From Candidatus Omnitrophota bacterium (GTDB lineage: Bacteria; Omnitrophota; Gorgyraeia; 2-01-FULL-45-10): a stretch of DNA of 64,000 nucleotides. How positions within the stretch are numbered: position 1 is the stretch's first letter; each line of letters starts with the position of its first letter. The translations under genes and the position numbers were made by a program. The stretch lies in NCBI GenBank assembly GCA_028699255.1, contig JAQVUX010000008.1, positions 3,715-67,714 on the forward strand, given 5' to 3'. The notes under the pieces were generated by a model. It did not search any database, was not told the DNA's origin, and saw only the letters and a list, made by a program, of their open reading frames with translations. Shown here one piece after another: positions 1 to 64,000 of this stretch.

Positions 1-3000
1 TGCCTATCGCGTTATCGTAGCCATAACCTATCGCCATAGAAGCAAAGGATGAGACCGCCGAGGTAAGAAAAGTGTTCCAACCACAGGCGTCGCCTGCAAT
101 GACTATGCTCTTCGACACAGCCGTCTGGATGAGCCCTTTGCATACAGCGTTCCAATAATTTTCCGCGGTAGTCGCCGATTTCCCGGCATTGATGAGATTA
201 CTGAAAATACCCTGCACAGATTCGGGAAGTAATTTTTTTGCGGCGGCGAAAAGATTATCAAAGAAATGGTTCATTTGCAAAATATCTAACCCTATCGAAA
301 CACCGAAATTGACCCAACTAAATGTACCGTTTGCCATCGACATTATCGCGTCAAACACCGTGGCCAGGATACTGCCAACCCCCTGAAAGCCCGGGATGAC
401 ATTGATCGCCTGGAGAAATACGTCTACTATCGACTGGAACCAACTGCCAAACGAATCCCAGAAGCCCGACTCCACGTCCATGTTGACATATTCATTTTTC
501 GTCTGGGAGGTCTGCGCGCCGTATTTATCGTAGTCCGTCCATGTCTCACTGTGCTGGTGCACGGTAATGGTGGAGTCCTTGCCCTGGCTCTCGCTGTATG
601 AATAGTCGTAGTAGTAATGATTTTGCGAAGTAAGGAGATTCCCGATAGAGTCATATGTATAAAGATTTTCACTGTAACCGTTTTCGATCGCGGTGTAATT
701 TTCTACAAGTTGTCCTAAGCCGTTATAACGCGAGCTGTCCACATGCGAAATCGCACCGTCGATCGTGGTCGTGTAACTGCACTGCCGGCCGTTTGAGTCA
801 TACTGGATACCGTTGGTTATAGTGGTCTTGGCGGACAGCGTATTGCCGCTCGAATCTTTGGTCGTGACTATATCTTTTTCGTACAGGATGAGGCTATCGG
901 TATTATAATACGTGGCCGTCCGCTGGGTGGTAATCTCGCGCCATTCCAGCGCGGAGCCGGAGGAGATATCGACGAGCCCGGTATCGGTCTCGGTGAAAGT
1001 CTTGATCCTGCCCGAGGCGTCGTAAGTCCCGTCGGTAGTAACTTTATGAGTGGTTATGCTGGTTACGTCGGTACGCGTCGTAGGAACCGTAATATCCTCC
1101 GTCCAGCCGGTAAGATTACCTTTGGCATCGTAAGTCATGTCGTATCGCACTGTCGCAGTGGTGACATCGATGGCGGCGGAGGTAGAAGAGTCGGTGCCGT
1201 AGGTGCGCGTTATTTCGGTGTAGCCGATTATCCTGCCGTAATCGTCGTAGGCCACGTTACTGAAAACGCTGTCGGTGATCTCATCCGGGGCGGAAGAGCT
1301 GACGGATACATCCTCGTATCCTGTGAGAATGCCGCCTTCGTACACCATATTCGAGCGCGTGGTAGTTACCGTAAAGTCGAGAGTACCGTCGGAGCTTACG
1401 GTATGCGCGACCTCGGTGTAGCCGGTAACTTTATTCGCCGTGTAGCCTGTGGCCGTCCAGGTCGTGGTGGTGGTAACGGTGCCCTCGCCGGTGTCGCCCC
1501 AGTAGCCGCTCCAGGCACACTCACTATCGACCTTTGTATATTGCAGTATGTTATTTTTTTCGTCGTAAACGTAATCCGATGTCTGGCTCGTCTTGTGGAC
1601 AAGATTGACTGCGGTGTAGTCGTCGGAAACGGCCTGCATTTCGTACATGTAATGATAGATGTCTTCGTTACCGCCTCCGGCGCCGTCGTCCACCCTCTTG
1701 GCCTGACCGTAGAGTCTTACCTGTATCTGAGTAACACCCGTCCAGCCGGCAGAGTCAGTAACAACAGTATTATTCTGCGAGTAACCGCCGGACCAGTCGC
1801 CGCCGCCGGAGCCGAATTCATCGGCCAAGACGGTTGTTCCGCTATCCGAAGTTATGGTTATATATACGCCCCACGCTCCGGAGTTATTAGAGGCGCCCGA
1901 CCATGTCTGGGCGAAACAGTACAAAAGCCATGACAATGATACTATGTCCTGGGGCGTCGTGAACGTCCATGTCCAGTAGGTATAGTTGCCGTTATAGTAA
2001 TATCCGGAGCCGCCTCTTTCTCTGTAGTAATATCCACTGTAGGTATCCAGGTCCCCGTCGCATGCGTTCGAAGCCGAAGTGCTAAGACTGCTGACATACG
2101 AATTCACTGTAAGGATGGTGGACGAGCAGACATCGGTCACCTGCTCATACTGGTAGTCGTCCTCACTCGTTTCGGTTGTAGCGACGCGCCCTTCCTCGTC
2201 GTAAGTCGCCGCCCACGTCGTGCTGTAGATTACGGCTTCGGCGGCGCCGAATATGTTCATGTCGTCCGATGAAAGGCTCGAATATCCCCCGGCGGAAAAG
2301 ATATCGATATACGCGGAGATATTCTGCGAAAGCGCGGCAGTGCCGTCGAAGAGACTGTAGGAAGCGGCCTCACACCTTATATCGGTGGAATAGACCGCGT
2401 GTCCGTCCGAATCGTAGGAACATGTCCATTTCGACACGTAACTACGCTCGTCGGCCTTGTGATAATACGTGACTATCGAGACCGGCTTTTCGTTTTCATC
2501 GTATCCTTCCACGCTATCGACTACGACGGCAATCGAGTCCTCGTAATACTCCTTATGCACAGACACCGTCAAGACATTACCGTCGGAAGTGTAAGTGTAG
2601 GAATACGTCTCAAGCCGCGTCGCTACGCCGGTAGAATCGGTCTCCTCTACGAGGACGCGCCGGCAATCCGCGTCATAGGTAAACTCCGCGGACGAGCCGT
2701 CGGAGAGGTTGGACACTGAAACGCTCAAGGCCCCGTCGGAAGAGTCTGTGTAGGCTATCGCCGCTATCGTATTACCGGAGCCATCCTGTAGCTCCGAGAA
2801 CCTGTTGTCCGAATAAATGAATACGTTGCCTTTGGCGTCGGTGATTTTTGCAACCTCGCCCTCGGCATTATATTCTATCGACGTCGCGCCGGATAGGTTT
2901 ATGTCCTGATAAGCCTCGCTCGCCTCAAGCACACTTATGATGTCGTTGAAATAATCCGCCGCGGAGGCCGAACCGGACCTTGAGCCGGCGGCCTCGTCCT

Positions 3001-6000
3001 CACCGCCGGATAAACTGCCGGAACCAATTAAGGCTTGGTAGCTTTCGGAATATTCGAAATATATGAGCCGGTTATCGGTGTCGTAGATAGCGGTGTAGTC
3101 GCCGTTTGTCACGACGGTGGTCTCAACTTCGCCTTTCGTATTATATTTATACGTGCGCAGGGAATAATTTTCGCCGAAAAATATCGTATCGTCACCGGAG
3201 GCCACCTTGTCCTCGATAATTTTGTCCTTGTCGTAAACGATGTCATAAACGGTCGATATGCTTATGGCGGAATCGTCCGACGTGGTAAGCGTATAGCTTT
3301 TCATGCGGCCGCGGCTATCGTAAACTATGCCGCTCTGTTTGGAATAATCGCCCGTCCGGACAAGGTTTTCGTCGAGCTCCCAGGTGGTTATCGCGCAAGC
3401 GTTATCGCCTGAATAATCGTCGAGAGTTACCTCCTTGTACGTGGTATCCTCGTTTGGGACTACCGTTATCACATTGTACGAGGCGAGGTGCTCGTCGGAG
3501 TCGTAAATGTAGTTTTCCTGTGTCGTGACCTCGCCTGTCCGGTCATACGCGAGCGTAGCATCATTCCAGACTACGACACTACGCACCATACGATTATAAC
3601 GGCCGTCGGAGTCGAAGTCCGAAAATGCCACCTCCGTCGTCCGGGAGAGCGTACCGGAAGAAGCGTCCCACGCCCATTCACCACCGGGCGTGTATATCGC
3701 CTCGATATATCCCGTATTCCGGCCTTCGGAGTCGTAGGTAAAATCCGTCCTCGCGTAATAGTCCCACTCGGCGGTATCTTCCCCGGCATACTGGCAGGTC
3801 GTGCCCTCCATGTAGCAAATCTCTTCATGGCCCCTCGCGCCGGAATATTCGGCCATGCAGTTTTGAGTCAGTCCTGTCACATCGGATGAGCCTTCCGCGC
3901 CGTCAAAGTAGGTATACGATTTGGCAAGCGTCCACCCGGCGCCGTATTCATATATAACGGTAGACTCGATCTGCGCCACGGAGGAATCGGAAGCGGTGGT
4001 ATGGGCTTGCGAAAAAAACATAACCTCGGCGCCTTTCAAGCCTTCATAATACGCAATATTCACAAGCTCGCCCGTCTGGTCATGCGTCTTCGCCGCGGTA
4101 AGCGCGTCCTGGACAAACGCATCCGGCGCGCGTAAATTATCAGGGCCGTAATAATAATATACTGTCGACTTCACCGCGCCGTCGTCATAATAATTTACCG
4201 TGTAATCGCTTATTTCAAAACCGGCGAGCCCCGCGAAATATGTTTCGGAAAGTTTTGTTGCGCCGAGCGAATCGTATGTTATTGTTTCCGCCAAAGCGCC
4301 GGATAAAGAATAAACGTAATTTGTTATACTATCGACGGCGCCGTTATAATAATTCGTGCAGGTGTCGGCTTTCTCTTCTCCTGACAGGCCTTTGTAAATC
4401 GTTTCGGATGTGATGTTGCCGTCGGAATCCGTGGCGATGGTAAGTAATAGGCTCCCTGTAACGCCATCGTAAGTATACGAGGTAATAGTATCAAGATATG
4501 GACTACCGTCGGGATCGACGCTATAGCTTGTTGTGAAAATTATTTTTTCGCTTCCCGATAGGCCGGAATATTCGCCTACCGATGTTACAAATCCTAAAGA
4601 GTCTTTCGTTATTGTTCCGGTTATAGCGCCGGATGTAGCGTAGGTATAGGTTGTGACACCAACGATGTTATAATTCTCGTCGAAGGTGGCAACGCTTGTT
4701 AATTTTTCGCATCCCGAGAGGCCTGAATAAGCCGATTCGGATGTAACAATGCCGCTCGAATTACTCATTACAGTTTTAGTTAACGCGCCCGAAACGTCAT
4801 AAGAATAGATTGTGGCGGTTAATATATCCCCGAGTTTATCAAGGGTGGTGGAGCTTGCGATCTTTTCTTCGCCCGAAAGTCCGGAATACGCAGATACGGA
4901 TGCGACGACATCCTCAGAGTCAACCGTAACGGTCAATACAAGAGCGCCGGACCCGTCGTACGAATAGGTTGTGACCGTTAAAGCATTACCTGCGTCGTCA
5001 AAAGTTGTGACTGCGGAAGCTTTCTCGTATCCCGATAGGCCTGAATACACGGATTCGGATGTAATAACGCCGCTCGAATTTTTAGTTACGGTTTTAGTCA
5101 AAGCGCCCGATGCGTTGTAAGAGTAATTTGTCATCGAAAGCATATCGCCGGACTTATCATAAGAGGTAGCCGACAATGCCTTCTCGTAGCCCGTAGGGCC
5201 CGAATATGTGGATTCGGATGTAATTATACCGTCGGGATCGGTCGTAACAGTCAGGATAAGCGCGCCGGAGAGGTCGTAAGTGTAATCTGTTTGGGTTAAA
5301 ACATTATAGAGCTTATCGAAAGTTGTTACGGATGAAATTTTTTCTTCGCCGGTTAATCCTGTATAAAGAGTTTCGGAGGTAATTATGCCTTGCGAATCGC
5401 GCGTTACAGTCCCGGCAAGAGCGCCGGAGGCTGTATAAGAGTAGTTTGTAACTGTAAGAGCATTATGAAGCTTATCAAAAGTCGTCGACGACGTTATCTT
5501 CTCCTCGCCGGAAAGGCCGGAGTATGTGGATTCGGATATAATGATACCGTCGGGGTCAGTAGTTACTGTGCCCGCAAGAGCGCCGTAGGCATCGTAGGAA
5601 TAACTTGTCGTCGAGAGGGCATTTTCCAGTTTATCAAAAGTAGTAACGCCCGATACTTTCTCTCCCCCTTCGCGGCCGGTATAAACAGAACTTGAAGTAA
5701 TAATGTCATCCGCGTCTTTAGTTATAGTAGCTATCAGGGCGCCGGAGGCGTCGTAAGTATAAGCAGTGACCGATACAATATCATGAGATTTATCGAACGA
5801 TATCGTGGATGTGATTTTTTCGAATCCAGAGAGTCCGGAATATACAGACTCGGACGTAACTACACCGTCGGAATCAACCGTAGCGGTCGAGGCTAATTCT
5901 CCGGAGGCGTCATAAATGTAGCTGGTCGCAGTAACGACGGTGCCGGAATTGTCAAAGGTTGTAACCGTAGAAATTTTTTCATATCCTGATAGCCCCGAGT

Positions 6001-9000
6001 ATGCGGATTCGCATTTAATCATACCCGTCGAATCACTCGTTATTGTTTTCGATAAAGCACCGGCGTCATCATAGGAGTAGATCGTAGTAGTTAGAACATT
6101 GTCGGAAGCGTCATATGTTATGATGGACGATACTTTTTCCTCACCCGAAAGTCCGGCATATAAACTCCTGGAGGTAATAACTCCGTCGGAATCGCAGGCT
6201 ACAATCGACGCAAGAGCGCCGGAGGCGGCGTAAGAATAAGCTGTGGTAGTTAATATGCTACCGAGATTATCAAAAGTTGTTGAGCTTACGATCTTCTCCT
6301 CACCTGATAGGCCTGAATAAACGGATTCAGATGTAGTAACACCGCCGGAATCGGTCGTAACGGTCAGAGTTAATGCGCCTGAAGCGTCGTAAGCATAGTT
6401 TGTAATAGTGAGGATATTGCCGGTTGCGTCAAAAGCCGTAACTGTAGAGGCCTTCTCTTCTCCCGACAGCCCTGAGTAAACCGTTTCGGATGTAATGACG
6501 CCACCCGAATCTTCTGTTACCGTTTTTATCAGCGCGCCGAAGGAATTGTAAGAATAACTCGTCGTCGCAAGAACATTGCCCGTTTTGTCAAAAGTAGTAA
6601 CAGACGCTATATTCTCCTGATTCTCAAGGCCGGAGTAAGACGTCGCGGAAATAACAACGCCGGTCGAATCGGTAGCCGTAGCAAGTGTAAACGCCCCGGC
6701 TACATTATATGTATAGGAGGTGGTCGTTAAAACATTATGCGATTTATCGTATGAAATTACCGACGAGATTTTTTCATAACCCGAAAGGCCTGAATAAACT
6801 GATTCAGATATGATTATACCGTCGGAATTATTCGTGGCTGTCGATATAAGAGCTCCTGAGATATCGTAAGAGTAGGTTGCAATCGTTAAAATATTGCCCG
6901 ATTTATCGTATGCCTTTACAGTAGAAACCTTCTCCTCGCCCGATAGCCCTGAATAAACTGTTTCGGACGTAACAACACCGGATGAATCTTTCGTTATATT
7001 TTTTGTCAGCGCGCCGGAGGCATCGTAAGAGTAATTTGTAATCGTAAGAATGTTATGGTTATCGTCGTATACGGCAACATATGAGATTTTCTCATAACCG
7101 GATAAGCCCAGATAGATCGTCTCGGATAAAATTGTGTCGGCAACATCAGAAGTTACTGTTTTCGCGATAGCGCCGGATGCGTCATAAGAGTAAGTTGTGA
7201 TTGTAAGAGTGTCGTGCAATTTGTCAAAAATGGTAACGCTTACCACTTTTTCCTCGCCCGATAGCCCTGAATAAACGGATTCGGACGTAACTACACCCGA
7301 GCCATCGGTAGCGGCGGTTTTTGTCAGGGCGCCGGAGGCGTTGTAAGTATAATTTGTAATTGCAAGCGCCACTCCGGATTTATCGAATGTTGCAATCGTA
7401 GAAATTTTTTCGGCGCCGGAGGGGCCCGAATATACAACTTGCGATGTAATTACATCATTTGAATCGCAAGTTACAGTCGAGCAAAGAGCTCCGGAAGAGC
7501 CATAAGAGTAAGACGTCGCTGTAAGAATAACGCCAAGGCTGTCGAAAGTAGTGATGGTCGAGACATTCTCGTAGCCGGATAATCCTGAATAAATAGTCAC
7601 GGACGTAACGATGCCATCGCTATTTTTTGTGATCGTCGACTCAATAGCGCCGGACGAGGCGTAAGAATAAGTTGTGATCGCGAGAATACTGCCTGACTTA
7701 TCGTATGTTGTTGCGGTGGAGATTTTCTCTTCGCTCGACAGGCCGAAGTATGTAGATTCGGATATAATAATACCGTCGGAGTCAGTAGTTACGGTGCCCG
7801 CAAGAGCGCCGGAGGCCGCATAAGAGTAAGCCGTAGCGGTTAACACATTCCCGTTTTTATCAAAAGTCGCGGAAGAAATTATTTTCTCCGCACCCGAGAG
7901 GCCCGAATAAACGGTTTCGGAAAGCTTTATGCCATCGGCGTCAACCGTTATTGTGTTTATCAGGGCGCCGGACGAGGCGTATGAGTAACTCGTGGTTGTA
8001 AGAATAGCGCCGAGCTTATCAAGCGTCGTTACCGCAGAGACTTTCTCGTAGCCTGAAAGGCCCGAATAAACGGTTTCGGAAAGCTTTATGCCATCGGCGT
8101 CAGCCGTTATTGTGTTTATCAGGGCGCCGGACGAGGCGTATGAGTAAGCCGTAGCCGTAAGAATATTTCCGGACTTGTCGAATGTCGTAACCTGCGATAT
8201 CTTCTCCCGGTTTTCCAGGCCGGAATAAGAGGCTTCGGACGTAATTACGCCGCTTGAATCGCAAGTTACCGTCGATGTAAGAGCGCCTGAGAATGCGTAA
8301 ACATAATTTGTCTTTGTAAGAATTGTACCGGATTTATCGTACGATGTAACTACAGATACCTTCTCCTCGCCCAAAAGACCGGAATAAGCCGATTCGGATG
8401 TAACGATACTATCCGCATCGCAGGTTACTGTATTGGCAAGCGCGCCGGAGGCCGTATAAATATAATTTGTGACGGCAAGGATATTGCCGGATTTATCGTA
8501 ACTCGTGACTGTGGACGTTTTTTCATAATCCGAAAGGCCTGAGTATGTTGTTTCGGAAGTTTTTATACCGTCGGCATCGCGTGTTATTGTCGAATCAAGC
8601 GCGCCGGAGGCGTCATAAGAGTAGCCCGTTGTGGTAAGTATACCGCCGATATGATCAAAAGTAATAACGCTTAATACTTTCTCGCACCCCGAGAGGCCTG
8701 AATAGACAGATTCAGACACGATAACACCGCCTGAATCTTTTGTAACCGTTGACAAAAGAGCGCCGGAGGCGTCATAAGAGTAACTTGTGATGGTGAGAAT
8801 ATTACCGGTTTTATCGTAAGTGGTGGTTAAAGATATCTTTTCCTGACTTTCCAGGCCTGAGTAATCTGTTTCGGAAGAAACTATACCGCTCGAATCGCAA
8901 GTTACTGCTTCAGTCAAAACGCCGGATACGCCATAGAAATAACTTGTGACGGTAAGAATAGTGCCGAGCTTATCGAGCGTTGTTACCGTGGAGACTTTTT

Positions 9001-11599
9001 CCCTGCTCGATAATCCTGAATAAACCGACTCGGATGTAATAATACCGTTCGCATCATAAGTCACGGTCGAGTAAAGAGCGCCGGACGAGGCGTAATCATA
9101 TTTTGTCAGCGCGAGAATGTTACCCGTTTTATCATATGTAGTAACACTCGCTACCTTCTCGTCCTCTTTACGGCCCGAATATGACGTCTCGGACGTGATT
9201 ACGCCGTCTGCGTCTATAGTTACGGTAGATTCCAACGCCCCCGCCGCGTTATAGGAATAATTCGTTACCGAAATAACATTGCCAATCTTATCAAAATTGA
9301 TGGCCGACGCGATTTTCTCGTAACCCGATAGGCCGGAGTAGAAAGATATGGCCGTAATTATACCATCGGGATCGGCCGTCATCGTACTGGTAAGGGCTCC
9401 GGATACGTCATAAAGATAACTTATTATCGTCAATACGTTTTGCGACTTATCGAAACTTACGGCATACGAGATTTTCTCATAACCGGCAGGGCCGGCATAA
9501 TAAGTCTCGGACGAAACCGCGCCGAAGGAGTCGTAAATTACGGTCGAAGTGATAGTTCCGGCAATATTGTAATTATAGAATGTGGTTGTGAGGATAGCCC
9601 CCGCAAGATCGTACGCTGTGATGGATATAGCTTTTTCACAGCCCGACCTTCCATCATATGTAGTCTCGGACGTCTTTATACAGTCGGTGTTATATATAAC
9701 GGTTGTCTCGAGATTATTTGCTATTCCATAACTATAATACGAGATCGTAAGAATATCGCCTGAGAGATCAAAGCTTGTTACATTTGTTATCTTCTCCTGC
9801 CCTTCGGAACCTGAATATACGCTAAGGGATATCTTCACGCCATTTGGATCAAATGTCATTACAGTACCGAGAGAGCCGTTAGCATTATATTGGTATGCGG
9901 TCGTGGTAAGAATATTGCCTGAGAGATCGTAGCTGGTACCGCCGGAGGCTTTTTCATAGCCTTTATTGCCTATGTATAGCGTATTCGAAACGAGTACACC
10001 TTTTGCAGTATCATATCCTATATTCGAGTCTAATAGACGGTATGTATCGGTCTCGGTAAGGGCATTATTCACATATTTATAATCTGTGCGGACGGTAATG
10101 GCTCCAGCCGTAATATCAAACGTAAAGGTATGCGTTTTTAGCTCTTTACCTTCAGAGCCTTTATAAAAAGTTACCCCTTCCACCACAGCGCCTGTCAAGT
10201 CATAAGGATCGCTCGTCCCAACATATGCCGTAATCTTATCGAGGGTGCGCTTATTACCGTCTCCCCCTATCGCCGAATTATCGGCGTCTACGGCTAAATC
10301 ATAATTATAAACGCTTACGCTCGCTATGGTCGCGCCATCGGGCGCGTAATCATAAGAAAGCGTTATTACCTCATAATCTTTCAAACCAGTATACTCAGCG
10401 CACTGGCTTAAAACATAAGCGCCTTCCTTTATATAATAAGTAGCGGTCTTTTCGAGATGGCCATCGGTATTATAGATATAGCTTGTCTGGTATGCGGCCT
10501 TATAACTATTTGTGGACGTATCAAGATAATACGATGTCAAAACACTGTCTACTACTTCATGGCCTTTTGCGCCTGTATAGTTTGTTTTAGAAATTAGGTA
10601 TTGGTCGCAGGATTCGGAATTAGCTCTAAGATCTGTAAGACTGTCGGAAAGCGTCAAACCTTTTATGTTATACGCTCTCGTCTGACTTATGGCGTCGTCG
10701 CTGTTATAATCGTAGCAATCGATCCTTCCCGCGACACCATCGGCATAGTCACTTAAGGCGTAAGCTTCCTTCTCCTCACCTGACGAGCCTTCATATATGG
10801 CCTTTGAAACTAAAGAACCGCCGGTAGACAAATCGCCCTTCCATGCGTTAGAACCCGATGCTTCAAAGTCTATCGTCACAGCCGTTATATCGTAGGTATT
10901 TACTTCCGCAAGAGCCGAGGATGAGCCATATTCATAGATAGAGACAGATTCAGGCGTTCCGTCGACATAATCGGATAATATATATTCGATTTTTGCACTG
11001 CCCGATGAGCCGGAATACACAATAGTTTTTACTTTGAGCGAATCGGATAACTGGGTATAGTCGCCTGCCGTGTAACTTGCCATAACTAAGCTTTCGCCGT
11101 CTTCGCTCACCTTCTCAAGGCTCGAATTAGCCCACGACGCTTCCGCAAAATCACGGATGTCATACGAGGCTATCTTCGATAGGGCGCCTCCGGAAGTATA
11201 TGTATAGACGTATATCTGTTGCGGCTTGCCACTGGGGTCATAATCGGTAAGAGTGTACGCGACCTGTTTGCCGGAAACCGCGGCCGAGCTCGAGCGTTTC
11301 TTCTGCAATACCAGTGACTCGCTCTGGACGGGCTGTTGGCTCTGGATGGTGTAATTGGATTGGGTCTCGACTAAGTTTTTCTGGCTTATGACCGCCTCGT
11401 GCCTGGCCTGCGCATAAACAAGATAGGCGGGCGCAATATAATTTTGGGATTTTTGAGAATTGTCGGGAAGAAGAGATTTGGATGCGGAATATTTGTATTT
11501 GTATGAGAATGTGTCGGCGGCGAACGCAATCTGATCCCACATAAAAGTAAAGGATAGGATCAAGCACATAGCTCTGAATAAAATATTTTTATTATTCAT
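1..11599 (-). CDS. Giant secreted YD/RHS-repeat family protein, N-terminal >3860 aa; C-terminus lies beyond window start (partial)
   Basis: Only open minus frame from window edge to ~11599. The other two minus frames hit stops at 4-6 and 12-14, and no track ORF falls in this frame, which fits one ORF lacking an in-window stop. N-terminus MNNKNILFRAMCLILSFTFMWDQIAFA/ADTF is a Sec signal peptide. Hand translation gives repeated YxYDxxGxL motifs (YTYDLSGAL, YSYDASGAL, YDEEGRVATTE, YDAKGNLTGWTE, YDSNGRQ). Start coordinate is uncertain by 1 nt. Confidence 0.65.
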   Translation of the reverse strand, partial: MNNKNILFRAMCLILSFTFMWDQIAFAADTFSYKYKYSASKSLLPDNSQKSQNYIAPAYLVYAQARHEAVISQKNLVETQSNYTIQSQQPVQSESLVLQKKRSSSAAVSGKQVAYTLTDYDPSGKPQQIYVYTYTSGGALSKIASYDIRDFAEASWANSSLEKVSEDGESLVMASYTAGDYTQLSDSLKVKTIVYSGSSGSAKIEYILSDYVDGTPESVSIYEYGSSSALAEVNTYDITAVTIDFEASGSNAWKGDLSTGGSLVSKAIYEGSSGEEKEAYALSDYADGVAGRIDCYDYNSDDAISQTRAYNIKGLTLSDSLTDLRANSESCDQYLISKTNYTGAKGHEVVDSVLTSYYLDTSTNSYKAAYQTSYIYNTDGHLEKTATYYIKEGAYVLSQCAEYTGLKDYEVITLSYDYAPDGATIASVSVYNYDLAVDADNSAIGGDGNKRTLDKITAYVGTSDPYDLTGAVVEGVTFYKGSEGKELKTHTFTFDITAGAITVRTDYKYVNNALTETDTYRLLDSNIGYDTAKGVLVSNTLYIGNKGYEKASGGTSYDLSGNILTTTAYQYNANGSLGTVMTFDPNGVKISLSVYSGSEGQEKITNVTSFDLSGDILTISYYSYGIANNLETTVIYNTDCIKTSETTYDGRSGCEKAISITAYDLAGAILTTTFYNYNIAGTITSTVIYDSFGAVSSETYYAGPAGYEKISYAVSFDKSQNVLTIISYLYDVSGALTSTMTADPDGIITAISFYSGLSGYEKIASAINFDKIGNVISVTNYSYNAAGALESTVTIDADGVITSETSYSGRKEDEKVASVTTYDKTGNILALTKYDYASSGALYSTVTYDANGIITSESVYSGLSSREKVSTVTTLDKLGTILTVTSYFYGVSGVLTEAVTCDSSGIVSSETDYSGLESQEKISLTTTYDKTGNILTITSYSYDASGALLSTVTKDSGGVIVSESVYSGLSGCEKVLSVITFDHIGGILTTTGYSYDASGALDSTITRDADGIKTSETTYSGLSDYEKTSTVTSYDKSGNILAVTNYIYTASGALANTVTCDADSIVTSESAYSGLLGEEKVSVVTSYDKSGTILTKTNYVYAFSGALTSTVTCDSSGVITSEASYSGLENREKISQVTTFDKSGNILTATAYSYASSGALINTITADADGIKLSETVYSGLSGYEKVSAVTTLDKLGAILTTTSYSYASSGALINTITVDADGIKLSETVYSGLSGAEKIISSATFDKNGNVLTATAYSYAASGALAGTVTTDSDGIIISESTYFGLSSEEKISTATTYDKSGSILAITTYSYASSGAIESTITKNSDGIVTSVTIYSGLSGYENVSTITTFDSLGVILTATSYSYGSSGALCSTVTCDSNDVITSQVVYSGPSGAEKISTIATFDKSGVALAITNYTYNASGALTKTAATDGSGVVTSESVYSGLSGEEKVVSVTIFDKLHDTLTITTYSYDASGAIAKTVTSDVADTILSETIYLGLSGYEKISYVAVYDDNHNILTITNYSYDASGALTKNITKDSSGVVTSETVYSGLSGEEKVSTVKAYDKSGNILTIATYSYDISGALISTATNNSDGIIISESVYSGLSGYEKISSVISYDKSHNVLTTTSYTYNVAGAFTLATATDSTGVVISATSYSGLENQENIASVTTFDKTGNVLATTSYSYNSFGALIKTVTEDSGGVITSETVYSGLSGEEKASTVTAFDATGNILTITNYAYDASGALTLTVTTDSGGVTTSESVYSGLSGEEKIVSSTTFDNLGSILTTTAYSYAASGALASIVACDSDGVITSRSLYAGLSGEEKVSSIITYDASDNVLTTTIYSYDDAGALSKTITSDSTGMIKCESAYSGLSGYEKISTVTTFDNSGTVVTATSYIYDASGELASTATVDSDGVVTSESVYSGLSGFEKITSTISFDKSHDIVSVTAYTYDASGALIATITKDADDIITSSSVYTGREGGEKVSGVTTFDKLENALSTTSYSYDAYGALAGTVTTDPDGIIISESTYSGLSGEEKITSSTTFDKLHNALTVTNYSYTASGALAGTVTRDSQGIITSETLYTGLTGEEKISSVTTFDKLYNVLTQTDYTYDLSGALILTVTTDPDGIITSESTYSGPTGYEKALSATSYDKSGDMLSMTNYSYNASGALTKTVTKNSSGVITSESVYSGLSGYEKASAVTTFDDAGNALTVTTYSYDGSGALVLTVTVDSEDVVASVSAYSGLSGEEKIASSTTLDKLGDILTATIYSYDVSGALTKTVMSNSSGIVTSESAYSGLSGCEKLTSVATFDENYNIVGVTTYTYATSGAITGTITKDSLGFVTSVGEYSGLSGSEKIIFTTSYSVDPDGSPYLDTITSYTYDGVTGSLLLTIATDSDGNITSETIYKGLSGEEKADTCTNYYNGAVDSITNYVYSLSGALAETITYDSLGATKLSETYFAGLAGFEISDYTVNYYDDGAVKSTVYYYYGPDNLRAPDAFVQDALTAAKTHDQTGELVNIAYYEGLKGAEVMFFSQAHTTASDSSVAQIESTVIYEYGAGWTLAKSYTYFDGAEGSSDVTGLTQNCMAEYSGARGHEEICYMEGTTCQYAGEDTAEWDYYARTDFTYDSEGRNTGYIEAIYTPGGEWAWDASSGTLSRTTEVAFSDFDSDGRYNRMVRSVVVWNDATLAYDRTGEVTTQENYIYDSDEHLASYNVITVVPNEDTTYKEVTLDDYSGDNACAITTWELDENLVRTGDYSKQSGIVYDSRGRMKSYTLTTSDDSAISISTVYDIVYDKDKIIEDKVASGDDTIFFGENYSLRTYKYNTKGEVETTVVTNGDYTAIYDTDNRLIYFEYSESYQALIGSGSLSGGEDEAAGSRSGSASAADYFNDIISVLEASEAYQDINLSGATSIEYNAEGEVAKITDAKGNVFIYSDNRFSELQDGSGNTIAAIAYTDSSDGALSVSVSNLSDGSSAEFTYDADCRRVLVEETDSTGVATRLETYSYTYTSDGNVLTVSVHKEYYEDSIAVVVDSVEGYDENEKPVSIVTYYHKADERSYVSKWTCSYDSDGHAVYSTDIRCEAASYSLFDGTAALSQNISAYIDIFSAGGYSSLSSDDMNIFGAAEAVIYSTTWAATYDEEGRVATTETSEDDYQYEQVTDVCSSTILTVNSYVSSLSTSASNACDGDLDTYSGYYYRERGGSGYYYNGNYTYWTWTFTTPQDIVSLSWLLYCFAQTWSGASNNSGAWGVYITITSDSGTTVLADEFGSGGGDWSGGYSQNNTVVTDSAGWTGVTQIQVRLYGQAKRVDDGAGGGNEDIYHYMYEMQAVSDDYTAVNLVHKTSQTSDYVYDEKNNILQYTKVDSECAWSGYWGDTGEGTVTTTTTWTATGYTANKVTGYTEVAHTVSSDGTLDFTVTTTRSNMVYEGGILTGYEDVSVSSSAPDEITDSVFSNVAYDDYGRIIGYTEITRTYGTDSSTSAAIDVTTATVRYDMTYDAKGNLTGWTEDITVPTTRTDVTSITTHKVTTDGTYDASGRIKTFTETDTGLVDISSGSALEWREITTQRTATYYNTDSLILYEKDIVTTKDSSGNTLSAKTTITNGIQYDSNGRQCSYTTTIDGAISHVDSSRYNGLGQLVENYTAIENGYSENLYTYDSIGNLLTSQNHYYYDYSYSESQGKDSTITVHQHSETWTDYDKYGAQTSQTKNEYVNMDVESGFWDSFGSWFQSIVDVFLQAINVIPGFQGVGSILATVFDAIMSMANGTFSWVNFGVSIGLDILQMNHFFDNLFAAAKKLLPESVQGIFSNLINAGKSATTAENYWNAVCKGLIQTAVSKSIVIAGDACGWNTFLTSAVSSFASMAIGYGYDNAIG
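4100..9950 (-). repeat. Intragenic tandem array of ~37 units of ~159 nt (53 aa), diverged at nucleotide level, inside the giant ORF
   Basis: The motif gagcgccggaggc.gt.ataagagta recurs at ~4621, 4780, 4940, 5100, 5260, 5420, 5578, 5735 and onward, every ~159-160 nt. Unit translation is YxY(D/T)ASGALxxTVTxDxxGIITSExxYxGLxGEEKIxSxTTFDKxxNxLTxTx. Confidence 0.8.
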
Positions 11600-12995
11600 G
11601 GGCCGCCTTCTTCCTGATAATAACTCCGTAAATCAAAAATGTAAAGGCCAATATGATAAGGAATAGCTTGGTCAAAATATCGCCGTGCGCCGAATAGAAC
11701 GTCTTTGCCTTTACCTTATATATATCGCCCCGCAAAACCCCCGCTTTGTCCGCAGGGATCTCTTTTATGACTTTACCGAACGGGCTTATCACTTCGGTTA
11801 TACCGGTCTGTGTCACCCGTCCCAGATACCGCATACTCTCGGCCGCGCGAGAACGGGCGAAGAATGTCACATATCGCTTTAGCCAAGAATGATCCAGGTC
11901 GACGTCGCTTAGCATGGTGATAAAATATTCGGCGCCGGAGTTCACATAGGCCCTGAATATCTCCGGGCTGAATTCCTCCCAGCATATGGCAAGGCCTGCG
12001 TTATCTGCATAAAGCTTGGCGCTGAATTGCCCGGGCATGACATGTTTATTAAAAACAAACGGTTTGCACGAATAGTACGTTTCTTTAATATTACCGTCGG
12101 GACCTATAATAAGCGCGCTGTCATAATATGCGCCCTTTCTTACGGGGTCGTTGCGTATGGAGCCTATAATGAAAGTTTTCCCGGATCTCTTCACCTCGTC
12201 GAAAAGAGGCTTTGCCTTATCTGGAAAGCGGGCTATTATATCCGTAGGGAAAGTGTATTCCGGCCAGATCACGATGTCAACGCTGTCGTCCGCCGCCGCG
12301 CTCAACGCGGCATAACGCCTCACCCTGTCGTCGATATTATCTTTATATCCGAAGAACGTCCGTCCCGGTATAGCGCCCTGGACGAGCGCAACTTTCACGA
12401 GTTTTCCCGTCACATGCAGATAGCCGGGATCCTTGATCGTCGAGAATACGAAAGACGCGATAAAAACCACGGCCAGAATGCACGATAAGATGAACGACGA
12501 GCGGCTTTTATCCGCGATGAATTTCGCCGTAGCGGAATTGAATAAAACCACCAGTGCGGTAATCCCTATGGAGCCCGTATACCATATTACCGGAGCGGAT
12601 ACCGGGATCAGGACACCCACATCGAACATCGCCGACAACACCGATTTGAAATTGAAAACATAAAGCATCCCCGTCCATACAAAGCACGGGATAAATACCG
12701 TCGGAAAAGTATTATTAAACTTATGGATTAGAAATACGCTCGCCGCAAAAAACGTGAAAAGAAAGGCCGCAATGATAAAAACACCCATTATATAGATGAA
12801 GGGGTTATATAATATAACCGGCAGAAACGCCAGCATGGCGGATACGCCGGTAACTGTAATAATGGAGCGGGTGCCTGTTTTTTTACGCGCATCGGCGGAA
12901 TAGGCTGTATAAAGAAACGGCACGAGGAAAATAAGCACCGCGTAATTGGAGATCGCGTAAGGACTGACCAGGAATAGGATAGACAGAATGTTCAT
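11592..12995 (-). CDS. lnt: Apolipoprotein N-acyltransferase
   Basis: Multi-TM N-terminus then a CN-hydrolase domain with WPE, K and ICWEE (Glu-Lys-Cys triad) and a final C-terminal TM; 467 aa. The stop overlaps the ATG of the giant downstream gene. Confidence 0.8.
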   Translation of the reverse strand: MNILSILFLVSPYAISNYAVLIFLVPFLYTAYSADARKKTGTRSIITVTGVSAMLAFLPVILYNPFIYIMGVFIIAAFLFTFFAASVFLIHKFNNTFPTVFIPCFVWTGMLYVFNFKSVLSAMFDVGVLIPVSAPVIWYTGSIGITALVVLFNSATAKFIADKSRSSFILSCILAVVFIASFVFSTIKDPGYLHVTGKLVKVALVQGAIPGRTFFGYKDNIDDRVRRYAALSAAADDSVDIVIWPEYTFPTDIIARFPDKAKPLFDEVKRSGKTFIIGSIRNDPVRKGAYYDSALIIGPDGNIKETYYSCKPFVFNKHVMPGQFSAKLYADNAGLAICWEEFSPEIFRAYVNSGAEYFITMLSDVDLDHSWLKRYVTFFARSRAAESMRYLGRVTQTGITEVISPFGKVIKEIPADKAGVLRGDIYKVKAKTFYSAHGDILTKLFLIILAFTFLIYGVIIRKKAAHE

Positions 12996-13040
12996 AGCGC
13001 CACCTATGGAGTAACCGGAATTTTTAACGGTTTAGTTATC

Positions 13041-13069
13041 AATATACTGCTTATTTCAATATTTGTCAA
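13041..13069 (-). promoter_or_regulatory. Sigma70-type promoter for lnt (TTGACA-17-TATATT), embedded in palindrome TTGTCAA-N7-TTGACAA
   Basis: Minus-strand -35 TTGACA (13064-13069) and -10 TATATT (13041-13046), 17-nt spacer, about 40 nt upstream of the lnt ATG. GGTGG RBS. Confidence 0.45.
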
Positions 13070-13119
13070 TGTCTTTTTGACAAATGACGAGAACCAACGC
13101 TTTTGCCGCCACAGTCGCA

Positions 13120-13371
13120 TTATTTCCGCCCTGTGATATCCCAATAGGCCCGGTCTTTCCTTAAGATAAGCTCCGCGCCGAGATCGCCTAATTCGTGGTC
13201 CTCGACCTCTTTCTCGAATCTTCCCTTCTTAAGCGCGATAGCCATAGCCTCCGGATGCTTTCTCTGCCATAGAAGCTCCCTGACGTTTCGTATGTCATCC
13301 TGTGAGTAAAGCTTAACCAGAATGTTTTTCCCCGACGTTCCCGCTATCACTAATATTATACGCATCGTCAC
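13120..13371 (-). CDS. Hypothetical small protein (83 aa)
   Basis: Track ORF; no family recognised. Overlaps the upstream zinc-ribbon ORF by 59 nt, so the true start may be internal. Confidence 0.35.
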   Translation of the reverse strand: MTMRIILVIAGTSGKNILVKLYSQDDIRNVRELLWQRKHPEAMAIALKKGRFEKEVEDHELGDLGAELILRKDRAYWDITGRK

Positions 13372-13504
13372 TCACCCCTTTCGCCAGTTCGGTTTTTTTA
13401 AACGCAATGACTTTATGGCGTCCGCCGCATTTGGAACACCTCACATATTTTGGCGCCGCCGTGAAACCTATACTGCCGCATTTGACGCAGATAACCTTTT
13501 TCAC
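13313..13504 (-). CDS. Zinc-ribbon small protein (63 aa; CxxC...CxxC), GTG start
   Basis: VICVKCGS...VRCSKCGG pairs of Cys. AGGAAAGG RBS 12 nt upstream of GTG at 13504. Own consensus promoter. Confidence 0.45.
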   Translation of the reverse strand: MKKVICVKCGSIGFTAAPKYVRCSKCGGRHKVIAFKKTELAKGVSDDAYNISDSGNVGEKHSG

Positions 13505-13536
13505 TTGAGTATCTACCTTTCCTAATGCCTAATTCA

Positions 13537-13564
13537 AATATACCATGTAAACGATTTTTGTCAA
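13537..13564 (-). promoter_or_regulatory. Sigma70-type promoter (TTGACA-16-TATATT) for zinc-ribbon gene
   Basis: rc of 13559-13564 = TTGACA; rc of 13537-13542 = TATATT. Confidence 0.45.
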
Positions 13565-13714
13565 TAGCTTCTAAAAACAAAAGTCGTTTTCTACATACGG
13601 TAAACGCCACATCTTATTCATGCCCAATATGTTACGAATTTCTGTTAAGATTTCAAATAGATATATATTACGATTATTTTCCATATTTTATTTCATGAAA
13701 AATCGTTTTTGCTA

Positions 13715-13743
13715 TTGACAAAGATGGTTTGATGGTGTAAAAT
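13715..13743 (+). promoter_or_regulatory. Sigma70-type promoter TTGACA-17-TAAAAT; predicted leaderless transcript for XRE-cupin gene
   Basis: TTGACA 13715-13720 and TAAAAT 13738-13743. ATG at 13750 sits 7 nt after the -10 with no SD, so the TSS would coincide with the ATG. Confidence 0.45.
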
Positions 13744-13749
13744 TTAGGC

Positions 13750-14340
13750 ATGAAACTACATGAGAAGATAAGATATATACGCAAGAATGTTTTAGGGCTG
13801 ACCCTAAAGGAGTTTCACGCGAAATTGGTCAGCATTTTTGATGATGATGCCCTCACCTACGATAGTCTTATGCGGCTGGAAAAAGGATATCGCGAGGATA
13901 TCCGGTTGAGCAGTCTGGACCAGATATGCACAGGTTTGGGTGTATCTTTGAAGGAGCTAAAAGAGGGCACAGAAGCCGAAGGGTCGAAGCTCGTATCGAT
14001 AATAAAATCATCCGATAGAAACGATAATAAGTATATATATAATGAGAAGGCCATCGCGGAGATCGTAAGCCCGGGGACTATAAGGTTCTTAACCATGGAA
14101 CTTGAAATATTACCCGGGGGCAAAACACATCAGGAAGAAGATCCTGCAGACACAAATAGATACGAAAAACTGATAGTCATGCTCCAGGGGACATTACTCA
14201 CGCATGTCGGCGGCGAGAGCCACCTGATAAAAAGAGGAGACAGCCTCGCTTTCGCAAGCTCCCTCCCCCATTACTTCGAAAACCCTTCCGAAAAAATAAA
14301 AGCGCGCTGTATGGTGATCCAAAACCCTAAATCTTACTGA
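13750..14340 (+). CDS. XRE-family HTH transcriptional regulator with C-terminal cupin domain
   Basis: N-terminal HTH (LTLKEFHAKL...SLMRLEKG) and C-terminal cupin-like beta region (ELEILPGG...HVGGESHLIKRGDSLAF). Confidence 0.7.
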   Translation: MKLHEKIRYIRKNVLGLTLKEFHAKLVSIFDDDALTYDSLMRLEKGYREDIRLSSLDQICTGLGVSLKELKEGTEAEGSKLVSIIKSSDRNDNKYIYNEKAIAEIVSPGTIRFLTMELEILPGGKTHQEEDPADTNRYEKLIVMLQGTLLTHVGGESHLIKRGDSLAFASSLPHYFENPSEKIKARCMVIQNPKSY

Positions 14341-14719
14341 TAAACTGGCCGCGCGTCTTCAATATCTTTTGTATCTTCGATTCCAATACCTTTAAATTCA
14401 CAGGCTTTACGGCATAATCGGTAGCGCCATTCTCAAATGCCTGCTCCGCCACATCATCACTCATGTAAGCCGAAACCACCAGGATATCGATCGTGGGGTT
14501 ATATTCCTTAGCCTCTTTTATCACCACTACCCCGCTCTTCTTCGGCATCTTTATGTCGAGAAGTACAAGGTCGCAGGGATTGGATTTTATGTAAAGGACC
14601 GCCTCCTCACCGTCGGAAGCCTCCTGGAATTCAGCCTCGTACCTCATCTGCAAAAAGTCGCGCAGGGAGCTTCTTATCTCTTCTACGTCATCGACTATCA
14701 ATATAACGGGCTTTTTCAC
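14327..14719 (-). CDS. Stand-alone response-regulator receiver (CheY-like), 130 aa
   Basis: ILIVDDVEEIR...LVLLDIKMP...K: receiver Asp pocket and phospho-acceptor, no output domain. Confidence 0.8.
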   Translation of the reverse strand: MKKPVILIVDDVEEIRSSLRDFLQMRYEAEFQEASDGEEAVLYIKSNPCDLVLLDIKMPKKSGVVVIKEAKEYNPTIDILVVSAYMSDDVAEQAFENGATDYAVKPVNLKVLESKIQKILKTRGQFISKI

Positions 14720-15093
14720 GCCTTCTCCTTTAATAGTTCCTGTATCTTTTTGACTACAACCTCCTGCAGATATTTTACTTTGAATGGCTTAATGATATAT
14801 TCATCAACGCCCAGCGCTTTTGCCTTTGTAATGGTCTCGCTATCGCCTTGAACCGTAAGCATGATAACCTTGATATTCTTATCTATCGCTTTGACCTTCT
14901 CGAGCACCTCGAGGCCGGTCATGCCCCCCATGACTATATCGAGAAAAACAATGTCGGGCCTGTCTTTATTTACAATGTCGAGGGCTTCCTCGCCGCTGTT
15001 TGCGGCAAGGACATGGAACTTCCTCTGTTTAAAAAAACTGCACAGTAGGTCCGTTATGCCCTTTTCATCGTCGACGGTTAAAAGCTTTATCAT
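14716..15093 (-). CDS. Stand-alone response-regulator receiver (CheY-like), 125 aa
   Basis: LLTVDDEKG...IVFLDIVMGGMTG...IMLT...K; 4-nt overlap with the downstream receiver. Confidence 0.8.
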   Translation of the reverse strand: MIKLLTVDDEKGITDLLCSFFKQRKFHVLAANSGEEALDIVNKDRPDIVFLDIVMGGMTGLEVLEKVKAIDKNIKVIMLTVQGDSETITKAKALGVDEYIIKPFKVKYLQEVVVKKIQELLKEKA

Positions 15094-15187
15094 GCACCTG
15101 CCTCATTATTTTTATTTGCCATCACTTAGATGGAGTATATTCTATTTTGCCGGCGTAGTCAAATCTTTCCTGGGCTGATTACAAGCC

Positions 15188-16051
15188 TTATTCTTTTATT
15201 CCTTTAATCCGATCAATAATATTTTCCAATTGACGGTTGAATTCATCCGGAGATTCAACCATCAGGAAATGTCCAAGACCCGGCATTATTTTTAAATGAT
15301 AGGACTTTAAATATTTGCTATTTATCTCCGGATAGCTCGGCCATAAATCCGCGTTCAAGCACCACAATGGCACATGCACATCAGCCAGGAGCGGGATAAC
15401 CGGAGTGCCGAAATAACATTCGATAGTGCTAATCGCTATTTCCGGATTAGCCCGGGCGACATTTTTGACTACCTTATTAACCAGTTTAGGATCGGCGTTC
15501 TTAGTAAACATTTCCCGCATAAAAATACCGGAATTTTTTACGAAATCTTTTTTCATCGGATCAATGTATTTTATTTTATCTTCAGCGGTAGCCATATACT
15601 CAAAATTCTCCAGAGTATCGACGGCGACAAGCCCGTATACTTTATCTTTAAGAATCCGATTTGCTTCAAGAATTATCGTGCCCGACATAGAATGCCCTAT
15701 AAGGATAACCTTATCGGCATTCTCCGCGTTTACCACCGCGGCCACATCTTCGCCAAAGAGTTCCTGAGTATAAATCTTTCTTTGGCGTCCGGATGCGCCA
15801 TGGCCGGCCAGGTCCAAAGCAATAACCCGGTATTTCTTGGAAAAATACGGTATCTGTTTATACCAAACAGAGCGGCTACCGCACCATCCGTGCACAAAAA
15901 CCAATGCCGGCGCTCCTTTGCCATACACAGAATAGGCTATCTTTACGCCGTCCTTGGAAAGAATGGTTTTATCCTTTACTGGCGCAAAAATTAAGAATAC
16001 AGCCGTTACGCAAATAACCAGAAAACTCAAACGATAAAATAATTTCTTCAT
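15188..16051 (-). CDS. Secreted or membrane-anchored alpha/beta hydrolase (RsbQ-like); start moved to internal Met with RBS
   Basis: HGWCGS, nucleophile elbow GHSMSG, downstream His. MKKLFYRLSFLVICVTAVFLIFAP signal/anchor is preceded by GGAGAAGG; the track's longer N-terminal extension has no RBS. Confidence 0.7.
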   Translation of the reverse strand: MKKLFYRLSFLVICVTAVFLIFAPVKDKTILSKDGVKIAYSVYGKGAPALVFVHGWCGSRSVWYKQIPYFSKKYRVIALDLAGHGASGRQRKIYTQELFGEDVAAVVNAENADKVILIGHSMSGTIILEANRILKDKVYGLVAVDTLENFEYMATAEDKIKYIDPMKKDFVKNSGIFMREMFTKNADPKLVNKVVKNVARANPEIAISTIECYFGTPVIPLLADVHVPLWCLNADLWPSYPEINSKYLKSYHLKIMPGLGHFLMVESPDEFNRQLENIIDRIKGIKE

Positions 16052-16251
16052 ATGAACCTTCTCCGTTGAAACAAGTTTACACCTTAAGCAGGGTGATTTC
16101 AAATCAAAAACGAATACTATTAAGAAAAAAAAATTGATGATCACTCTATATAGGCATCATACCCTGGCATTTTTGTTATTAAGATTCTTTCCTGTCTTTG
16201 CCTGGGGCATAGATATCCACAATCGTAGCGCACCCTTAAGGGTGCGCTACT

Positions 16252-16288
16252 TGCTGAAAATAAATAACCCCTCGAAAATTGAGGGGTT
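16252..16288 (-). terminator. Intrinsic terminator downstream of tRNA-Lys (stem AACCCCTC/GAGGGGTT then U-run on minus strand)
   Basis: Plus 16266-16288 hairpin aacccctcgaaaattgaggggtt; rc of the flanking gaaaataaataa gives a U-rich tail. Confidence 0.5.
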
Positions 16289-16414
16289 TAGATTGTCCCA
16301 CTTCGCTACTACCAGTAAATTGTAATGAAGCTTCGTAGAGACATTCTCCTTCGCCTGAGAAAGCGATATTCCTACGAAGCTTCATTACAATCTAACTGCT
16401 ACAGCGAAGTAGAA

Positions 16415-16490
16415 TGGTGAGCCGCGCAGGACTCGAACCTGCCACAACCACATTAAAAGTGTGGTGCTCTACCTGATGAGCTAGCGGCCC
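16415..16490 (-). tRNA. tRNA-Lys (anticodon TTT)
   Basis: rc reads GGGCCGCTAGCTCA...cTTTTaa...GGTTCGAGTCC...CACCA, 76 nt cloverleaf with encoded CCA. Confidence 0.85.
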
Positions 16491-16642
16491 AGCGATTTTC
16501 TCCGAAAATCGCGCCTCGAAAACGAAATAATTTATTTTAAATTCTCTCTTGAGAATTTAAAATTCTAAAGAGGTTTTCGAGGTAAATAAATATTTTTATA
16601 GAGCGCCGACGAAGTAAATAACAACTCTAAAATCTACTACGC

Positions 16643-17200
16643 TTATCCGTTAATCTCTTTCTCTTTCGTCCCAAGGAGCGTATCGATCTCTTTTATATAC
16701 TTATCGGTAAGCTTCTGTATGTCTTCCTGGCCCTTAAACTTCTCGTCTTCGGTTATAACCTTGTCCTTCTCGGACTTCCTGATATTCTCGATCGCGGCAT
16801 GTCTGGCAGTCCTAACGGAGACGTGACCGTCCTCGGCTATCTTCTTCAAAACCTTGTCGAGTTCCTCACGTCGCTCCTGTGTAAGCGGCGGCATGGTCAG
16901 ACGCAACACTTTACCGTCGTTGGTGGGAGCTATGCCTATATCCGATTTTAATATGGCTTTCTCGATCTCGGCCATCGAATTCTTGTCCCACGGCTGGATC
17001 ACGATAAGCCGCGCGTCGGGAGTTGAAACGGCCGCCAGTTGTTTTAACGGCGTAGACGCGCCATAATAATCAACTCTGACGTTTTCGACTATGGCCGTCG
17101 AGGCCCTACCGGTACGTATCGTCGCGAAATCCCTGTGCGTCGCTTCTACCGTCTTCTTCATCTTAGTTTCCGCGTCATGCAAAATGTCTTTGGCCGTCAT
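16643..17200 (-). CDS. frr: Ribosome recycling factor
   Basis: 185 aa; canonical RRF sequence. Confidence 0.9.
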   Translation of the reverse strand: MTAKDILHDAETKMKKTVEATHRDFATIRTGRASTAIVENVRVDYYGASTPLKQLAAVSTPDARLIVIQPWDKNSMAEIEKAILKSDIGIAPTNDGKVLRLTMPPLTQERREELDKVLKKIAEDGHVSVRTARHAAIENIRKSEKDKVITEDEKFKGQEDIQKLTDKYIKEIDTLLGTKEKEING

Positions 17201-17210
17201 AATATCTCCT

Positions 17211-17951
<741 letters not shown>

Positions 17952-18536
17952 CTACAACTCTTCTCCAACCTGAAATCTCGTGAACCGGCGGACTATTATA
18001 TTCTCGCCGATAGTGCCTATCTTGGAAGCGACCACGTCTTTGACTTTTAAGCTCGGATCTTTTACAAAAGGCTGTTCCATAAGGCATGCGTCCTCAAAGA
18101 ACTTCGCAAGCTTGCCTTCAACTATCTTCTCGGCGGCCTGGGCGGGCTTCCCCATGATCTGCGCCTTTATTATCTCTTTCTCTTTCTCGATGGCGGATTC
18201 CGGCACGTCTTCCTTATTCACATACATCGGATTCGACGCCGCAACCTGCATCGCGAGGCTCCGGACGAATGCCTTGAAATCGTCATTGCGCGCCACAAAA
18301 TCGGATTCGCAATCGACTTCGATCAGCACGCCTATCTTGCCGCCCTGGTGCAGGTAACTCTCGATCCTGCCTTCCTTGGTCTGCCTGCCGACTTTCTTCG
18401 AAGCAAGCGCCACCCCGCGCTTCCTGAGTATCTCTATAGCCTTCTCGATATCGCCGTTGGACTCTTTAAGCGCCTTTTTGCAGTCCACCACTCCGGCGTT
18501 CGTCTTTTCTCTAAGTTTCTTTATAGCATCTATCAC
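17952..18536 (-). CDS. tsf: Elongation factor Ts (short form, 194 aa)
   Basis: N-terminal UBA-like LREKTNAGVVDCKKAL; follows pyrH and rpsB. Confidence 0.85.
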   Translation of the reverse strand: MIDAIKKLREKTNAGVVDCKKALKESNGDIEKAIEILRKRGVALASKKVGRQTKEGRIESYLHQGGKIGVLIEVDCESDFVARNDDFKAFVRSLAMQVAASNPMYVNKEDVPESAIEKEKEIIKAQIMGKPAQAAEKIVEGKLAKFFEDACLMEQPFVKDPSLKVKDVVASKIGTIGENIIVRRFTRFQVGEEL

Positions 18537-18574
18537 CGTAGTACTCCCTTTTATGTTTTGCGTTCCCTCTTTTA

Positions 18575-19483
18575 TTACATTTTACGCTTTTCGATTTTCG
18601 CTTTTCGTTTTATCGGCACATCCTTTGGCATGGCTTCGTCTTCTTTTAACTTCAGGTCGCCGGCAACAAGTTCTTCGACTTTTTCATCGATGACTTTAAT
18701 GCTTTCCCCGGCTTCCTCCGCCGCTTCCTCTTCCGCGTCTTTCTTCGCCTGCGCTACTCCCGCGGCAAACGCCTTGCGAGCCCCGGCAACGCATTCGGAC
18801 ACCATCGAAGTGATGAGCTTTATCGACCGTATGGCATCGTCATTGCCCGGTATTACGTATTTGATAACGTCGGGATCCGAGTTCGTATCGACAAGCGCCA
18901 CGACCGGTATACCGAGTATATTGGCTTCTTTCACCGCGATGTCCTCTTTCTTCGCATCGACTACGAACATCGCTTTCGGAAGTTTATCCATCGACCTGAC
19001 GCCTTCCAGGTTCTTATTCAACTTATACATCTCTTTGTTCAGTTTCGATGCCTCTTTCTTCGAGAGCTTCGCCATGGTGCCGTCTTCTTTTATCCTCTCG
19101 AGCTCCTCAAGGCGCCTTAAACTCTTCTTTATCGTCTGGAAGTTCGTCAGCATACCGCCCAGCCATCTCTGGTTAACGTAGAACATCCCGCACTTGGAGG
19201 CCTCTTCCTTTATAATTTCCTGCGCCTGTTTCTTCGTCCCGACGAACAATATGGACTGCCCTGCCGCGACTACGCCCCTCAAAAACTCACAGGCCTTCTT
19301 TATGGCATCCTCGGTCTTTTCCAGATCGATGATATAAATGCCGTTCTTCTGGCCGAATATGTACTTCTTCATCTTAGGATTCCACCTCTTCGTCTCATGC
19401 CCGAAGTGGACGCCTGCTTCCAGCAAATTCTTCATTACCGTCGATTCCACCATTTTCCTACCATTCCCCTCTTTATAGCTCAA
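18575..19483 (-). CDS. rpsB: 30S ribosomal protein S2 with charged C-terminal extension
   Basis: [10 protein letters not shown]...; 302 aa. Confidence 0.9.
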
Positions 19484-19574
19484 GATTTTTCAGAGGAAAT
19501 CTTAAGTTTTACCTGCAATTTGATAAGCCCGGGCCTCGCTCTGCCAAGACCTGGGCTCGTATTTTGAGTAGCAT

Positions 19575-19603
19575 ATTATAAACCTTAACCACGGTTTTTG
19601 CAA
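19575..19603 (-). promoter_or_regulatory. Promoter TTGCAA-17-TATAAT for rpsB-tsf-pyrH-frr, with ~85-nt structured leader
   Basis: 19598-19603 ttgcaa; rc of 19575-19580 = TATAAT; GC-rich inverted repeats in the leader. Confidence 0.45.
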
Positions 19604-19607
19604 CAAC

Positions 19608-21431
19608 TTATTTCAGGAGGTTTTCCTTGAACTGCATCTCGTAAAGGCGCTTATAAAGCCCCTCTTTTTGCAGGAGTTCTTCGTGGGAGCCCTTGTCGAT
19701 TATACTTCCCCCGTCAATTACGTAGATAGTGGAGGCGTGTTTTATGGTGCTCAGGCGGTGCGCTATGACAAACACCGTCCTTCCTTTCATCATCCTGTCT
19801 ATGGCTTCCTGCACGAGCATCTCGGATTCGGTATCGAGCTGGGAGGTGGCCTCGTCCAGTATAAGTATTGGCGGATCTTTAAATACGGCCCGGGCTATGG
19901 CTAAGCGCTGTTTTTCGCCGCCGGATAGACGGAAGCCGCGCTCACCCACTATCGTATCGTACCCTTGCGGCATCTTCATTATAAAATCGTGGGCATTGGC
20001 CACACGCGCCGCTTTTATCACAGCGTCCTTCGTATGGATACCTGATCCGTAGGATATGTTCGCGGCAACGGTATCGTTAAAGAGTATCGTCTCCTGAGTA
20101 ACTATGCCTATCTGCTCCATGAGCGACTTTAACGTGCAGTCGCGTATATCCACACCGTCGATCGTAACGCGCCCGGCGGTCACGTCATAAAATCTCGGTA
20201 CGAGATTGACAAGCGTGGTCTTACCTGTCCCGCTTGGCCCTACAAAAGCCGCGACATCTCCTATCCGTACATCAATATTTATATCTTTAAGAACATCTCT
20301 TTCTTCATATTTAAAATAAACATTTTCAAATCGAACGCCCTTCTTTATCACGGGCAATATCATAGCTCCCGGTTTCTCCACCACCGACGAAGGGGTATCG
20401 AGCGTTTCAAATATCCTCTCGGCCGCGGCCATCGCCTGCTGATTTATGGTATAAACGTTGGTGAGCCGTTTTATAGGCTTCATGAGGGAAAGGATGCTCG
20501 CTAAAAACGCCATAAAAGCGCCCGCAGAAAGCGCGCCCGAAATTATCTCTTTAGCGGCTATCCACAATATTATCGCTACACAGGCAATACCTACAAATTC
20601 GGTAATGGGGCTGATCACCGTCATTCTTTTAGTCTGCTTCATCGTAAGTTTATAAAGATCCTGATTCTGCGCGGAGAATTTTCGCGCTTCATAATCCTCC
20701 ATCGAAAAAGCCTTAACGACGCGTATGCCGGATATCGTCTCATGCAGTGTCGTCGTCATATCGCCCACCTTCTCCTGCGATTTCCTCGATATCGACTTCA
20801 GGCGGCGGCCTATTCTCGCGATCGGGTATACAATAAGGAGGAATAAAAATACGCTGATGCCTATAAGCATCCAGGAGATCGAAAAATATATCTTAACGAA
20901 AAGTAAAAGCCCTGTGTACACCAATAACTGGACCGGCTGGTAGATAAGATCGGTTAGCCCCGTCGATATCGAGTCGCGTATTACAGCCGCGTCATTCGTT
21001 ATCCGCGACATCAGTTTCCCGGTCGCGTTCTTCGAATAAAAATCCATTGATAGTGTAAGAAATTTCTTATATATGATAACCTTTACATCCCTTATTACGC
21101 GCTGGGCAACGTCGTTCATGAGATAGGTCTGGCAAAATTCGAAGAAGCTCTTCAATAGCCACAGCACTATAACTATGAGAATCATATTGTTTAAAAGTTG
21201 CAGTGGGGATAACGAATTCGCGAGATCGACGATGTTTTTTAACGGGCCTGGGAGCGCAATACCTTGCGGGATGATTATCTTCTTACCGGTTATTATATTG
21301 TCGACCAGAGGGATAATCATGCCGATAGATACGCCGCCGAAAGCAGACGATAATATCATGAATAGTCCGGCCAAAGCCAGCACCCATACATGCGGAAGAA
21401 CGAATTTTACCAGTCTTTTATAGTTTTTCAT
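19608..21431 (-). CDS. ABC transporter permease/ATPase fusion (MsbA-like lipid exporter family)
   Basis: 6-TM domain, Walker A GPSGTGKTT, signature LSGGEKQR, Walker B ILILDEATS. Confidence 0.8.
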   Translation of the reverse strand: MKNYKRLVKFVLPHVWVLALAGLFMILSSAFGGVSIGMIIPLVDNIITGKKIIIPQGIALPGPLKNIVDLANSLSPLQLLNNMILIVIVLWLLKSFFEFCQTYLMNDVAQRVIRDVKVIIYKKFLTLSMDFYSKNATGKLMSRITNDAAVIRDSISTGLTDLIYQPVQLLVYTGLLLFVKIYFSISWMLIGISVFLFLLIVYPIARIGRRLKSISRKSQEKVGDMTTTLHETISGIRVVKAFSMEDYEARKFSAQNQDLYKLTMKQTKRMTVISPITEFVGIACVAIILWIAAKEIISGALSAGAFMAFLASILSLMKPIKRLTNVYTINQQAMAAAERIFETLDTPSSVVEKPGAMILPVIKKGVRFENVYFKYEERDVLKDINIDVRIGDVAAFVGPSGTGKTTLVNLVPRFYDVTAGRVTIDGVDIRDCTLKSLMEQIGIVTQETILFNDTVAANISYGSGIHTKDAVIKAARVANAHDFIMKMPQGYDTIVGERGFRLSGGEKQRLAIARAVFKDPPILILDEATSQLDTESEMLVQEAIDRMMKGRTVFVIAHRLSTIKHASTIYVIDGGSIIDKGSHEELLQKEGLYKRLYEMQFKENLLK

Positions 21432-21486
21432 AGGCGATAAAGTGCTATACTAACATAGAAGAAGGCCTTTGTCGAGGCAAAATTTA

Positions 21487-21516
21487 TTGCAAATAATGGC
21501 CTCTTGATGATATAAT
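21487..21516 (+). promoter_or_regulatory. Promoter TTGCAA-18-TATAAT for oxidoreductase-lpxB
   Basis: Read directly; AGGAAA RBS before the ATG at 21541. Confidence 0.4.
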
Positions 21517-21540
21517 TTTAACCTAAACAATAGGAAAACT

Positions 21541-22479
21541 ATGGAAAAGATAAGGGTAGGGGTGGTGGGCGTAGGCCATCTGGGAACGTTCCACGCCAAA
21601 GTTTACTCAAGATTACCCAAGCACGTTAAGCTGGTAGGTGTTTGTGACTGCAATATCGAGCAATCCCTTGAGGTAGGAAAGAAATACCATACGGTAAGCT
21701 ATTCCGACTACGAGGATCTTTTTGACAAGGTCGACGCCGTAAGCATAGCCGTACCGACGAGCCTGCATTATAATGTCGCCAAGGATTTCTTAAACCACAA
21801 TATTCACGTCCTGGTCGAGAAACCCATTACTAAGACGCTTTCCGAGGCAGACGAGCTCATTGATATAGCAAAATCGCGGAATCTTATAATGCAGGTTGGC
21901 CATATCGAACGGTTTAATTCCGCGGTCCTTGCCATAGAGCCATATCTGAAGAAGCCCAAATTCATAGAATGCCAGCGTCTTGGTCCATTCCATAAAAGGG
22001 TCGAGGATGTGGGCGTCGTCCTGGATCTCATGATCCACGACATAGACATAGTGCTGGGGCTTATGAAGCAGGACGTCAAAAGCATAGAAGCGGTGGGATT
22101 AAGCACCATCTCGAACTACGAGGATGTCGCGAACGTACGTCTCACCTTCGAGGATGGCACCATCGCCGACATAACCGCCAGCCGGGTTACGAAAGATGTC
22201 GTCCGGAAGATGCGCATATTCCAGGAAGACTCATACGTTTCGCTCGACTATGTCACGCAGGACGCGGCCGTATTTGAAAAATCGGACGAGAAGATATTAA
22301 AAGAGAAGATCAAAATAAAGAAAAAAGAACCTCTTAAGAAAGAGCTCAAATCGTTCGTCGAATGTGTCCGGACCGGCAGGAAGCCGATCGTCTCCGGCGT
22401 TGAAGGAAGACGCGCGCTTCAGGTGGCGCTGGAGATAATAGATAAAATTAATTCGTCCGCGCATAGAGCCCGTTCATGA
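21541..22479 (+). CDS. Gfo/Idh/MocA family NAD(P)-dependent oxidoreductase (GnnA candidate)
   Basis: IRVGVVGVGHLGTFH Rossmann motif; 4-nt overlap with lpxB. Confidence 0.7.
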   Translation: MEKIRVGVVGVGHLGTFHAKVYSRLPKHVKLVGVCDCNIEQSLEVGKKYHTVSYSDYEDLFDKVDAVSIAVPTSLHYNVAKDFLNHNIHVLVEKPITKTLSEADELIDIAKSRNLIMQVGHIERFNSAVLAIEPYLKKPKFIECQRLGPFHKRVEDVGVVLDLMIHDIDIVLGLMKQDVKSIEAVGLSTISNYEDVANVRLTFEDGTIADITASRVTKDVVRKMRIFQEDSYVSLDYVTQDAAVFEKSDEKILKEKIKIKKKEPLKKELKSFVECVRTGRKPIVSGVEGRRALQVALEIIDKINSSAHRARS

Positions 22480-23612
22480 CCCAAAAGAAGGTCCTCATAG
22501 TCGCCGGCGAACCATCCGGCGATCTTCACGCCTCGAACCTCGTAAAAGATCTGAAAAAACTAAAACCCGATCTGCGATTTTTTGGAATGGGCGGATCGCT
22601 CTTAAAAGATGCCGGTGTCGATACGATATTCGACATATCAAAACTCGCGCTTATAGGCCTGAGCGAGGTATTGAAGAATATATTTACCGTCGGGCAGGTG
22701 TATAAAGGACTGCTAAACGCCATCGAAACCGAAAAACCCGATCTTGCCATACTCGTAGATTACCCCGGGTTCAATCTCCGGCTTGCCAAAGAATTAAAAA
22801 AGAGATCTATACCCGTCGTCTATTATATAAGCCCGCAGGTGTGGGCATGGGGACGCGACAGGATCGGTATAATACAACAGTGTGTTAAAAAAATACTCGT
22901 ATTCTTCAAATTCGAGGAAGAGCTTTATAAAAAATACGGCATAGACGCGGAGTTCGTAGGCCATCCGCTTCTTGATTCGACCGCTGTTTCCAGGGCAAAA
23001 GAGGATACGCTCAAGACCTACGGCCTGTCAAAAAACAACGCCACCATAGCAATCCTTCCCGGTTCGCGCGCCATAGAGATAAAACGGCTTTTGCCGGTAA
23101 TGATGCGCGCGGCATCGCTCATAAAAAATCGCCTGCCAGATACTCAGTTCCTTATAGCCAAATATCACGGACTGCCGCGCGAAATGTATGAAAAGATCGT
23201 AAAGGGCACTGGAATTGATGTAAAGATAGTGGACGGCGATACCTATAATGTCGCCGGGGCCGCGGATCTTGCGATAGTCGCGTCGGGCACAGCGACACTC
23301 GAGACCGCGATAATAGGGACGCCTCTTATTATCGTTTACAAGGTAAACTTTATCACACACATGGCATATAAACTTGTCATTAGAATAAAATTTCTCGGGA
23401 TAGTCAATATCATAGCGGGAAAAGAAGTAGCCCCGGAATTACTGCAGTATAATGCCACCGCGCAGAATATATCAAAAACAGCTATGGCGATATTATCCGA
23501 CCCGGTAAAATTACGGTCTATGCGCGAAGACCTTTCTAATGTGAAAGCTTCTCTCGGCCGGCCCGGCGCAAGTAAACGCGCGGCGCAAGCCATACTTCCC
23601 TTACTACAGTAA
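22476..23612 (+). CDS. lpxB: Lipid-A-disaccharide synthase
   Basis: VLIVAGEPSGDLHASNL N-terminus, 378 aa. Confidence 0.85.
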   Translation: MTQKKVLIVAGEPSGDLHASNLVKDLKKLKPDLRFFGMGGSLLKDAGVDTIFDISKLALIGLSEVLKNIFTVGQVYKGLLNAIETEKPDLAILVDYPGFNLRLAKELKKRSIPVVYYISPQVWAWGRDRIGIIQQCVKKILVFFKFEEELYKKYGIDAEFVGHPLLDSTAVSRAKEDTLKTYGLSKNNATIAILPGSRAIEIKRLLPVMMRAASLIKNRLPDTQFLIAKYHGLPREMYEKIVKGTGIDVKIVDGDTYNVAGAADLAIVASGTATLETAIIGTPLIIVYKVNFITHMAYKLVIRIKFLGIVNIIAGKEVAPELLQYNATAQNISKTAMAILSDPVKLRSMREDLSNVKASLGRPGASKRAAQAILPLLQ

Positions 23613-23624
23613 GATCGATCTGTT

Positions 23625-24428
23625 TTAGATTATAATTATCGAGATATTCTTTTCGTCGGCAAGTTTTATCAGCGCATCTCTGTCCATGAGGAGCGTTTTG
23701 TCGGCTTCGAGGGCAAGGGCCGTGCCGCCGGAATCGGCAAGGGTTTTTACGGTATCGAGCCCGACGAGCGGAACATCGAAGCGCATATCCTGATTGGGCC
23801 TGGCAACCTTCACTACAACGAACCCGCCCTTCATCAGCCTGCCGGAGCGCGCTATCGTTTCATCTGTACCTTCGATCGCTTCCACAGCTATAACCGTCTT
23901 CTCTTTCACGACTATCGTCTGGCCTATATCGAAACCGGAAAGAGATTTAGCGACTTCTTTACCGTAATTTATGTCCGCGAGCTCTCCATCGGATGGGCTA
24001 CGTTTTGTCAGCGTGCCTTTTGCGGGGATAAGCTCTTTCAAGTATGTCGTGGAATCTATAACCTCGACGCCGAATTTAGAAAGGATATTATTTATCTCGT
24101 TCAATACGGCGTAATCCTTTTTATCCTTTAGCTTATCGAGCATCTTCGCCGCAACCGGGTCGAACACTTTTTCATCGTTAAAAAGAATGTCTTTTTTAAT
24201 CTTACCAAGCATTATGATTTTTTTTATCCGCTCGGTAGCCAGGAGCAGTATCGCCTTCTGCAGGCTTCCCCATGGCACCCAATGGAGTTTGTCGACATGC
24301 TTCTCAAGGTCGGGCGATGTTATCCCTTTAAGGCCGAACGCTATCACTGTATCGCCTTTTTCCCTGGCGAGGCGTGAAAATATTATCGGCAGTTTCCCTT
24401 CTCCGGCTACAAGGCCTATACGCGCCAT
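23625..24428 (-). CDS. lpxI: UDP-2,3-diacylglucosamine hydrolase LpxI (DUF1009)
   Basis: RIGLVAGEGKLP, DIGQTIVV, AVEAIEGTDETI, PNQDMRFDVPLVG match LpxI motifs. Confidence 0.75.
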   Translation of the reverse strand: MARIGLVAGEGKLPIIFSRLAREKGDTVIAFGLKGITSPDLEKHVDKLHWVPWGSLQKAILLLATERIKKIIMLGKIKKDILFNDEKVFDPVAAKMLDKLKDKKDYAVLNEINNILSKFGVEVIDSTTYLKELIPAKGTLTKRSPSDGELADINYGKEVAKSLSGFDIGQTIVVKEKTVIAVEAIEGTDETIARSGRLMKGGFVVVKVARPNQDMRFDVPLVGLDTVKTLADSGGTALALEADKTLLMDRDALIKLADEKNISIIII

Positions 24429-24447
24429 TAAACAGCTACTCCTTTAC

Positions 24448-24921
24448 TCACTTGGTGCCGTCGGGATTGATGAACGCGAACATCATGTCCGCTTCGGCCG
24501 CCACTTCATTATCAACTTTGGCCGTGCCGTGGATCTTCATAACGCCCATCTTTACTTTTAATAGATCGACTTCCATCCTTAAGACATCCCCAGGCAGTAC
24601 CGGCTTGCGGAACTTCGCGTTATCTATGGTAAGAAAATATGCCAGCTTTCCTAAATTCGTCTTCAGATTAAGAGCGCCGACACCGCCGACTTGCGCCATC
24701 GCCTCCATTATCAAAACCCCCGGCATTATCGGATGCCCGGGGAAATGGCCCTGGAAAAAAGGTTCGTTTATCGTAACGTTCTTTATGCCTACGACCCTGT
24801 TCTCGCCTATCTCGATAATCCTGTCGACCAGTAAAAACGGATACCTGTGCGGCAGTATTTTTTGGATCGCGTTTATATCTAAAACTTTACCGGCTATATC
24901 GAGCCCTTCTGCGCCCATCAT
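24448..24921 (-). CDS. fabZ: 3-hydroxyacyl-ACP dehydratase
   Basis: [14 protein letters not shown]...FFQGHFP hotdog motifs. Confidence 0.9.
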
Positions 24922-24934
24922 TTATCTCCTATCG

Positions 24935-25795
24935 TTATTTTATTTTTGTCTTAAGTTTCTTCACTAATTCCGCATTCAACCCATGGCCGCTCTTTATCGC
25001 GACCACATGGCCCAAAAAAGGCATACCCAGGACATATAAGTCGCCCATAAGATCCAGTATCTTATGCCGCACCGGCTCGTCGGGAAATCTTAATACCGTC
25101 TTGATCGGCCCCGATTTGCCCATCACCAGCGTATTATCGTAGTTGGCCCCTTTGCCGAGACCGCGCCTCAATAGCTCCTGCGCCTCTTCTTCGAGGCAGA
25201 ATGTCCTGGCAGGGGCTATATTTTTTTCAAAGTTTTTTTCGTTAAGCGTAATACTGTAAAATTGTGTTCCCAGCGCCGGGTTCGCGTATGCCAATGTATA
25301 TGATATCTTAAATTCTTCGGCAGGAAAAACCGCGATAAAGCGGTCGCCGTCTGCACACCATACAGGTTCATCGATCTTCAAAAATTTCCTCGGAAAATCC
25401 TGTTCTATTATGCCCGCATTCTGTATTATCTGCCCGAACTCTTTGGCACTGCCATCGAGACCGGGTAATTCAGCATTGTCGAGTTCTATTACAATATTAT
25501 CTATCGATAATCCTGAGAGGGCGGCAAGAAGATGTTCGGTCGTCTGTATTTGGAGCGGGCCAAATCCCAGTATCGTTCTTCTTTTGCCTGGGTCAAAATC
25601 ACCGGGGTTTATCGAGTTGAGGCTGAGTGTGGGCTTATCCGGGAGGTCGGTTCTTACGAAAATTATGCCGGTGCCGGCAGGGGCGCTCTTCATAGTCAAG
25701 CGCACCTTCGAACCGGTTTGAAGTCCTATACCGTCGATTATAGCCGGAGTTTTGATCGTTCTCTGCTTCGTCATAGCGCGGCTTCCGCTCACCAT
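24935..25795 (-). CDS. lpxC: UDP-3-O-acyl-GlcNAc deacetylase
   Basis: TTEHLLAAL, HKILDLMGDL motifs. Confidence 0.9.
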   Translation of the reverse strand: MVSGSRAMTKQRTIKTPAIIDGIGLQTGSKVRLTMKSAPAGTGIIFVRTDLPDKPTLSLNSINPGDFDPGKRRTILGFGPLQIQTTEHLLAALSGLSIDNIVIELDNAELPGLDGSAKEFGQIIQNAGIIEQDFPRKFLKIDEPVWCADGDRFIAVFPAEEFKISYTLAYANPALGTQFYSITLNEKNFEKNIAPARTFCLEEEAQELLRRGLGKGANYDNTLVMGKSGPIKTVLRFPDEPVRHKILDLMGDLYVLGMPFLGHVVAIKSGHGLNAELVKKLKTKIK

Positions 25796-26826
25796 TACTT
25801 CTGCAATTCTTCTATTTTGGCTTCGAGCCGCCGGACGCGTTCGAATAATTTCGGGAGAAGCCCTAATGCCGCAAATTGTTCGCGCGCTTTATCTGCCGGT
25901 TTCGACGGATAACCGAAGAGCGTGGTATTTGATGGATAAGATTTATGGATGCCCGTTTTGGCGCCCGCGATTACAAAATCCCCGATCTTTACGTGGTCGG
26001 ATACGCCTACCTGCCCGCCGAATATTACGTTCTTTCCGATCTCGGAGCTTCCGGCTATGCCGGACTGAGCCGCAACGACGCAATCCGGTCCTATTATGAC
26101 ATTATGCGCTATCTGCACAAGGTTATCGATCTTTGAGCCATGGCCGATAACGGTCTTATTAAACCTTGCCCTGTCTACCGTGACACAAGCCCCCAGCTCA
26201 ACTTCATCCTCTATTATCACTGTGCCGATCTGTGGTATCTTTGCCTGCGTCCCGTCTCTCTGAACGTCATATCCGAACCCATCGCTTCCCACCACACTGC
26301 CAGGGTGGATAATAACACCGTTACCTATCGTCACTTCCTCGCGTATGGTTACGTTCGGATAAAATATGCAACCTTTGCCTATTTTTGCGTTCTTACCGAT
26401 ATAGCAGAAAGGATATATTATCGTCCCATCTCCGACGGAAGCGCCATCTTCTATAACCACATACGGCCCGACGCCAACATCCTTCCCGATGTTGGCGGTC
26501 TTTGAGATAACGGAGGTAGCGTGTATCCCTTTCGGATGCGGTATCCGCCCGGGCATAACCATCCCTATTATCCTGGAAAATGCTATGGACGGATTATCGA
26601 CCTTTATCAGCGGTTTGTCAAATACTCCGGTGAGGCTCTTAGGCACTACGACACATCCTGCCTTCGTCGCATTTATCAGTTCGCCGCATCTCGGATTGAG
26701 AATAAAAGCCAGATCCCCTGCCCCGGCCTCCCTGACACCATTTATGCCTTTTACAAGAACCTCGCCGTCGCCGACAACTTCTCCGCCGACAAATCTCGCT
26801 ATCTCTTTTACTTTTGCCTGCATCAC
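25795..26826 (-). CDS. lpxD: UDP-3-O-acylglucosamine N-acyltransferase
   Basis: Left-handed beta-helix hexapeptide repeats; 343 aa. Confidence 0.9.
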
Positions 26827-26831
26827 TTCCT

Positions 26832-27344
26832 TTATTTCTTATTCAGCTTTTCCAGTATCTGGCTGGTAAGGTCATACTGTTCGGCTCCGTAAAGAAGCAT
26901 ACGTGAGTTGAGCACGAAATCATACCCGGAAGCCTTCGCGTAATCATTTACAACTTTTTCGATATCCTTCATTATGCCGGCGAGAATATCATTGCGCTCT
27001 TTTACAAGTTCATTGCGCGCCTTCATGTCATATTCCTGCAGTGCCTTTATCTTCGTATCGATAACGCCCTGCTTATCGGCTTTCGCTTTTTCGGAGAGTA
27101 GCGCCTGTTCGTCTTTGAGCTTCTTTATCTCTTCGACCAGCTTCATCCTCTCGGCCTCTTTTGCCTTACCTTTCCCCTCGAGTATCTTTTCCGAATCTTT
27201 AGTCTTGCCATATTCGTCAAATACCTTCGCAAGGTCAACATAGGCAAACTTCATCTCCTTAGCGAACGCCTTCTCGCATATCGGGCCCGCAAAAAGTCCC
27301 GCAACAAACAACGCCGCCGTCAATATCACTATACCTTTCTTCAT
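26832..27344 (-). CDS. skp: Periplasmic chaperone Skp (OmpH)
   Basis: Signal peptide plus coiled-coil 170 aa, between lpxD and bamA. Confidence 0.7.
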
Positions 27345-27397
27345 CTTACTCCTCCTTTTTAATTTTTGTTTTCTGTTTCTTCATTATTAAATTCTAC

Positions 27398-29731
27398 TTA
27401 AAATCCTCTGCTCATACTGAAATACACCTGACCTTCCCGCTTGTCCTCATGATTCTTGCTGAGCGGATAGCCATAATCAACCTTAACCGGCCCCAGCGGC
27501 GTCTTGACCCTGACACCGACGCCGACGCCGGCCTTGAACTGCGACGCCTCGTCGGCAAAATCGCCTATCTTTCTCCACACGTTTCCTACATCGTAAAAGA
27601 CCGCTCCTTTAATAATCTTCTCATATACCGGGAATGTAACTTCCGCATTACCTATGAGTAGCGCATTACCGCCTATCGGATCATTGGAAGCGCTATCTCG
27701 AGGGCCGACATATCGTTCTCTGTATCCGCGTATCGTATTTGCGCCGCCGGCGTAGAACCTTTCGTATATCGGAACATCGTTACTGTTACCATATGCGTCC
27801 GCAAAACCCATCCGCGCTTTGCCTTCTAAAACTATTTTGTCGAAAATGGTATAGTATATGCTCGCCGACGCGGTACCCTTCCAGAAATTCTTATCTCCGC
27901 CGAATACGCCGCCGGCATCTTCTATGGTGCCGTTGATCACATATCCTTTGGACGGAGTATAAATATTATCCCTGGTATCCTGAGTTACCCCAAACGTCAT
28001 ACTGGAAATAATGTTACTGCCTTCTTCGTCTTTCATGTCCTGCGAAACATTGGAGTCAAGATTCGATATCTTTACATCTTCGACACGGTAATATATATCT
28101 CCTCTAAAGGTATCCGTAAACTCTTTCCCGACTTTAAGATCGCCGCCCGTCCTGGTTTCATCATACGACCATCCTACGTCGGAATCCTTATCATGCGAAG
28201 TCCTGTATACGTCGAACCCTCCGAGAAACGGGAAACCGAATATCCACGGATCGGACCATCCTATATTATAATTCGATCTGACCATACCTATCTCGCCCTT
28301 GATCGTCAGGCTCTGGCCGCCGCCGGTAAACGTCGGGAAGTTCAGGATATCGAAGTTTCTCTGTGTTATCTCCGCGAAGCCCATCAACATATCTATGGAA
28401 CTGTATCCACCGCCGAAGGAGAACTCGCCCGTCTTGGTCTCTTTTACATTAACCACGAGATTCTGCACATTCGGGTCTTCGGTCGGCTCGGTATCAAAAC
28501 TGACGTTTTCAAAGAATCCAAGATTATACAACCTCTCTTTTGAACGGCGTATTTTATCCCCGCTGAATTTATCGCCCGGGAAAAGCCTCAACTCTCTTCG
28601 CACGACAACGTCGCGCGTTTTAAGGTTGCCGCGGACATCTATCTTACCCACATAGACTACCTCTTTCGGGTCAATATTATATGCTATGTCTACACTGCTG
28701 GTCTGTGGATTGAGGTTCTTCTCGACATCGATTATGACATTCATATATCCGTATTTATAATAGAATTGCCTGATGGAAAAAATATCCTCGCGCAAAGCCC
28801 TTGTAGAAAACGGCTTGCCCTTCTTCATAAATATATTTTTTCTGACTTCTTTTTCCGGATAGACGAGCGCGCCGGAGAATGTTATGTCGCCGACCAGATA
28901 CTGCTTGCCCTCTTTTACCTCGATATCTACGGCAAGAACCCTGCCCTCCTCGGAGTGATCGAGATGAGGTATGACTTCCGCATCCATAAATCCTATATCG
29001 TCATAAAGAGCTTTGATCTTATCGATATCGTCCTGTAACGTCTCCTCGTTAAAAACGCCGGGATTGAAAAGCCATGCGGGCTTAGTCCCTAATATCCGTT
29101 TTATCTCTTTCGTCTTGACGGCTTTATTGCCGGAGATCTTTACGCTCGCGACTTTGACATGCAATTTTTCGTCGATGGCAATCGTGATCACGGCTTTATT
29201 GGTTTCTTTATCCGTATCGATCGTATACTTTACGTCAACCTGAGGGTACCCCTTTTTCACATACATAGCTTTTATTTCACTGATGTCCTGGGCTAAAAGC
29301 GAAAGGTTGAGCATTTCATTCGGCTTCGATTTCATGCTTGTCTTAAGTTTCTGCGGCCTGAAAACGTTATTACCTTTAAATACGATATCGTCTATTACGG
29401 GTTTTTCCTCGACGACAAAAGCTACGGAGACCCCGCCCGCAGAATCCTCCACATCTATGGATATATCGGTAAAATACTGCGTTGCGTACAGTTTTTTAAG
29501 GTCGTCATTCAAGACCTCCTGGCTGAACTTGTCGCCCGGCTTGGTCCTTATCTTCGACAGGATGGTTTCAGCGCTGATCGTCTTGTTGTTACGAACGCTT
29601 ATTGCCGTTATGGCCTTGCCCTCATTAGTAACGGGCGGCTGGTCATTATCTGAATACGCCGCAGTCGTTATAAAAAGAAGTAAAAATGCGGCAGACGTAC
29701 GGACAATTAATTTTTGGTATATCGCTATCAT
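27398..29731 (-). CDS. bamA: Outer membrane protein assembly factor BamA
   Basis: 777 aa, POTRA repeats plus C-terminal beta-barrel ending in F. Confidence 0.9.
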   Translation of the reverse strand: MIAIYQKLIVRTSAAFLLLFITTAAYSDNDQPPVTNEGKAITAISVRNNKTISAETILSKIRTKPGDKFSQEVLNDDLKKLYATQYFTDISIDVEDSAGGVSVAFVVEEKPVIDDIVFKGNNVFRPQKLKTSMKSKPNEMLNLSLLAQDISEIKAMYVKKGYPQVDVKYTIDTDKETNKAVITIAIDEKLHVKVASVKISGNKAVKTKEIKRILGTKPAWLFNPGVFNEETLQDDIDKIKALYDDIGFMDAEVIPHLDHSEEGRVLAVDIEVKEGKQYLVGDITFSGALVYPEKEVRKNIFMKKGKPFSTRALREDIFSIRQFYYKYGYMNVIIDVEKNLNPQTSSVDIAYNIDPKEVVYVGKIDVRGNLKTRDVVVRRELRLFPGDKFSGDKIRRSKERLYNLGFFENVSFDTEPTEDPNVQNLVVNVKETKTGEFSFGGGYSSIDMLMGFAEITQRNFDILNFPTFTGGGQSLTIKGEIGMVRSNYNIGWSDPWIFGFPFLGGFDVYRTSHDKDSDVGWSYDETRTGGDLKVGKEFTDTFRGDIYYRVEDVKISNLDSNVSQDMKDEEGSNIISSMTFGVTQDTRDNIYTPSKGYVINGTIEDAGGVFGGDKNFWKGTASASIYYTIFDKIVLEGKARMGFADAYGNSNDVPIYERFYAGGANTIRGYRERYVGPRDSASNDPIGGNALLIGNAEVTFPVYEKIIKGAVFYDVGNVWRKIGDFADEASQFKAGVGVGVRVKTPLGPVKVDYGYPLSKNHEDKREGQVYFSMSRGF

Positions 29732-31098
29732 GCATTCTCCATGTCTACGCTTACGAACTCTTCGCTCTTCGGCGCAAGATTTTCGAATCTCATATACTCG
29801 CCCAGGAATGCCAGGTTAAGGCTTCCTACCGGACCGTTTCTCTGTTTCGCGATTATAACTTCCGCTACGCCTTTATTCTCTTCGGTAGCATTATAATACT
29901 CTTCGCGTAAAAGTAACAACACTAAATCCGCGTCCTGCTCTATAGCGCCGGACTCCCTTAAATCCGAAAGCTGGGGCCTGTGGTCGGAACGCTGTTCCAC
30001 CGCGCGCGAAAGCTGGCTTATCGCGATAAGCGGCACGTTAAGTTCCCTTGCGAGAGCCTTCAATGACCGCGATATCTCCGATATCTCCTGTTGTCTATTG
30101 TCGGTTCTCATGGGGCCCTGCATCAGCTGGAGATAGTCTAAGACGATGAGTTTAATGTCGAACTGCGCCTTCAGCCTGCGGGCTTTGGCGCGTATCTCCA
30201 ATACCGTCGAGCCAGGCGAATCGTCGATATATATCGGCGCTTCCGAGAGTTTCCCGGCGGCGCTTACTAAACGCGGCCAGTCTGCCTGCGACAAAAATCC
30301 AGTCCTGACTTTATGGGCATCGACCCTGGCGTGCGAACATAGCATCCTCTGGACAAGTTGTTCTTTTGACATTTCAAGCGAGAAAAACGCCACCGGCTCC
30401 TTCTCTACGACACCGATGTGCTCGACTATGCATGAGGCCAAAGCGCTCTTACCCATCGACGGCCGCCCCGCTACAACTATAAGATCGGACGGCTGAAAAC
30501 CGGCGGTCTTTATGTCAAGATCCCTGTAACCTGTGGCAAGGCCTGTTATATGCTCTTTTCTCTGATAAAGGCTGTCTATCGTCTCGATGGAATTCTTGAT
30601 AATTTCACGCAGGGGCGAGAAACGCGATTCTACTTTTTTGGAACTTACGTCGAATATAAGTTGTTCGCTTCTATCGAGGATGGTATCAATATCTTGCGAG
30701 GTATCGTAACAACTGGAAACTATCTGGGTTGCCGTAGAGATGAGATTTCGGAGAAGCGCCTTCTCTTTGACTATCTTCGCGTAGTGAACAAAATTCGCGG
30801 TCGTAGGTACGCTTGAGGAAAGTCCCGTTATGTAGGCCGGTCCGCCCACATCGTCGAGAGAATTGGTTTTTCGCAGTTCTTCGATGAGCGTTATAATATC
30901 GACGCCTTTGTTCTCATCGAATAGTTTAAGTATGACAGAATAGAGTTTCTTATGCGCCTCTTTGTAAAAATATGAGGCGTTAAGCGTCTCTATAGCCTGC
31001 GATATGGAATCGCGATCCAACAGCATCGAGCCGAGTACTGCCATTTCGGCCTCGATGCCCTGAGGCGGTAGTTTTTCGATAGCGTCTTGTGCGGGCAT
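29728..31098 (-). CDS. dnaB: Replicative DNA helicase
   Basis: GRPSMGKSA Walker A, 456 aa. Confidence 0.9.
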   Translation of the reverse strand: MPAQDAIEKLPPQGIEAEMAVLGSMLLDRDSISQAIETLNASYFYKEAHKKLYSVILKLFDENKGVDIITLIEELRKTNSLDDVGGPAYITGLSSSVPTTANFVHYAKIVKEKALLRNLISTATQIVSSCYDTSQDIDTILDRSEQLIFDVSSKKVESRFSPLREIIKNSIETIDSLYQRKEHITGLATGYRDLDIKTAGFQPSDLIVVAGRPSMGKSALASCIVEHIGVVEKEPVAFFSLEMSKEQLVQRMLCSHARVDAHKVRTGFLSQADWPRLVSAAGKLSEAPIYIDDSPGSTVLEIRAKARRLKAQFDIKLIVLDYLQLMQGPMRTDNRQQEISEISRSLKALARELNVPLIAISQLSRAVEQRSDHRPQLSDLRESGAIEQDADLVLLLLREEYYNATEENKGVAEVIIAKQRNGPVGSLNLAFLGEYMRFENLAPKSEEFVSVDMENA

Positions 31099-31104
31099 TA
31101 TACC

Positions 31105-31548
31105 CTATTTTTTAATGATGGAAACTTTTAAGCTTACCTTGATTTCAGGATGGAGCTTTACAACAACCTGATGCTCGCCCAACTTTTTGATGTGCTCTTC
31201 CAAAATTATACTACGCTTATCTATCTTCACACCTTCGGCGGCAAGCGCTACGGTAATATCCTCACCGGATACGGAGCCGAACAGTTTGTCTTCCTCTCCG
31301 GCCTGGGCCGCTATGCTCACGGTAAGCGCCGTCAACTTATCCGCCAGCACTTTCGCGGCGGCAAGTTCTTTGGCGTCTTCCACTGCCTGCTTCTTTTTCA
31401 GCAACTCCAATATCTTCATATTGCCGGCTGTGGCTTCCTGGGCCGCGTTTTTCGGTATCAGGAAGTTTCTGGCAAAACCCTCTTTGACATTGACTACATC
31501 GCCTGCCTTACCCAGCTTATCTATGGCTTTTAAAAGTATAACCTTCAT
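31105..31548 (-). CDS. rplI: 50S ribosomal protein L9
   Basis: MKVILLKAIDKLGKAGDVVNV. Confidence 0.85.
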   Translation of the reverse strand: MKVILLKAIDKLGKAGDVVNVKEGFARNFLIPKNAAQEATAGNMKILELLKKKQAVEDAKELAAAKVLADKLTALTVSIAAQAGEEDKLFGSVSGEDITVALAAEGVKIDKRSIILEEHIKKLGEHQVVVKLHPEIKVSLKVSIIKK

Positions 31549-31567
31549 GATTATAAACCTCTTTCGC

Positions 31568-31852
31568 TTATTCCGCTACGAACGGTAATAAAGACATTAC
31601 CCGCGCTTTCCTTATAGCTTTGGCAAGTTGCCTCTGGTGCTTCGCGCAATTGCCGGATATTCTCGACGGGACTATCTTGCCGCGCTCTGTAAGGAATTTC
31701 TGGAATCTCAAATACTCTATGTAATCGAGATTTTCCACTTTATCCGCGCAAAATCTGCACGGCCTCTTTTTAAAAACCTTTTTCTTTGAAGGATCCTTTT
31801 TGACCCTTTTCTTTTCAGGCTTGCCAAACGGTTTATTGAACGGCTTAAACAT
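31568..31852 (-). CDS. rpsR: 30S ribosomal protein S18
   Basis: CRFCADKVENLDYIEYLRFQKFLTERGKI. Confidence 0.85.
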   Translation of the reverse strand: MFKPFNKPFGKPEKKRVKKDPSKKKVFKKRPCRFCADKVENLDYIEYLRFQKFLTERGKIVPSRISGNCAKHQRQLAKAIRKARVMSLLPFVAE

Positions 31853-31910
31853 CGTTATCTCCCTATTTTTCTCATATCAAACAAACTACAAACTACCGAT
31901 CATAACAACC

Positions 31911-32387
31911 TTAAAACGGTACTTCCTCGTCCTGCGGGCCCGACGCCTCTTTTTTAACATTACCGGGCGCTTGAGCGGCATGCTCATCATTAAGATTTAT
32001 CGTTTCCATTTCGTCGGCGGAAGAAGCCGTGGCGGGCTCTTTGGCCGCTTTCCCGCCGGCGCCTTTAAGAAACTGTATATTATCCGCGATAACTTCGACT
32101 GTGTTGCGCTTCTGCCCGTCCTGCGTTTGCCAATCTCTCGACTGGAGGCGGCCTTCGACAAAGACAGGGCTACCCTTAGACAGGTATTCTCCGCAAACTT
32201 CCGCCCTGCGCCCCCATACTACTATGCGTATGAAAGACGTCTGCTCCTTTTTCTCGCCTGCCTGATCCTTATATACCCTGTTAACTGCAACAGTAAACGT
32301 AGCGACCGCCGATCCGCTCGGGATATAACGCAGTTCGGGGTCTCTGGTCAGATTGCCTATTAACAGCACTTTGTTTAAATTTGCCAT
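31911..32387 (-). CDS. ssb: Single-stranded DNA-binding protein
   Basis: OB fold, acidic tail ending EEVPF. Confidence 0.9.
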   Translation of the reverse strand: MANLNKVLLIGNLTRDPELRYIPSGSAVATFTVAVNRVYKDQAGEKKEQTSFIRIVVWGRRAEVCGEYLSKGSPVFVEGRLQSRDWQTQDGQKRNTVEVIADNIQFLKGAGGKAAKEPATASSADEMETINLNDEHAAQAPGNVKKEASGPQDEEVPF

Positions 32388-32398
32388 TCGACCCTCTC

Positions 32399-32680
32399 TT
32401 ATCGCTTCGTCACCATAAGGCGTAAAATATCGGCATTGAGCCGGTAGCCGGCCTCAAGCTTAGCTATAGCGGCCGCAGGTGAAGTGAATTCAAGCTTAAA
32501 ATAGTAACCTTCCTTGGCTTTATTTACAGGATAAGCGAGCTGTTTTTTGCCCCAATTATCTTCTTTTATTATAGTGCCGCCGTTCTTTATGACAGAATCG
32601 GTTATCGTTTTAGTGGCGGTTTTAAGCTCCTCTTCTTTAAGCTCCGGCCGTATTATGAAGAGTATTTCGTAATTATTCAT
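32399..32680 (-). CDS. rpsF: 30S ribosomal protein S6
   Basis: MNNYEILFIIRP. Confidence 0.85.
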   Translation of the reverse strand: MNNYEILFIIRPELKEEELKTATKTITDSVIKNGGTIIKEDNWGKKQLAYPVNKAKEGYYFKLEFTSPAAAIAKLEAGYRLNADILRLMVTKR

Positions 32681-32748
32681 CGTGTTCTATTCTCCTTATT
32701 TTATGTAGATTACCATACGGGATTTAATAAATCAAAGGATATTTCCTT

Positions 32749-33327
32749 TTACGATGTGCCGATCTTCCTTTTATTGAATTTGGTCATAGCCACCTCAATG
32801 CCATCCTCCATCATACAGATAATGGCGTCTTTTGCCATGGCCACCACATGCAGTACATTTTTATGCTCTTTATGTTTGAAAGGGCTCAAAACGTAGTTTG
32901 TTATATCGCCTTTATGCACTTCCGTAGCTATGCCGACCCGGAGGCGGGTAAAATCATCCGTTCCCAGGGTGCTTATTATAGATGCCAACCCTTTATGCCC
33001 TCCCGAAGAACCGGATGGTTTCAGACGGATACGGCCGAGCTCTATGTTTATATCGTCGCAGATTACTATAAGCTCGCTCATATCCTTCATTTCACGGCCG
33101 CAAACTTCACCGGCGGCTTTGCCGGACAAGTTCATATATGTCTGCGGCAGGACGAGTATGGCTTCCTCTTTGCCTATCCTCCCTTTACCGGCAACGGAAA
33201 ATTTTAGCTTCTTATTAAGCTTTATCCCGTTCTCTTTGGCAAGGGCCATGACAACCTCAAAGCCGATATTATGCTTTGTGCCTTTATACTCCGGACCCGG
33301 ATTACCCAACCCCACTATTATTTTCAC
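32749..33327 (-). CDS. pth: Peptidyl-tRNA hydrolase
   Basis: IIVGLGNPGPEY...HNIGF. Confidence 0.9.
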   Translation of the reverse strand: MKIIVGLGNPGPEYKGTKHNIGFEVVMALAKENGIKLNKKLKFSVAGKGRIGKEEAILVLPQTYMNLSGKAAGEVCGREMKDMSELIVICDDINIELGRIRLKPSGSSGGHKGLASIISTLGTDDFTRLRVGIATEVHKGDITNYVLSPFKHKEHKNVLHVVAMAKDAIICMMEDGIEVAMTKFNKRKIGTS

Positions 33328-33330
33328 GCG

Positions 33331-34047
33331 TTATTTCTTCTCTTCTTTCTTTTCCGCCGGCTTCGCAGCTTCCGCCGGTTTTGCCTCCTCGCCCTCGAGA
33401 GCGCCCTCCTCCTTCTTCTTCCTTATGAGCTCCGGCTCAACGGCACCTTCGGCGCCCGCTTCAGCCGCGGCGACCTCGACCTTAGGCGGTTTCACGATCA
33501 TCGCTATCAATTCCTTGTCGTTAAGCACTTTAATACCTTCCGGCACTACTATATCTTTAACATGTATCGCATCGCCTATTTTGAGGTTGGCAACATCTGC
33601 CTCTATCTTCTCAGGAATAGCGGTCGGCAAACATTCGATCTGCAATTCGCGTATAACGTGCTCGAGAATGCCGCCATCCACTTTTACGCCAACGGGCTCG
33701 CCACGCGCGACGAGCGGAACGTTCACTTTTAAAGCCTCAGTGAGCGATATCTCGTTAAAATCAACGTGCAGGATATAGTCCCTAACCGGATCACGCTGTA
33801 TCTCTTTAACAACCACCGTCTTGTCCTTACCCGCGGCTTCTCCTGTCATTTTCAGCGTTATAATTACGTTCTCGCCGGCTTTTGTGTGCAAAATACTCTT
33901 CAACTCATCCGCCGCAACCTGAAGACTCGTAGCCCCCTTGCTTCCTTTGTAGACATTGGCAGGGATAAGCCCCTTTGCCCTGAGGTCTTTTGCTATCTTT
34001 TTCCCGGCCCCGGTCCTTACTTCCGCTTTCAATATTATCTTTTCCAT
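33331..34047 (-). CDS. rplY: 50S ribosomal protein L25 / general stress protein Ctc with Lys/Glu-rich tail
   Basis: L25 beta-barrel N-terminus; 238 aa. Confidence 0.8.
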   Translation of the reverse strand: MEKIILKAEVRTGAGKKIAKDLRAKGLIPANVYKGSKGATSLQVAADELKSILHTKAGENVIITLKMTGEAAGKDKTVVVKEIQRDPVRDYILHVDFNEISLTEALKVNVPLVARGEPVGVKVDGGILEHVIRELQIECLPTAIPEKIEADVANLKIGDAIHVKDIVVPEGIKVLNDKELIAMIVKPPKVEVAAAEAGAEGAVEPELIRKKKEEGALEGEEAKPAEAAKPAEKKEEKK

Positions 34048-34082
34048 TGTAACTTCACTCCTTGGTTTTTAACGCGATTGCA

Positions 34083-35024
34083 TCAGCTAAACAGAACGCT
34101 TATCGATTCTTCCTCGTGGATCCTCTTTATGGCCTCGCCCAGAAGCGAGGATACGGACAGGACTTTTATCCTGTCGAGTTTCTTCTCTTCCGGTAAAGGT
34201 ATCGTGTCCGTAACTACAAGCTCCTTTAACTGCGATCTCTTAATCCGCTCTATCGCCGGTCCGCACAGCACCGCGTGAGTAATGGCCGCGTAGACGTCCT
34301 TAGCGCCTGCCTTTTTAATAGCGTCGACCGCTTCGACCAATGACCCGGCCGTAGCGACCATGTCGTCGGTTATCACCGCGTTCTTGCCTTTGACGTCACC
34401 CATTATATGCATGACTTCCGCTTTCTGATCATTCACGCGTCTTTTGTCAACAATGGCGAGCGAGCATTTAAGCCGCTTCGCATATGCCCGTGCCGTCTTT
34501 ATGCCTCCGACGTCGGGAGAGACTATGACAAGATTTTTGTCGAGCTTGAGTTTCTTTATATATTCGGCAAATATCGTAAAAGCGAAAAGATGGTCGAGCG
34601 GTATGTCAAAGAAGCCCTGTATCTGGCCGGCGTGCAGGTCGATCGTGAGTACCCTGTCCGCTCCGGCGACGGTTAGCAAATTCGCAACGAGCTTCGCCGT
34701 AATGGGAACCCTCGGCTGGTCTTTCCTGTCCTGCCTGGCATATCCGAAATACGGCAGGACTGCCGTTATTCTCTGGGCGGATGAACGCTTAAGCGCGTCT
34801 ATCATTATCAATAGCTCCATCAGGTTCTCGTTGGATGGCGAAGATGTCGGCTGGATCACAAAAACATCATGTCCGCGGACGTTGGCGTTTATCTTGGCGC
34901 GTATCTCGCCGTCGGAAAAATGATCGACCGCGGCATCCGCCAGTTTAACCTTCAGGAATTTACAGATATCTTCCGCAAGCTTCTTATTGGAATTGCCGCT
35001 GAAGATCAAGAGATTATTTTTCAT
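34083..35024 (-). CDS. prs: Ribose-phosphate pyrophosphokinase
   Basis: PRPP-binding VITDDMVATAGS. Confidence 0.9.
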   Translation of the reverse strand: MKNNLLIFSGNSNKKLAEDICKFLKVKLADAAVDHFSDGEIRAKINANVRGHDVFVIQPTSSPSNENLMELLIMIDALKRSSAQRITAVLPYFGYARQDRKDQPRVPITAKLVANLLTVAGADRVLTIDLHAGQIQGFFDIPLDHLFAFTIFAEYIKKLKLDKNLVIVSPDVGGIKTARAYAKRLKCSLAIVDKRRVNDQKAEVMHIMGDVKGKNAVITDDMVATAGSLVEAVDAIKKAGAKDVYAAITHAVLCGPAIERIKRSQLKELVVTDTIPLPEEKKLDRIKVLSVSSLLGEAIKRIHEEESISVLFS

Positions 35025-35038
35025 CTATCTTCCCCTTA

Positions 35039-36292
35039 TTATTTGCTTTTTTTATATACTCTCGCCGGCACTCCCACCACAACCGCGCCCGGCGGAACAT
35101 TATGATTCTTCGGCACAACCGCTCCCGCGCCGACAGTAGCGCGCTTGCCTATCCTGAGGGGCGCTATCAGCACGGCACCGACACCTATAAATGCGCCGTC
35201 GCCTATTATTGTGGCATTCTTCGATTTACCGTCGTAATTTGCCGTTATCGTACCGGCACCGATATTGACATTCCTGCCTAATTGGGCATCGCCGAGATAC
35301 GTATGGTGTTTTACCTTAGTTCCGTCGCCTATCTTCGTCCTGTTCACCTCGACGAAATTACCCACCTCTACGTTATTGCCTATTCTAACATGCGGGCGTA
35401 TTCTCGCAAACGGGCCTATACAGCACCCTGATCCTATCTCCACATCCGACTCTATTACCGTATTCGAGCGTATAATCGTATCTTTCCCGATCTTTGCCCC
35501 CGGGAATATCGTCGTCGAGAAAGGATCTTCTATCGTTACGCCGGATAACATCAATTCCGCGAGAAAACGTTTTTTTAAGATCGCCGCGGACTCCGCCAAA
35601 TCTATCCTCGTATTCACACCGACCCCCTCACCCGGATCGTCGGTCTGGAACGACTCTATCATTTTACCGGCATCTCTTAAGATGGCTATCGTGTCGGTAA
35701 GAAAAACCTCTTTCTTCTTATTGTCGGGGCGAACGCGTTTTAACGACTGGAATAATTCTACGGCCTTAAAGCAGTATGTACCGACATTTATCTCGTTTAT
35801 GCGCCTTTCGGAATCGGAAGCATTCTCTTTCTCCACGATCCCCGTGACCCTGCCGATAGCGTCCCTGGTTATCCTGCCGTAACTTCCCGGATCATCGAGT
35901 TTGGCCGTAAGAATAGTCGCGGCCGCGCCTGATGAGACGTGCTTTGCAATAAGTTTTTTTATCGTCTCCGCGCGGATAAGCGGCGTGTCCCCGCATATCA
36001 CAAGAACGTCGCCCGAATAATTTTTAAGCGCGCTATGCGCGGAGAGCACGGCGTCGCCGGAGCCCAAGAGCTTCTTCTGTACCACGATACGCGCGTCTTT
36101 AACGGTTTCGCGCAAAAGATGACTGCCGTAACCGGCCACCACGATAATACCGGACACCCCCGCATCGCCGACGGAATCAAGCACATACTCGATCATCGGC
36201 TTACCCAGGATCGCATGCAAAACTTTGGGCTCGTCCGACTTCATCCTCGTGCCCCGTCCTGCCGCAAGTATAACAGCTTTTATTTTAGTCAT
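35039..36292 (-). CDS. glmU: Bifunctional GlcNAc-1-P uridyltransferase / GlcN-1-P acetyltransferase
   Basis: AVILAAGRGTRM plus C-terminal hexapeptide repeats. Confidence 0.9.
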   Translation of the reverse strand: MTKIKAVILAAGRGTRMKSDEPKVLHAILGKPMIEYVLDSVGDAGVSGIIVVAGYGSHLLRETVKDARIVVQKKLLGSGDAVLSAHSALKNYSGDVLVICGDTPLIRAETIKKLIAKHVSSGAAATILTAKLDDPGSYGRITRDAIGRVTGIVEKENASDSERRINEINVGTYCFKAVELFQSLKRVRPDNKKKEVFLTDTIAILRDAGKMIESFQTDDPGEGVGVNTRIDLAESAAILKKRFLAELMLSGVTIEDPFSTTIFPGAKIGKDTIIRSNTVIESDVEIGSGCCIGPFARIRPHVRIGNNVEVGNFVEVNRTKIGDGTKVKHHTYLGDAQLGRNVNIGAGTITANYDGKSKNATIIGDGAFIGVGAVLIAPLRIGKRATVGAGAVVPKNHNVPPGAVVVGVPARVYKKSK

Positions 36293-36294
36293 CT

Positions 36295-36450
36295 TTAATG
36301 AGCTTTTCTTATTTTACGTCGCATGCTTTTTTGATGATCCGTCAGCACCATATCAGCCAATTCGTTCATTAGCCTGATACCTTCCAACTTCTTTTCGGGC
36401 GATATCTTGAGAGCTCTTAAAATTCTTTCTTTTTTTGTTTCCCACCCGAA
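36295..36450 (-). CDS. Unannotated 51-aa ORF (MKFGWETKKERILRALKISPEKKLEGIRLMNELADMVLTDHQKSMRRKIRKAH) packed between nucleotidyltransferase and glmU
   Basis: Hand translation. Zero gap to the upstream gene stop and 2 nt to the glmU ATG. Below the track length cut-off. Confidence 0.3.
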   Translation of the reverse strand, partial: FGWETKKERILRALKISPEKKLEGIRLMNELADMVLTDHQKSMRRKIRKAH

Positions 36451-36452
36451 TT

Positions 36453-36962
36453 TCATCTCAGGCTCCTTGCCTGTTTAATCATTTTTGCATCCTCTAAATC
36501 CTTATCCCTGCCCGCGGATGTTTTCATCTTTATAAAATCTTCCGGAGAAACAATAGTGATTTCCAATCCTTTTATTTTAACTTTTAAAGCGTTCTTTATA
36601 GCATTACCATAGCTGACAGGAGAGTCTATAACTATATCAACCTCTTCATAGCTTCTCTCCCCCTTATAAAAATTAAACGCTTTCATGTTTTTATTCTTAA
36701 CCCATCCTTCACGAATTTTTTTATCGGCTATACCCATCGGGTCGATGGGTTGCTTCACATGGTAGCCTGCATTTTTTAATACCTTGACTATTTTACGAAG
36801 ATTCACGTCCGTCATCTCAACAATGACGTCCATATCGAGAGTATTCCTCGCTCCTCCTAAAAGATTAAATGCCATACCTCCTACGAGGATGTACTTCACT
36901 TTTTCTTTCTGGAACGCCCGCAATATTTCCTCATAAAGTATCATAATATCGCCGTCCACCAT
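36453..36962 (-). CDS. Minimal nucleotidyltransferase-fold protein (GG...DMD motif), 169 aa
   Basis: ILVGGMAFNLLGGARNTLDMDVIV resembles the NTase hG[GS]...DxD motif. Starts 7 nt from the tRNA-Gln 3' end. Confidence 0.5.
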   Translation of the reverse strand: MVDGDIMILYEEILRAFQKEKVKYILVGGMAFNLLGGARNTLDMDVIVEMTDVNLRKIVKVLKNAGYHVKQPIDPMGIADKKIREGWVKNKNMKAFNFYKGERSYEEVDIVIDSPVSYGNAIKNALKVKIKGLEITIVSPEDFIKMKTSAGRDKDLEDAKMIKQARSLR

Positions 36963-36969
36963 CGAACCA

Positions 36970-37043
36970 TGGTTGCCCAGCTAGGATTCGAACCTAGACC
37001 CTCAGCTCCAAAGGCTGGTGTGCTACCATTACACCACCGGGCA
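36970..37043 (-). tRNA. tRNA-Gln (anticodon TTG)
   Basis: rc TGCCCGGTGG...cTTTGga...GGTTCGAATCCTAG...GGGCAACCA; anticodon stem fits best with loop CTTTGGA. Confidence 0.8.
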
Positions 37044-37166
37044 ATGATTACAAATAATAAGAACCATTATCCCGCCAAGCATTAGACTCTGGGCGGGACC
37101 CCGCCCCGAGTTAGATAAATGGCGGGGCACCACCGGGCAGTAAACTCCAGATACGAACCACTAATC

Positions 37167-37661
37167 TTACAGCTCTATATCGTTATCTTCCTCGACCCCG
37201 CGGCGGGACATAACGCCTGCCGAAGCGCTGTGAGAGATGCCGGCTGAAGCGCTACTGGAAACACCGGCATGGGGCGATAAAGCGTTCTTTTCGTTTTCGT
37301 AAGCATCCAGCACCTTCTTCTGGATGTAGTCTCTGCATTCGGCCGTGATCGGATGAGCAATGTCTTTGTGTTCGGACTGTTTGCCCGCGTCATCTCCGGG
37401 CTGAAATGTCCTGGGTTCTGTCATTGGCAGTGATGCGCCGCACTGATTGCAGAATTTCGAACGGATGGCATTCCTGAAATTGCATTTGGGGCACGGGTCC
37501 TTCATCTTTCTCGAAGGCATGGCAACAAACATCCCCTTATTACCTTCTATCACTTTAACGTTCCTGACAACAAAACAGTTGTCGAAAGTCAACGTCGCGT
37601 ACGCCTTAAGCTTCTTATCCTGCCCCTCTTTCAAAAATATCTTTACTTCCGTAATGTCCAT
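37167..37661 (-). CDS. spoVG: SpoVG-family protein with an inserted zinc ribbon (CPKC...CNQC), 164 aa; start moved to internal Met
   Basis: MDITEVKIFL...KAYATLTFDNCFVVRNVKVIEGNKGMFVAMPSRK matches SpoVG; GAGGAG RBS 10 nt upstream. The track's N-terminal extension overlaps ispE. Confidence 0.75.
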   Translation of the reverse strand: MDITEVKIFLKEGQDKKLKAYATLTFDNCFVVRNVKVIEGNKGMFVAMPSRKMKDPCPKCNFRNAIRSKFCNQCGASLPMTEPRTFQPGDDAGKQSEHKDIAHPITAECRDYIQKKVLDAYENEKNALSPHAGVSSSASAGISHSASAGVMSRRGVEEDNDIEL

Positions 37662-37695
37662 GGTGTAAATACTCCTCAAATTTTCACGCAAATTT

Positions 37696-38562
37696 TTAAT
37701 TATCTGTCCCTGCGATAAATACCTGCCAGGCTCTCCTTTGAACCGCCGGTATTTTACGGAATAACCGTTTCTTGGCCGATAGCGCCTCCTTTCTATTCCT
37801 GCATAGACAAAATACGCTCGGCCCACTTCCCGATACAATAGGTCTCACGTCAAGTTCATAGGCCAAGCGTTCTATAATACGCCCTAAAACCTTCTTTTTA
37901 GCTATCGCGATATGTTGTAAATCGTTGTAAAGCATGCGTTCCAATGTTGCGGAACCGGTAAAACAGGGATTTATTTTAACATTCCTGCTTTTACTTGTCA
38001 ATAGGTCAAACGCTTCATAAATATCTTTGGTCGCAAGCTTAAATCCGGGATATATAACAAGGTGCCATAGCCGCCTGCCGGATTTAACGACCTTAAGTTT
38101 ATCTCCTTTACCGGTGCCTATGGCAAAAGGCGCTCCCAGTATGAAAAATGGCACGTCCGCCCCCAGGCGAGCGCCCAACTCCATCAATTTGGCGCGTTTC
38201 AGTTTTAACCCGAATAATTCGTTTATACCCATAAGCACGGAGGCGGCATCGGAGCTACCCCCGCCCAGACCGGCGGCTATGGGTATGCGCTTCTTTATGC
38301 TTATTTTAACGCCTTCGGCAATACCCCTATGCCTCAGTATCGACTCCGCCGCTTTATACATAAGGTTGTCTTTGGCTTTGGCGGTAATAAATTTATCGGA
38401 TTCGATAACTATACCGCACGGAATCCTGGAAATAGTGATTTCGTCGGCTAAGGATATTCTTTCGAAAAGCGTCTCGATATTATGGTATCCGTCGGGACGC
38501 CTGGATTGGATTTTCAGGAAGAGATTAACTTTCGCGGGTGCAGTGAGTGTGATCGAGCGCAT
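37696..38562 (-). CDS. ispE: 4-diphosphocytidyl-2-C-methyl-D-erythritol kinase
   Basis: GHMP kinase motif PIAAGLGGGSSDAAS. Confidence 0.85.
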   Translation of the reverse strand: MRSITLTAPAKVNLFLKIQSRRPDGYHNIETLFERISLADEITISRIPCGIVIESDKFITAKAKDNLMYKAAESILRHRGIAEGVKISIKKRIPIAAGLGGGSSDAASVLMGINELFGLKLKRAKLMELGARLGADVPFFILGAPFAIGTGKGDKLKVVKSGRRLWHLVIYPGFKLATKDIYEAFDLLTSKSRNVKINPCFTGSATLERMLYNDLQHIAIAKKKVLGRIIERLAYELDVRPIVSGSGPSVFCLCRNRKEALSAKKRLFRKIPAVQRRAWQVFIAGTDN

Positions 38563-38571
38563 CGATATCTT

Positions 38572-39531
38572 CTATGATTTCCTGCTCTTCATTAACAATA
38601 CTTCTTTTGCGGATTTTACTATATCGGCGGCGGTAAGCCCGAAATATTTGAACAGCTCTTCCGGATCGCCGGAGACACCGAAACGGTCGCGCACGCCTAC
38701 CATCTTTATCGGAACCGGGCAATCCTGGCTCGTCACTTCCGCGACAGCGCTACCCATCCCGCCCATGATCGTATGCTCTTCGGCGGTAACGATGGCTCCG
38801 GTCTCGAGCGCGGCCTTGATGATAGCGTCTTTATCGATCGGCTTAGGTGTATGCAGATTTATGACGCGCGCGCGGATGCCTTCTTTGGAAAGCGCATCGC
38901 ACGCTACCAGCGCCTCGGAAACCATCTGCCCGCAGGCAATTATCGTCAGATCGTTTCCTTCCCGTAGCGTGTTGGCTTTGCCTATTTTAAAAAAATCGCT
39001 TTCTTTTGTAACTACCGGGACAGCGGAACGACCGAGCCGTAAATAAACTGGCCCCTTTATCTTCGCCGCTTCTATGGTTGCGCGTTTTGCCTCAATCGCG
39101 TCCGAGGGCACAACTACGGTCATATTCGGTATTATCCTCATGAGCGCTATCTCTTCTATCGCCTGGTGCGTAGCGCCATCCGGGCCGACGGATATGCCGC
39201 CGTGAGTCCCGGCTATCTTTACACCGAGGTTCATATAAGCTACCGAGACCCTTATCTGATCCCACGCTCTTCCCGAGGCAAACACACCGAAGGTGCACGC
39301 AAACGGTATCTTGCCCATAAGCGCAAATCCTGCCGCGACGCCAAACATATCCTGTTCGGCCACACCGAGGCCGAAGAAGCGTTCGGGAAACTCTTTCTTA
39401 AACCATGCCGCGCGCGTCGAATCGGTCAGATCCGCCGAGAGAACGACTATATCCTTATTCTGAGCGCCCAATTCGACCAGGCCATCCCCGAAACCGTCTC
39501 TAGTAGATGTTATCTTTCTTTTTTCCGCCAT
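38572..39531 (-). CDS. Transketolase, C-terminal (pyrimidine-binding/C-domain) subunit
   Basis: 319 aa; GPDGATHQAIEEIALMR... typical of split-transketolase subunit B. Confidence 0.85.
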   Translation of the reverse strand: MAEKRKITSTRDGFGDGLVELGAQNKDIVVLSADLTDSTRAAWFKKEFPERFFGLGVAEQDMFGVAAGFALMGKIPFACTFGVFASGRAWDQIRVSVAYMNLGVKIAGTHGGISVGPDGATHQAIEEIALMRIIPNMTVVVPSDAIEAKRATIEAAKIKGPVYLRLGRSAVPVVTKESDFFKIGKANTLREGNDLTIIACGQMVSEALVACDALSKEGIRARVINLHTPKPIDKDAIIKAALETGAIVTAEEHTIMGGMGSAVAEVTSQDCPVPIKMVGVRDRFGVSGDPEELFKYFGLTAADIVKSAKEVLLMKSRKS

Positions 39532-39543
39532 TATACCCTCGCC

Positions 39544-40539
39544 TTAGTTTTCCGATCGACTCAATATATTATCGAATGTAAGCTTCTTTTTTCTGAAATC
39601 TTCGAGCTCCTGGCGCGTAGCTTTCAGCGTCCTGCCGGAGGTCTCATCTACCAGCACTATGTATTCATAAGTATCGTAAGAATAGCCATGCAGAACATCG
39701 GCGGCAACCTCGAGCGATTTTTTAAATACCGTATTTACGACATCGCCACTACCCATCTGTGAAAATGCTTTGGATTCAAAGAGAAGCTCTATTTGAAAAT
39801 AATGATTTCCGTTGCCGGAAGCATACGTCCCTTTGGATGCCTTGACCACGATCGTATCCGCAAGCGCCTTATCTTCGTAAAAGTCCATCCTTATGCGGCT
39901 GGCGACCTGCTCCGCCAGAAACTCCGGCATGGCTATGTCTTTTACGTAGAACTTGTCGTTCCAGTACCCGATATCGCCGAGAGCCGCCGGCTGGGCGCGA
40001 AAGAAGTCGTTCATGACCGCGTCCTGCCACTTATTGTCGAGGCCCATCTTCTCAAAGACCTCTTTTATCGCGTGCTCTTTCTTAGCCTGCGGATTTATCC
40101 GCTTATCGACGAGCATCCTCTTCGCGAATTCGCCGCGGGAGATGTCATTTAACATGAACCGTTTCACATCCTCCACGGATTTTATTATGATTATCTGTAT
40201 TTCCGGTATGCGCATATCATGAGCGATAACGACGTAAAAATCGTACTGCGCGTCGGTCGATAGCGCCACCCTTGAGACACTCAAGATAACATCATTTATC
40301 TCTTCCCCCGCCTTTTGGGTAAGGGAGAATGTCATGTCCCATAGCTCCGGAAGCGGCACGTATATGGTTACCGTCTTACCGATAGTCGCAACCTTAACGT
40401 CGAGCTTATACTCGTCTTTACATAACCGGACGATCGAGTCTGCGAATTTTTCTTTCGGATAGGTTGGAGCACAACCGAATAAAGCGGTTACCAACAAACA
40501 ATAGCCGGTAATAATTAAAAAAACAGCTCTGTTCTTCAT
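39544..40539 (-). CDS. Lipoprotein of unknown function (lipobox LFGC), translationally coupled to ftsH
   Basis: MKNRAVFLIITGYCLLVTALFGC; 4-nt overlap with the ftsH stop. Confidence 0.6.
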   Translation of the reverse strand: MKNRAVFLIITGYCLLVTALFGCAPTYPKEKFADSIVRLCKDEYKLDVKVATIGKTVTIYVPLPELWDMTFSLTQKAGEEINDVILSVSRVALSTDAQYDFYVVIAHDMRIPEIQIIIIKSVEDVKRFMLNDISRGEFAKRMLVDKRINPQAKKEHAIKEVFEKMGLDNKWQDAVMNDFFRAQPAALGDIGYWNDKFYVKDIAMPEFLAEQVASRIRMDFYEDKALADTIVVKASKGTYASGNGNHYFQIELLFESKAFSQMGSGDVVNTVFKKSLEVAADVLHGYSYDTYEYIVLVDETSGRTLKATRQELEDFRKKKLTFDNILSRSEN

Positions 40540-42245
40540 GCCAGCTTTACGTGCGACTTGCCGTATTCATTGAATATGTTTTCTATCTCGTCGTATTCGA
40601 GCTCTTCTTTTTCGAGAAGTTCTTTTACGAACCGCTCCAGAAGCGGCTTCTCTTTAATTAAAAGCGCCTCGACGTCTTTAAGACATGCGCGGAATATTTT
40701 ATTAACCTCTTCGTTCAACAGCTCTTTAGTCTTGTCCGACAATTGCGCTTCAGGAATAGCGGTATAATCGCCCAGATACTGGGCGTCGCTCATGCCGAAC
40801 TTCCATACCATGTTATGAGCGACTATCATCGCCTGTGTGAAATCCATGGCGACACCGTCCGACGTCGTTCCGAAACGCATCTTTTCCGCTACGTATCCGC
40901 CGAGCGCCACTTTTATATCGGCCAAAAGGCGGTCTTTGTTATGCGTAAAGACCTCCTCGCGCGGCTGGTGATAAACAACCCCGAGTGTATCCCGCCTCGA
41001 CGCTATGGACGCTTTAAATACGTCATCGATAGGATGGAGTATGTACAGCACTATAAGGTGGCCGGATTCATGATACGCGACCATCTCGCGCTCAAGCGGC
41101 TGCATCGTCCGCTTGTGTTTCATACCCATATCAACCCTTTCCATGGCTTCCGAAATATCGTCAAGCCGTATCACGTCGCGGCCGGATCTCGTAGCTACAA
41201 GAGCCGATTCTTTGATTATATTTTCTATGTCGGCCGGAGATTTATAAACGGCTTTCCGGGCGAGACGGCCTACATCTATGGAAGAATCATGCTGAACCTT
41301 GCCGAGATAATAAGCGAATAGCTTCTCCCTGTCTTCCAGTCCCGGCTTGTCGATATAGAGCTTTCTGTCAAACCTTCCGGGCCTAAGCAGGGCTCTGTCG
41401 AGATTATCTTCCGGCGCGTTGGTCGCGCCTATAACTATAACGTTCTGCGCGGTGCTGGGCTCTCCTTTTTTATCTTTTATCTCGGAAAGTCCGTCCATCT
41501 CCGCCAAAAGCTGGTTCTGGGTAGAGTTAGTCTCTTCCGTACCGCCGAACGCCGAGAATACCCGCTTCCTGGCTATGGCGTCCAGCTCATCTATGAATAT
41601 GATACAACCGCCGTGCGCATACGCGAGTTCGCGCGCCTGTTTGAAAAGCTTTCTCACTCTCGAAGCGCCGACACCGACGAATATTTCTACAAATTCGCTT
41701 CCGGACATCGACAAAAACGGTAATCCGGTCTCGGTCGCGATCGCTTTGGCCAGGTATGTCTTGCCGCATCCCGGGGGACCGAACATCATGATCCCGCGCA
41801 ATATCTTGCCGCCTATCTTCTTCACGCGGGCCCTGTCCCTGACAAGCTCAACGACTTCTTTCGCTTCTTCCTTCACGTTCTCCATGCCAATAACATCGGC
41901 CCACTTGACGTTGACAAGTTCACCCTGAACCTTAGATTTTGAAATCTTAGCCATGCCGCCCTGCAAAAATACCGTGTACATAAGTACAAATATGGTGGCA
42001 TTGAGCGCTACCATTATCAGCTGAATCGGCATCGTAGCGAGAGTTATCTTCTGGTAGAACGATTCAAGCGACATCAACCCAAGGATCGATAACCGCACGA
42101 GAACATAACCACCGACTATGATCGACAACATTACCCAGCGGGATCTCATCCACATCTTCGCCGGCCGGTTTAGAAGGTATACTGCCGTCCCGGCCAGACC
42201 GATGACAAGATACACTAAAAGTTCGAATATAAGCCACGGTGTCAT
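40536..42245 (-). CDS. ftsH: FtsH-family AAA+ zinc metalloprotease with atypical N-terminal membrane region
   Basis: GPPGCGKT Walker A, SRH, HESGH zinc site. The N-terminal ~100 aa carry 3 closely spaced hydrophobic helices without the usual ~70-aa periplasmic loop. Confidence 0.8.
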   Translation of the reverse strand: MTPWLIFELLVYLVIGLAGTAVYLLNRPAKMWMRSRWVMLSIIVGGYVLVRLSILGLMSLESFYQKITLATMPIQLIMVALNATIFVLMYTVFLQGGMAKISKSKVQGELVNVKWADVIGMENVKEEAKEVVELVRDRARVKKIGGKILRGIMMFGPPGCGKTYLAKAIATETGLPFLSMSGSEFVEIFVGVGASRVRKLFKQARELAYAHGGCIIFIDELDAIARKRVFSAFGGTEETNSTQNQLLAEMDGLSEIKDKKGEPSTAQNVIVIGATNAPEDNLDRALLRPGRFDRKLYIDKPGLEDREKLFAYYLGKVQHDSSIDVGRLARKAVYKSPADIENIIKESALVATRSGRDVIRLDDISEAMERVDMGMKHKRTMQPLEREMVAYHESGHLIVLYILHPIDDVFKASIASRRDTLGVVYHQPREEVFTHNKDRLLADIKVALGGYVAEKMRFGTTSDGVAMDFTQAMIVAHNMVWKFGMSDAQYLGDYTAIPEAQLSDKTKELLNEEVNKIFRACLKDVEALLIKEKPLLERFVKELLEKEELEYDEIENIFNEYGKSHVKLA

Positions 42246-42275
42246 ATTACCTCCGATTTACTATTGTTTGAGTCA

Positions 42276-42432
42276 GGTAAATCGTCCCGCCCCCGGTTTT
42301 CACTCCCGGCGGGACTATCATAATATTAACTCGGTAAATTTTCCCGCCCCCGGTTTTCACTCCCGGCGGGACTATCATAATATTAACTCGGTAAATTTTC
42401 CCGCCCCCGGTTTTCACTCCCGGACGGAACCT
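42276..42432. repeat. 2.7 tandem copies of a 57-bp unit, each with a GC-rich hairpin (GTCCCGCC-N16-GGCGGGAC)
   Basis: ggtaaatNNtcccgcccccggttttcactcccggcgggactatcataatattaactc at 42276, 42333 and 42390 (third copy partial). Fills the gap between the ftsH start and the tktN stop. Confidence 0.85.
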
Positions 42433-42434
42433 TT

Positions 42435-43307
42435 TTATCCTATTTTTGCCAGTTCAGCATCGAGCTCGACGCATGCGCGCTCGTATTCTTCTTTCTTTGG
42501 AGCGATGCCATGCCATTCCGCTTTATTTTCAACGAATGAAACACCCTTGCCTTTTATTGTATGCGCTATTATAACAGTGGGTTTTCCTTTTAACTTCCTG
42601 GCTTTATCGAATGCCTCTATCAATTTCGCGATATCATGGCCGTCGGTCTCGATAACGTGCCACCCAAAATCATTCCATTTGTTTACGTATGAGCCCATAT
42701 CTTTTATCTCACAGCAAAAACCGTCGATCTGCAGGCCGTTAAGATCTATGACGGCACAAACGTTGTCCAATTTATAATGCGCGGCTGTCATCGCCGCTTC
42801 CCAAACCTGGCCTTCGTTGGTCTCGCCGTCGCCCATCAGGCAGTATATTCTTATATCCGAGTGGTCGAGCCTGGCGGCGAGCGCTATGCCGTTGGCTATG
42901 GATAGCCCCTGACCCAGGGAACCGCTCGACGCCTCTACGCCGGGGATACCTTTCTGCGCGTGCCCCTGAAGAGGGCTTCCGAGTTTACGCAGGCGCCAGA
43001 GCTCCTCCCTCGGGAAATATCCTCTGTCCGCCAGTACGGCATAAAGCGCCGGGCACGCATGCCCTTTGGAAAGTAAAAATCTATCACGATCTTTCATGCC
43101 GGGATTTTTAGGATCGTGTTTGAGTTCGTTATAATATAATGCTATTAAAATATCGACGATCGATAGTGAGCCGCCGGTATGCCCGGATCCCGCTATCATC
43201 AGCATCTTTAAAATGTCTTTGCGTATCTCTACCGCTTTTTTCTTTAATGTTTTGATGTCGGACTGCATCTCTTCAACTTTCTTTAATTTGTAATAAATAA
43301 TGCCCAT
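42435..43307 (-). CDS. Transketolase, N-terminal (TPP-binding) subunit
   Basis: GSGHTGGSLS...CLMGDGETNEG TPP motif, 290 aa. Confidence 0.85.
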   Translation of the reverse strand: MGIIYYKLKKVEEMQSDIKTLKKKAVEIRKDILKMLMIAGSGHTGGSLSIVDILIALYYNELKHDPKNPGMKDRDRFLLSKGHACPALYAVLADRGYFPREELWRLRKLGSPLQGHAQKGIPGVEASSGSLGQGLSIANGIALAARLDHSDIRIYCLMGDGETNEGQVWEAAMTAAHYKLDNVCAVIDLNGLQIDGFCCEIKDMGSYVNKWNDFGWHVIETDGHDIAKLIEAFDKARKLKGKPTVIIAHTIKGKGVSFVENKAEWHGIAPKKEEYERACVELDAELAKIG

Positions 43308-43421
43308 GGTGTAATGGGCCTGATGATTTTGAAAGCGTTTGGTAACGGCGGGGCAAAAACCTTAATCAATCCAGATTCGGAAGCTTGGTATTTATGCCTC
43401 CGAACCCGGATTGGAAGGTGG

Positions 43422-43511
43422 TTATTTCTTCTTGTGGCGGTCTCTTCTCATCCTTTTCTTTCTTTTATGCTTCGCCATTTTGGCGCGTTTTCGTTTCCTT
43501 CCGCAGGGCAT
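43422..43511 (-). CDS. Unannotated 29-aa hyper-basic mini-protein (MPCGRKRKRAKMAKHKRKKRMRRDRHKKK), candidate bS22-like ribosomal protein
   Basis: Hand translation of the minus strand. GGAGGAGGTG RBS 8 nt upstream of the ATG. Sits between hisG and tktN. Plus-strand track ORFs here are likely shadows. Confidence 0.45.
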   Translation of the reverse strand: MPCGRKRKRAKMAKHKRKKRMRRDRHKKK

Positions 43512-43536
43512 GAGTCGATCACCTCCTCCTGATAAA

Positions 43537-44421
43537 TTAGTAGATAACTTTATTCAAAGGGTACTCGATTATTCCCTGAGCGCCGGCTCTTTTTAATTTT
43601 GGTATCAGATATTTTACCGTCTTCTCGTCTATTATCGTATCTACATCCACCCAATCCGGATCGGAGAGCGCGGAAATCGTAGGTTTTTTCATCGCCGGTA
43701 GCAACGCCAGGATGGCTTTGAGGTCTTCCTTCTTTAAATTCATTTTGAGCCCGACTTTGTCTTCCGCAAGTATCGCGCCCTTTAAAAGCATTGCCAGGTT
43801 CTCGATCTTGCCGCGTTTCCACGGGATCATCCAGCTTTTTCTATTGGCAATAAGCTGTGTCGTAGACTGGCATACCGTTATCACTTCGCGCAGTTTGTTC
43901 GCCCGAAGCGATGAGCCTGTCTCGGTCACTTCCACTATAGCGTCGACGCCCACGGCCGCTTTAACCTCGGTCGCGCCCCAGCTGAACTCCACTTCGGCCT
44001 TAACGCCGTTTTTCTTCAAGAATGACTTCGTTACACTCACAAGCTCGGTAGCTATTCTTTTCCCCTTCAGATCCTTAACGCTTTTTATTTTGGATGCCTC
44101 CGGCACGGCCAGAACCCATCGGACGGGCCGCATGCTTTGCTTCGCATATATAAGTTCGGCGACTCTTATGACATTCGATGAATTTTCCAGTATCCAGTCA
44201 TTCCCGGTAAGTCCTACGTCGAGAATACCGTCTTCCACGTAGCGCGACATCTCCTGCGCCCTGAAAAGTATCACTTCTATCTCTTCATCGTCTATCGACG
44301 GAAAATATGAGCGCTCGCTTATGCCCAGCGAAAAGCCCGCTTTCTTGAACATACGAACAGTGGCTTCCTGTAGACTGCCCTTAGGTATTCCGAGTTTTAA
44401 TTTCGAATTTTTATCTTTCAC
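43537..44421 (-). CDS. hisG: ATP phosphoribosyltransferase, long form
   Basis: 294 aa with C-terminal regulatory domain; GTG start with AGGAAGG RBS. Confidence 0.85.
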
Positions 44422-44446
44422 CTTAATATTCCTTCCTAATCATACA

Positions 44447-44475
44447 ATTCTACATAATATAGTTACAAATGTCAA
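44447..44475 (-). promoter_or_regulatory. Promoter TTGACA-17-TAGAAT for hisG
   Basis: rc of 44470-44475 = TTGACA; rc of 44447-44452 = TAGAAT. Confidence 0.4.
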
Positions 44476-44492
44476 ATATTACCGGGCTTGCC

Positions 44493-45020
44493 TTAAGACC
44501 CCATCTTTATCGTTCCCAGCGAAACGCCTTCCCTTTCGGTCTGCTCCTTCACTTTGGTATCCATGTTTTCCTTCGCCTTAAGGGAGTCTTCGACCCGGGC
44601 TTTTAGATTGAGGTACTCGGCGTTGGCCTGGTCGCACTTTTTCTGCAGATCCGCCTTCGCGGCCTTTTCCGTCTCAAGTTGTGTTTTTAACGAACGCAGT
44701 TCATCCTCGCGCACCCGGAGGCTGGCAACATTGTCATTATTCGATTTTTGTTCTTCTTCGAGTTGCCCCGTTATTTTAGCTATCGTCTCTTCCTGGGTAG
44801 TAAGACGGGTCTTGAGTTCAATATTAAGTGTATCCGCGTCCTTTAATTTCGTCTCTAAGTCCTGTTTCACCGTTATAACCTCGTCGAACCGTTTCTGTAA
44901 AGCCTTCTTCTTCCCCTTTTCGGACTCCTCCATCGTGTAAAACGCTACGGTGGCATATAAAAGGATAAAACACGCTAAAATCAGGGAGATAACAACTGCT
45001 TTATTTCCGTCTTTTATCAT
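44493..45020 (-). CDS. Membrane-anchored coiled-coil protein (175 aa) at distal end of T2SS operon
   Basis: N-terminal TM VVISLILACFILLYATVAF, then heptad-rich K/E/L sequence. Confidence 0.5.
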   Translation of the reverse strand: MIKDGNKAVVISLILACFILLYATVAFYTMEESEKGKKKALQKRFDEVITVKQDLETKLKDADTLNIELKTRLTTQEETIAKITGQLEEEQKSNNDNVASLRVREDELRSLKTQLETEKAAKADLQKKCDQANAEYLNLKARVEDSLKAKENMDTKVKEQTEREGVSLGTIKMGS

Positions 45021-45065
45021 AAAACCAACTCCTTTTTCTTTTAAATCTTCTCCGGCATAATATCA

Positions 45066-47030
45066 TTATTCATTCGAAATATCCACACTGAAACGCTTAT
45101 CCCCTGGACCCATCATCTTGGGAAATGACGGGAAAGGCGATGCGGCCTTGACTGCATTTATGGCGGCCGTATCGAGTTCCGGGTTCGATGACCTGACGAT
45201 ATCCGGCCCGCCCTTTATCTCGCCCTTTGGCGACAATAGGAAAGTAACCCGCACGCTACCCTTTTTTAAGGTACCGCGTTTTGCCTTCGGGAGGCTCGCA
45301 TTTTGCATTATCAGGCTCTTCAGCGCGTAACCGTAATCCTCCGAAGTAGTTGTTACGAATTTTTTGGCGGCCCAGCCTTTTTCCAATTCAAGCGCAGGCT
45401 GTTTCTTGGTTTTAAACATACCGGGATCTATCGGATATTCATTCCTTCTCTCGAATGTCGGTTTCTCGTTCGTCGTAAATCCTTTTTCATTGATCGGATA
45501 TGTTTCCGGCTGTTCCAAAAGATCGTATTCACCGGTTACTATATGAGGCGTCAAAAATACTACAAGCTCCTGTTTCTGCACTCTATCATTAGTCTTCTGG
45601 AACGCTTTACCTATGATCGGGATATCTCCCAGCACCGGTATCTTGTCAACGGTACTCGTTCTTTCATCTTTTATCAACCCGCCTATTATTATGGTCGTCC
45701 CATCCTTTACCGTAACGGATGTCTCCGCCTGTGTGGTCTGGACTATCGGAACGGTGGTGGAGGGGCTTCCGTAAGTATAATTATCCGTTGACGAACTGAC
45801 TTCCGGCTTTATCTTCATAGTTACGAAACCGTCTTTATTGATGGTTGGCGTCACGTACAATTTTACGCCTATATCGATAAAGGTAAGATTTGTCGCAGTG
45901 GTAGCAAGGCCCGTCGTCTGAGTAACGGTATTTGTGGCGTATGGCTGGGATACACCCACCAGTATCTTCGCCTCCTGATTATTGAGCGCCGTTATCCTCG
46001 GGCTTGATAGCAAGTCAGTATTGCCGATGGTTTTTAATACCTGTATCATCAGCGCCCAGTCGGATTCACCGATGGCACCTATAACTATCTGAGCGCCGGG
46101 GACGAAAGCGCCCTGTACCGCCTGCTGGAACATACTCGATATATTGATACCTTTACTTGCCGAACCGACTTTCTGTATGACAGACGTCCAGTCGACACCA
46201 AGCTTATATTCGTCGGTCAACGTTATCTGCACTATCTTCGCTTCTATTAAAACCTGTTGGAGCTTATCATCAAACGCCGTAACAAGCGCCTCTACCTCCG
46301 ACATTTTTTTATCGAGATCGGTAACGGCTATCTTATTCGTCCGCTCGTCGATCTGCATGGTGCCGATGCCTTTGGTCAGCGATTCCGATACCTTGGCTTT
46401 AAGATCCGCGGCCTTTGCGTATTTGAGCTCAAATACTTTCGTTACCGTCAGCATATCCATCTTGGCCAGTGCTTCCGATATCTGCTCCACCGTCTGCGGT
46501 GAATCGATAACAACTATGGTGTTGGATCCGTCATCCACCACTATCTTGCCTACCTTGGTCTTCATCTGATTCAGCGCTTTCGAAGCGTCACTCGCCTTCG
46601 CGTATTTCAGCTGGAACACTTTGACTTCTTTCCTGTCGCCGTACTTCTCACCGTAGGCCGTCTCATACTCCCTTTGCGACATGACATACACTATGTCGCC
46701 GCGCCTATCGCAGGCCAGGCCGTTGGAGGCGAGTATTATCTCGAGGGCATCCATGATATTGACGCTCTTCAAAAATATAGTAACGCGGCCTTTAACATCG
46801 TTCGAGAGGACCACGTTCATATTGCCTTTCGTCGCGAGCATCTTTATAACCTCCACGACGTCCATGCCTTTCAGGTCGAGCGATATCTTATCGGAAACAG
46901 ACGTTTGGATCATGGGGCCTTTAACCACGGATGGCGTGGACTCCAGCTGGGCATAGGCCGGGCAGATATTGCCGGCGGGCAAAATAGAAGTAAAAGCAAT
47001 CATGGTAATTATCGAAACTATCTTCTTCAT
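45066..47030 (-). CDS. gspD: Secretin (GspD/PilQ family) with C-terminal TonB_C-like domain
   Basis: Signal peptide, N0/N1 repeats (KVFQLKYAKASDASKAL, KVFELKYAKAADLKAKV), secretin core ...DKIPVLGDIPIIGKAFQ...VVFLTPHIV. C-terminal ~130 aa ends GTLKKGSVRVTFLLSPKGEI...SSNPELDTAAINAVKAASPFPSFP, which is TonB-C-like. Confidence 0.8.
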   Translation of the reverse strand: MKKIVSIITMIAFTSILPAGNICPAYAQLESTPSVVKGPMIQTSVSDKISLDLKGMDVVEVIKMLATKGNMNVVLSNDVKGRVTIFLKSVNIMDALEIILASNGLACDRRGDIVYVMSQREYETAYGEKYGDRKEVKVFQLKYAKASDASKALNQMKTKVGKIVVDDGSNTIVVIDSPQTVEQISEALAKMDMLTVTKVFELKYAKAADLKAKVSESLTKGIGTMQIDERTNKIAVTDLDKKMSEVEALVTAFDDKLQQVLIEAKIVQITLTDEYKLGVDWTSVIQKVGSASKGINISSMFQQAVQGAFVPGAQIVIGAIGESDWALMIQVLKTIGNTDLLSSPRITALNNQEAKILVGVSQPYATNTVTQTTGLATTATNLTFIDIGVKLYVTPTINKDGFVTMKIKPEVSSSTDNYTYGSPSTTVPIVQTTQAETSVTVKDGTTIIIGGLIKDERTSTVDKIPVLGDIPIIGKAFQKTNDRVQKQELVVFLTPHIVTGEYDLLEQPETYPINEKGFTTNEKPTFERRNEYPIDPGMFKTKKQPALELEKGWAAKKFVTTTSEDYGYALKSLIMQNASLPKAKRGTLKKGSVRVTFLLSPKGEIKGGPDIVRSSNPELDTAAINAVKAASPFPSFPKMMGPGDKRFSVDISNE

Positions 47031-47071
47031 AAAATCCTCCGTGTTTACGCTAAGCTTCTGGAATTGTTTTT

Positions 47072-47722
47072 TTACAAAAATAATGATATCTTCCGGCCGC
47101 CGTAATCGAGGACAACTTTGCCCTCGGATATCTCCTCGACGACATATCCATTGAAGGACTGGCCCTTATTAAGGTAGTACGTCTTCTGAGCCTTCTTATC
47201 CTCTACGATCGCCTGGGGATTGTCACCGGTTATTATGCCTACAAGCCCGAGCTTCTCGGAGATGCCGTCGGAGGATCCCACCTCTTCCGGAGTTGACGCC
47301 TCGCCGGGTGACTGGCCAAATACCACAGCCCCGCCGCCCGCGGTCGAATACGATGAATAATCCTTAACCACAACCGCCTTCTTGGCAGTGGCTTTCCTTG
47401 TCGATTCAGGAATTGGTTTGGAAATAAGCGCCTGGATGTTTTTATACGGCCTGACGAAGATAAGGTCTATCAATAAATATAAGGCGAGCACGCCAAGCAC
47501 GATAAAGAGGTATTTGTTTAAACTTTTTAGTGTTTGCGGCTCAAAAGCCTTACCTTTGAATATATCGCTTTTCAACATACCGGATATGCGCTCATCCGCC
47601 TTCGACGCTATCGTGGCGGAAGTCTTCGCAATATCCGCCTGCAAAGCGGTCGGGCCATTAGACTTGGCCTTGTTTTTTATGAGTTTTAGCAATCGTTCTT
47701 CCGGAGATACGTCTTTTACCAT
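47072..47722 (-). CDS. GspC/PilP-like inner-membrane secretin-interacting protein
   Basis: Cytoplasmic N-terminus, one TM, C-terminal beta domain GLVGIITGDNPQAIVEDKK...GKVVLDYGGRKISL resembling an HR/PilP domain. Confidence 0.45.
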   Translation of the reverse strand: MVKDVSPEERLLKLIKNKAKSNGPTALQADIAKTSATIASKADERISGMLKSDIFKGKAFEPQTLKSLNKYLFIVLGVLALYLLIDLIFVRPYKNIQALISKPIPESTRKATAKKAVVVKDYSSYSTAGGGAVVFGQSPGEASTPEEVGSSDGISEKLGLVGIITGDNPQAIVEDKKAQKTYYLNKGQSFNGYVVEEISEGKVVLDYGGRKISLFL

Positions 47723-48538
47723 CTATATGCTTTCTCTTTCGATTATCTTCGATATAAGGGTGCTGTCTACCACGGATTTATTGTGCATCACAAGCGCTTC
47801 AAGCGCATTATGGCATATGAGCGATGTCTTCCTCGGATATCCTTCGGTGTATTCGTATATGCTCCTGATCGCTTCATCCGTAAATACCTTCCTGGATCCG
47901 TCGAGGCCCGCCTCGACGAGGCGGAACTCTATAAGTTCTTTCGTCTCTTCTTCGTCTAGAGGATTGATAATATATTTTAGGGCGATGCGATCGTAAAAAT
48001 TCTTCACCTTCTTTATGCGCGGCAAAAGTTCCATCTGCGACACAAGAACTAATTGTAGAAGTTTGTATTCGTTCGTCTCATAATTAAGAAGCGTCCTGAG
48101 TATTTCAAGAAACGGCGTGGACAGCTTCTGCCCTTCATCTATTAATAGCACCACCGTCTTATTCTCATCGACGCCCTTCTTAAAAAGATACTTCTCTATT
48201 TCTTCCCTGTAGTCGAGAGTAGAGCGGGCATCCGGCTTTATACCAAACATCTTGGTAAGGCTTTCTAAGAATTGAAACTCTGATTTATAGGATGGGTCGA
48301 GTATTATGTGGAATGTGTAATCGTCGTCGTTGGCAAACGTCTGCAGAAGCGCGCGCGACATCGTCGTCTTGCCGATGCCCACATCGCCCAGAATAACACT
48401 TAGCCCCCTTTTCAATCTTATTGCTATCTCCAGGCGTTGTATCGCCGTAGAGTGCGCGGACGAACGGTAAAAGAATGCCGGATCCGGGCTTGTCGAAAAA
48501 GGCTCTTTTTTTAGTCCAAGTATTTCGTAGTAACTCAT
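47723..48538 (-). CDS. ExeA/GspA/MshM-like AAA ATPase
   Basis: YYEILGLKKEPFSTSPDPAFFY...GDVGIGKTT matches the ExeA N-terminal ATPase pattern; lacks the periplasmic part. Confidence 0.65.
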   Translation of the reverse strand: MSYYEILGLKKEPFSTSPDPAFFYRSSAHSTAIQRLEIAIRLKRGLSVILGDVGIGKTTMSRALLQTFANDDDYTFHIILDPSYKSEFQFLESLTKMFGIKPDARSTLDYREEIEKYLFKKGVDENKTVVLLIDEGQKLSTPFLEILRTLLNYETNEYKLLQLVLVSQMELLPRIKKVKNFYDRIALKYIINPLDEEETKELIEFRLVEAGLDGSRKVFTDEAIRSIYEYTEGYPRKTSLICHNALEALVMHNKSVVDSTLISKIIERESI

Positions 48539-48774
48539 GCTACTTCTTCCTTAATAATATTCTCTATCTTTTTCAACGACACTTTTTGATGGCGAAGCTC
48601 GATTATCTTCTTCAATTCTTCGAGCGTAGAATCGTCGAAGTACCTGAAATTAGTACCTTCGCTCCTCGATATTTCTTTGATAAGGCCAAGTTTGAGGTAG
48701 TATTTGATAGTATAAACGGATAGCCCTGAAAGGCTGGATAGGTCTTTAATAAGGTATATGTTCTTCTCGCTCAT
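48535..48774 (-). CDS. MerR-family HTH regulator (79 aa, DNA-binding domain only) inside the T2SS operon
   Basis: YLIKDLSSLSGLSVYTIKYYLKLGLI is a MerR wHTH. Palindrome TACTCTC-N6-GAGAGTA at 48803-48822 just upstream. Confidence 0.6.
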   Translation of the reverse strand: MSEKNIYLIKDLSSLSGLSVYTIKYYLKLGLIKEISRSEGTNFRYFDDSTLEELKKIIELRHQKVSLKKIENIIKEEVA

Positions 48775-48867
48775 ATCACTCTCTACTTGGAGAGTAGTAT
48801 ATTACTCTCTGGTTAGAGAGTATAGCATAACGACCTTCTATGTCAACAAAAATCTTCACAATAACGG

Positions 48868-49410
48868 TTATTCTATGATTATCTTGCTGATAATAAAACT
48901 TCCGCGGAGGGCGCCTTCCTGACCCGCTTTTGAGGTCAGTACGAAGTGGCGGACTTTGAGAATGGCTGATTTGGTATTTTCTATATCATATAAAAATTTG
49001 GTAAACTGGCTGAGGCTCCCTTCCGAAGAAAGATCGACCATTATCTCTTTATATTTACCGTGATCTTTAGTACCGACAGGCTTTATATTCAGTATAAGGC
49101 ATGAGTCGGACCGCGATAGATCCTCGAGGTATGATAGAATTTCGGCCGCGGTTTCTTCCTCATTCTTCTCCGACTTAACATATTTGGAAAATTTCGAGTA
49201 GTCCGATTCCAGAGCCTTACGTTCCGCGAGTATGGCCAGATCTTTCTTAAGTGTGACCGCCTTCGACCTCATCTCGAAATTTAAAGCCTGCCATTCCCGC
49301 GCGATGGGCTCGAGGATCAACACATAAAGCGCGGATACGATGACTATGAGCACCGTAGCGTATGCTATCGAACTTTCACGCTTGGACATATTTTTTAAGA
49401 TATGGCGCAT
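48868..49410 (-). CDS. PilO/GspM-like bitopic protein
   Basis: N-terminal TM, coiled coil, C-terminal ferredoxin-like region; operon position after the PilMN fusion. Confidence 0.5.
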   Translation of the reverse strand: MRHILKNMSKRESSIAYATVLIVIVSALYVLILEPIAREWQALNFEMRSKAVTLKKDLAILAERKALESDYSKFSKYVKSEKNEEETAAEILSYLEDLSRSDSCLILNIKPVGTKDHGKYKEIMVDLSSEGSLSQFTKFLYDIENTKSAILKVRHFVLTSKAGQEGALRGSFIISKIIIE

Positions 49411-50810
49411 ATTATCTCGAAGTCGGCCGCATTCAAACTCTGGCCGATCCTTTTATTTGCGTATTTGACTTTGACGTTCTTAAAATACTGCGACTTGCCG
49501 AGGACACTCACATATTTGAATACCTCGCTCAAGCTCGAGGCGGCACCCCGGAGAGTAACGCTCTTGCGTTCTTCATACTCTACCATACCGAGCGTTATGC
49601 TTTGCGGTGTTATCTTGAAAACCTCGGTAACGAGATCTATCGCGAGCGGACGCTCCGAGAGCTTATCTGTAACGAGTTCTATGTCCTTCGCCATCTTTTT
49701 CGCGGCCTTGACGCGCGGAGCTATCTTTTTAAGTTCGGAATCTACGTAAGCGATATAGACACGCTTGTCGTGGAGTTTTTTCATCACCACGATGAATGTC
49801 GTCAGCGCTATAAGGATAATAACAGCGCCGGCTATAATTATATTCTTCTTTACCGCCTCGAGGCGCAGTTCTTCCCTGCGCGAGGCAGGCAGAAGGTCTA
49901 TTTTCACGTCTTCATTCTTTAATGCCAGGCCGAAGAGTTCCGTGAACGATGCATCGCCGCATTCCATCCTGGCGCCTTCGCGCACAGGTATATTATGCAT
50001 CTGGTCTACAACCTCGACAGAAGCATTCAGTCTTACGGCTATAAGTCCTTTTAATTCATCTATGCGGGAAGAGACACCGGTCAATATTATTTTGCCGACA
50101 GAATGCTTCGACTCTTTTTTATACGCGGCCAGCGAGACGCTGATCTCTTTTATTATCCTCTCCGCCGCGGTCGCGGCAGTTTCCGGAGAGCATAAGGCTC
50201 CTCTGGTAAAGACAAGCTTATCCCCTGCGATGATATCGATATCGATGTGCCCTGAATCTATGTTTGCCAATAGGACGACCGCGTCCGACTGAGTGTGGTT
50301 GGCCGCGAGATACCACAGAAGGAGCGCCTCCGAGCTTAAGGAAACGGATTCCACCACAAGGCCTGAGTTCGTTAATGTCTGTATCTGAGCGCGCACGCCG
50401 TCGGCCTGCGCAACGGCTATCATGACGCTCGAATAGCCGTCTTCCTGCTTCTCTATAACGCGGTATCCGGACACCATTTCCTCATCGGCATATGGAACGT
50501 GCTTTGCCGATTCTATCGCGGCCATTTTTTTTATCTCAGCATCATCTGTGGACGGAAGCTTCAAGAATCTGACCGTTACGAGGTGCCTGGGTATATTAAG
50601 CCGCACGCGGCGGGGAATGCTAAGGGAGGTAAATATGCCTTTTATCTCTTCGGATACGTTTTCGACGGCGATCGTCTTCTTTAAGGCAAGCGCTGTCTGC
50701 CGAACGCCTTTAAGTTCGGGCGCCCACGCAAGTTTTATGAAATCGTCGCCCATCTCGAGCGCTATGAAGTCGTTCGTATCGTCGAAGACGTCTCTTATGT
50801 GCTCTGTCAA
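49395..50810 (-). CDS. PilM-PilN fusion (GspL-like): actin-like ATPase domain, TM, then PilN-like periplasmic domain
   Basis: ~330-aa PilM-like region, TM IIIAGAVIILIALTTFIVV, ~130-aa periplasmic tail. Confidence 0.65.
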   Translation of the reverse strand: MTEHIRDVFDDTNDFIALEMGDDFIKLAWAPELKGVRQTALALKKTIAVENVSEEIKGIFTSLSIPRRVRLNIPRHLVTVRFLKLPSTDDAEIKKMAAIESAKHVPYADEEMVSGYRVIEKQEDGYSSVMIAVAQADGVRAQIQTLTNSGLVVESVSLSSEALLLWYLAANHTQSDAVVLLANIDSGHIDIDIIAGDKLVFTRGALCSPETAATAAERIIKEISVSLAAYKKESKHSVGKIILTGVSSRIDELKGLIAVRLNASVEVVDQMHNIPVREGARMECGDASFTELFGLALKNEDVKIDLLPASRREELRLEAVKKNIIIAGAVIILIALTTFIVVMKKLHDKRVYIAYVDSELKKIAPRVKAAKKMAKDIELVTDKLSERPLAIDLVTEVFKITPQSITLGMVEYEERKSVTLRGAASSLSEVFKYVSVLGKSQYFKNVKVKYANKRIGQSLNAADFEIICAIS

Positions 50811-50947
50811 CCGGGGTAATGTTTTGATAGTGTTCCTCCGAACTCTATATTAGAGCAACGGGATTTAGTTGTCAATTCTTTCGATTTCCAAACGTTCCCG
50901 AACCAGGCCTGTAGAAACAGTTTACATGCTCAAGCCTGACCGGGAAA

Positions 50948-51955
50948 TCAATGCTCACGATAATATAAACACTTAGCGCCGCTCGTTTCGGATTTCGAAA
51001 CGACCAAAACCACCGATTTGCCTATCTTCGAGCCTTTTACCAATCCCGTCGATTCGATCCTGAAAAAATTGGATTTTATTTTGAGCCGCCCTTTAAGCTC
51101 GGCGATCTGCGCGGCGGAAAGCTCCGGCAATACATTCTCTATCGAAACGTCGGAATTAAAACTATTGTCGTCCTTCGTCCCCTTCTCTTTGTCGGGGCCG
51201 TTACGAAGTTCGATTATCCTGTCGGCAAAGTAATCGGACGTTACCTTATCCTGCGCGGCGTCGGCCATAATAAGAATACTCAATACCTCTTTCAGCGCCG
51301 TATTTATATTTACCGTGAATTTAGCGGCATCGCCGTATATTGTTACATAAGGCTTCAGCTTATCGAATATCTTCCGGCTTATGCCTTTAACGAGCAGGAG
51401 CTCTTCTATAACGCTAAATGCGGCATGTTTGCACTTATATGGAGCCGGGAGGGATTCATAGTAACCGTCGTCTAAGCCCGTTCCGGAACTGCGCCACTGC
51501 ACTATGTCGGAAGCGATCGTAGGGTCTTCACCGACATATATGAGGAGATTTTTTAAAATATTCTCGGGCGCAGTATTTATGTTAATCTTGCGCTCTTCAT
51601 CGGACATCCCCGGATATACAGTTTCGCTTTCCTTATATGACACACTAAAAATACCGTCGGTAAGAGAGCCTTTGAATATGGCTTTCATCTCATCGGGGTC
51701 ACTCGCCTCTTCGGCAGAAAAAGCTGTGCCGCACTCATAAATGGAATCTGCGGTACTCGGGCTTTTTGAAAAACGGTATTTCGCTTTTACAGCGCCGGCT
51801 TTTGCCAGATAAAGCGCTTTCGCGGAATCCATGTTGTATTTAGAAAGTCTCGCCTCCACTGACACGCGGAAGCCTATGCCCATCGCGAGGATGGCAAGTA
51901 TCGCAAGTATCCATAAAGATGTTATAAATATCGCTCCGCGTTTATTTCCTATCAT
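50948..51955 (-). CDS. gspK: Minor pseudopilin GspK-like; start moved to internal Met giving 4-nt overlap with the upstream gene
   Basis: MIGNKRGAIFITSLWILAILAI prepilin-like N-terminus; KININTA helix-hairpin-helix signature. The track's extension overlaps the gspJ-like gene by 109 nt. Confidence 0.65.
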   Translation of the reverse strand: MIGNKRGAIFITSLWILAILAILAMGIGFRVSVEARLSKYNMDSAKALYLAKAGAVKAKYRFSKSPSTADSIYECGTAFSAEEASDPDEMKAIFKGSLTDGIFSVSYKESETVYPGMSDEERKININTAPENILKNLLIYVGEDPTIASDIVQWRSSGTGLDDGYYESLPAPYKCKHAAFSVIEELLLVKGISRKIFDKLKPYVTIYGDAAKFTVNINTALKEVLSILIMADAAQDKVTSDYFADRIIELRNGPDKEKGTKDDNSFNSDVSIENVLPELSAAQIAELKGRLKIKSNFFRIESTGLVKGSKIGKSVVLVVSKSETSGAKCLYYREH

Positions 51956-52620
51956 TCTTCCTCGCCCAAAATGCCTGTGGGGACAAAAACCGTTTTTCGG
52001 AATTCGCCCACTTTTATCCTGACACCACGCGGGACATCCTGCACGTTTTTTTCTTCCCACGCGTCACGCCATTCATATTCGTATTCGGTATTCGATAATT
52101 TTGCCTTGTAACAGTACTCGATCCCAAAATCTTTTTCATTAATATCCTTCAAGATTTCCGACGACCGGGCGTTGTCCTCGTTCAAGCCCTCCGCCGCTGT
52201 AGCGACGAGCCGCCGCAAACATTTTTTGTCCTTATCGTAAGCGTAAGTAACTCTCGCGAGCTCTTCGCGAAAACCGGTCTCGGGATCGGACACGCCTATT
52301 ACGGTAATAAAAGACATCCTGTCGGCGGCGCCTTCAAAGTTTATCCTGCCTTCGTATTCCGCGCCGAAAACCGGCTTTGCAAGAGTTTCCGATTTCGGAT
52401 AATATGCTACGGCGTTCTTAAGATCCGCCGCCACGGTACCAAAGAAAATCCTCAAGCTCTGGTTCTCCTCTATCATAGGCGAGGTTTTAAGCCAGACACG
52501 GATACCTGCGTTGAATGTGCTGTATATGCTTACGGCTATTACCGCAAATATCGTAACCGCGATAATAAGTTCGATGAAGGTAAAAGCCCTGTTGTGCCTC
52601 GGGATATTTTTTAGCGTCAT
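51952..52620 (-). CDS. gspJ: Minor pseudopilin (GspJ-like)
   Basis: RAFTFIELIIAVTIFAV prepilin N-terminus. Confidence 0.55.
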   Translation of the reverse strand: MTLKNIPRHNRAFTFIELIIAVTIFAVIAVSIYSTFNAGIRVWLKTSPMIEENQSLRIFFGTVAADLKNAVAYYPKSETLAKPVFGAEYEGRINFEGAADRMSFITVIGVSDPETGFREELARVTYAYDKDKKCLRRLVATAAEGLNEDNARSSEILKDINEKDFGIEYCYKAKLSNTEYEYEWRDAWEEKNVQDVPRGVRIKVGEFRKTVFVPTGILGEEE

Positions 52621-53003
52621 TTTTTCTTATCCAGATATGTGTAAAGCGAATATTTATCCGGCGAGACGCCGGATATGTTTTTCCCATCGAATACGCTCAG
52701 TCTCACAGAACACAGGCCGTCCAAACGCTGATTTACCGGCGCGAGCGAAGAGGCCTCCACTTCCCAGCGATAGTTCTTATTGTCGGGGAAACTCCCGCTA
52801 TCCTTATCATCTTCAATAACACCCCGTTCCTCAAAATCATACATCTTCTCTTCCAGAAGTATCGAGTGACGGAATATAACTCGCGAGCGATCGAGCATCT
52901 CCTTTGCCGTCGAGTACACCCTCATGACAAAGAGAAGCCCGCCGGTTATCACTACCACACTTGCCATGACTTCCAGAAGCAGAAAACCTCTCCTACTCTT
53001 CAC
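52617..53003 (-). CDS. gspI: Minor pseudopilin (GspI-like)
   Basis: RGFLLLEVMASVVV prepilin N-terminus; 128 aa. Confidence 0.55.
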   Translation of the reverse strand: MKSRRGFLLLEVMASVVVITGGLLFVMRVYSTAKEMLDRSRVIFRHSILLEEKMYDFEERGVIEDDKDSGSFPDNKNYRWEVEASSLAPVNQRLDGLCSVRLSVFDGKNISGVSPDKYSLYTYLDKKK

Positions 53004-53505
53004 CGATAACCTCTTTTATCCCGGCTCCAAAGCCGAAGCCTTTGACGGCGACGCTGTAACCGTTACCTTTCGCGTCAACCACCTCAAGCGATAACTCATC
53101 ACAATGCCCGTCCGGGTAAAATAATACATGCTTCTTGTATTCTTCCTGCGTCTTTTGTGTAACGCCCGTTTTTGCGTCCCGGAAAAATAATCCCTGCGGC
53201 AGGAAAAAAACTTTACCGAACCGCTTATCCCCTTTTACATAAACTATACCTTCTGCCGAGGAATTGGATTCGAAAAGTTGATACGTGCGGCGGTTAAAAT
53301 CAAAAGTTATCCTGTAGTTCTTCCTGTCGATAACAGCGCGTTCCTGAGCGTAGCTTACTAATTTGGATATGTTGAATACCGCGTCTTTGGCTGAAAGAGC
53401 CGCGAAGGTTTTTCTGAATAGAGGTATAGATAATCCGACGAGAGAAAGAATTATAACCGTTACGAGAGTCAACTCTATTAATGTGAATGCCCGGACTCGC
53501 GTCAT
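52993..53505 (-). CDS. gspH: Minor pseudopilin (GspH-like)
   Basis: RAFTLIELTLVTVIIL prepilin N-terminus. Confidence 0.55.
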   Translation of the reverse strand: MTRVRAFTLIELTLVTVIILSLVGLSIPLFRKTFAALSAKDAVFNISKLVSYAQERAVIDRKNYRITFDFNRRTYQLFESNSSAEGIVYVKGDKRFGKVFFLPQGLFFRDAKTGVTQKTQEEYKKHVLFYPDGHCDELSLEVVDAKGNGYSVAVKGFGFGAGIKEVIGEE

Positions 53506-53949
53506 CTAATCCTGCGTTTCCGTTTCAGTGGCGGTGGATGTCGTCGCTTCCCAGTTCGTCACATCGTCACCTTCTCCGCTGTTATCGACGCCGTCCTTGC
53601 CGAATGAGTAAAGGTCATAGTCGCCGTGCGTCCCGGGATAAGTATATTTATACTCATGGCCCCACGGATCGATGGCTTTTTTCTTAAGGTACGGCCCCTT
53701 GCCGTCCTTCTTTTCGAGGAGAACCTCGAGATTCTCGGAATATGAACCATGATCTATCTCATACAGGTCGAGCGCCGAGGATATATTCGCCTCTATGTCC
53801 GCCTTGGCGGCGGCACGCTTGGCCTGCTCAGTCCTGCCGGCAAGGCGCGGCATGACCATGGCTACAAGAGTACCTATAATGATGACCACAAGCATCAGCT
53901 CGACCAGTGTAAAACCTCTTCTATCTTTACGCTCCATCTCATCCTCCAA
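53506..53949 (-). CDS. gspG: Major pseudopilin GspG
   Basis: RRGFTLVELMLVVIIIG...AKADI...DPWG matches the GspG consensus. Confidence 0.8.
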   Translation of the reverse strand: MEDEMERKDRRGFTLVELMLVVIIIGTLVAMVMPRLAGRTEQAKRAAAKADIEANISSALDLYEIDHGSYSENLEVLLEKKDGKGPYLKKKAIDPWGHEYKYTYPGTHGDYDLYSFGKDGVDNSGEGDDVTNWEATTSTATETETQD

Positions 53950-53963
53950 TTTGCTGTTGCTTT

Positions 53964-55181
53964 TTACCTCGTCATAAAATTTATTTCAAATATCGGCAAA
54001 AGCATCGCTATCACTATAAACCCGACTACAACGCCGAGTGTAAGTATGAGCGCGGGCTCCAGAAGCGACATCATCATCTTGACCGCCTCGTCCGATTCCC
54101 TATCGTATCCCTGGGCCACCTTAAAAAGAGAGCGCTCGATATGGCCGGCCTCTTCTCCTATGGCGATGATATTCACCACCACCGGTGGTATCACTTTGCT
54201 GTTAAAAAGACCTTTTGAAAGAGACGCCCCTTCTTTTACGGCGCCATAAGCGCGCTCGAGCTCCTCTTTCATAACGGCATTGTCTATCGTATCCGAAGTC
54301 ACCTTAAGCGATTCCAATATCGGGACGCCGTTCTCGAGAAGCGTGGCAAGTGTCCTGGCAAACCTGCCTATTTCGACTTTCATTATCAATTGGCCGAATA
54401 TCGGCATCTTCAATTTCATGCGATCCATCGCCAGACGCCCTTCCTTAGTCGCGTATGTCTTGACGAGGAACGCGCCGATAAAAAATATTGCGATGGCGAT
54501 AACCCACCAGTAGTTCTTTACCGTATTGCTTATGAAGAGAAGTATCTGCGTCGGCAGGGGAAGCGCTTGTCCAAGGTCGGAGAACATCACCATCATCTTC
54601 GGGATAACGAACGTCATCAGGACTATTATCGTGACAAGGCCTACGACCGACATTAGTATCGGATACGCCAGAGCCGTCTTTATCTTCGTCTCCACCTCAA
54701 GCTGTTTTTCTCCGAAGTCGGAAAGCCGTTTTAATATATTTTCCAGGGCTCCGCCCATCTCGCCGGAACGAACCATGCTGACGTAAAGATTTGAAAATAC
54801 CCTCGGGTGGCGGCCGAGCGCGTTGGATAAAGGATTGCCGGCCACGCAAAAATCACGCACATCCATTATGACATATTTCAGCCGTTTATTGGATGTCTGG
54901 TCATGTAAAAGGTCGAGGGCCCTTACTATGGTAAGCCCTGATTCGAGAAGATCGGAAAGCTGTCGCGTAAAATTAGCTATGTCTTTCGACGATATCCTGC
55001 CGAACATGCCCGAGGCGGCACCTTCGGCTTGCTGTGTAACGGCGCTTTCCTCGTCGATCGATACGAGATAATATCCCATACCTGCTATCTTCTGGATCGC
55101 GGCGGATCTATTATCGGCGACAAGAACGCCTTTAACCGTTTCCTTCGGGTTCTTCTTCGCCTCATATAAAAATCGCGCCAT
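53964..55181 (-). CDS. gspF: T2SS/T4P inner-membrane platform protein GspF
   Basis: 405 aa, two GspF repeats, 3 TM. Confidence 0.85.
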   Translation of the reverse strand: MARFLYEAKKNPKETVKGVLVADNRSAAIQKIAGMGYYLVSIDEESAVTQQAEGAASGMFGRISSKDIANFTRQLSDLLESGLTIVRALDLLHDQTSNKRLKYVIMDVRDFCVAGNPLSNALGRHPRVFSNLYVSMVRSGEMGGALENILKRLSDFGEKQLEVETKIKTALAYPILMSVVGLVTIIVLMTFVIPKMMVMFSDLGQALPLPTQILLFISNTVKNYWWVIAIAIFFIGAFLVKTYATKEGRLAMDRMKLKMPIFGQLIMKVEIGRFARTLATLLENGVPILESLKVTSDTIDNAVMKEELERAYGAVKEGASLSKGLFNSKVIPPVVVNIIAIGEEAGHIERSLFKVAQGYDRESDEAVKMMMSLLEPALILTLGVVVGFIVIAMLLPIFEINFMTR

Positions 55182-55199
55182 AAAAACTCCGCTTTCCGG

Positions 55200-56921
55200 C
55201 TATTCCTCTATCTCTTCGAGCACTTCCTGCTGGGTAACCCTTATAACTTCGCTCGGAGTGGTCATGCCCATCACTATCTTTTCCCACCCATCCTGCCTGA
55301 GCGTTCTCATACCCAATTCTATCGCCTTCTTCTTTATCTGGTCGGAGGACGCCCTTTTCAAAACCAGTTCCCTTATCGGCTCGCTCATTTCAAGAATCTC
55401 ATAGATCGCTGTCCGGCCTTTATATCCGGTAAATCTGCAGGCGTCGCACCCTTTGCCTTCATATATCTTTACGCGCAAGGCCTTGGAGCCGGAAACACCA
55501 AGCTCCCTTAAAAGCTCTTTGTCGGGCTTTATCTCATGTTTGCATTTAGAGCATATCACCCGGACGAGGCGTTGCGCGATGAAGCACTCCACCGCGGATG
55601 CCACAAGAAACGGCTCTACGCCCATATCTATAAGGCGCGTAACGCCGCCGGCCGCATCATTTGTATGTATAGTAGAGAATACGAGGTGGCCCGTCAGGGC
55701 TACCCTTATGGTGATCTCCGCAGTCTCGTAGTCCCTGACCTCTCCGACCATCATGACATCAGGGTCGTGGCGAAGCATCGAACGCAGGGCATTGGCGAAT
55801 GTAAGTTCTATCTTCGGCTGAACCTGTATCTGTGTGATCCCCTTGAGTTGATATTCGATAGGATCTTCTATGGTTATTATTTTTCTGTCCTTGGTGTTTA
55901 TTTTACTTAAAGAAGCGTAGAGTGTGGTCGTCTTACCGCTCCCTGTAGGCCCGGTAACGAATATTATCCCGTGCGGCATCTTGAGTAGCCTCTCGAGGAC
56001 ATCCTGGTCTTTCTTTAAAAGCCCAAGGTTCTCGAGACCGAAGCGTATGTTGCCGGATAGTATTCGGATCACAACACTTTCACCGAAAGGCGTAGGTAAT
56101 ATCGAAACCCTCAAATCAACCTCTTCGGCGCCTATGCGTATCTTTATCCTGCCGTCCTGCGGCAGGCGCCGCTCCGATATATCGAGATTGGCCATTATCT
56201 TGATACGCGATATTATCGCCGACTGGTAATGTTTTATAGATTGCGGGACCTTCGTTTCGTGGAGGATGCCATCTATCCTGTACCTGACGAGAAGTTCGTC
56301 CTCGTACGGCTCTATGTGTATATCGGTCGCCCTGTCTCTGCATCCCTCGAGGAGTATCTGGTTGACGAATTTTATTATCGACGCGTCTTCGGCGCTCTCT
56401 CCTACGTCCTGGGTCTCCTGCGCCTGAACGCTCGCACTGCGCTCGAGCGACGCATCCGGCGCCATTTTTTCTATCGTTTCGGCGCCGACGCCGTAATATT
56501 TTTTTATCATCTCAAGTATCTCACGCCGCGATGCCAGGACGGCGCGGATCTCGCTCTTTAAAAGAAGCCGTATGTCGTCGATCGTGTGAATATCAAGAGG
56601 GTTGGACATTGCCACCGTAATGGTATCGTCCTTTATCTCTACGGGGATCAATTCATAATGGCACGCGAACTTCGCGGGTATCTTATTTATTACGGAAGGA
56701 TCTATTTTTATATCTTTGAGTTTTATGTATTCGACGCCGGATTGCTCCGACAGTATGCGATAGAAATCGTTCTCGTTCACAAGGCCCAGTTTTATCAATA
56801 TGTCGCCTATGCGCTTTTGCGAATGTTCCTGCTCGGCAAGCGCTCTCTCCAGGGCCTCAACGGTGATAATGCCCTTCTGTATAAGAAGTTGTCCTATAAG
56901 ATCCGTCTCTTTGAAACTCAT
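55200..56921 (-). CDS. gspE: T2SS/T4P assembly ATPase GspE
   Basis: Walker A GPTGSGKTT, Asp and His boxes, tetracysteine CSKC...CDAC. Confidence 0.9.
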   Translation of the reverse strand: MSFKETDLIGQLLIQKGIITVEALERALAEQEHSQKRIGDILIKLGLVNENDFYRILSEQSGVEYIKLKDIKIDPSVINKIPAKFACHYELIPVEIKDDTITVAMSNPLDIHTIDDIRLLLKSEIRAVLASRREILEMIKKYYGVGAETIEKMAPDASLERSASVQAQETQDVGESAEDASIIKFVNQILLEGCRDRATDIHIEPYEDELLVRYRIDGILHETKVPQSIKHYQSAIISRIKIMANLDISERRLPQDGRIKIRIGAEEVDLRVSILPTPFGESVVIRILSGNIRFGLENLGLLKKDQDVLERLLKMPHGIIFVTGPTGSGKTTTLYASLSKINTKDRKIITIEDPIEYQLKGITQIQVQPKIELTFANALRSMLRHDPDVMMVGEVRDYETAEITIRVALTGHLVFSTIHTNDAAGGVTRLIDMGVEPFLVASAVECFIAQRLVRVICSKCKHEIKPDKELLRELGVSGSKALRVKIYEGKGCDACRFTGYKGRTAIYEILEMSEPIRELVLKRASSDQIKKKAIELGMRTLRQDGWEKIVMGMTTPSEVIRVTQQEVLEEIEE

Positions 56922-57170
56922 AATTCTCCCCGTTAGGTCATAATATGTATGATATATAGATTATACTTGCCAATCCCCGCAAAAGCAAGCGACGGATGCC
57001 GCGGGTAACGCTTTTACTATTCGAGCGAACGAGGTGAGCAAACACGGAACTTCCTTGCACGAAAAACCTTTGCCCACCTACGAGGAGAAATCACTTAGAC
57101 AGGTTTCACCTCGTAGGTGATTCCGCCAACCTTACTCCCTCGGTATTTTTTTCACTGCCTACGTTTATTC

Positions 57171-57199
57171 TTGCGCTCCGCGCGGCGATGAAATATAAT
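57171..57199 (+). promoter_or_regulatory. Promoter TTGCGC-17-TATAAT for PpiD-like gene, in the region divergent from gspE
   Basis: Read directly; GGGAGG RBS before the ATG at 57222. Upstream 11-bp perfect hairpin CACCTACGAGG/CCTCGTAGGTG at ~57075-57120. Confidence 0.4.
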
Positions 57200-57221
57200 C
57201 TATGGCACAAGGGAGGCAGTA

Positions 57222-58427
57222 ATGCTAAAACTATTCAGAAGCAAACACGTTACCAAAATAGTCCTGTGGGGACTACTCATACTGATATTACCCGCGTTTG
57301 TTCTGTGGGGAACCGGCAATACGGGGCGCTCGACTAAAGGCGGCCCGAAATATGTCGGCATTATAGAGAACAGGAAGGTATCTTTCGAAAATTTCGCGGA
57401 CAGCCTTTACAGTATACGCTGTCAGGTGGTCTTAAACTATTATGGCCGCCCTGAAACCCTCGACGCGATACTGGGTAATAAAGAGTTCCTCGGAAAACTC
57501 GCCTGGGATCGGCTTATAATGCTGCAGAAGGCGCGCGCGGCAAGAATAAAGGTTTCGGATAAAGAGGTTGTAGGCTTCATAACATCGCATCCCCTCTTTC
57601 TGCGAAACGGAAAATTCGACGATCATATATATCAGTATTTCCTGAAAAATTCCCTGGGGATTTATCCCAGGAGTTTCGAAGAGCTCGTCAGGGAAAACCT
57701 GATGATACAGAAACTTACCGATATTATAACTAAAGATGTAAAGATAGCCGATGAAGAGATTGCGGCGGACTACGGGCGCGATAATTCGCGATTCGCTATA
57801 TCCTACATAACGATACCTCTAAAGGACTTCACGGGCAAAATAACCGTAACCGACGGAGAAATCGTTGCTCTCCATAAGAAGCATGAAAAAGATTTCATGT
57901 TCCAGGCCAAAGACGCAACCGGCAAAAAAGGCGTAAAGAGACAGGCAACCCTGGAAGAAGCCAGGGAAACGATAAGAACCTTACTGGTTGAAGATAAGGC
58001 CAGGCCGCTGGCGGAGGAAAAAGCAAACGCGGTATGCGAAGAAATAAACGGATTGATATCCGGAAAAAAGCTATCGTTCGAGGATGCGGCATCTAAACTC
58101 GGCTTTAAAGCGCAAGCTTCGGGACTATTCGGCAGGACGGATAGCGTCGAAGATATAGGAGAGATGGCGCCTATAATACCTGTGGCCACAGCGCTCAAAA
58201 AAGACGAAATTTCAAAACCGGTTGGAGTTAAAAAAGGCTTCTTGGTATTTACAGTTTCCCAGACGCAGGCCTTCGACCCGGAAAAATTCAAGAAAGAGAA
58301 AGACGATTATTCGCGGATAGCGCTTGCCGTTAAAAAGAACGCCTATATGGAAGATTGGCTGAGAGAGCGCGAAAAAGGCGCAAAACTTAATATCGATCTT
58401 CGAGATTACGAAAAATATTACAAATAA
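57222..58427 (+). CDS. PpiD/SurA-N-domain-like periplasmic chaperone, membrane-anchored
   Basis: N-terminal TM IVLWGLLILILPAFVLWG, then SurA N-terminal-like chaperone region; no clear PPIase motif seen. Confidence 0.55.
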   Translation: MLKLFRSKHVTKIVLWGLLILILPAFVLWGTGNTGRSTKGGPKYVGIIENRKVSFENFADSLYSIRCQVVLNYYGRPETLDAILGNKEFLGKLAWDRLIMLQKARAARIKVSDKEVVGFITSHPLFLRNGKFDDHIYQYFLKNSLGIYPRSFEELVRENLMIQKLTDIITKDVKIADEEIAADYGRDNSRFAISYITIPLKDFTGKITVTDGEIVALHKKHEKDFMFQAKDATGKKGVKRQATLEEARETIRTLLVEDKARPLAEEKANAVCEEINGLISGKKLSFEDAASKLGFKAQASGLFGRTDSVEDIGEMAPIIPVATALKKDEISKPVGVKKGFLVFTVSQTQAFDPEKFKKEKDDYSRIALAVKKNAYMEDWLREREKGAKLNIDLRDYEKYYK

Positions 58428-59279
58428 TCAAACGTTCCCCAGGTATACGTATTTGAGCTTCTTCCTCGCTATCCGCTCCGCCTGCTTCAGCGAGTCAACA
58501 GGCGTGGGCGGCAAGGACAGTTGGTAGCACGGAAAATACCGCGAGAAGTGGAGCGGTACTTCCGGCCCTACGTTGTCATATATCCAGTCAACCATCCTCG
58601 TTATCATCTCCGGAGAATCATTAAGCGTCGGTATCAATAAATTAGTAAGTTCGATATGACAGCTCTTGTGCGAACGTTTTATCACCTCGAGAACCGGCCG
58701 CAGACTACCCTTACATACCTTGGAGTAAAACACTTCATCGAATGATTTCAGGTCGATGTTCATGGCGTCTATGTATGGGAGCATCCCCTCGAGCGGGGCC
58801 ATATTAACATAACCATTCGTAACAAGGACGTTCGCGAGAGCCGACCGCTTCGCCAGTTTCGCCGTCTCCAATACAAATTCATACCATATGAACGGTTCAT
58901 TGTAGGTATACGCGATGCCGAAAGATTTCGCATCCTTCGCTTTTTCTACGGCCTGCTCGGCTGTTATGTCCTGGACGGGGGCATCAAGCTCCTGCGATAT
59001 GTGCCAGTTCTGACAGAATTCGCAATGGAGATTGCATCCTTTCGTTCCGAGAGAAAATATGTATTCGCCGGGGTGGTAATGATAAAGGGGCTTTTTTTCT
59101 ATGGGGTCGAGAGCTATACCTGTAGTTTTATTGTAAACTTCCGTATATAACGTGCCGGAGCGGTTTATTCTGACACCGCATGAGCCTCTGAGGCCGTCGG
59201 AGATGAGACAATTATACGGACACAGGTGGCATTGCACTTTACTGCCGTCGAGTTTCTCGTAGTATAGGGCTTCTTTCAT
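58428..59279 (-). CDS. AmmeMemoRadiSam-system radical SAM enzyme (AmrS-like)
   Basis: YYEKLDGSKVQCHLCPYNCLI... and CNLHCEFCQNW (CX3CX2C). Confidence 0.7.
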   Translation of the reverse strand: MKEALYYEKLDGSKVQCHLCPYNCLISDGLRGSCGVRINRSGTLYTEVYNKTTGIALDPIEKKPLYHYHPGEYIFSLGTKGCNLHCEFCQNWHISQELDAPVQDITAEQAVEKAKDAKSFGIAYTYNEPFIWYEFVLETAKLAKRSALANVLVTNGYVNMAPLEGMLPYIDAMNIDLKSFDEVFYSKVCKGSLRPVLEVIKRSHKSCHIELTNLLIPTLNDSPEMITRMVDWIYDNVGPEVPLHFSRYFPCYQLSLPPTPVDSLKQAERIARKKLKYVYLGNV

Positions 59280-59288
59280 CCGTCCTCC

Positions 59289-59738
59289 CTATTTAAGAAA
59301 TGTCTTCAACTCCTTCATGAACTGGCCGACATCCCTGAACTGCCTGTAAACGGAAGCGAACCTGACATACGCTATCTCATCTATCTCGTGCAAACCGCGC
59401 ATTACGAACTCGCCGATCTCTTTTGAAGCCACTTCAGTCTCGTCCTTCTTGCCGAGACGGCGCTCTATGTCGTCGACGAGCTTCTCGATGCGCTTAACGC
59501 TTATGGGGCGCTTTTCGCAGGCAACCATCACGCCATTAACCAGCTTCTCCCTGTTAAATGGTTCCCTGCGGCCGTCCTTCTTCACGACCATAAGAGGAAC
59601 GCGCTCGACATACTCATAGGTCGTGAAACGCTTCTTGCACTTAAGACACTGCCGCCTGCGCCGCACGCTCGAACCGTTGCCCGGCGTTCGCGAGTCGATT
59701 ACACTGTCTTTCCTGGATCCGCAATACGGACATCTCAT
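59289..59738 (-). CDS. nrdR: Transcriptional repressor NrdR
   Basis: MRCPYCGS...CLKCKKRFTTYE zinc ribbon plus ATP-cone. Confidence 0.9.
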   Translation of the reverse strand: MRCPYCGSRKDSVIDSRTPGNGSSVRRRRQCLKCKKRFTTYEYVERVPLMVVKKDGRREPFNREKLVNGVMVACEKRPISVKRIEKLVDDIERRLGKKDETEVASKEIGEFVMRGLHEIDEIAYVRFASVYRQFRDVGQFMKELKTFLK

Positions 59739-59771
59739 AACGCTTCCTTACAAATTTTTCGTTTCCCTCAA

Positions 59772-59905
59772 GAAGAAGACCCGCAGGGATTCGTGCCAAG
59801 CGGGGCGTAAAATTTCGAGCAGATGCGAGAAATTTTCTCGCAGCGAAATTTTGCATGGCCAAAATTTCGCGTCCCGCGAGGCATGAATCCCGAAAGGGTC
59901 TTCCT
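59772..59905. promoter_or_regulatory. Structured intergenic element: ~25-bp imperfect inverted repeats flanking perfect palindromes GCGAGAAATTTTCTCGC and CGAAATTTTGCATGGCCAAAATTTCG
   Basis: Read directly between the htpX stop and nrdR start; AAATTTCG half-site present 4 times. Confidence 0.5.
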
Positions 59906-59922
59906 CCGGGGAGCGAAAAATT

Positions 59923-60885
59923 CTACTGGTGCGTGTGCTCGCTTAAACGCTTGATCCTCTTCAGCATGTTCGGATGCGTGCTCAGAAGCTCCATCATCTT
60001 ATCGCCGAAATTAAGTTTCACGGTCTTTTTCTGCAATGCCATAAGTTCGCTCTCGGAGATCGTGCCGCTCCTGTCGAGATCAAGGTCTTTCAACTCTTTA
60101 AGCTCATACATCGCTCTCGACGGGTCATTGGCAAAAAAAGCTTTCATCCCCTCAACGTCCTTGATGGCCTCTTTCGGCATCCTGGCCGAGCCATACACGA
60201 GCTTGTACAAAGCCGACGCAAGTTGCGACGGCTTATTACCCAGCTCGACCGAGCCCTTATCCGCGAAATATTCGCGTATCCTGGAAGCGTAAAGGACCAG
60301 AAGGTTAGTAAGAAAATAGAACAAAAAGGCCGCCAACCCTATCAGCATCCCGTTCGACTGCTCCCTATCTCTCCTGTCCCCAAAGAACAGGAATTGCCAC
60401 GCTATCCTGTATAGAATTATAGGTATGACGGATAATAATGTTATCGTCAGGACATCGCGGTTCTTTATGTGGCTCATCTCATGGCCAAGCACCGCCCTGA
60501 GCTCATCCCTGTCGAGGAGCCCCATAATCCCTTCGGTTACGCATATGCGCCCATCTTTTATCGACCTGCCGAAGGCAAACGCGTTGGGCACCGATATTTT
60601 GGCTATGCCTATACGCGGCGCCGGTATATTCGCCGTAGCGGCGAGGGAACGAACCATCGTTTCCAGCTCAGGGTTCTCTCCGGGCTTCAGGTACTTGACC
60701 CGCATAGACCACTCTATAAGTTTCGGGCCCATCATATATTGTATCAGCATCATAACCAGCGATAACACGAGATAAAAATAGAAGTTGCCGATACCAAGTT
60801 GCGTGCCGATAACTGTTATTATCGCATAGATTATGCCGAGCAGAACCGTTGTCAATAACCACATCCTTAACCTCAAAGCCCACAT
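59923..60885 (-). CDS. htpX: M48 zinc metalloprotease HtpX with inserted EF-hand-like loop
   Basis: HEMSHIKNRD (HExxH), TM helices, C-terminal STHPNMLKRI. DLDRSGTISESE at ~60046-60081 fits the DxDxSGxIxxxE EF-hand loop. Confidence 0.8.
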   Translation of the reverse strand: MWALRLRMWLLTTVLLGIIYAIITVIGTQLGIGNFYFYLVLSLVMMLIQYMMGPKLIEWSMRVKYLKPGENPELETMVRSLAATANIPAPRIGIAKISVPNAFAFGRSIKDGRICVTEGIMGLLDRDELRAVLGHEMSHIKNRDVLTITLLSVIPIILYRIAWQFLFFGDRRDREQSNGMLIGLAAFLFYFLTNLLVLYASRIREYFADKGSVELGNKPSQLASALYKLVYGSARMPKEAIKDVEGMKAFFANDPSRAMYELKELKDLDLDRSGTISESELMALQKKTVKLNFGDKMMELLSTHPNMLKRIKRLSEHTHQ

Positions 60886-60906
60886 CGTATTACCCTCCTT
60901 TTAAAA

Positions 60907-62133
60907 CTATGCTTGGATGAAAATCTCTCTGGCCGCCAATGCCGCGGCGCCCAGCACAACACCGTCTTCTCCCAGGAAGCTCGGCGATATCTTCACCATG
61001 GCCGCCGGTTCCTCGAAAGCGAATTTTTTAACCGCATTTTTAAGCGGATCAAAGAGCATATCTCCGGCCGCCTCCATACCGCCGCCTATAATAACAAGCG
61101 ATGGATTCAAAAGATTTATCATATACGCTATCCTGACGCCCAGGTCGCCGCCCGCCTTTTCAAGAAGGGCCACAGCTTCCTTATCGCCCTTTTTCGCGGC
61201 GTTTATGACGGTATCTTTGGTTATATTCTCCGCCTTGCCCTTCGCAAGTTCCAGCATATCTCCGGCGCCGCCCGCCTTCGCGGCCTTCCGCGCTTCATGC
61301 GCCACACCCAGATCCACACCCCACGGTCTAAGATAAGCGAACTCTTTTACATAATCCTTCTCGTTGGTCTGCAAACCGTTATGCGCTATCTGCGTCTCGC
61401 CCGCGCATCCGCTTGCGCCCGTATAAACGTCGCCGTTGACTACCATGCCGCATCCCACATCCGAATACATGTAGACGAGGTTATCGACATCCGCGCCCGG
61501 GTTCAGAGTCCTCTCGCCGAAAGCGGCGCAGGAGGCGTCATTACCTATATAGACGGGTATGCCGAACTTCTCCTCCAGGGCTTTACTAAATTTCAAAAAA
61601 CTGACGCGCGTTCTTCCTCTGGTGGGGTCGGTATCGCGTATGGTGCCGGACGGATAATCTATTATGCCCGATATGCCCATCCCTATATTTTTTATATCCT
61701 GCGGCGCGGCTTTACTCTTCGCGATAACTTCCGCTATCGCGTTTATCACCACCGGCATGAGCTCTTCCATGTTCGTCTGCGGACGCAGTACCTTAACCTT
61801 CGCTATAACATTGACTTTGAGATCGGCAACTATCGCCGATATGCCGGCAGGGCTTATATCGACGCCTATCACATAAGCGCTCTTCGCGTTCAACTCCAGG
61901 AGTTCCGGCCTCCTGCCGCCCGACGATGTATCAAGCCCAACCTCGAGTATTATCCTTTTATTAATGTAATAATCCGCGTAATTTGTAACGGTAACTATGT
62001 TAAGCCCCAGATTTCTCGATATCTCCGCCCGGGAAACAGGCCCGCGTTTACGCACAAGTTCAAGGATGGCCAGATTACGCCTTTCCCTGTCCTGCGTTAT
62101 ATGGAAGCTAAAGACATTACTGCCTTTCATCAT
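60907..62133 (-). CDS. ROK-family transcriptional regulator (wHTH plus sugar-kinase fold); start at MMKGSNV with ATGA overlap
   Basis: N-terminal wHTH, ROK glycine-rich GVDISPAGI; the track start overlaps the upstream gene by 34 nt. Confidence 0.7.
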   Translation of the reverse strand: MMKGSNVFSFHITQDRERRNLAILELVRKRGPVSRAEISRNLGLNIVTVTNYADYYINKRIILEVGLDTSSGGRRPELLELNAKSAYVIGVDISPAGISAIVADLKVNVIAKVKVLRPQTNMEELMPVVINAIAEVIAKSKAAPQDIKNIGMGISGIIDYPSGTIRDTDPTRGRTRVSFLKFSKALEEKFGIPVYIGNDASCAAFGERTLNPGADVDNLVYMYSDVGCGMVVNGDVYTGASGCAGETQIAHNGLQTNEKDYVKEFAYLRPWGVDLGVAHEARKAAKAGGAGDMLELAKGKAENITKDTVINAAKKGDKEAVALLEKAGGDLGVRIAYMINLLNPSLVIIGGGMEAAGDMLFDPLKNAVKKFAFEEPAAMVKISPSFLGEDGVVLGAAALAAREIFIQA

Positions 62134-62888
62134 ACCTCCCTTCTCTTCGTTTTCGTAACGCAAATATCTTTAATAAATATCGTCGCCATGGAACTATTCC
62201 CGGCAGTAAGACTGCCGAACTCAAAGCGTATCGTAACAATATTTTTAAGATCCACGGCGTTCTTCAAGGGTTTAAGATTTATCGTATGCGCCTGCCACTC
62301 TTTAGATAATTTCGATGTTATGTTTTTCGGGATCCTGTAAGAGCGGTTGTCGGAATCGACTATCGATATCGCGACATATTCTTCACCCGTCTCGCCCCTG
62401 GCGGTATACCTGATGTCGAGTTTCGTAAGATCTACCGGTTCCTTCAGAGTTATCTCATAGTTTGCCCATCCGTTACCTCTGGCATTACACAGTATTATCT
62501 CGTCTTTGTCGATCTTACTGAATGTCCGGGCATCGCCCCTAAAACCGGCATCTTCTACCAGATATTTATTTACCTCCGAGCCTTTTATCAGGTACAGCCC
62601 TTTCTCGCGTAAGCTTCCGAATTTATCGGGCGTGCCTGTATTAAAAGAAGGTATCTCGCCTAATATTTTTATCTTCACATCGATATTGCTTTTGAATAAG
62701 AACATTACGACGGCTAAAAATAATGTTACAGCCGCGATGGCCCATGGGAAAACGGGAACACGTTTTTCCTTCCTGTGCTTGGTCTTGTCGGAAACCTTAA
62801 GATATATCTTGGCTATCTCTTCCTGCGCGGAAGATCGCACCCTTTCCTTTTTGAAAGGGTTGTTCAGAGTATTCATGATCTTGCTCAT
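62130..62888 (-). CDS. Membrane-anchored hypothetical protein (252 aa)
   Basis: Single TM VFPWAIAAVTLFLAVVMFLF then beta-rich extracytoplasmic domain; operon with sugar permeases and ROK. Confidence 0.5.
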   Translation of the reverse strand: MSKIMNTLNNPFKKERVRSSAQEEIAKIYLKVSDKTKHRKEKRVPVFPWAIAAVTLFLAVVMFLFKSNIDVKIKILGEIPSFNTGTPDKFGSLREKGLYLIKGSEVNKYLVEDAGFRGDARTFSKIDKDEIILCNARGNGWANYEITLKEPVDLTKLDIRYTARGETGEEYVAISIVDSDNRSYRIPKNITSKLSKEWQAHTINLKPLKNAVDLKNIVTIRFEFGSLTAGNSSMATIFIKDICVTKTKRREV

Positions 62889-62889
62889 A

Positions 62890-63753
62890 TCACCCCTTTA
62901 TACCCGTAAGTTTAATACCCTCTATAAAGAAACGCTGGTTGAATAAAAATATTATGATTATCGGTACCATCGTTACCAAGGAGCCGGCCATGAGGAGCCC
63001 CCAATCCGGTTGCGCGTATTGATACAGCTCCTGGAAATAAGCCAGGCCTATCGGTAAAGTCTTCTTCTCTATGGAGTTCGTAACCAAAAGAGGCCACATG
63101 AAGCTCACCCAGTTGCCGAGCGAGACGAGTATTGTGAGTGTGGCCAGCGCCGTATTGGAAAGCGGAAGTATCACCCTCCAGAATATGCCCCACAGACTGC
63201 ACCCGTCTATCTTTGCCGCGTCCTCGAGGTCGCGCGGCAAGGTCATGAAAAATTGCCGCAAAAGAAATGTCCCGTAAGCCGTAAAGATCGACGGTATTAT
63301 GAGCGCTTTATACGTATCGATCCAGCCGAACCAGCGCATGAGCGCGAAAACCGGTATCATCGTAACCGAGCCGGGTATCATCATCGTCGCCAGGTACGCG
63401 AAAAATATCTTGTCGCGCCCCGGGAATTTCAGCCGGGCGAAAGCGTACGCCGCCAGGGCGCTGGTGGCGACCTGGCCGAAAGTAACGGCGACGCAGACGA
63501 ATATGCTGTTCAGGTAGAACCTGGCGAACGGCACAACCTTCCACACGTCGACATAGTTCTTCCAATAGATCGGGTCCGGTATCCATTTTATATCTTTAAG
63601 ATCGAATATAAAAACTGAATTGTAAGATTTGAGTGATGTGGAGATCATCCATAAAAACGGCAGTATCATGGTTATGCCGCCTAATATAAGAAAAATATAC
63701 ATCAAGGTCGTTCTGGCGGCCTTATTCTTTTTAATAATGGGAGTATTGGACAA
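62890..63753 (-). CDS. Carbohydrate ABC transporter permease (MalG-like)
   Basis: EAA loop DAAKIDGCSLWGIFWRVILP. Confidence 0.8.
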   Translation of the reverse strand: MSNTPIIKKNKAARTTLMYIFLILGGITMILPFLWMISTSLKSYNSVFIFDLKDIKWIPDPIYWKNYVDVWKVVPFARFYLNSIFVCVAVTFGQVATSALAAYAFARLKFPGRDKIFFAYLATMMIPGSVTMIPVFALMRWFGWIDTYKALIIPSIFTAYGTFLLRQFFMTLPRDLEDAAKIDGCSLWGIFWRVILPLSNTALATLTILVSLGNWVSFMWPLLVTNSIEKKTLPIGLAYFQELYQYAQPDWGLLMAGSLVTMVPIIIIFLFNQRFFIEGIKLTGIKG

Positions 63754-64000
63754 GCTTCCCTCCGAATCGCCAGTTAAAAATAGTAACCAGGAACACTATC
63801 ATGAAGACGAACCACGCGATACACGCCGCGTATCCTACGTGCTGCCAGCTGTACAGGTGGTTATATATGAGATATTCGAGCGTCATCGTCGAGCGATCCG
63901 GCCCGCCGCCGGTCATTATGTACGCCTGCATAAAACCGCCCTGAAAGCCGCCTATCACCGCCATGACCGTTATGAAAAACGTAGTTGGGCTTATCATCGG
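63731..64000 (-). CDS. Carbohydrate ABC transporter permease (MalF-like), C-terminal fragment; N-terminus beyond window end
   Basis: GGPD...TMTLEYLIY C-terminal permease motif; open to the window edge. Confidence 0.7.
   Translation of the reverse strand, partial: PMISPTTFFITVMAVIGGFQGGFMQAYIMTGGGPDRSTMTLEYLIYNHLYSWQHVGYAACIAWFVFMIVFLVTIFNWRFGGKLVQYSHY

Follow-up and report, generated by a model that had tools for sequence, protein, structure and literature searches.

Secretins are gated pores of 12–15 subunits in the outer membrane, and their targeting, their assembly and their register with the inner-membrane platform are solved differently by lineage, through pilotins, AMIN domains, GspAB or TsaP/FimV. 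Fixing to the cell wall is provided by AMIN domains in PilQ, by the periplasmic domain of ExeA/GspA for ExeD and by the C-terminal extension of OutB/GspB for OutD, and in the systems studied the HR-type domain binds the N0 domain of the secretin. Capture of a short strand is the business of two other envelope modules: the Ton box, a beta-branched strand of the D/E-T-x-V-V type, pairs with the last strand of TonB_C, and TolA, which is built of an anchor, a long helix and domain III, takes up the N-terminal strand of TolB through that domain (TolAIII). The Ton box of BtuB reads PDTLVVTANR (PMC5413942). In T2SS, the accessory proteins GspA and GspB (ExeAB, OutB) link the secretin to the inner membrane, to peptidoglycan or to both, and promote its assembly (PMC9239104). 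A TonB homologue is linked to a secretin machine in the PocAB-TonB3 system of the type IVa pili of P. aeruginosa, for which a contact between TonB3 and PilQ N0 has been suggested (PMC5285504). The GspA/GspB literature that we found describes neither a TonB_C domain on a secretin nor a coiled-coil tether protein, and a literature search that included PF03544 together with PF00263 as well as Omnitrophota secretins returned no description of a secretin–TonB_C fusion.

We analysed a stretch of 64,000 nucleotides (the window) from a Candidatus Omnitrophota MAG, in which such a fusion is encoded by the last gene of a complete T2SS operon (Table 1). The organism is diderm, as the presence of LPS genes, BamA and Skp indicates. 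The full T2SS gene set beside the secretin, including GspC, GspK and the major pseudopilin GspG, is conserved in the related loci L001–L024, and the set encoded with the secretin (GspC, E, F, G, H, I, J, K, L-like and M) matches that of known T2SS/T4P secretins (GspD, PilQ, MshL). As in GspA/GspB systems, a GspA-like ATPase and an HR-domain protein are encoded directly upstream of the secretin; unlike in those systems, the ATPase has no periplasmic peptidoglycan-binding part. It comprises the AAA_22 part only, lacks the transmembrane segment of Aeromonas ExeA as well, scores 173 bits with NCBIfam TIGR03015, below the cut-off, and its gene is missing from loci L022–L024. The HR-domain protein is recognised by Pfam T2SSC (E 2.8e-6, 27.6 bits vs 27) and weakly by T2SSB. 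No lipoprotein gene that could be a pilotin candidate was recognised within the operon. Elsewhere in the window, a seemingly ORF-free region at 1.9–11.6 kb, considered as a site of rRNA or CRISPR, proved to be a single giant ORF on the minus strand, which extends beyond the window. Members of the Omnitrophota have giant secreted proteins beside secretion genes.

Table 1 Features of the secretin locus, in window coordinates
Feature	Coordinates	Strand	Basis
CC175, 175 aa, gene next downstream of secretin	44493..45020	(-)	ORF; alignments of orthologues
CC175 tail, residues 164-175, EGVSLGTIKMGS in window; family consensus EGVSLGTIVV	44496..44531	(-)	17-sequence alignment, further orthologues
Secretin with C-terminal TonB_C domain, 654 aa, whole gene	45066..47030	(-)	ORF; Pfam; NCBIfam
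TonB_C/TolA-III-fold domain, residues 563-654	45069..45344	(-)	Pfam, NCBIfam, profile search, AF2, Foldseek
Linker, residues 499-562	45345..45536	(-)	AF2 pLDDT 46-63, coil without S-domain helices
Conserved short linker motif, residues 512-540	45411..45497	(-)	Two family alignments
Secretin beta-barrel core, residues 259-498, last residues VVFLTPHIV	45537..46256	(-)	Pfam PF00263; AF2 strands 259-498
Periplasmic N-domains, residues 48-253	46272..46889	(-)	Pfam STN, type_II_gspD_N0, Secretin_N x2; AF2 secondary structure
Signal peptide, residues 1-27 (MKKIVSIITMIAFTSILPAGNICPAYA, cleaved before Q)	46950..47030	(-)	Cleavage site by inspection; AF2 helix 2-15, then disorder
GspC/GspB-like bitopic protein, 216 aa, C-terminal HR-type domain	47072..47722	(-)	Pfam; conserved synteny
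GspA/ExeA-like AAA ATPase, 271 aa	47723..48538	(-)	Pfam AAA_22 E 3.5e-18; synteny
GspM-like protein	48868..49410	(-)	Pfam T2SSM_b
PilM/PilN-type fusion in GspL role	49395..50810	(-)	Pfam PilM_2, PilN
Pseudopilin genes	50948..53949	(-)	Pfam T2SSK_1st, T2SSJ, T2SSG, N_methyl; prepilin-type N-termini
GspK	50948-52060	(-)	Pfam T2SSK_1st
GspJ	51952-52620	(-)	Pfam T2SSJ
GspI-like gene	52617-53003	(-)	Pseudopilin cluster; prepilin-type N-terminus
GspH-like gene	52993-53505	(-)	Pseudopilin cluster; prepilin-type N-terminus
Major pseudopilin GspG	53506-53949	(-)	Pfam T2SSG
GspF platform protein	53964-55181	(-)	Pfam T2SSF E 1e-58
GspE ATPase	55200-56921	(-)	Pfam T2SSE E 3.5e-134 and MshEN

The secretin shares with GspD, PilQ and MshL a signal peptide, an N0/STN domain, Secretin_N repeats and a PF00263 core, and differs from them in carrying a linker and a TonB_C domain in place of an S-domain, AMIN or SPOR. 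Its N-terminus lacks a lipobox, nor is it a membrane anchor of the TonB type. The N0/STN domain spans residues 48–126 and two Secretin_N-type domains follow at 135–191 and 195–253. With the whole protein as query, Pfam returned two copies of Secretin_N (85.2 bits), no AMIN or SPOR domain, and STN (23.3 bits) and N0 (21.9 bits) both below their cut-offs; AF2 models the N0 fold confidently at residues 48–126. PF00263 covers residues 332–498 (E 5e-50, 169.8 bits vs a gathering score of 27.5), and the protein falls short both of the NCBIfam equivalog cut-off for GspD (TIGR02517, 265.6 vs 351.35 bits) and of that for PilQ (TIGR02515, 276.6 vs 284.35 bits). NCBI holds an identical protein under the name ‘MAG: TonB family protein [Candidatus Omnitrophica bacterium]’. 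For a 654-aa secretin this name is a misnomer, and the ‘TonB family protein’ label in public databases misleads inferences on metabolism and transport for Omnitrophota genomes.

The original prediction had placed a TonB_C domain behind the secretin core, where an S-domain would sit, and on this point Pfam, NCBIfam, the search of the PDB with a family profile, AF2 and Foldseek agree. Both strings that it quoted are present, VVFLTPHIV at residues 489–497 and GTLKKGSVRVTF...AASPFPSFP in the C-terminal domain. The post-core tail exists as well, at a length of 156 aa after the Pfam core and not of ~130 aa; the coordinates proposed for it, 45066–45475, cover the last 136 aa, with an upper end one base out of frame (45476 is in frame). 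The PF03544 search that had been suggested as a check is significant and above the gathering score with the whole protein (TonB_C, residues 581–636, 31.6 bits vs 24.6) and gives E 2.3e-8 with the C-terminal fragment alone. PF13103 (TonB_2, residues 565–639, 25.7 bits vs 22) and NCBIfam TIGR01352 (tonB_Cterm, 30.4 bits vs 27.1) likewise exceed their cut-offs, and NCBIfam adds a weak TIGR02794 TolA match. A profile of 46 family C-termini retrieved the TonB-CTD of H. pylori (6sly, E 9.5e-7; 5lw8) and HasB-CTD from the PDB. The AF2 model from the family alignment has the order helix (563–576), two strands (591–599 and 605–614), helix (618–630) and terminal strand (645–653), with pLDDT > 90 over the domain, and among its best Foldseek matches is again 6sly (E 1.1e-4, probability 1.0, target-normalised TM-score 0.70). 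The best matches also include TolAIII (2x9a, TM-score 0.76; 6s3w; 3qdr), HasB and the BtuB:TonB complex, and among them are the solved complexes of TonB with a Ton box (2gsk) and of TolAIII with a TolB peptide (6s3w).

The C-terminal domain of this secretin is thus a genuine TonB/TolA-type domain, far beyond chance. With the TonB-CTDs of E. coli and H. pylori TonB, HasB and FusB it has in common the three families above cut-off, the fold, the SS(G/N) and LD..A..AV-type motifs and the conserved C-terminal edge strand; Y566, F597, G603, P609, SSN, A-P-F-P-x-F-P (632–637), K645 and F647 are conserved within the family. Its structural matches to domain III of TolA (2x9a, 6s3w, 3qdr, 4g7x) are equally good. 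An S-domain variant, the alternative named in advance, is ruled out by the TonB_C/TolAIII fold and by the full-length AF2 model, in which the core is not followed by a helix-turn-helix S-domain and residues 499–562 form a low-confidence coil.

The fusion is conserved in the family. The TonB_C domain is present in all 120 of the closest secretin homologues (47–74% identity) and also on more distant Omnitrophota secretins (38–44% identity); two secretin orthologues are without it, and in some relatives the core is followed by three TonB_C-like repeats in tandem, of which Pfam matches two (P0123). In an exhaustive phmmer search that used the last 136 aa as query, the best 150 representatives include 19 that match the core of this secretin too, with E <= 1e-3 (E <= 1e-24 for 17 of these); all 19 belong to this secretin family and the sole taxon name among them is Omnitrophota. 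The linker between core and domain is not proline-rich. Its conserved motif comprises P512, F518, T519, E522, F526 and R529 followed by M-x-P-G-x-F-K, with R529 invariant and F518, T519, E522 and F526 conserved in at least 90%; it is confined to the clade at >= 47% identity and missing from the distant TonB_C-secretins. In another secretin clade the conserved part of the linker is a different one, GEKSYxDFSEIKPKDGxxxxMEKGxIVxxK, which includes a strand-like GxIV element; as this segment directly abuts the core, it may be a Ton box in cis or simply part of the barrel surface.

The gene next downstream of the secretin encodes a protein, here called CC175, with an N-terminal hydrophobic anchor (residues 9–27), a coiled coil of ~130 aa and a conserved C-terminal tail. 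Across an alignment of 17 sequences the coiled coil diverges, identity to the window protein falling as low as 30%, and the tail is the most conserved segment, with L168 and G169 invariant and E164, S167, T170, I171 and V172 conserved in at least 90%; 1–8 extra residues usually follow. Part of the tail, SLGTIVV, resembles DTLVVTA of BtuB, a likeness over 7 residues that is too short for meaningful significance. In 21 of 21 loci (the window, L001, L002, L005, L006, L020–L024 and 11 of 11 metagenome loci with upstream sequence) the TonB_C-secretin is followed by a CC175-type gene, a co-occurrence within a single clade whose gene order is conserved in any case: in L006 and L020, hisG and a transketolase gene are likewise conserved downstream. 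The CC175 gene is present even where the ExeA-like ATPase gene is lost. A search of C-terminal tails for LG[TSA] plus three aliphatic residues, the second of which was allowed to be Lys, found the motif at no other ORF in the window or L001–L020; among L021–L036 it also occurs near the end of one short ORF of 51 codons in L035. Near the distant TonB_C-secretins (38–44%; L007–L015) there is neither a CC175-like gene nor the tail motif up to ~8 kb downstream. The charge bias at the hydrophobic segment (median net +2 before and 0 after it, 21 sequences) favours an N-in, C-periplasmic orientation, which would make the coiled coil periplasmic; the hydrophobic N-terminus might instead be a cleaved signal peptide. 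Three other assignments were discarded: (i) CC175 as a homologue of CpoB, the TolA-binding protein (TolA_bind_tri 20.4 bits vs a cut-off of 30.1, amid generic coiled-coil matches), (ii) the CC175 tail as a PDZ ligand (residues usually follow it, and the GspC-like protein has no PDZ domain) and (iii) a Ton box in the first residues of the mature secretin (QLESTPSVVKG), a segment unconserved in an 89-sequence alignment.

The reading that we prefer, with somewhat less than even confidence, is a passive tether between CC175 and the secretin in which the TonB–Ton box pair is inverted. As in TonB and TolA, the TonB_C domain most likely captures a short peptide by strand addition, and the tail EGVSLGTIVV would be its most likely ligand in this clade. 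The flexible linker of ~65 residues would carry one such domain per pore subunit in the S-domain position, so that the Ton-box-like strand would sit on a rod anchored in the inner membrane and its receptor on the outer-membrane pore, as a split and inverted TonB/TolA. A tether of this kind across the periplasm may position or stabilise the secretin over the inner-membrane platform or help its assembly, and may fill the role held elsewhere by pilotin and S-domain, AMIN domains or GspA/GspB scaffolds. For a scaffold between a T2SS secretin and the inner membrane, GspB/OutB is a precedent (PMC9239104). In TonB itself the CTD sits on an inner-membrane anchor with a proline-rich spacer; here it sits on an outer-membrane pore, the polarity across the periplasm is reversed and no ExbBD partner was found. 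Joined through its tail to the TonB_C domain of the secretin, CC175 would make up a whole TolA, yet with its parts on two polypeptides in two membranes and no TolQRB-Pal genes nearby. The original prediction had the secretin docked onto another outer-membrane protein, or energised or positioned by a TonB-box-like interaction. Positioning of that kind would fit the tail of CC175, which puts the candidate ligand on an inner-membrane-anchored or periplasmic protein and not on a further protein of the outer membrane. Because the domain is kept in distant secretins without an adjacent CC175, its ancestral role cannot depend on a neighbouring CC175. The clade-specific linker motif, which co-occurs with CC175, could be the real contact.

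Retention in distant clades without CC175 would be accounted for if the domain bound peptidoglycan or a peptidoglycan-associated protein and fixed the secretin in the wall, which we regard as unlikely. The C-terminus of E. coli TonB reportedly binds peptidoglycan in vitro, and both the 271-aa ATPase without its peptidoglycan-binding domain and the secretin without AMIN or SPOR would be consistent with a wall anchor at another place. Scaffolding of T2SS secretins to wall or inner membrane is, moreover, established (PMC9239104). Against this, the peptidoglycan-binding families LysM, OmpA_C, PG_binding, SPOR and AMIN were not detected, the established activity of the TonB_C fold is the capture of peptide strands (2gsk, 6s3w), and a strictly co-encoded CC175 with a conserved strand-like tail is left unexplained. 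That same conserved tail also counts against an arrangement, to our minds similarly improbable, in which the TonB_C domains bind a part of the secretin, such as the linker motif of their own or a neighbouring subunit or the N0/STN domain, and close into a ring that would aid assembly or stability of the multimer in place of the inter-subunit clamp of the S-domain. The position of the domain, the tandem repeats of some relatives and the strongly conserved linker motif with its invariant R529 are in line with such a ring, as are the strand-like GxIV in the linker of the other clade and the interaction between a TonB homologue and PilQ N0 proposed for PocAB-TonB3 of P. aeruginosa (PMC5285504). 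The linker motifs, however, vary between clades while the TonB_C domain is constant, and the AF2 monomer, which cannot show contacts between subunits, has no confident packing of linker and domain (pTM 0.41, linker pLDDT ~50).

Very unlikely, in our estimate, is the docking or energising that the original prediction had suggested, with the domain bound to Ton boxes, whether of TonB-dependent receptors or of different outer-membrane proteins, or with the secretin coupled to a proton-driven motor of the Ton/Tol type. That the domain is a true TonB_C speaks for it, and TonB2 is reported to have a part in natural transformation of A. baumannii (PMC8811193). TonB3 is genetically linked with type IVa pili (PMC5285504); unlike the domain fused here, for which no motor was found, TonB3 is an inner-membrane protein of its own and has a motor of the ExbBD kind. 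A signal peptide and an outer-membrane location leave the secretin without a TonB membrane anchor and without a path to ExbBD. Neither the operon nor the other scanned ORFs of the window contain ExbB/ExbD, a TolQ/TolR-type motor or a TonB-dependent receptor, so energisation is unsupported, and neither the window nor the flanks of L001–L020 have a second ORF with TonB_C. In complete Omnitrophota genomes, no canonical TBDR or sus-type clusters were seen in the giant-protein neighbourhoods examined there (preprint 10.64898/2026.06.07.730766).

That a motor-free, split TonB/TolA module joins both membranes at the secretin, as a new way to position or assemble the pore, is possible, if doubtful. 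A pore-fused TonB_C domain would add a further solution for holding secretins, in a poorly known phylum, and would show the strand-capture domain of TonB and TolA acting from the side of the outer membrane. It would also bear on the unexplained genetic links of TonB homologues with type IV pilus or T2SS function: if the reading is true, the fusion acts as a ‘Rosetta stone’, according to which links between TonB homologues and secretin machines elsewhere, for example PocAB-TonB3 and PilQ, reflect direct contacts between TonB_C and the secretin complex.

By every sequence test, the last core gene of the complete T2SS operon encodes a secretin. Pfam recovers an STN/N0 domain, a pair of Secretin_N domains and, at residues 332–498, the secretin core (E 5e-50), but the protein does not reach the cut-offs of the NCBIfam equivalog models for GspD and PilQ. 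Both sequence and fold place its C-terminal domain in the TonB_C family. Pfam assigns TonB_C (PF03544) to residues 581–636 with 31.6 bits (gathering score 24.6) and TonB_2 (PF13103) to residues 565–639 with 25.7 bits (gathering score 22), and the NCBIfam tonB_Cterm cut-off is passed (30.4 against 27.1). We searched the PDB with a profile of 46 secretin-family C-termini and obtained matches to the H. pylori TonB-CTD (6sly, E 9.5e-7; 5lw8) and the HasB-CTD. AF2 modelling from the same alignment yielded a helix-strand-strand-helix-strand fold with pLDDT >90, for which the top Foldseek matches were TonB-CTD, TolAIII (including the TolB-peptide complex 6s3w), HasB and the BtuB:TonB complex. In the full-length AF2 model the core ends at residue 498 and the TonB_C fold spans residues 563–653; residues 499–562 are low-confidence coil with no S-domain helices. 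Family cut-offs, profile matches and modelled structure thus bear out the original prediction of a TonB_C-like domain on the secretin C-terminus. The tail it described is present, but measures 156 aa rather than ~130 aa, and its upper coordinate lay one base out of frame. The whole protein is not a TonB. The identical deposited protein is named 'MAG: TonB family protein [Candidatus Omnitrophica bacterium]', a misnomer, because the only TonB feature present is the C-terminal domain.

The domain occurs in all 120 best homologues of the secretin (47–74% identity, 505–703 aa), and those among them with names are all Omnitrophota. The ExeA-GspC-secretin synteny is common to GTDB species representatives. 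Among related loci from other genomes and metagenomes, more distant Omnitrophota secretins (L007–L015, 38–44% identity) keep the domain and have different linkers. It is missing from two orthologues that share the synteny, those of L016 (673 aa; a third Secretin_N domain is present) and L017 (7992..9671, 560 aa, with a 32-aa acidic tail). The L017 secretin is followed by a 388-aa protein (9674..10837) that combines a membrane anchor, TPR repeats and a coiled coil of considerable length; this pair may be a mirror arrangement, in which the rod bears the peptide-binding module and the secretin bears the peptide. In the secretin relative P0123 (851 aa), the core is followed by three TonB_C-like repeats in tandem, of which Pfam matches two. 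An exhaustive phmmer search of 1.84 billion representatives with the C-terminal 136 aa of the secretin matched 215 proteins. Among the best 150 of these, 19 also match the secretin core at E ≤ 1e-3 (17 at E ≤ 1e-24), all members of the query's secretin family, and the remainder are ordinary TonB-sized or multi-repeat TonB_C proteins. The best non-secretin match, P0124 (560 aa), has five tandem TonB_C domains.

On the minus strand, the operon runs GspE, GspF, GspG, GspH-like, GspI-like, GspJ, GspK, PilM/PilN-type GspL equivalent, GspM, MerR-like ORF, ExeA-like ATPase, HR-domain protein and secretin, where the GspH-like and GspI-like calls denote two ORFs with prepilin-type N-termini. The single PilM-PilN fusion at the GspL position is conserved in the Omnitrophota loci. 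The small ORF has the look of a MerR-type helix-turn-helix and may be an operon-internal regulator; its L021 equivalent (73 aa) has Pfam MerR matches. The ATPase stop codon adjoins the start of the HR-domain protein gene, as in an ExeAB pair. Four loci titled 'uncultured Planctomycetia bacterium' (L003, L004, L010, L011) hold the same operon, with secretins 40–65% identical to the query; the taxonomic label may have been applied loosely to Omnitrophota-like MAGs. In two of them, both distant loci, the TonB_C-secretin gene is immediately followed by one for a large secreted protein that has a signal peptide (L010 9820..11610, at least 597 aa, with no Pfam match; L011 9844..13047, 1,067 aa) and may be cargo. 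The outer-membrane biogenesis cluster in the window marks the organism as a diderm with LPS. The giant ORF is Ser/Thr/Tyr-rich; its N-terminus resembles a signal peptide, and a tandem repeat of 159 bp lies at 7899–8192. Because giant proteins of Omnitrophota are reportedly found near T2SS/T4P genes (bioRxiv 10.64898/2026.06.07.730766), its product may be a substrate of the T2SS.

Features of the window discussed in the text
Feature	Coordinates	Strand	Remarks
Giant ORF	2..11599	-	at least 3,866 aa; ATG at 11599; continues past left window end
Outer-membrane biogenesis cluster	22476..29731		lpxB, lpxI, fabZ, lpxC, lpxD, skp, bamA
CC175	44493..45020	-	175 aa; start 46 bp downstream of secretin stop codon
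Secretin	45066..47030	-	654 aa
GspC/GspB-like HR-domain protein	47072..47722	-	
GspA/ExeA-like ATPase	47723..48538	-	271 aa
Small MerR-like ORF	~48540..48774	-	~78 aa; between gspM and ExeA-like gene
GspL-position protein	49395..50810	-	471 aa; PilM_2 and PilN domains

CC175, the coiled-coil protein encoded directly downstream of the secretin, has a short N-terminus that is positively charged and includes a hydrophobic segment of 19 residues, followed by a coiled coil of ~130 residues and a short tail. Orthologues directly follow the secretin in L001, L002, L005, L006 and L020, and also in four loci picked to sample the 47–53% secretin identity range (L021–L024), three of which (L022–L024) have lost the ExeA-like ATPase and retain the HR protein, secretin and CC175. 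A CC175-seeded metagenome scan returned 12 loci, with a TonB_C-secretin directly upstream in all 11 that have upstream sequence; overall, CC175 adjoins a TonB_C-secretin in 21 of 21 loci. Conservation is highest in the tail, E-G-V-S-L-G-T-I-V-V, where L and G are the same in every sequence and E, S, T, I and V are at least 90% conserved; the coiled coil, by contrast, is strongly divergent. Within the window and L001–L020, no other ORF carries this pattern in its C-terminal tail; in L035, one short 51-codon ORF also matches it near its end. CC175 matches no Pfam or NCBIfam family; at JGI, a protein 99% identical to it bears the name 'chromosome segregation ATPase', plainly an artefact of the coiled coil. 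The FepA Ton box reads DTIVVTA, and the consensus pentapeptide is ETVIV. The CC175 tail resembles the BtuB Ton box, PDTLVVTANR (PMC5413942), and adding such a strand to the sheet edge is the known activity of the TonB_C/TolAIII fold (2gsk, 6s3w). CC175 is a candidate partner of the secretin TonB_C domain, and their binding is tentatively predicted.

A second TonB_C-secretin clade (L007, L008; P0182, P0205, P0228, P0233, P0250) carries directly after the core the segment GEKSYxDFSEIKPKDGxxxxMEKGxIVxxK, in which D, G, M and G do not vary. The latter half of this segment, GxIVxxK, is reminiscent of the CC175 tail. No CC175 gene lies in the L007 and L008 flanks. A 1,229-aa secretin-GspE fusion ORF in L007 (3355..7041) is an artefact of a masked N run (read as X) in the contig.

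From the domain identity, the missing S-domain, the conservation, the strict adjacency and the conserved tail, we derive an inverted tether model, to which we give somewhat less than an even chance. Each secretin subunit would hold its TonB_C domain on a flexible leash of ~65 residues, emerging close to the inner leaflet of the outer membrane. The inner membrane would anchor CC175, its ~19 nm coiled coil (130 residues × 0.15 nm) would span the periplasm, and its Ton-box-like end would be offered to the TonB_C domain. The outcome would be a passive trans-envelope tether, in effect TolA/TonB split over two polypeptides with reversed polarity, which would help to place, assemble or stabilise the secretin on top of the usual GspC-HR/N0 contact. 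GspB/OutB, which anchors the T2SS secretin to the inner membrane and wall (PMC9239104), is a precedent for such an accessory scaffold. The charge bias of CC175 points weakly to a periplasmic coiled coil. The main weakness of the model is that no CC175 gene occurs in the downstream flanks (up to ~8 kb) of the distant TonB_C-secretins; either the partner lies elsewhere in the genomes of these clades, or the function is older and CC175 joined it later.

The same distant clades, which keep TonB_C with no CC175 next to it, favour an attractive alternative in which the domain would anchor the secretin to peptidoglycan. The ExeA-like ATPase, which has no transmembrane segment, peptidoglycan-binding domain or periplasmic part, also speaks for this reading, but no wall-binding motif is present. 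A rival reading is a self-association collar, in which the TonB_C domains would take the place of the S-domain clamp by binding either N0/STN or the conserved motif in the linker (F518, T519, E522, F526, R529... MxPGxFK). It is in line with the TonB3-PilQ N0 contact proposed in P. aeruginosa (PMC5285504), but the linker motifs are clade-specific; inter-subunit contacts are beyond the reach of an AF2 monomer model. Docking to outer-membrane receptors, or energisation, as initially envisaged, is the least supported reading: the secretin has no membrane anchor, and the scanned window ORFs include no motor (ExbB/ExbD, TolQR) and no TonB-dependent receptor. Neither the window nor the flanks of L001–L020 contain a second TonB_C ORF.

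Literature searches found no publication on a secretin-TonB_C fusion. Automatic annotation does reveal this combination of domains, but we found no description of it and likewise no earlier mention of the co-conserved Ton-box-like coiled-coil protein.
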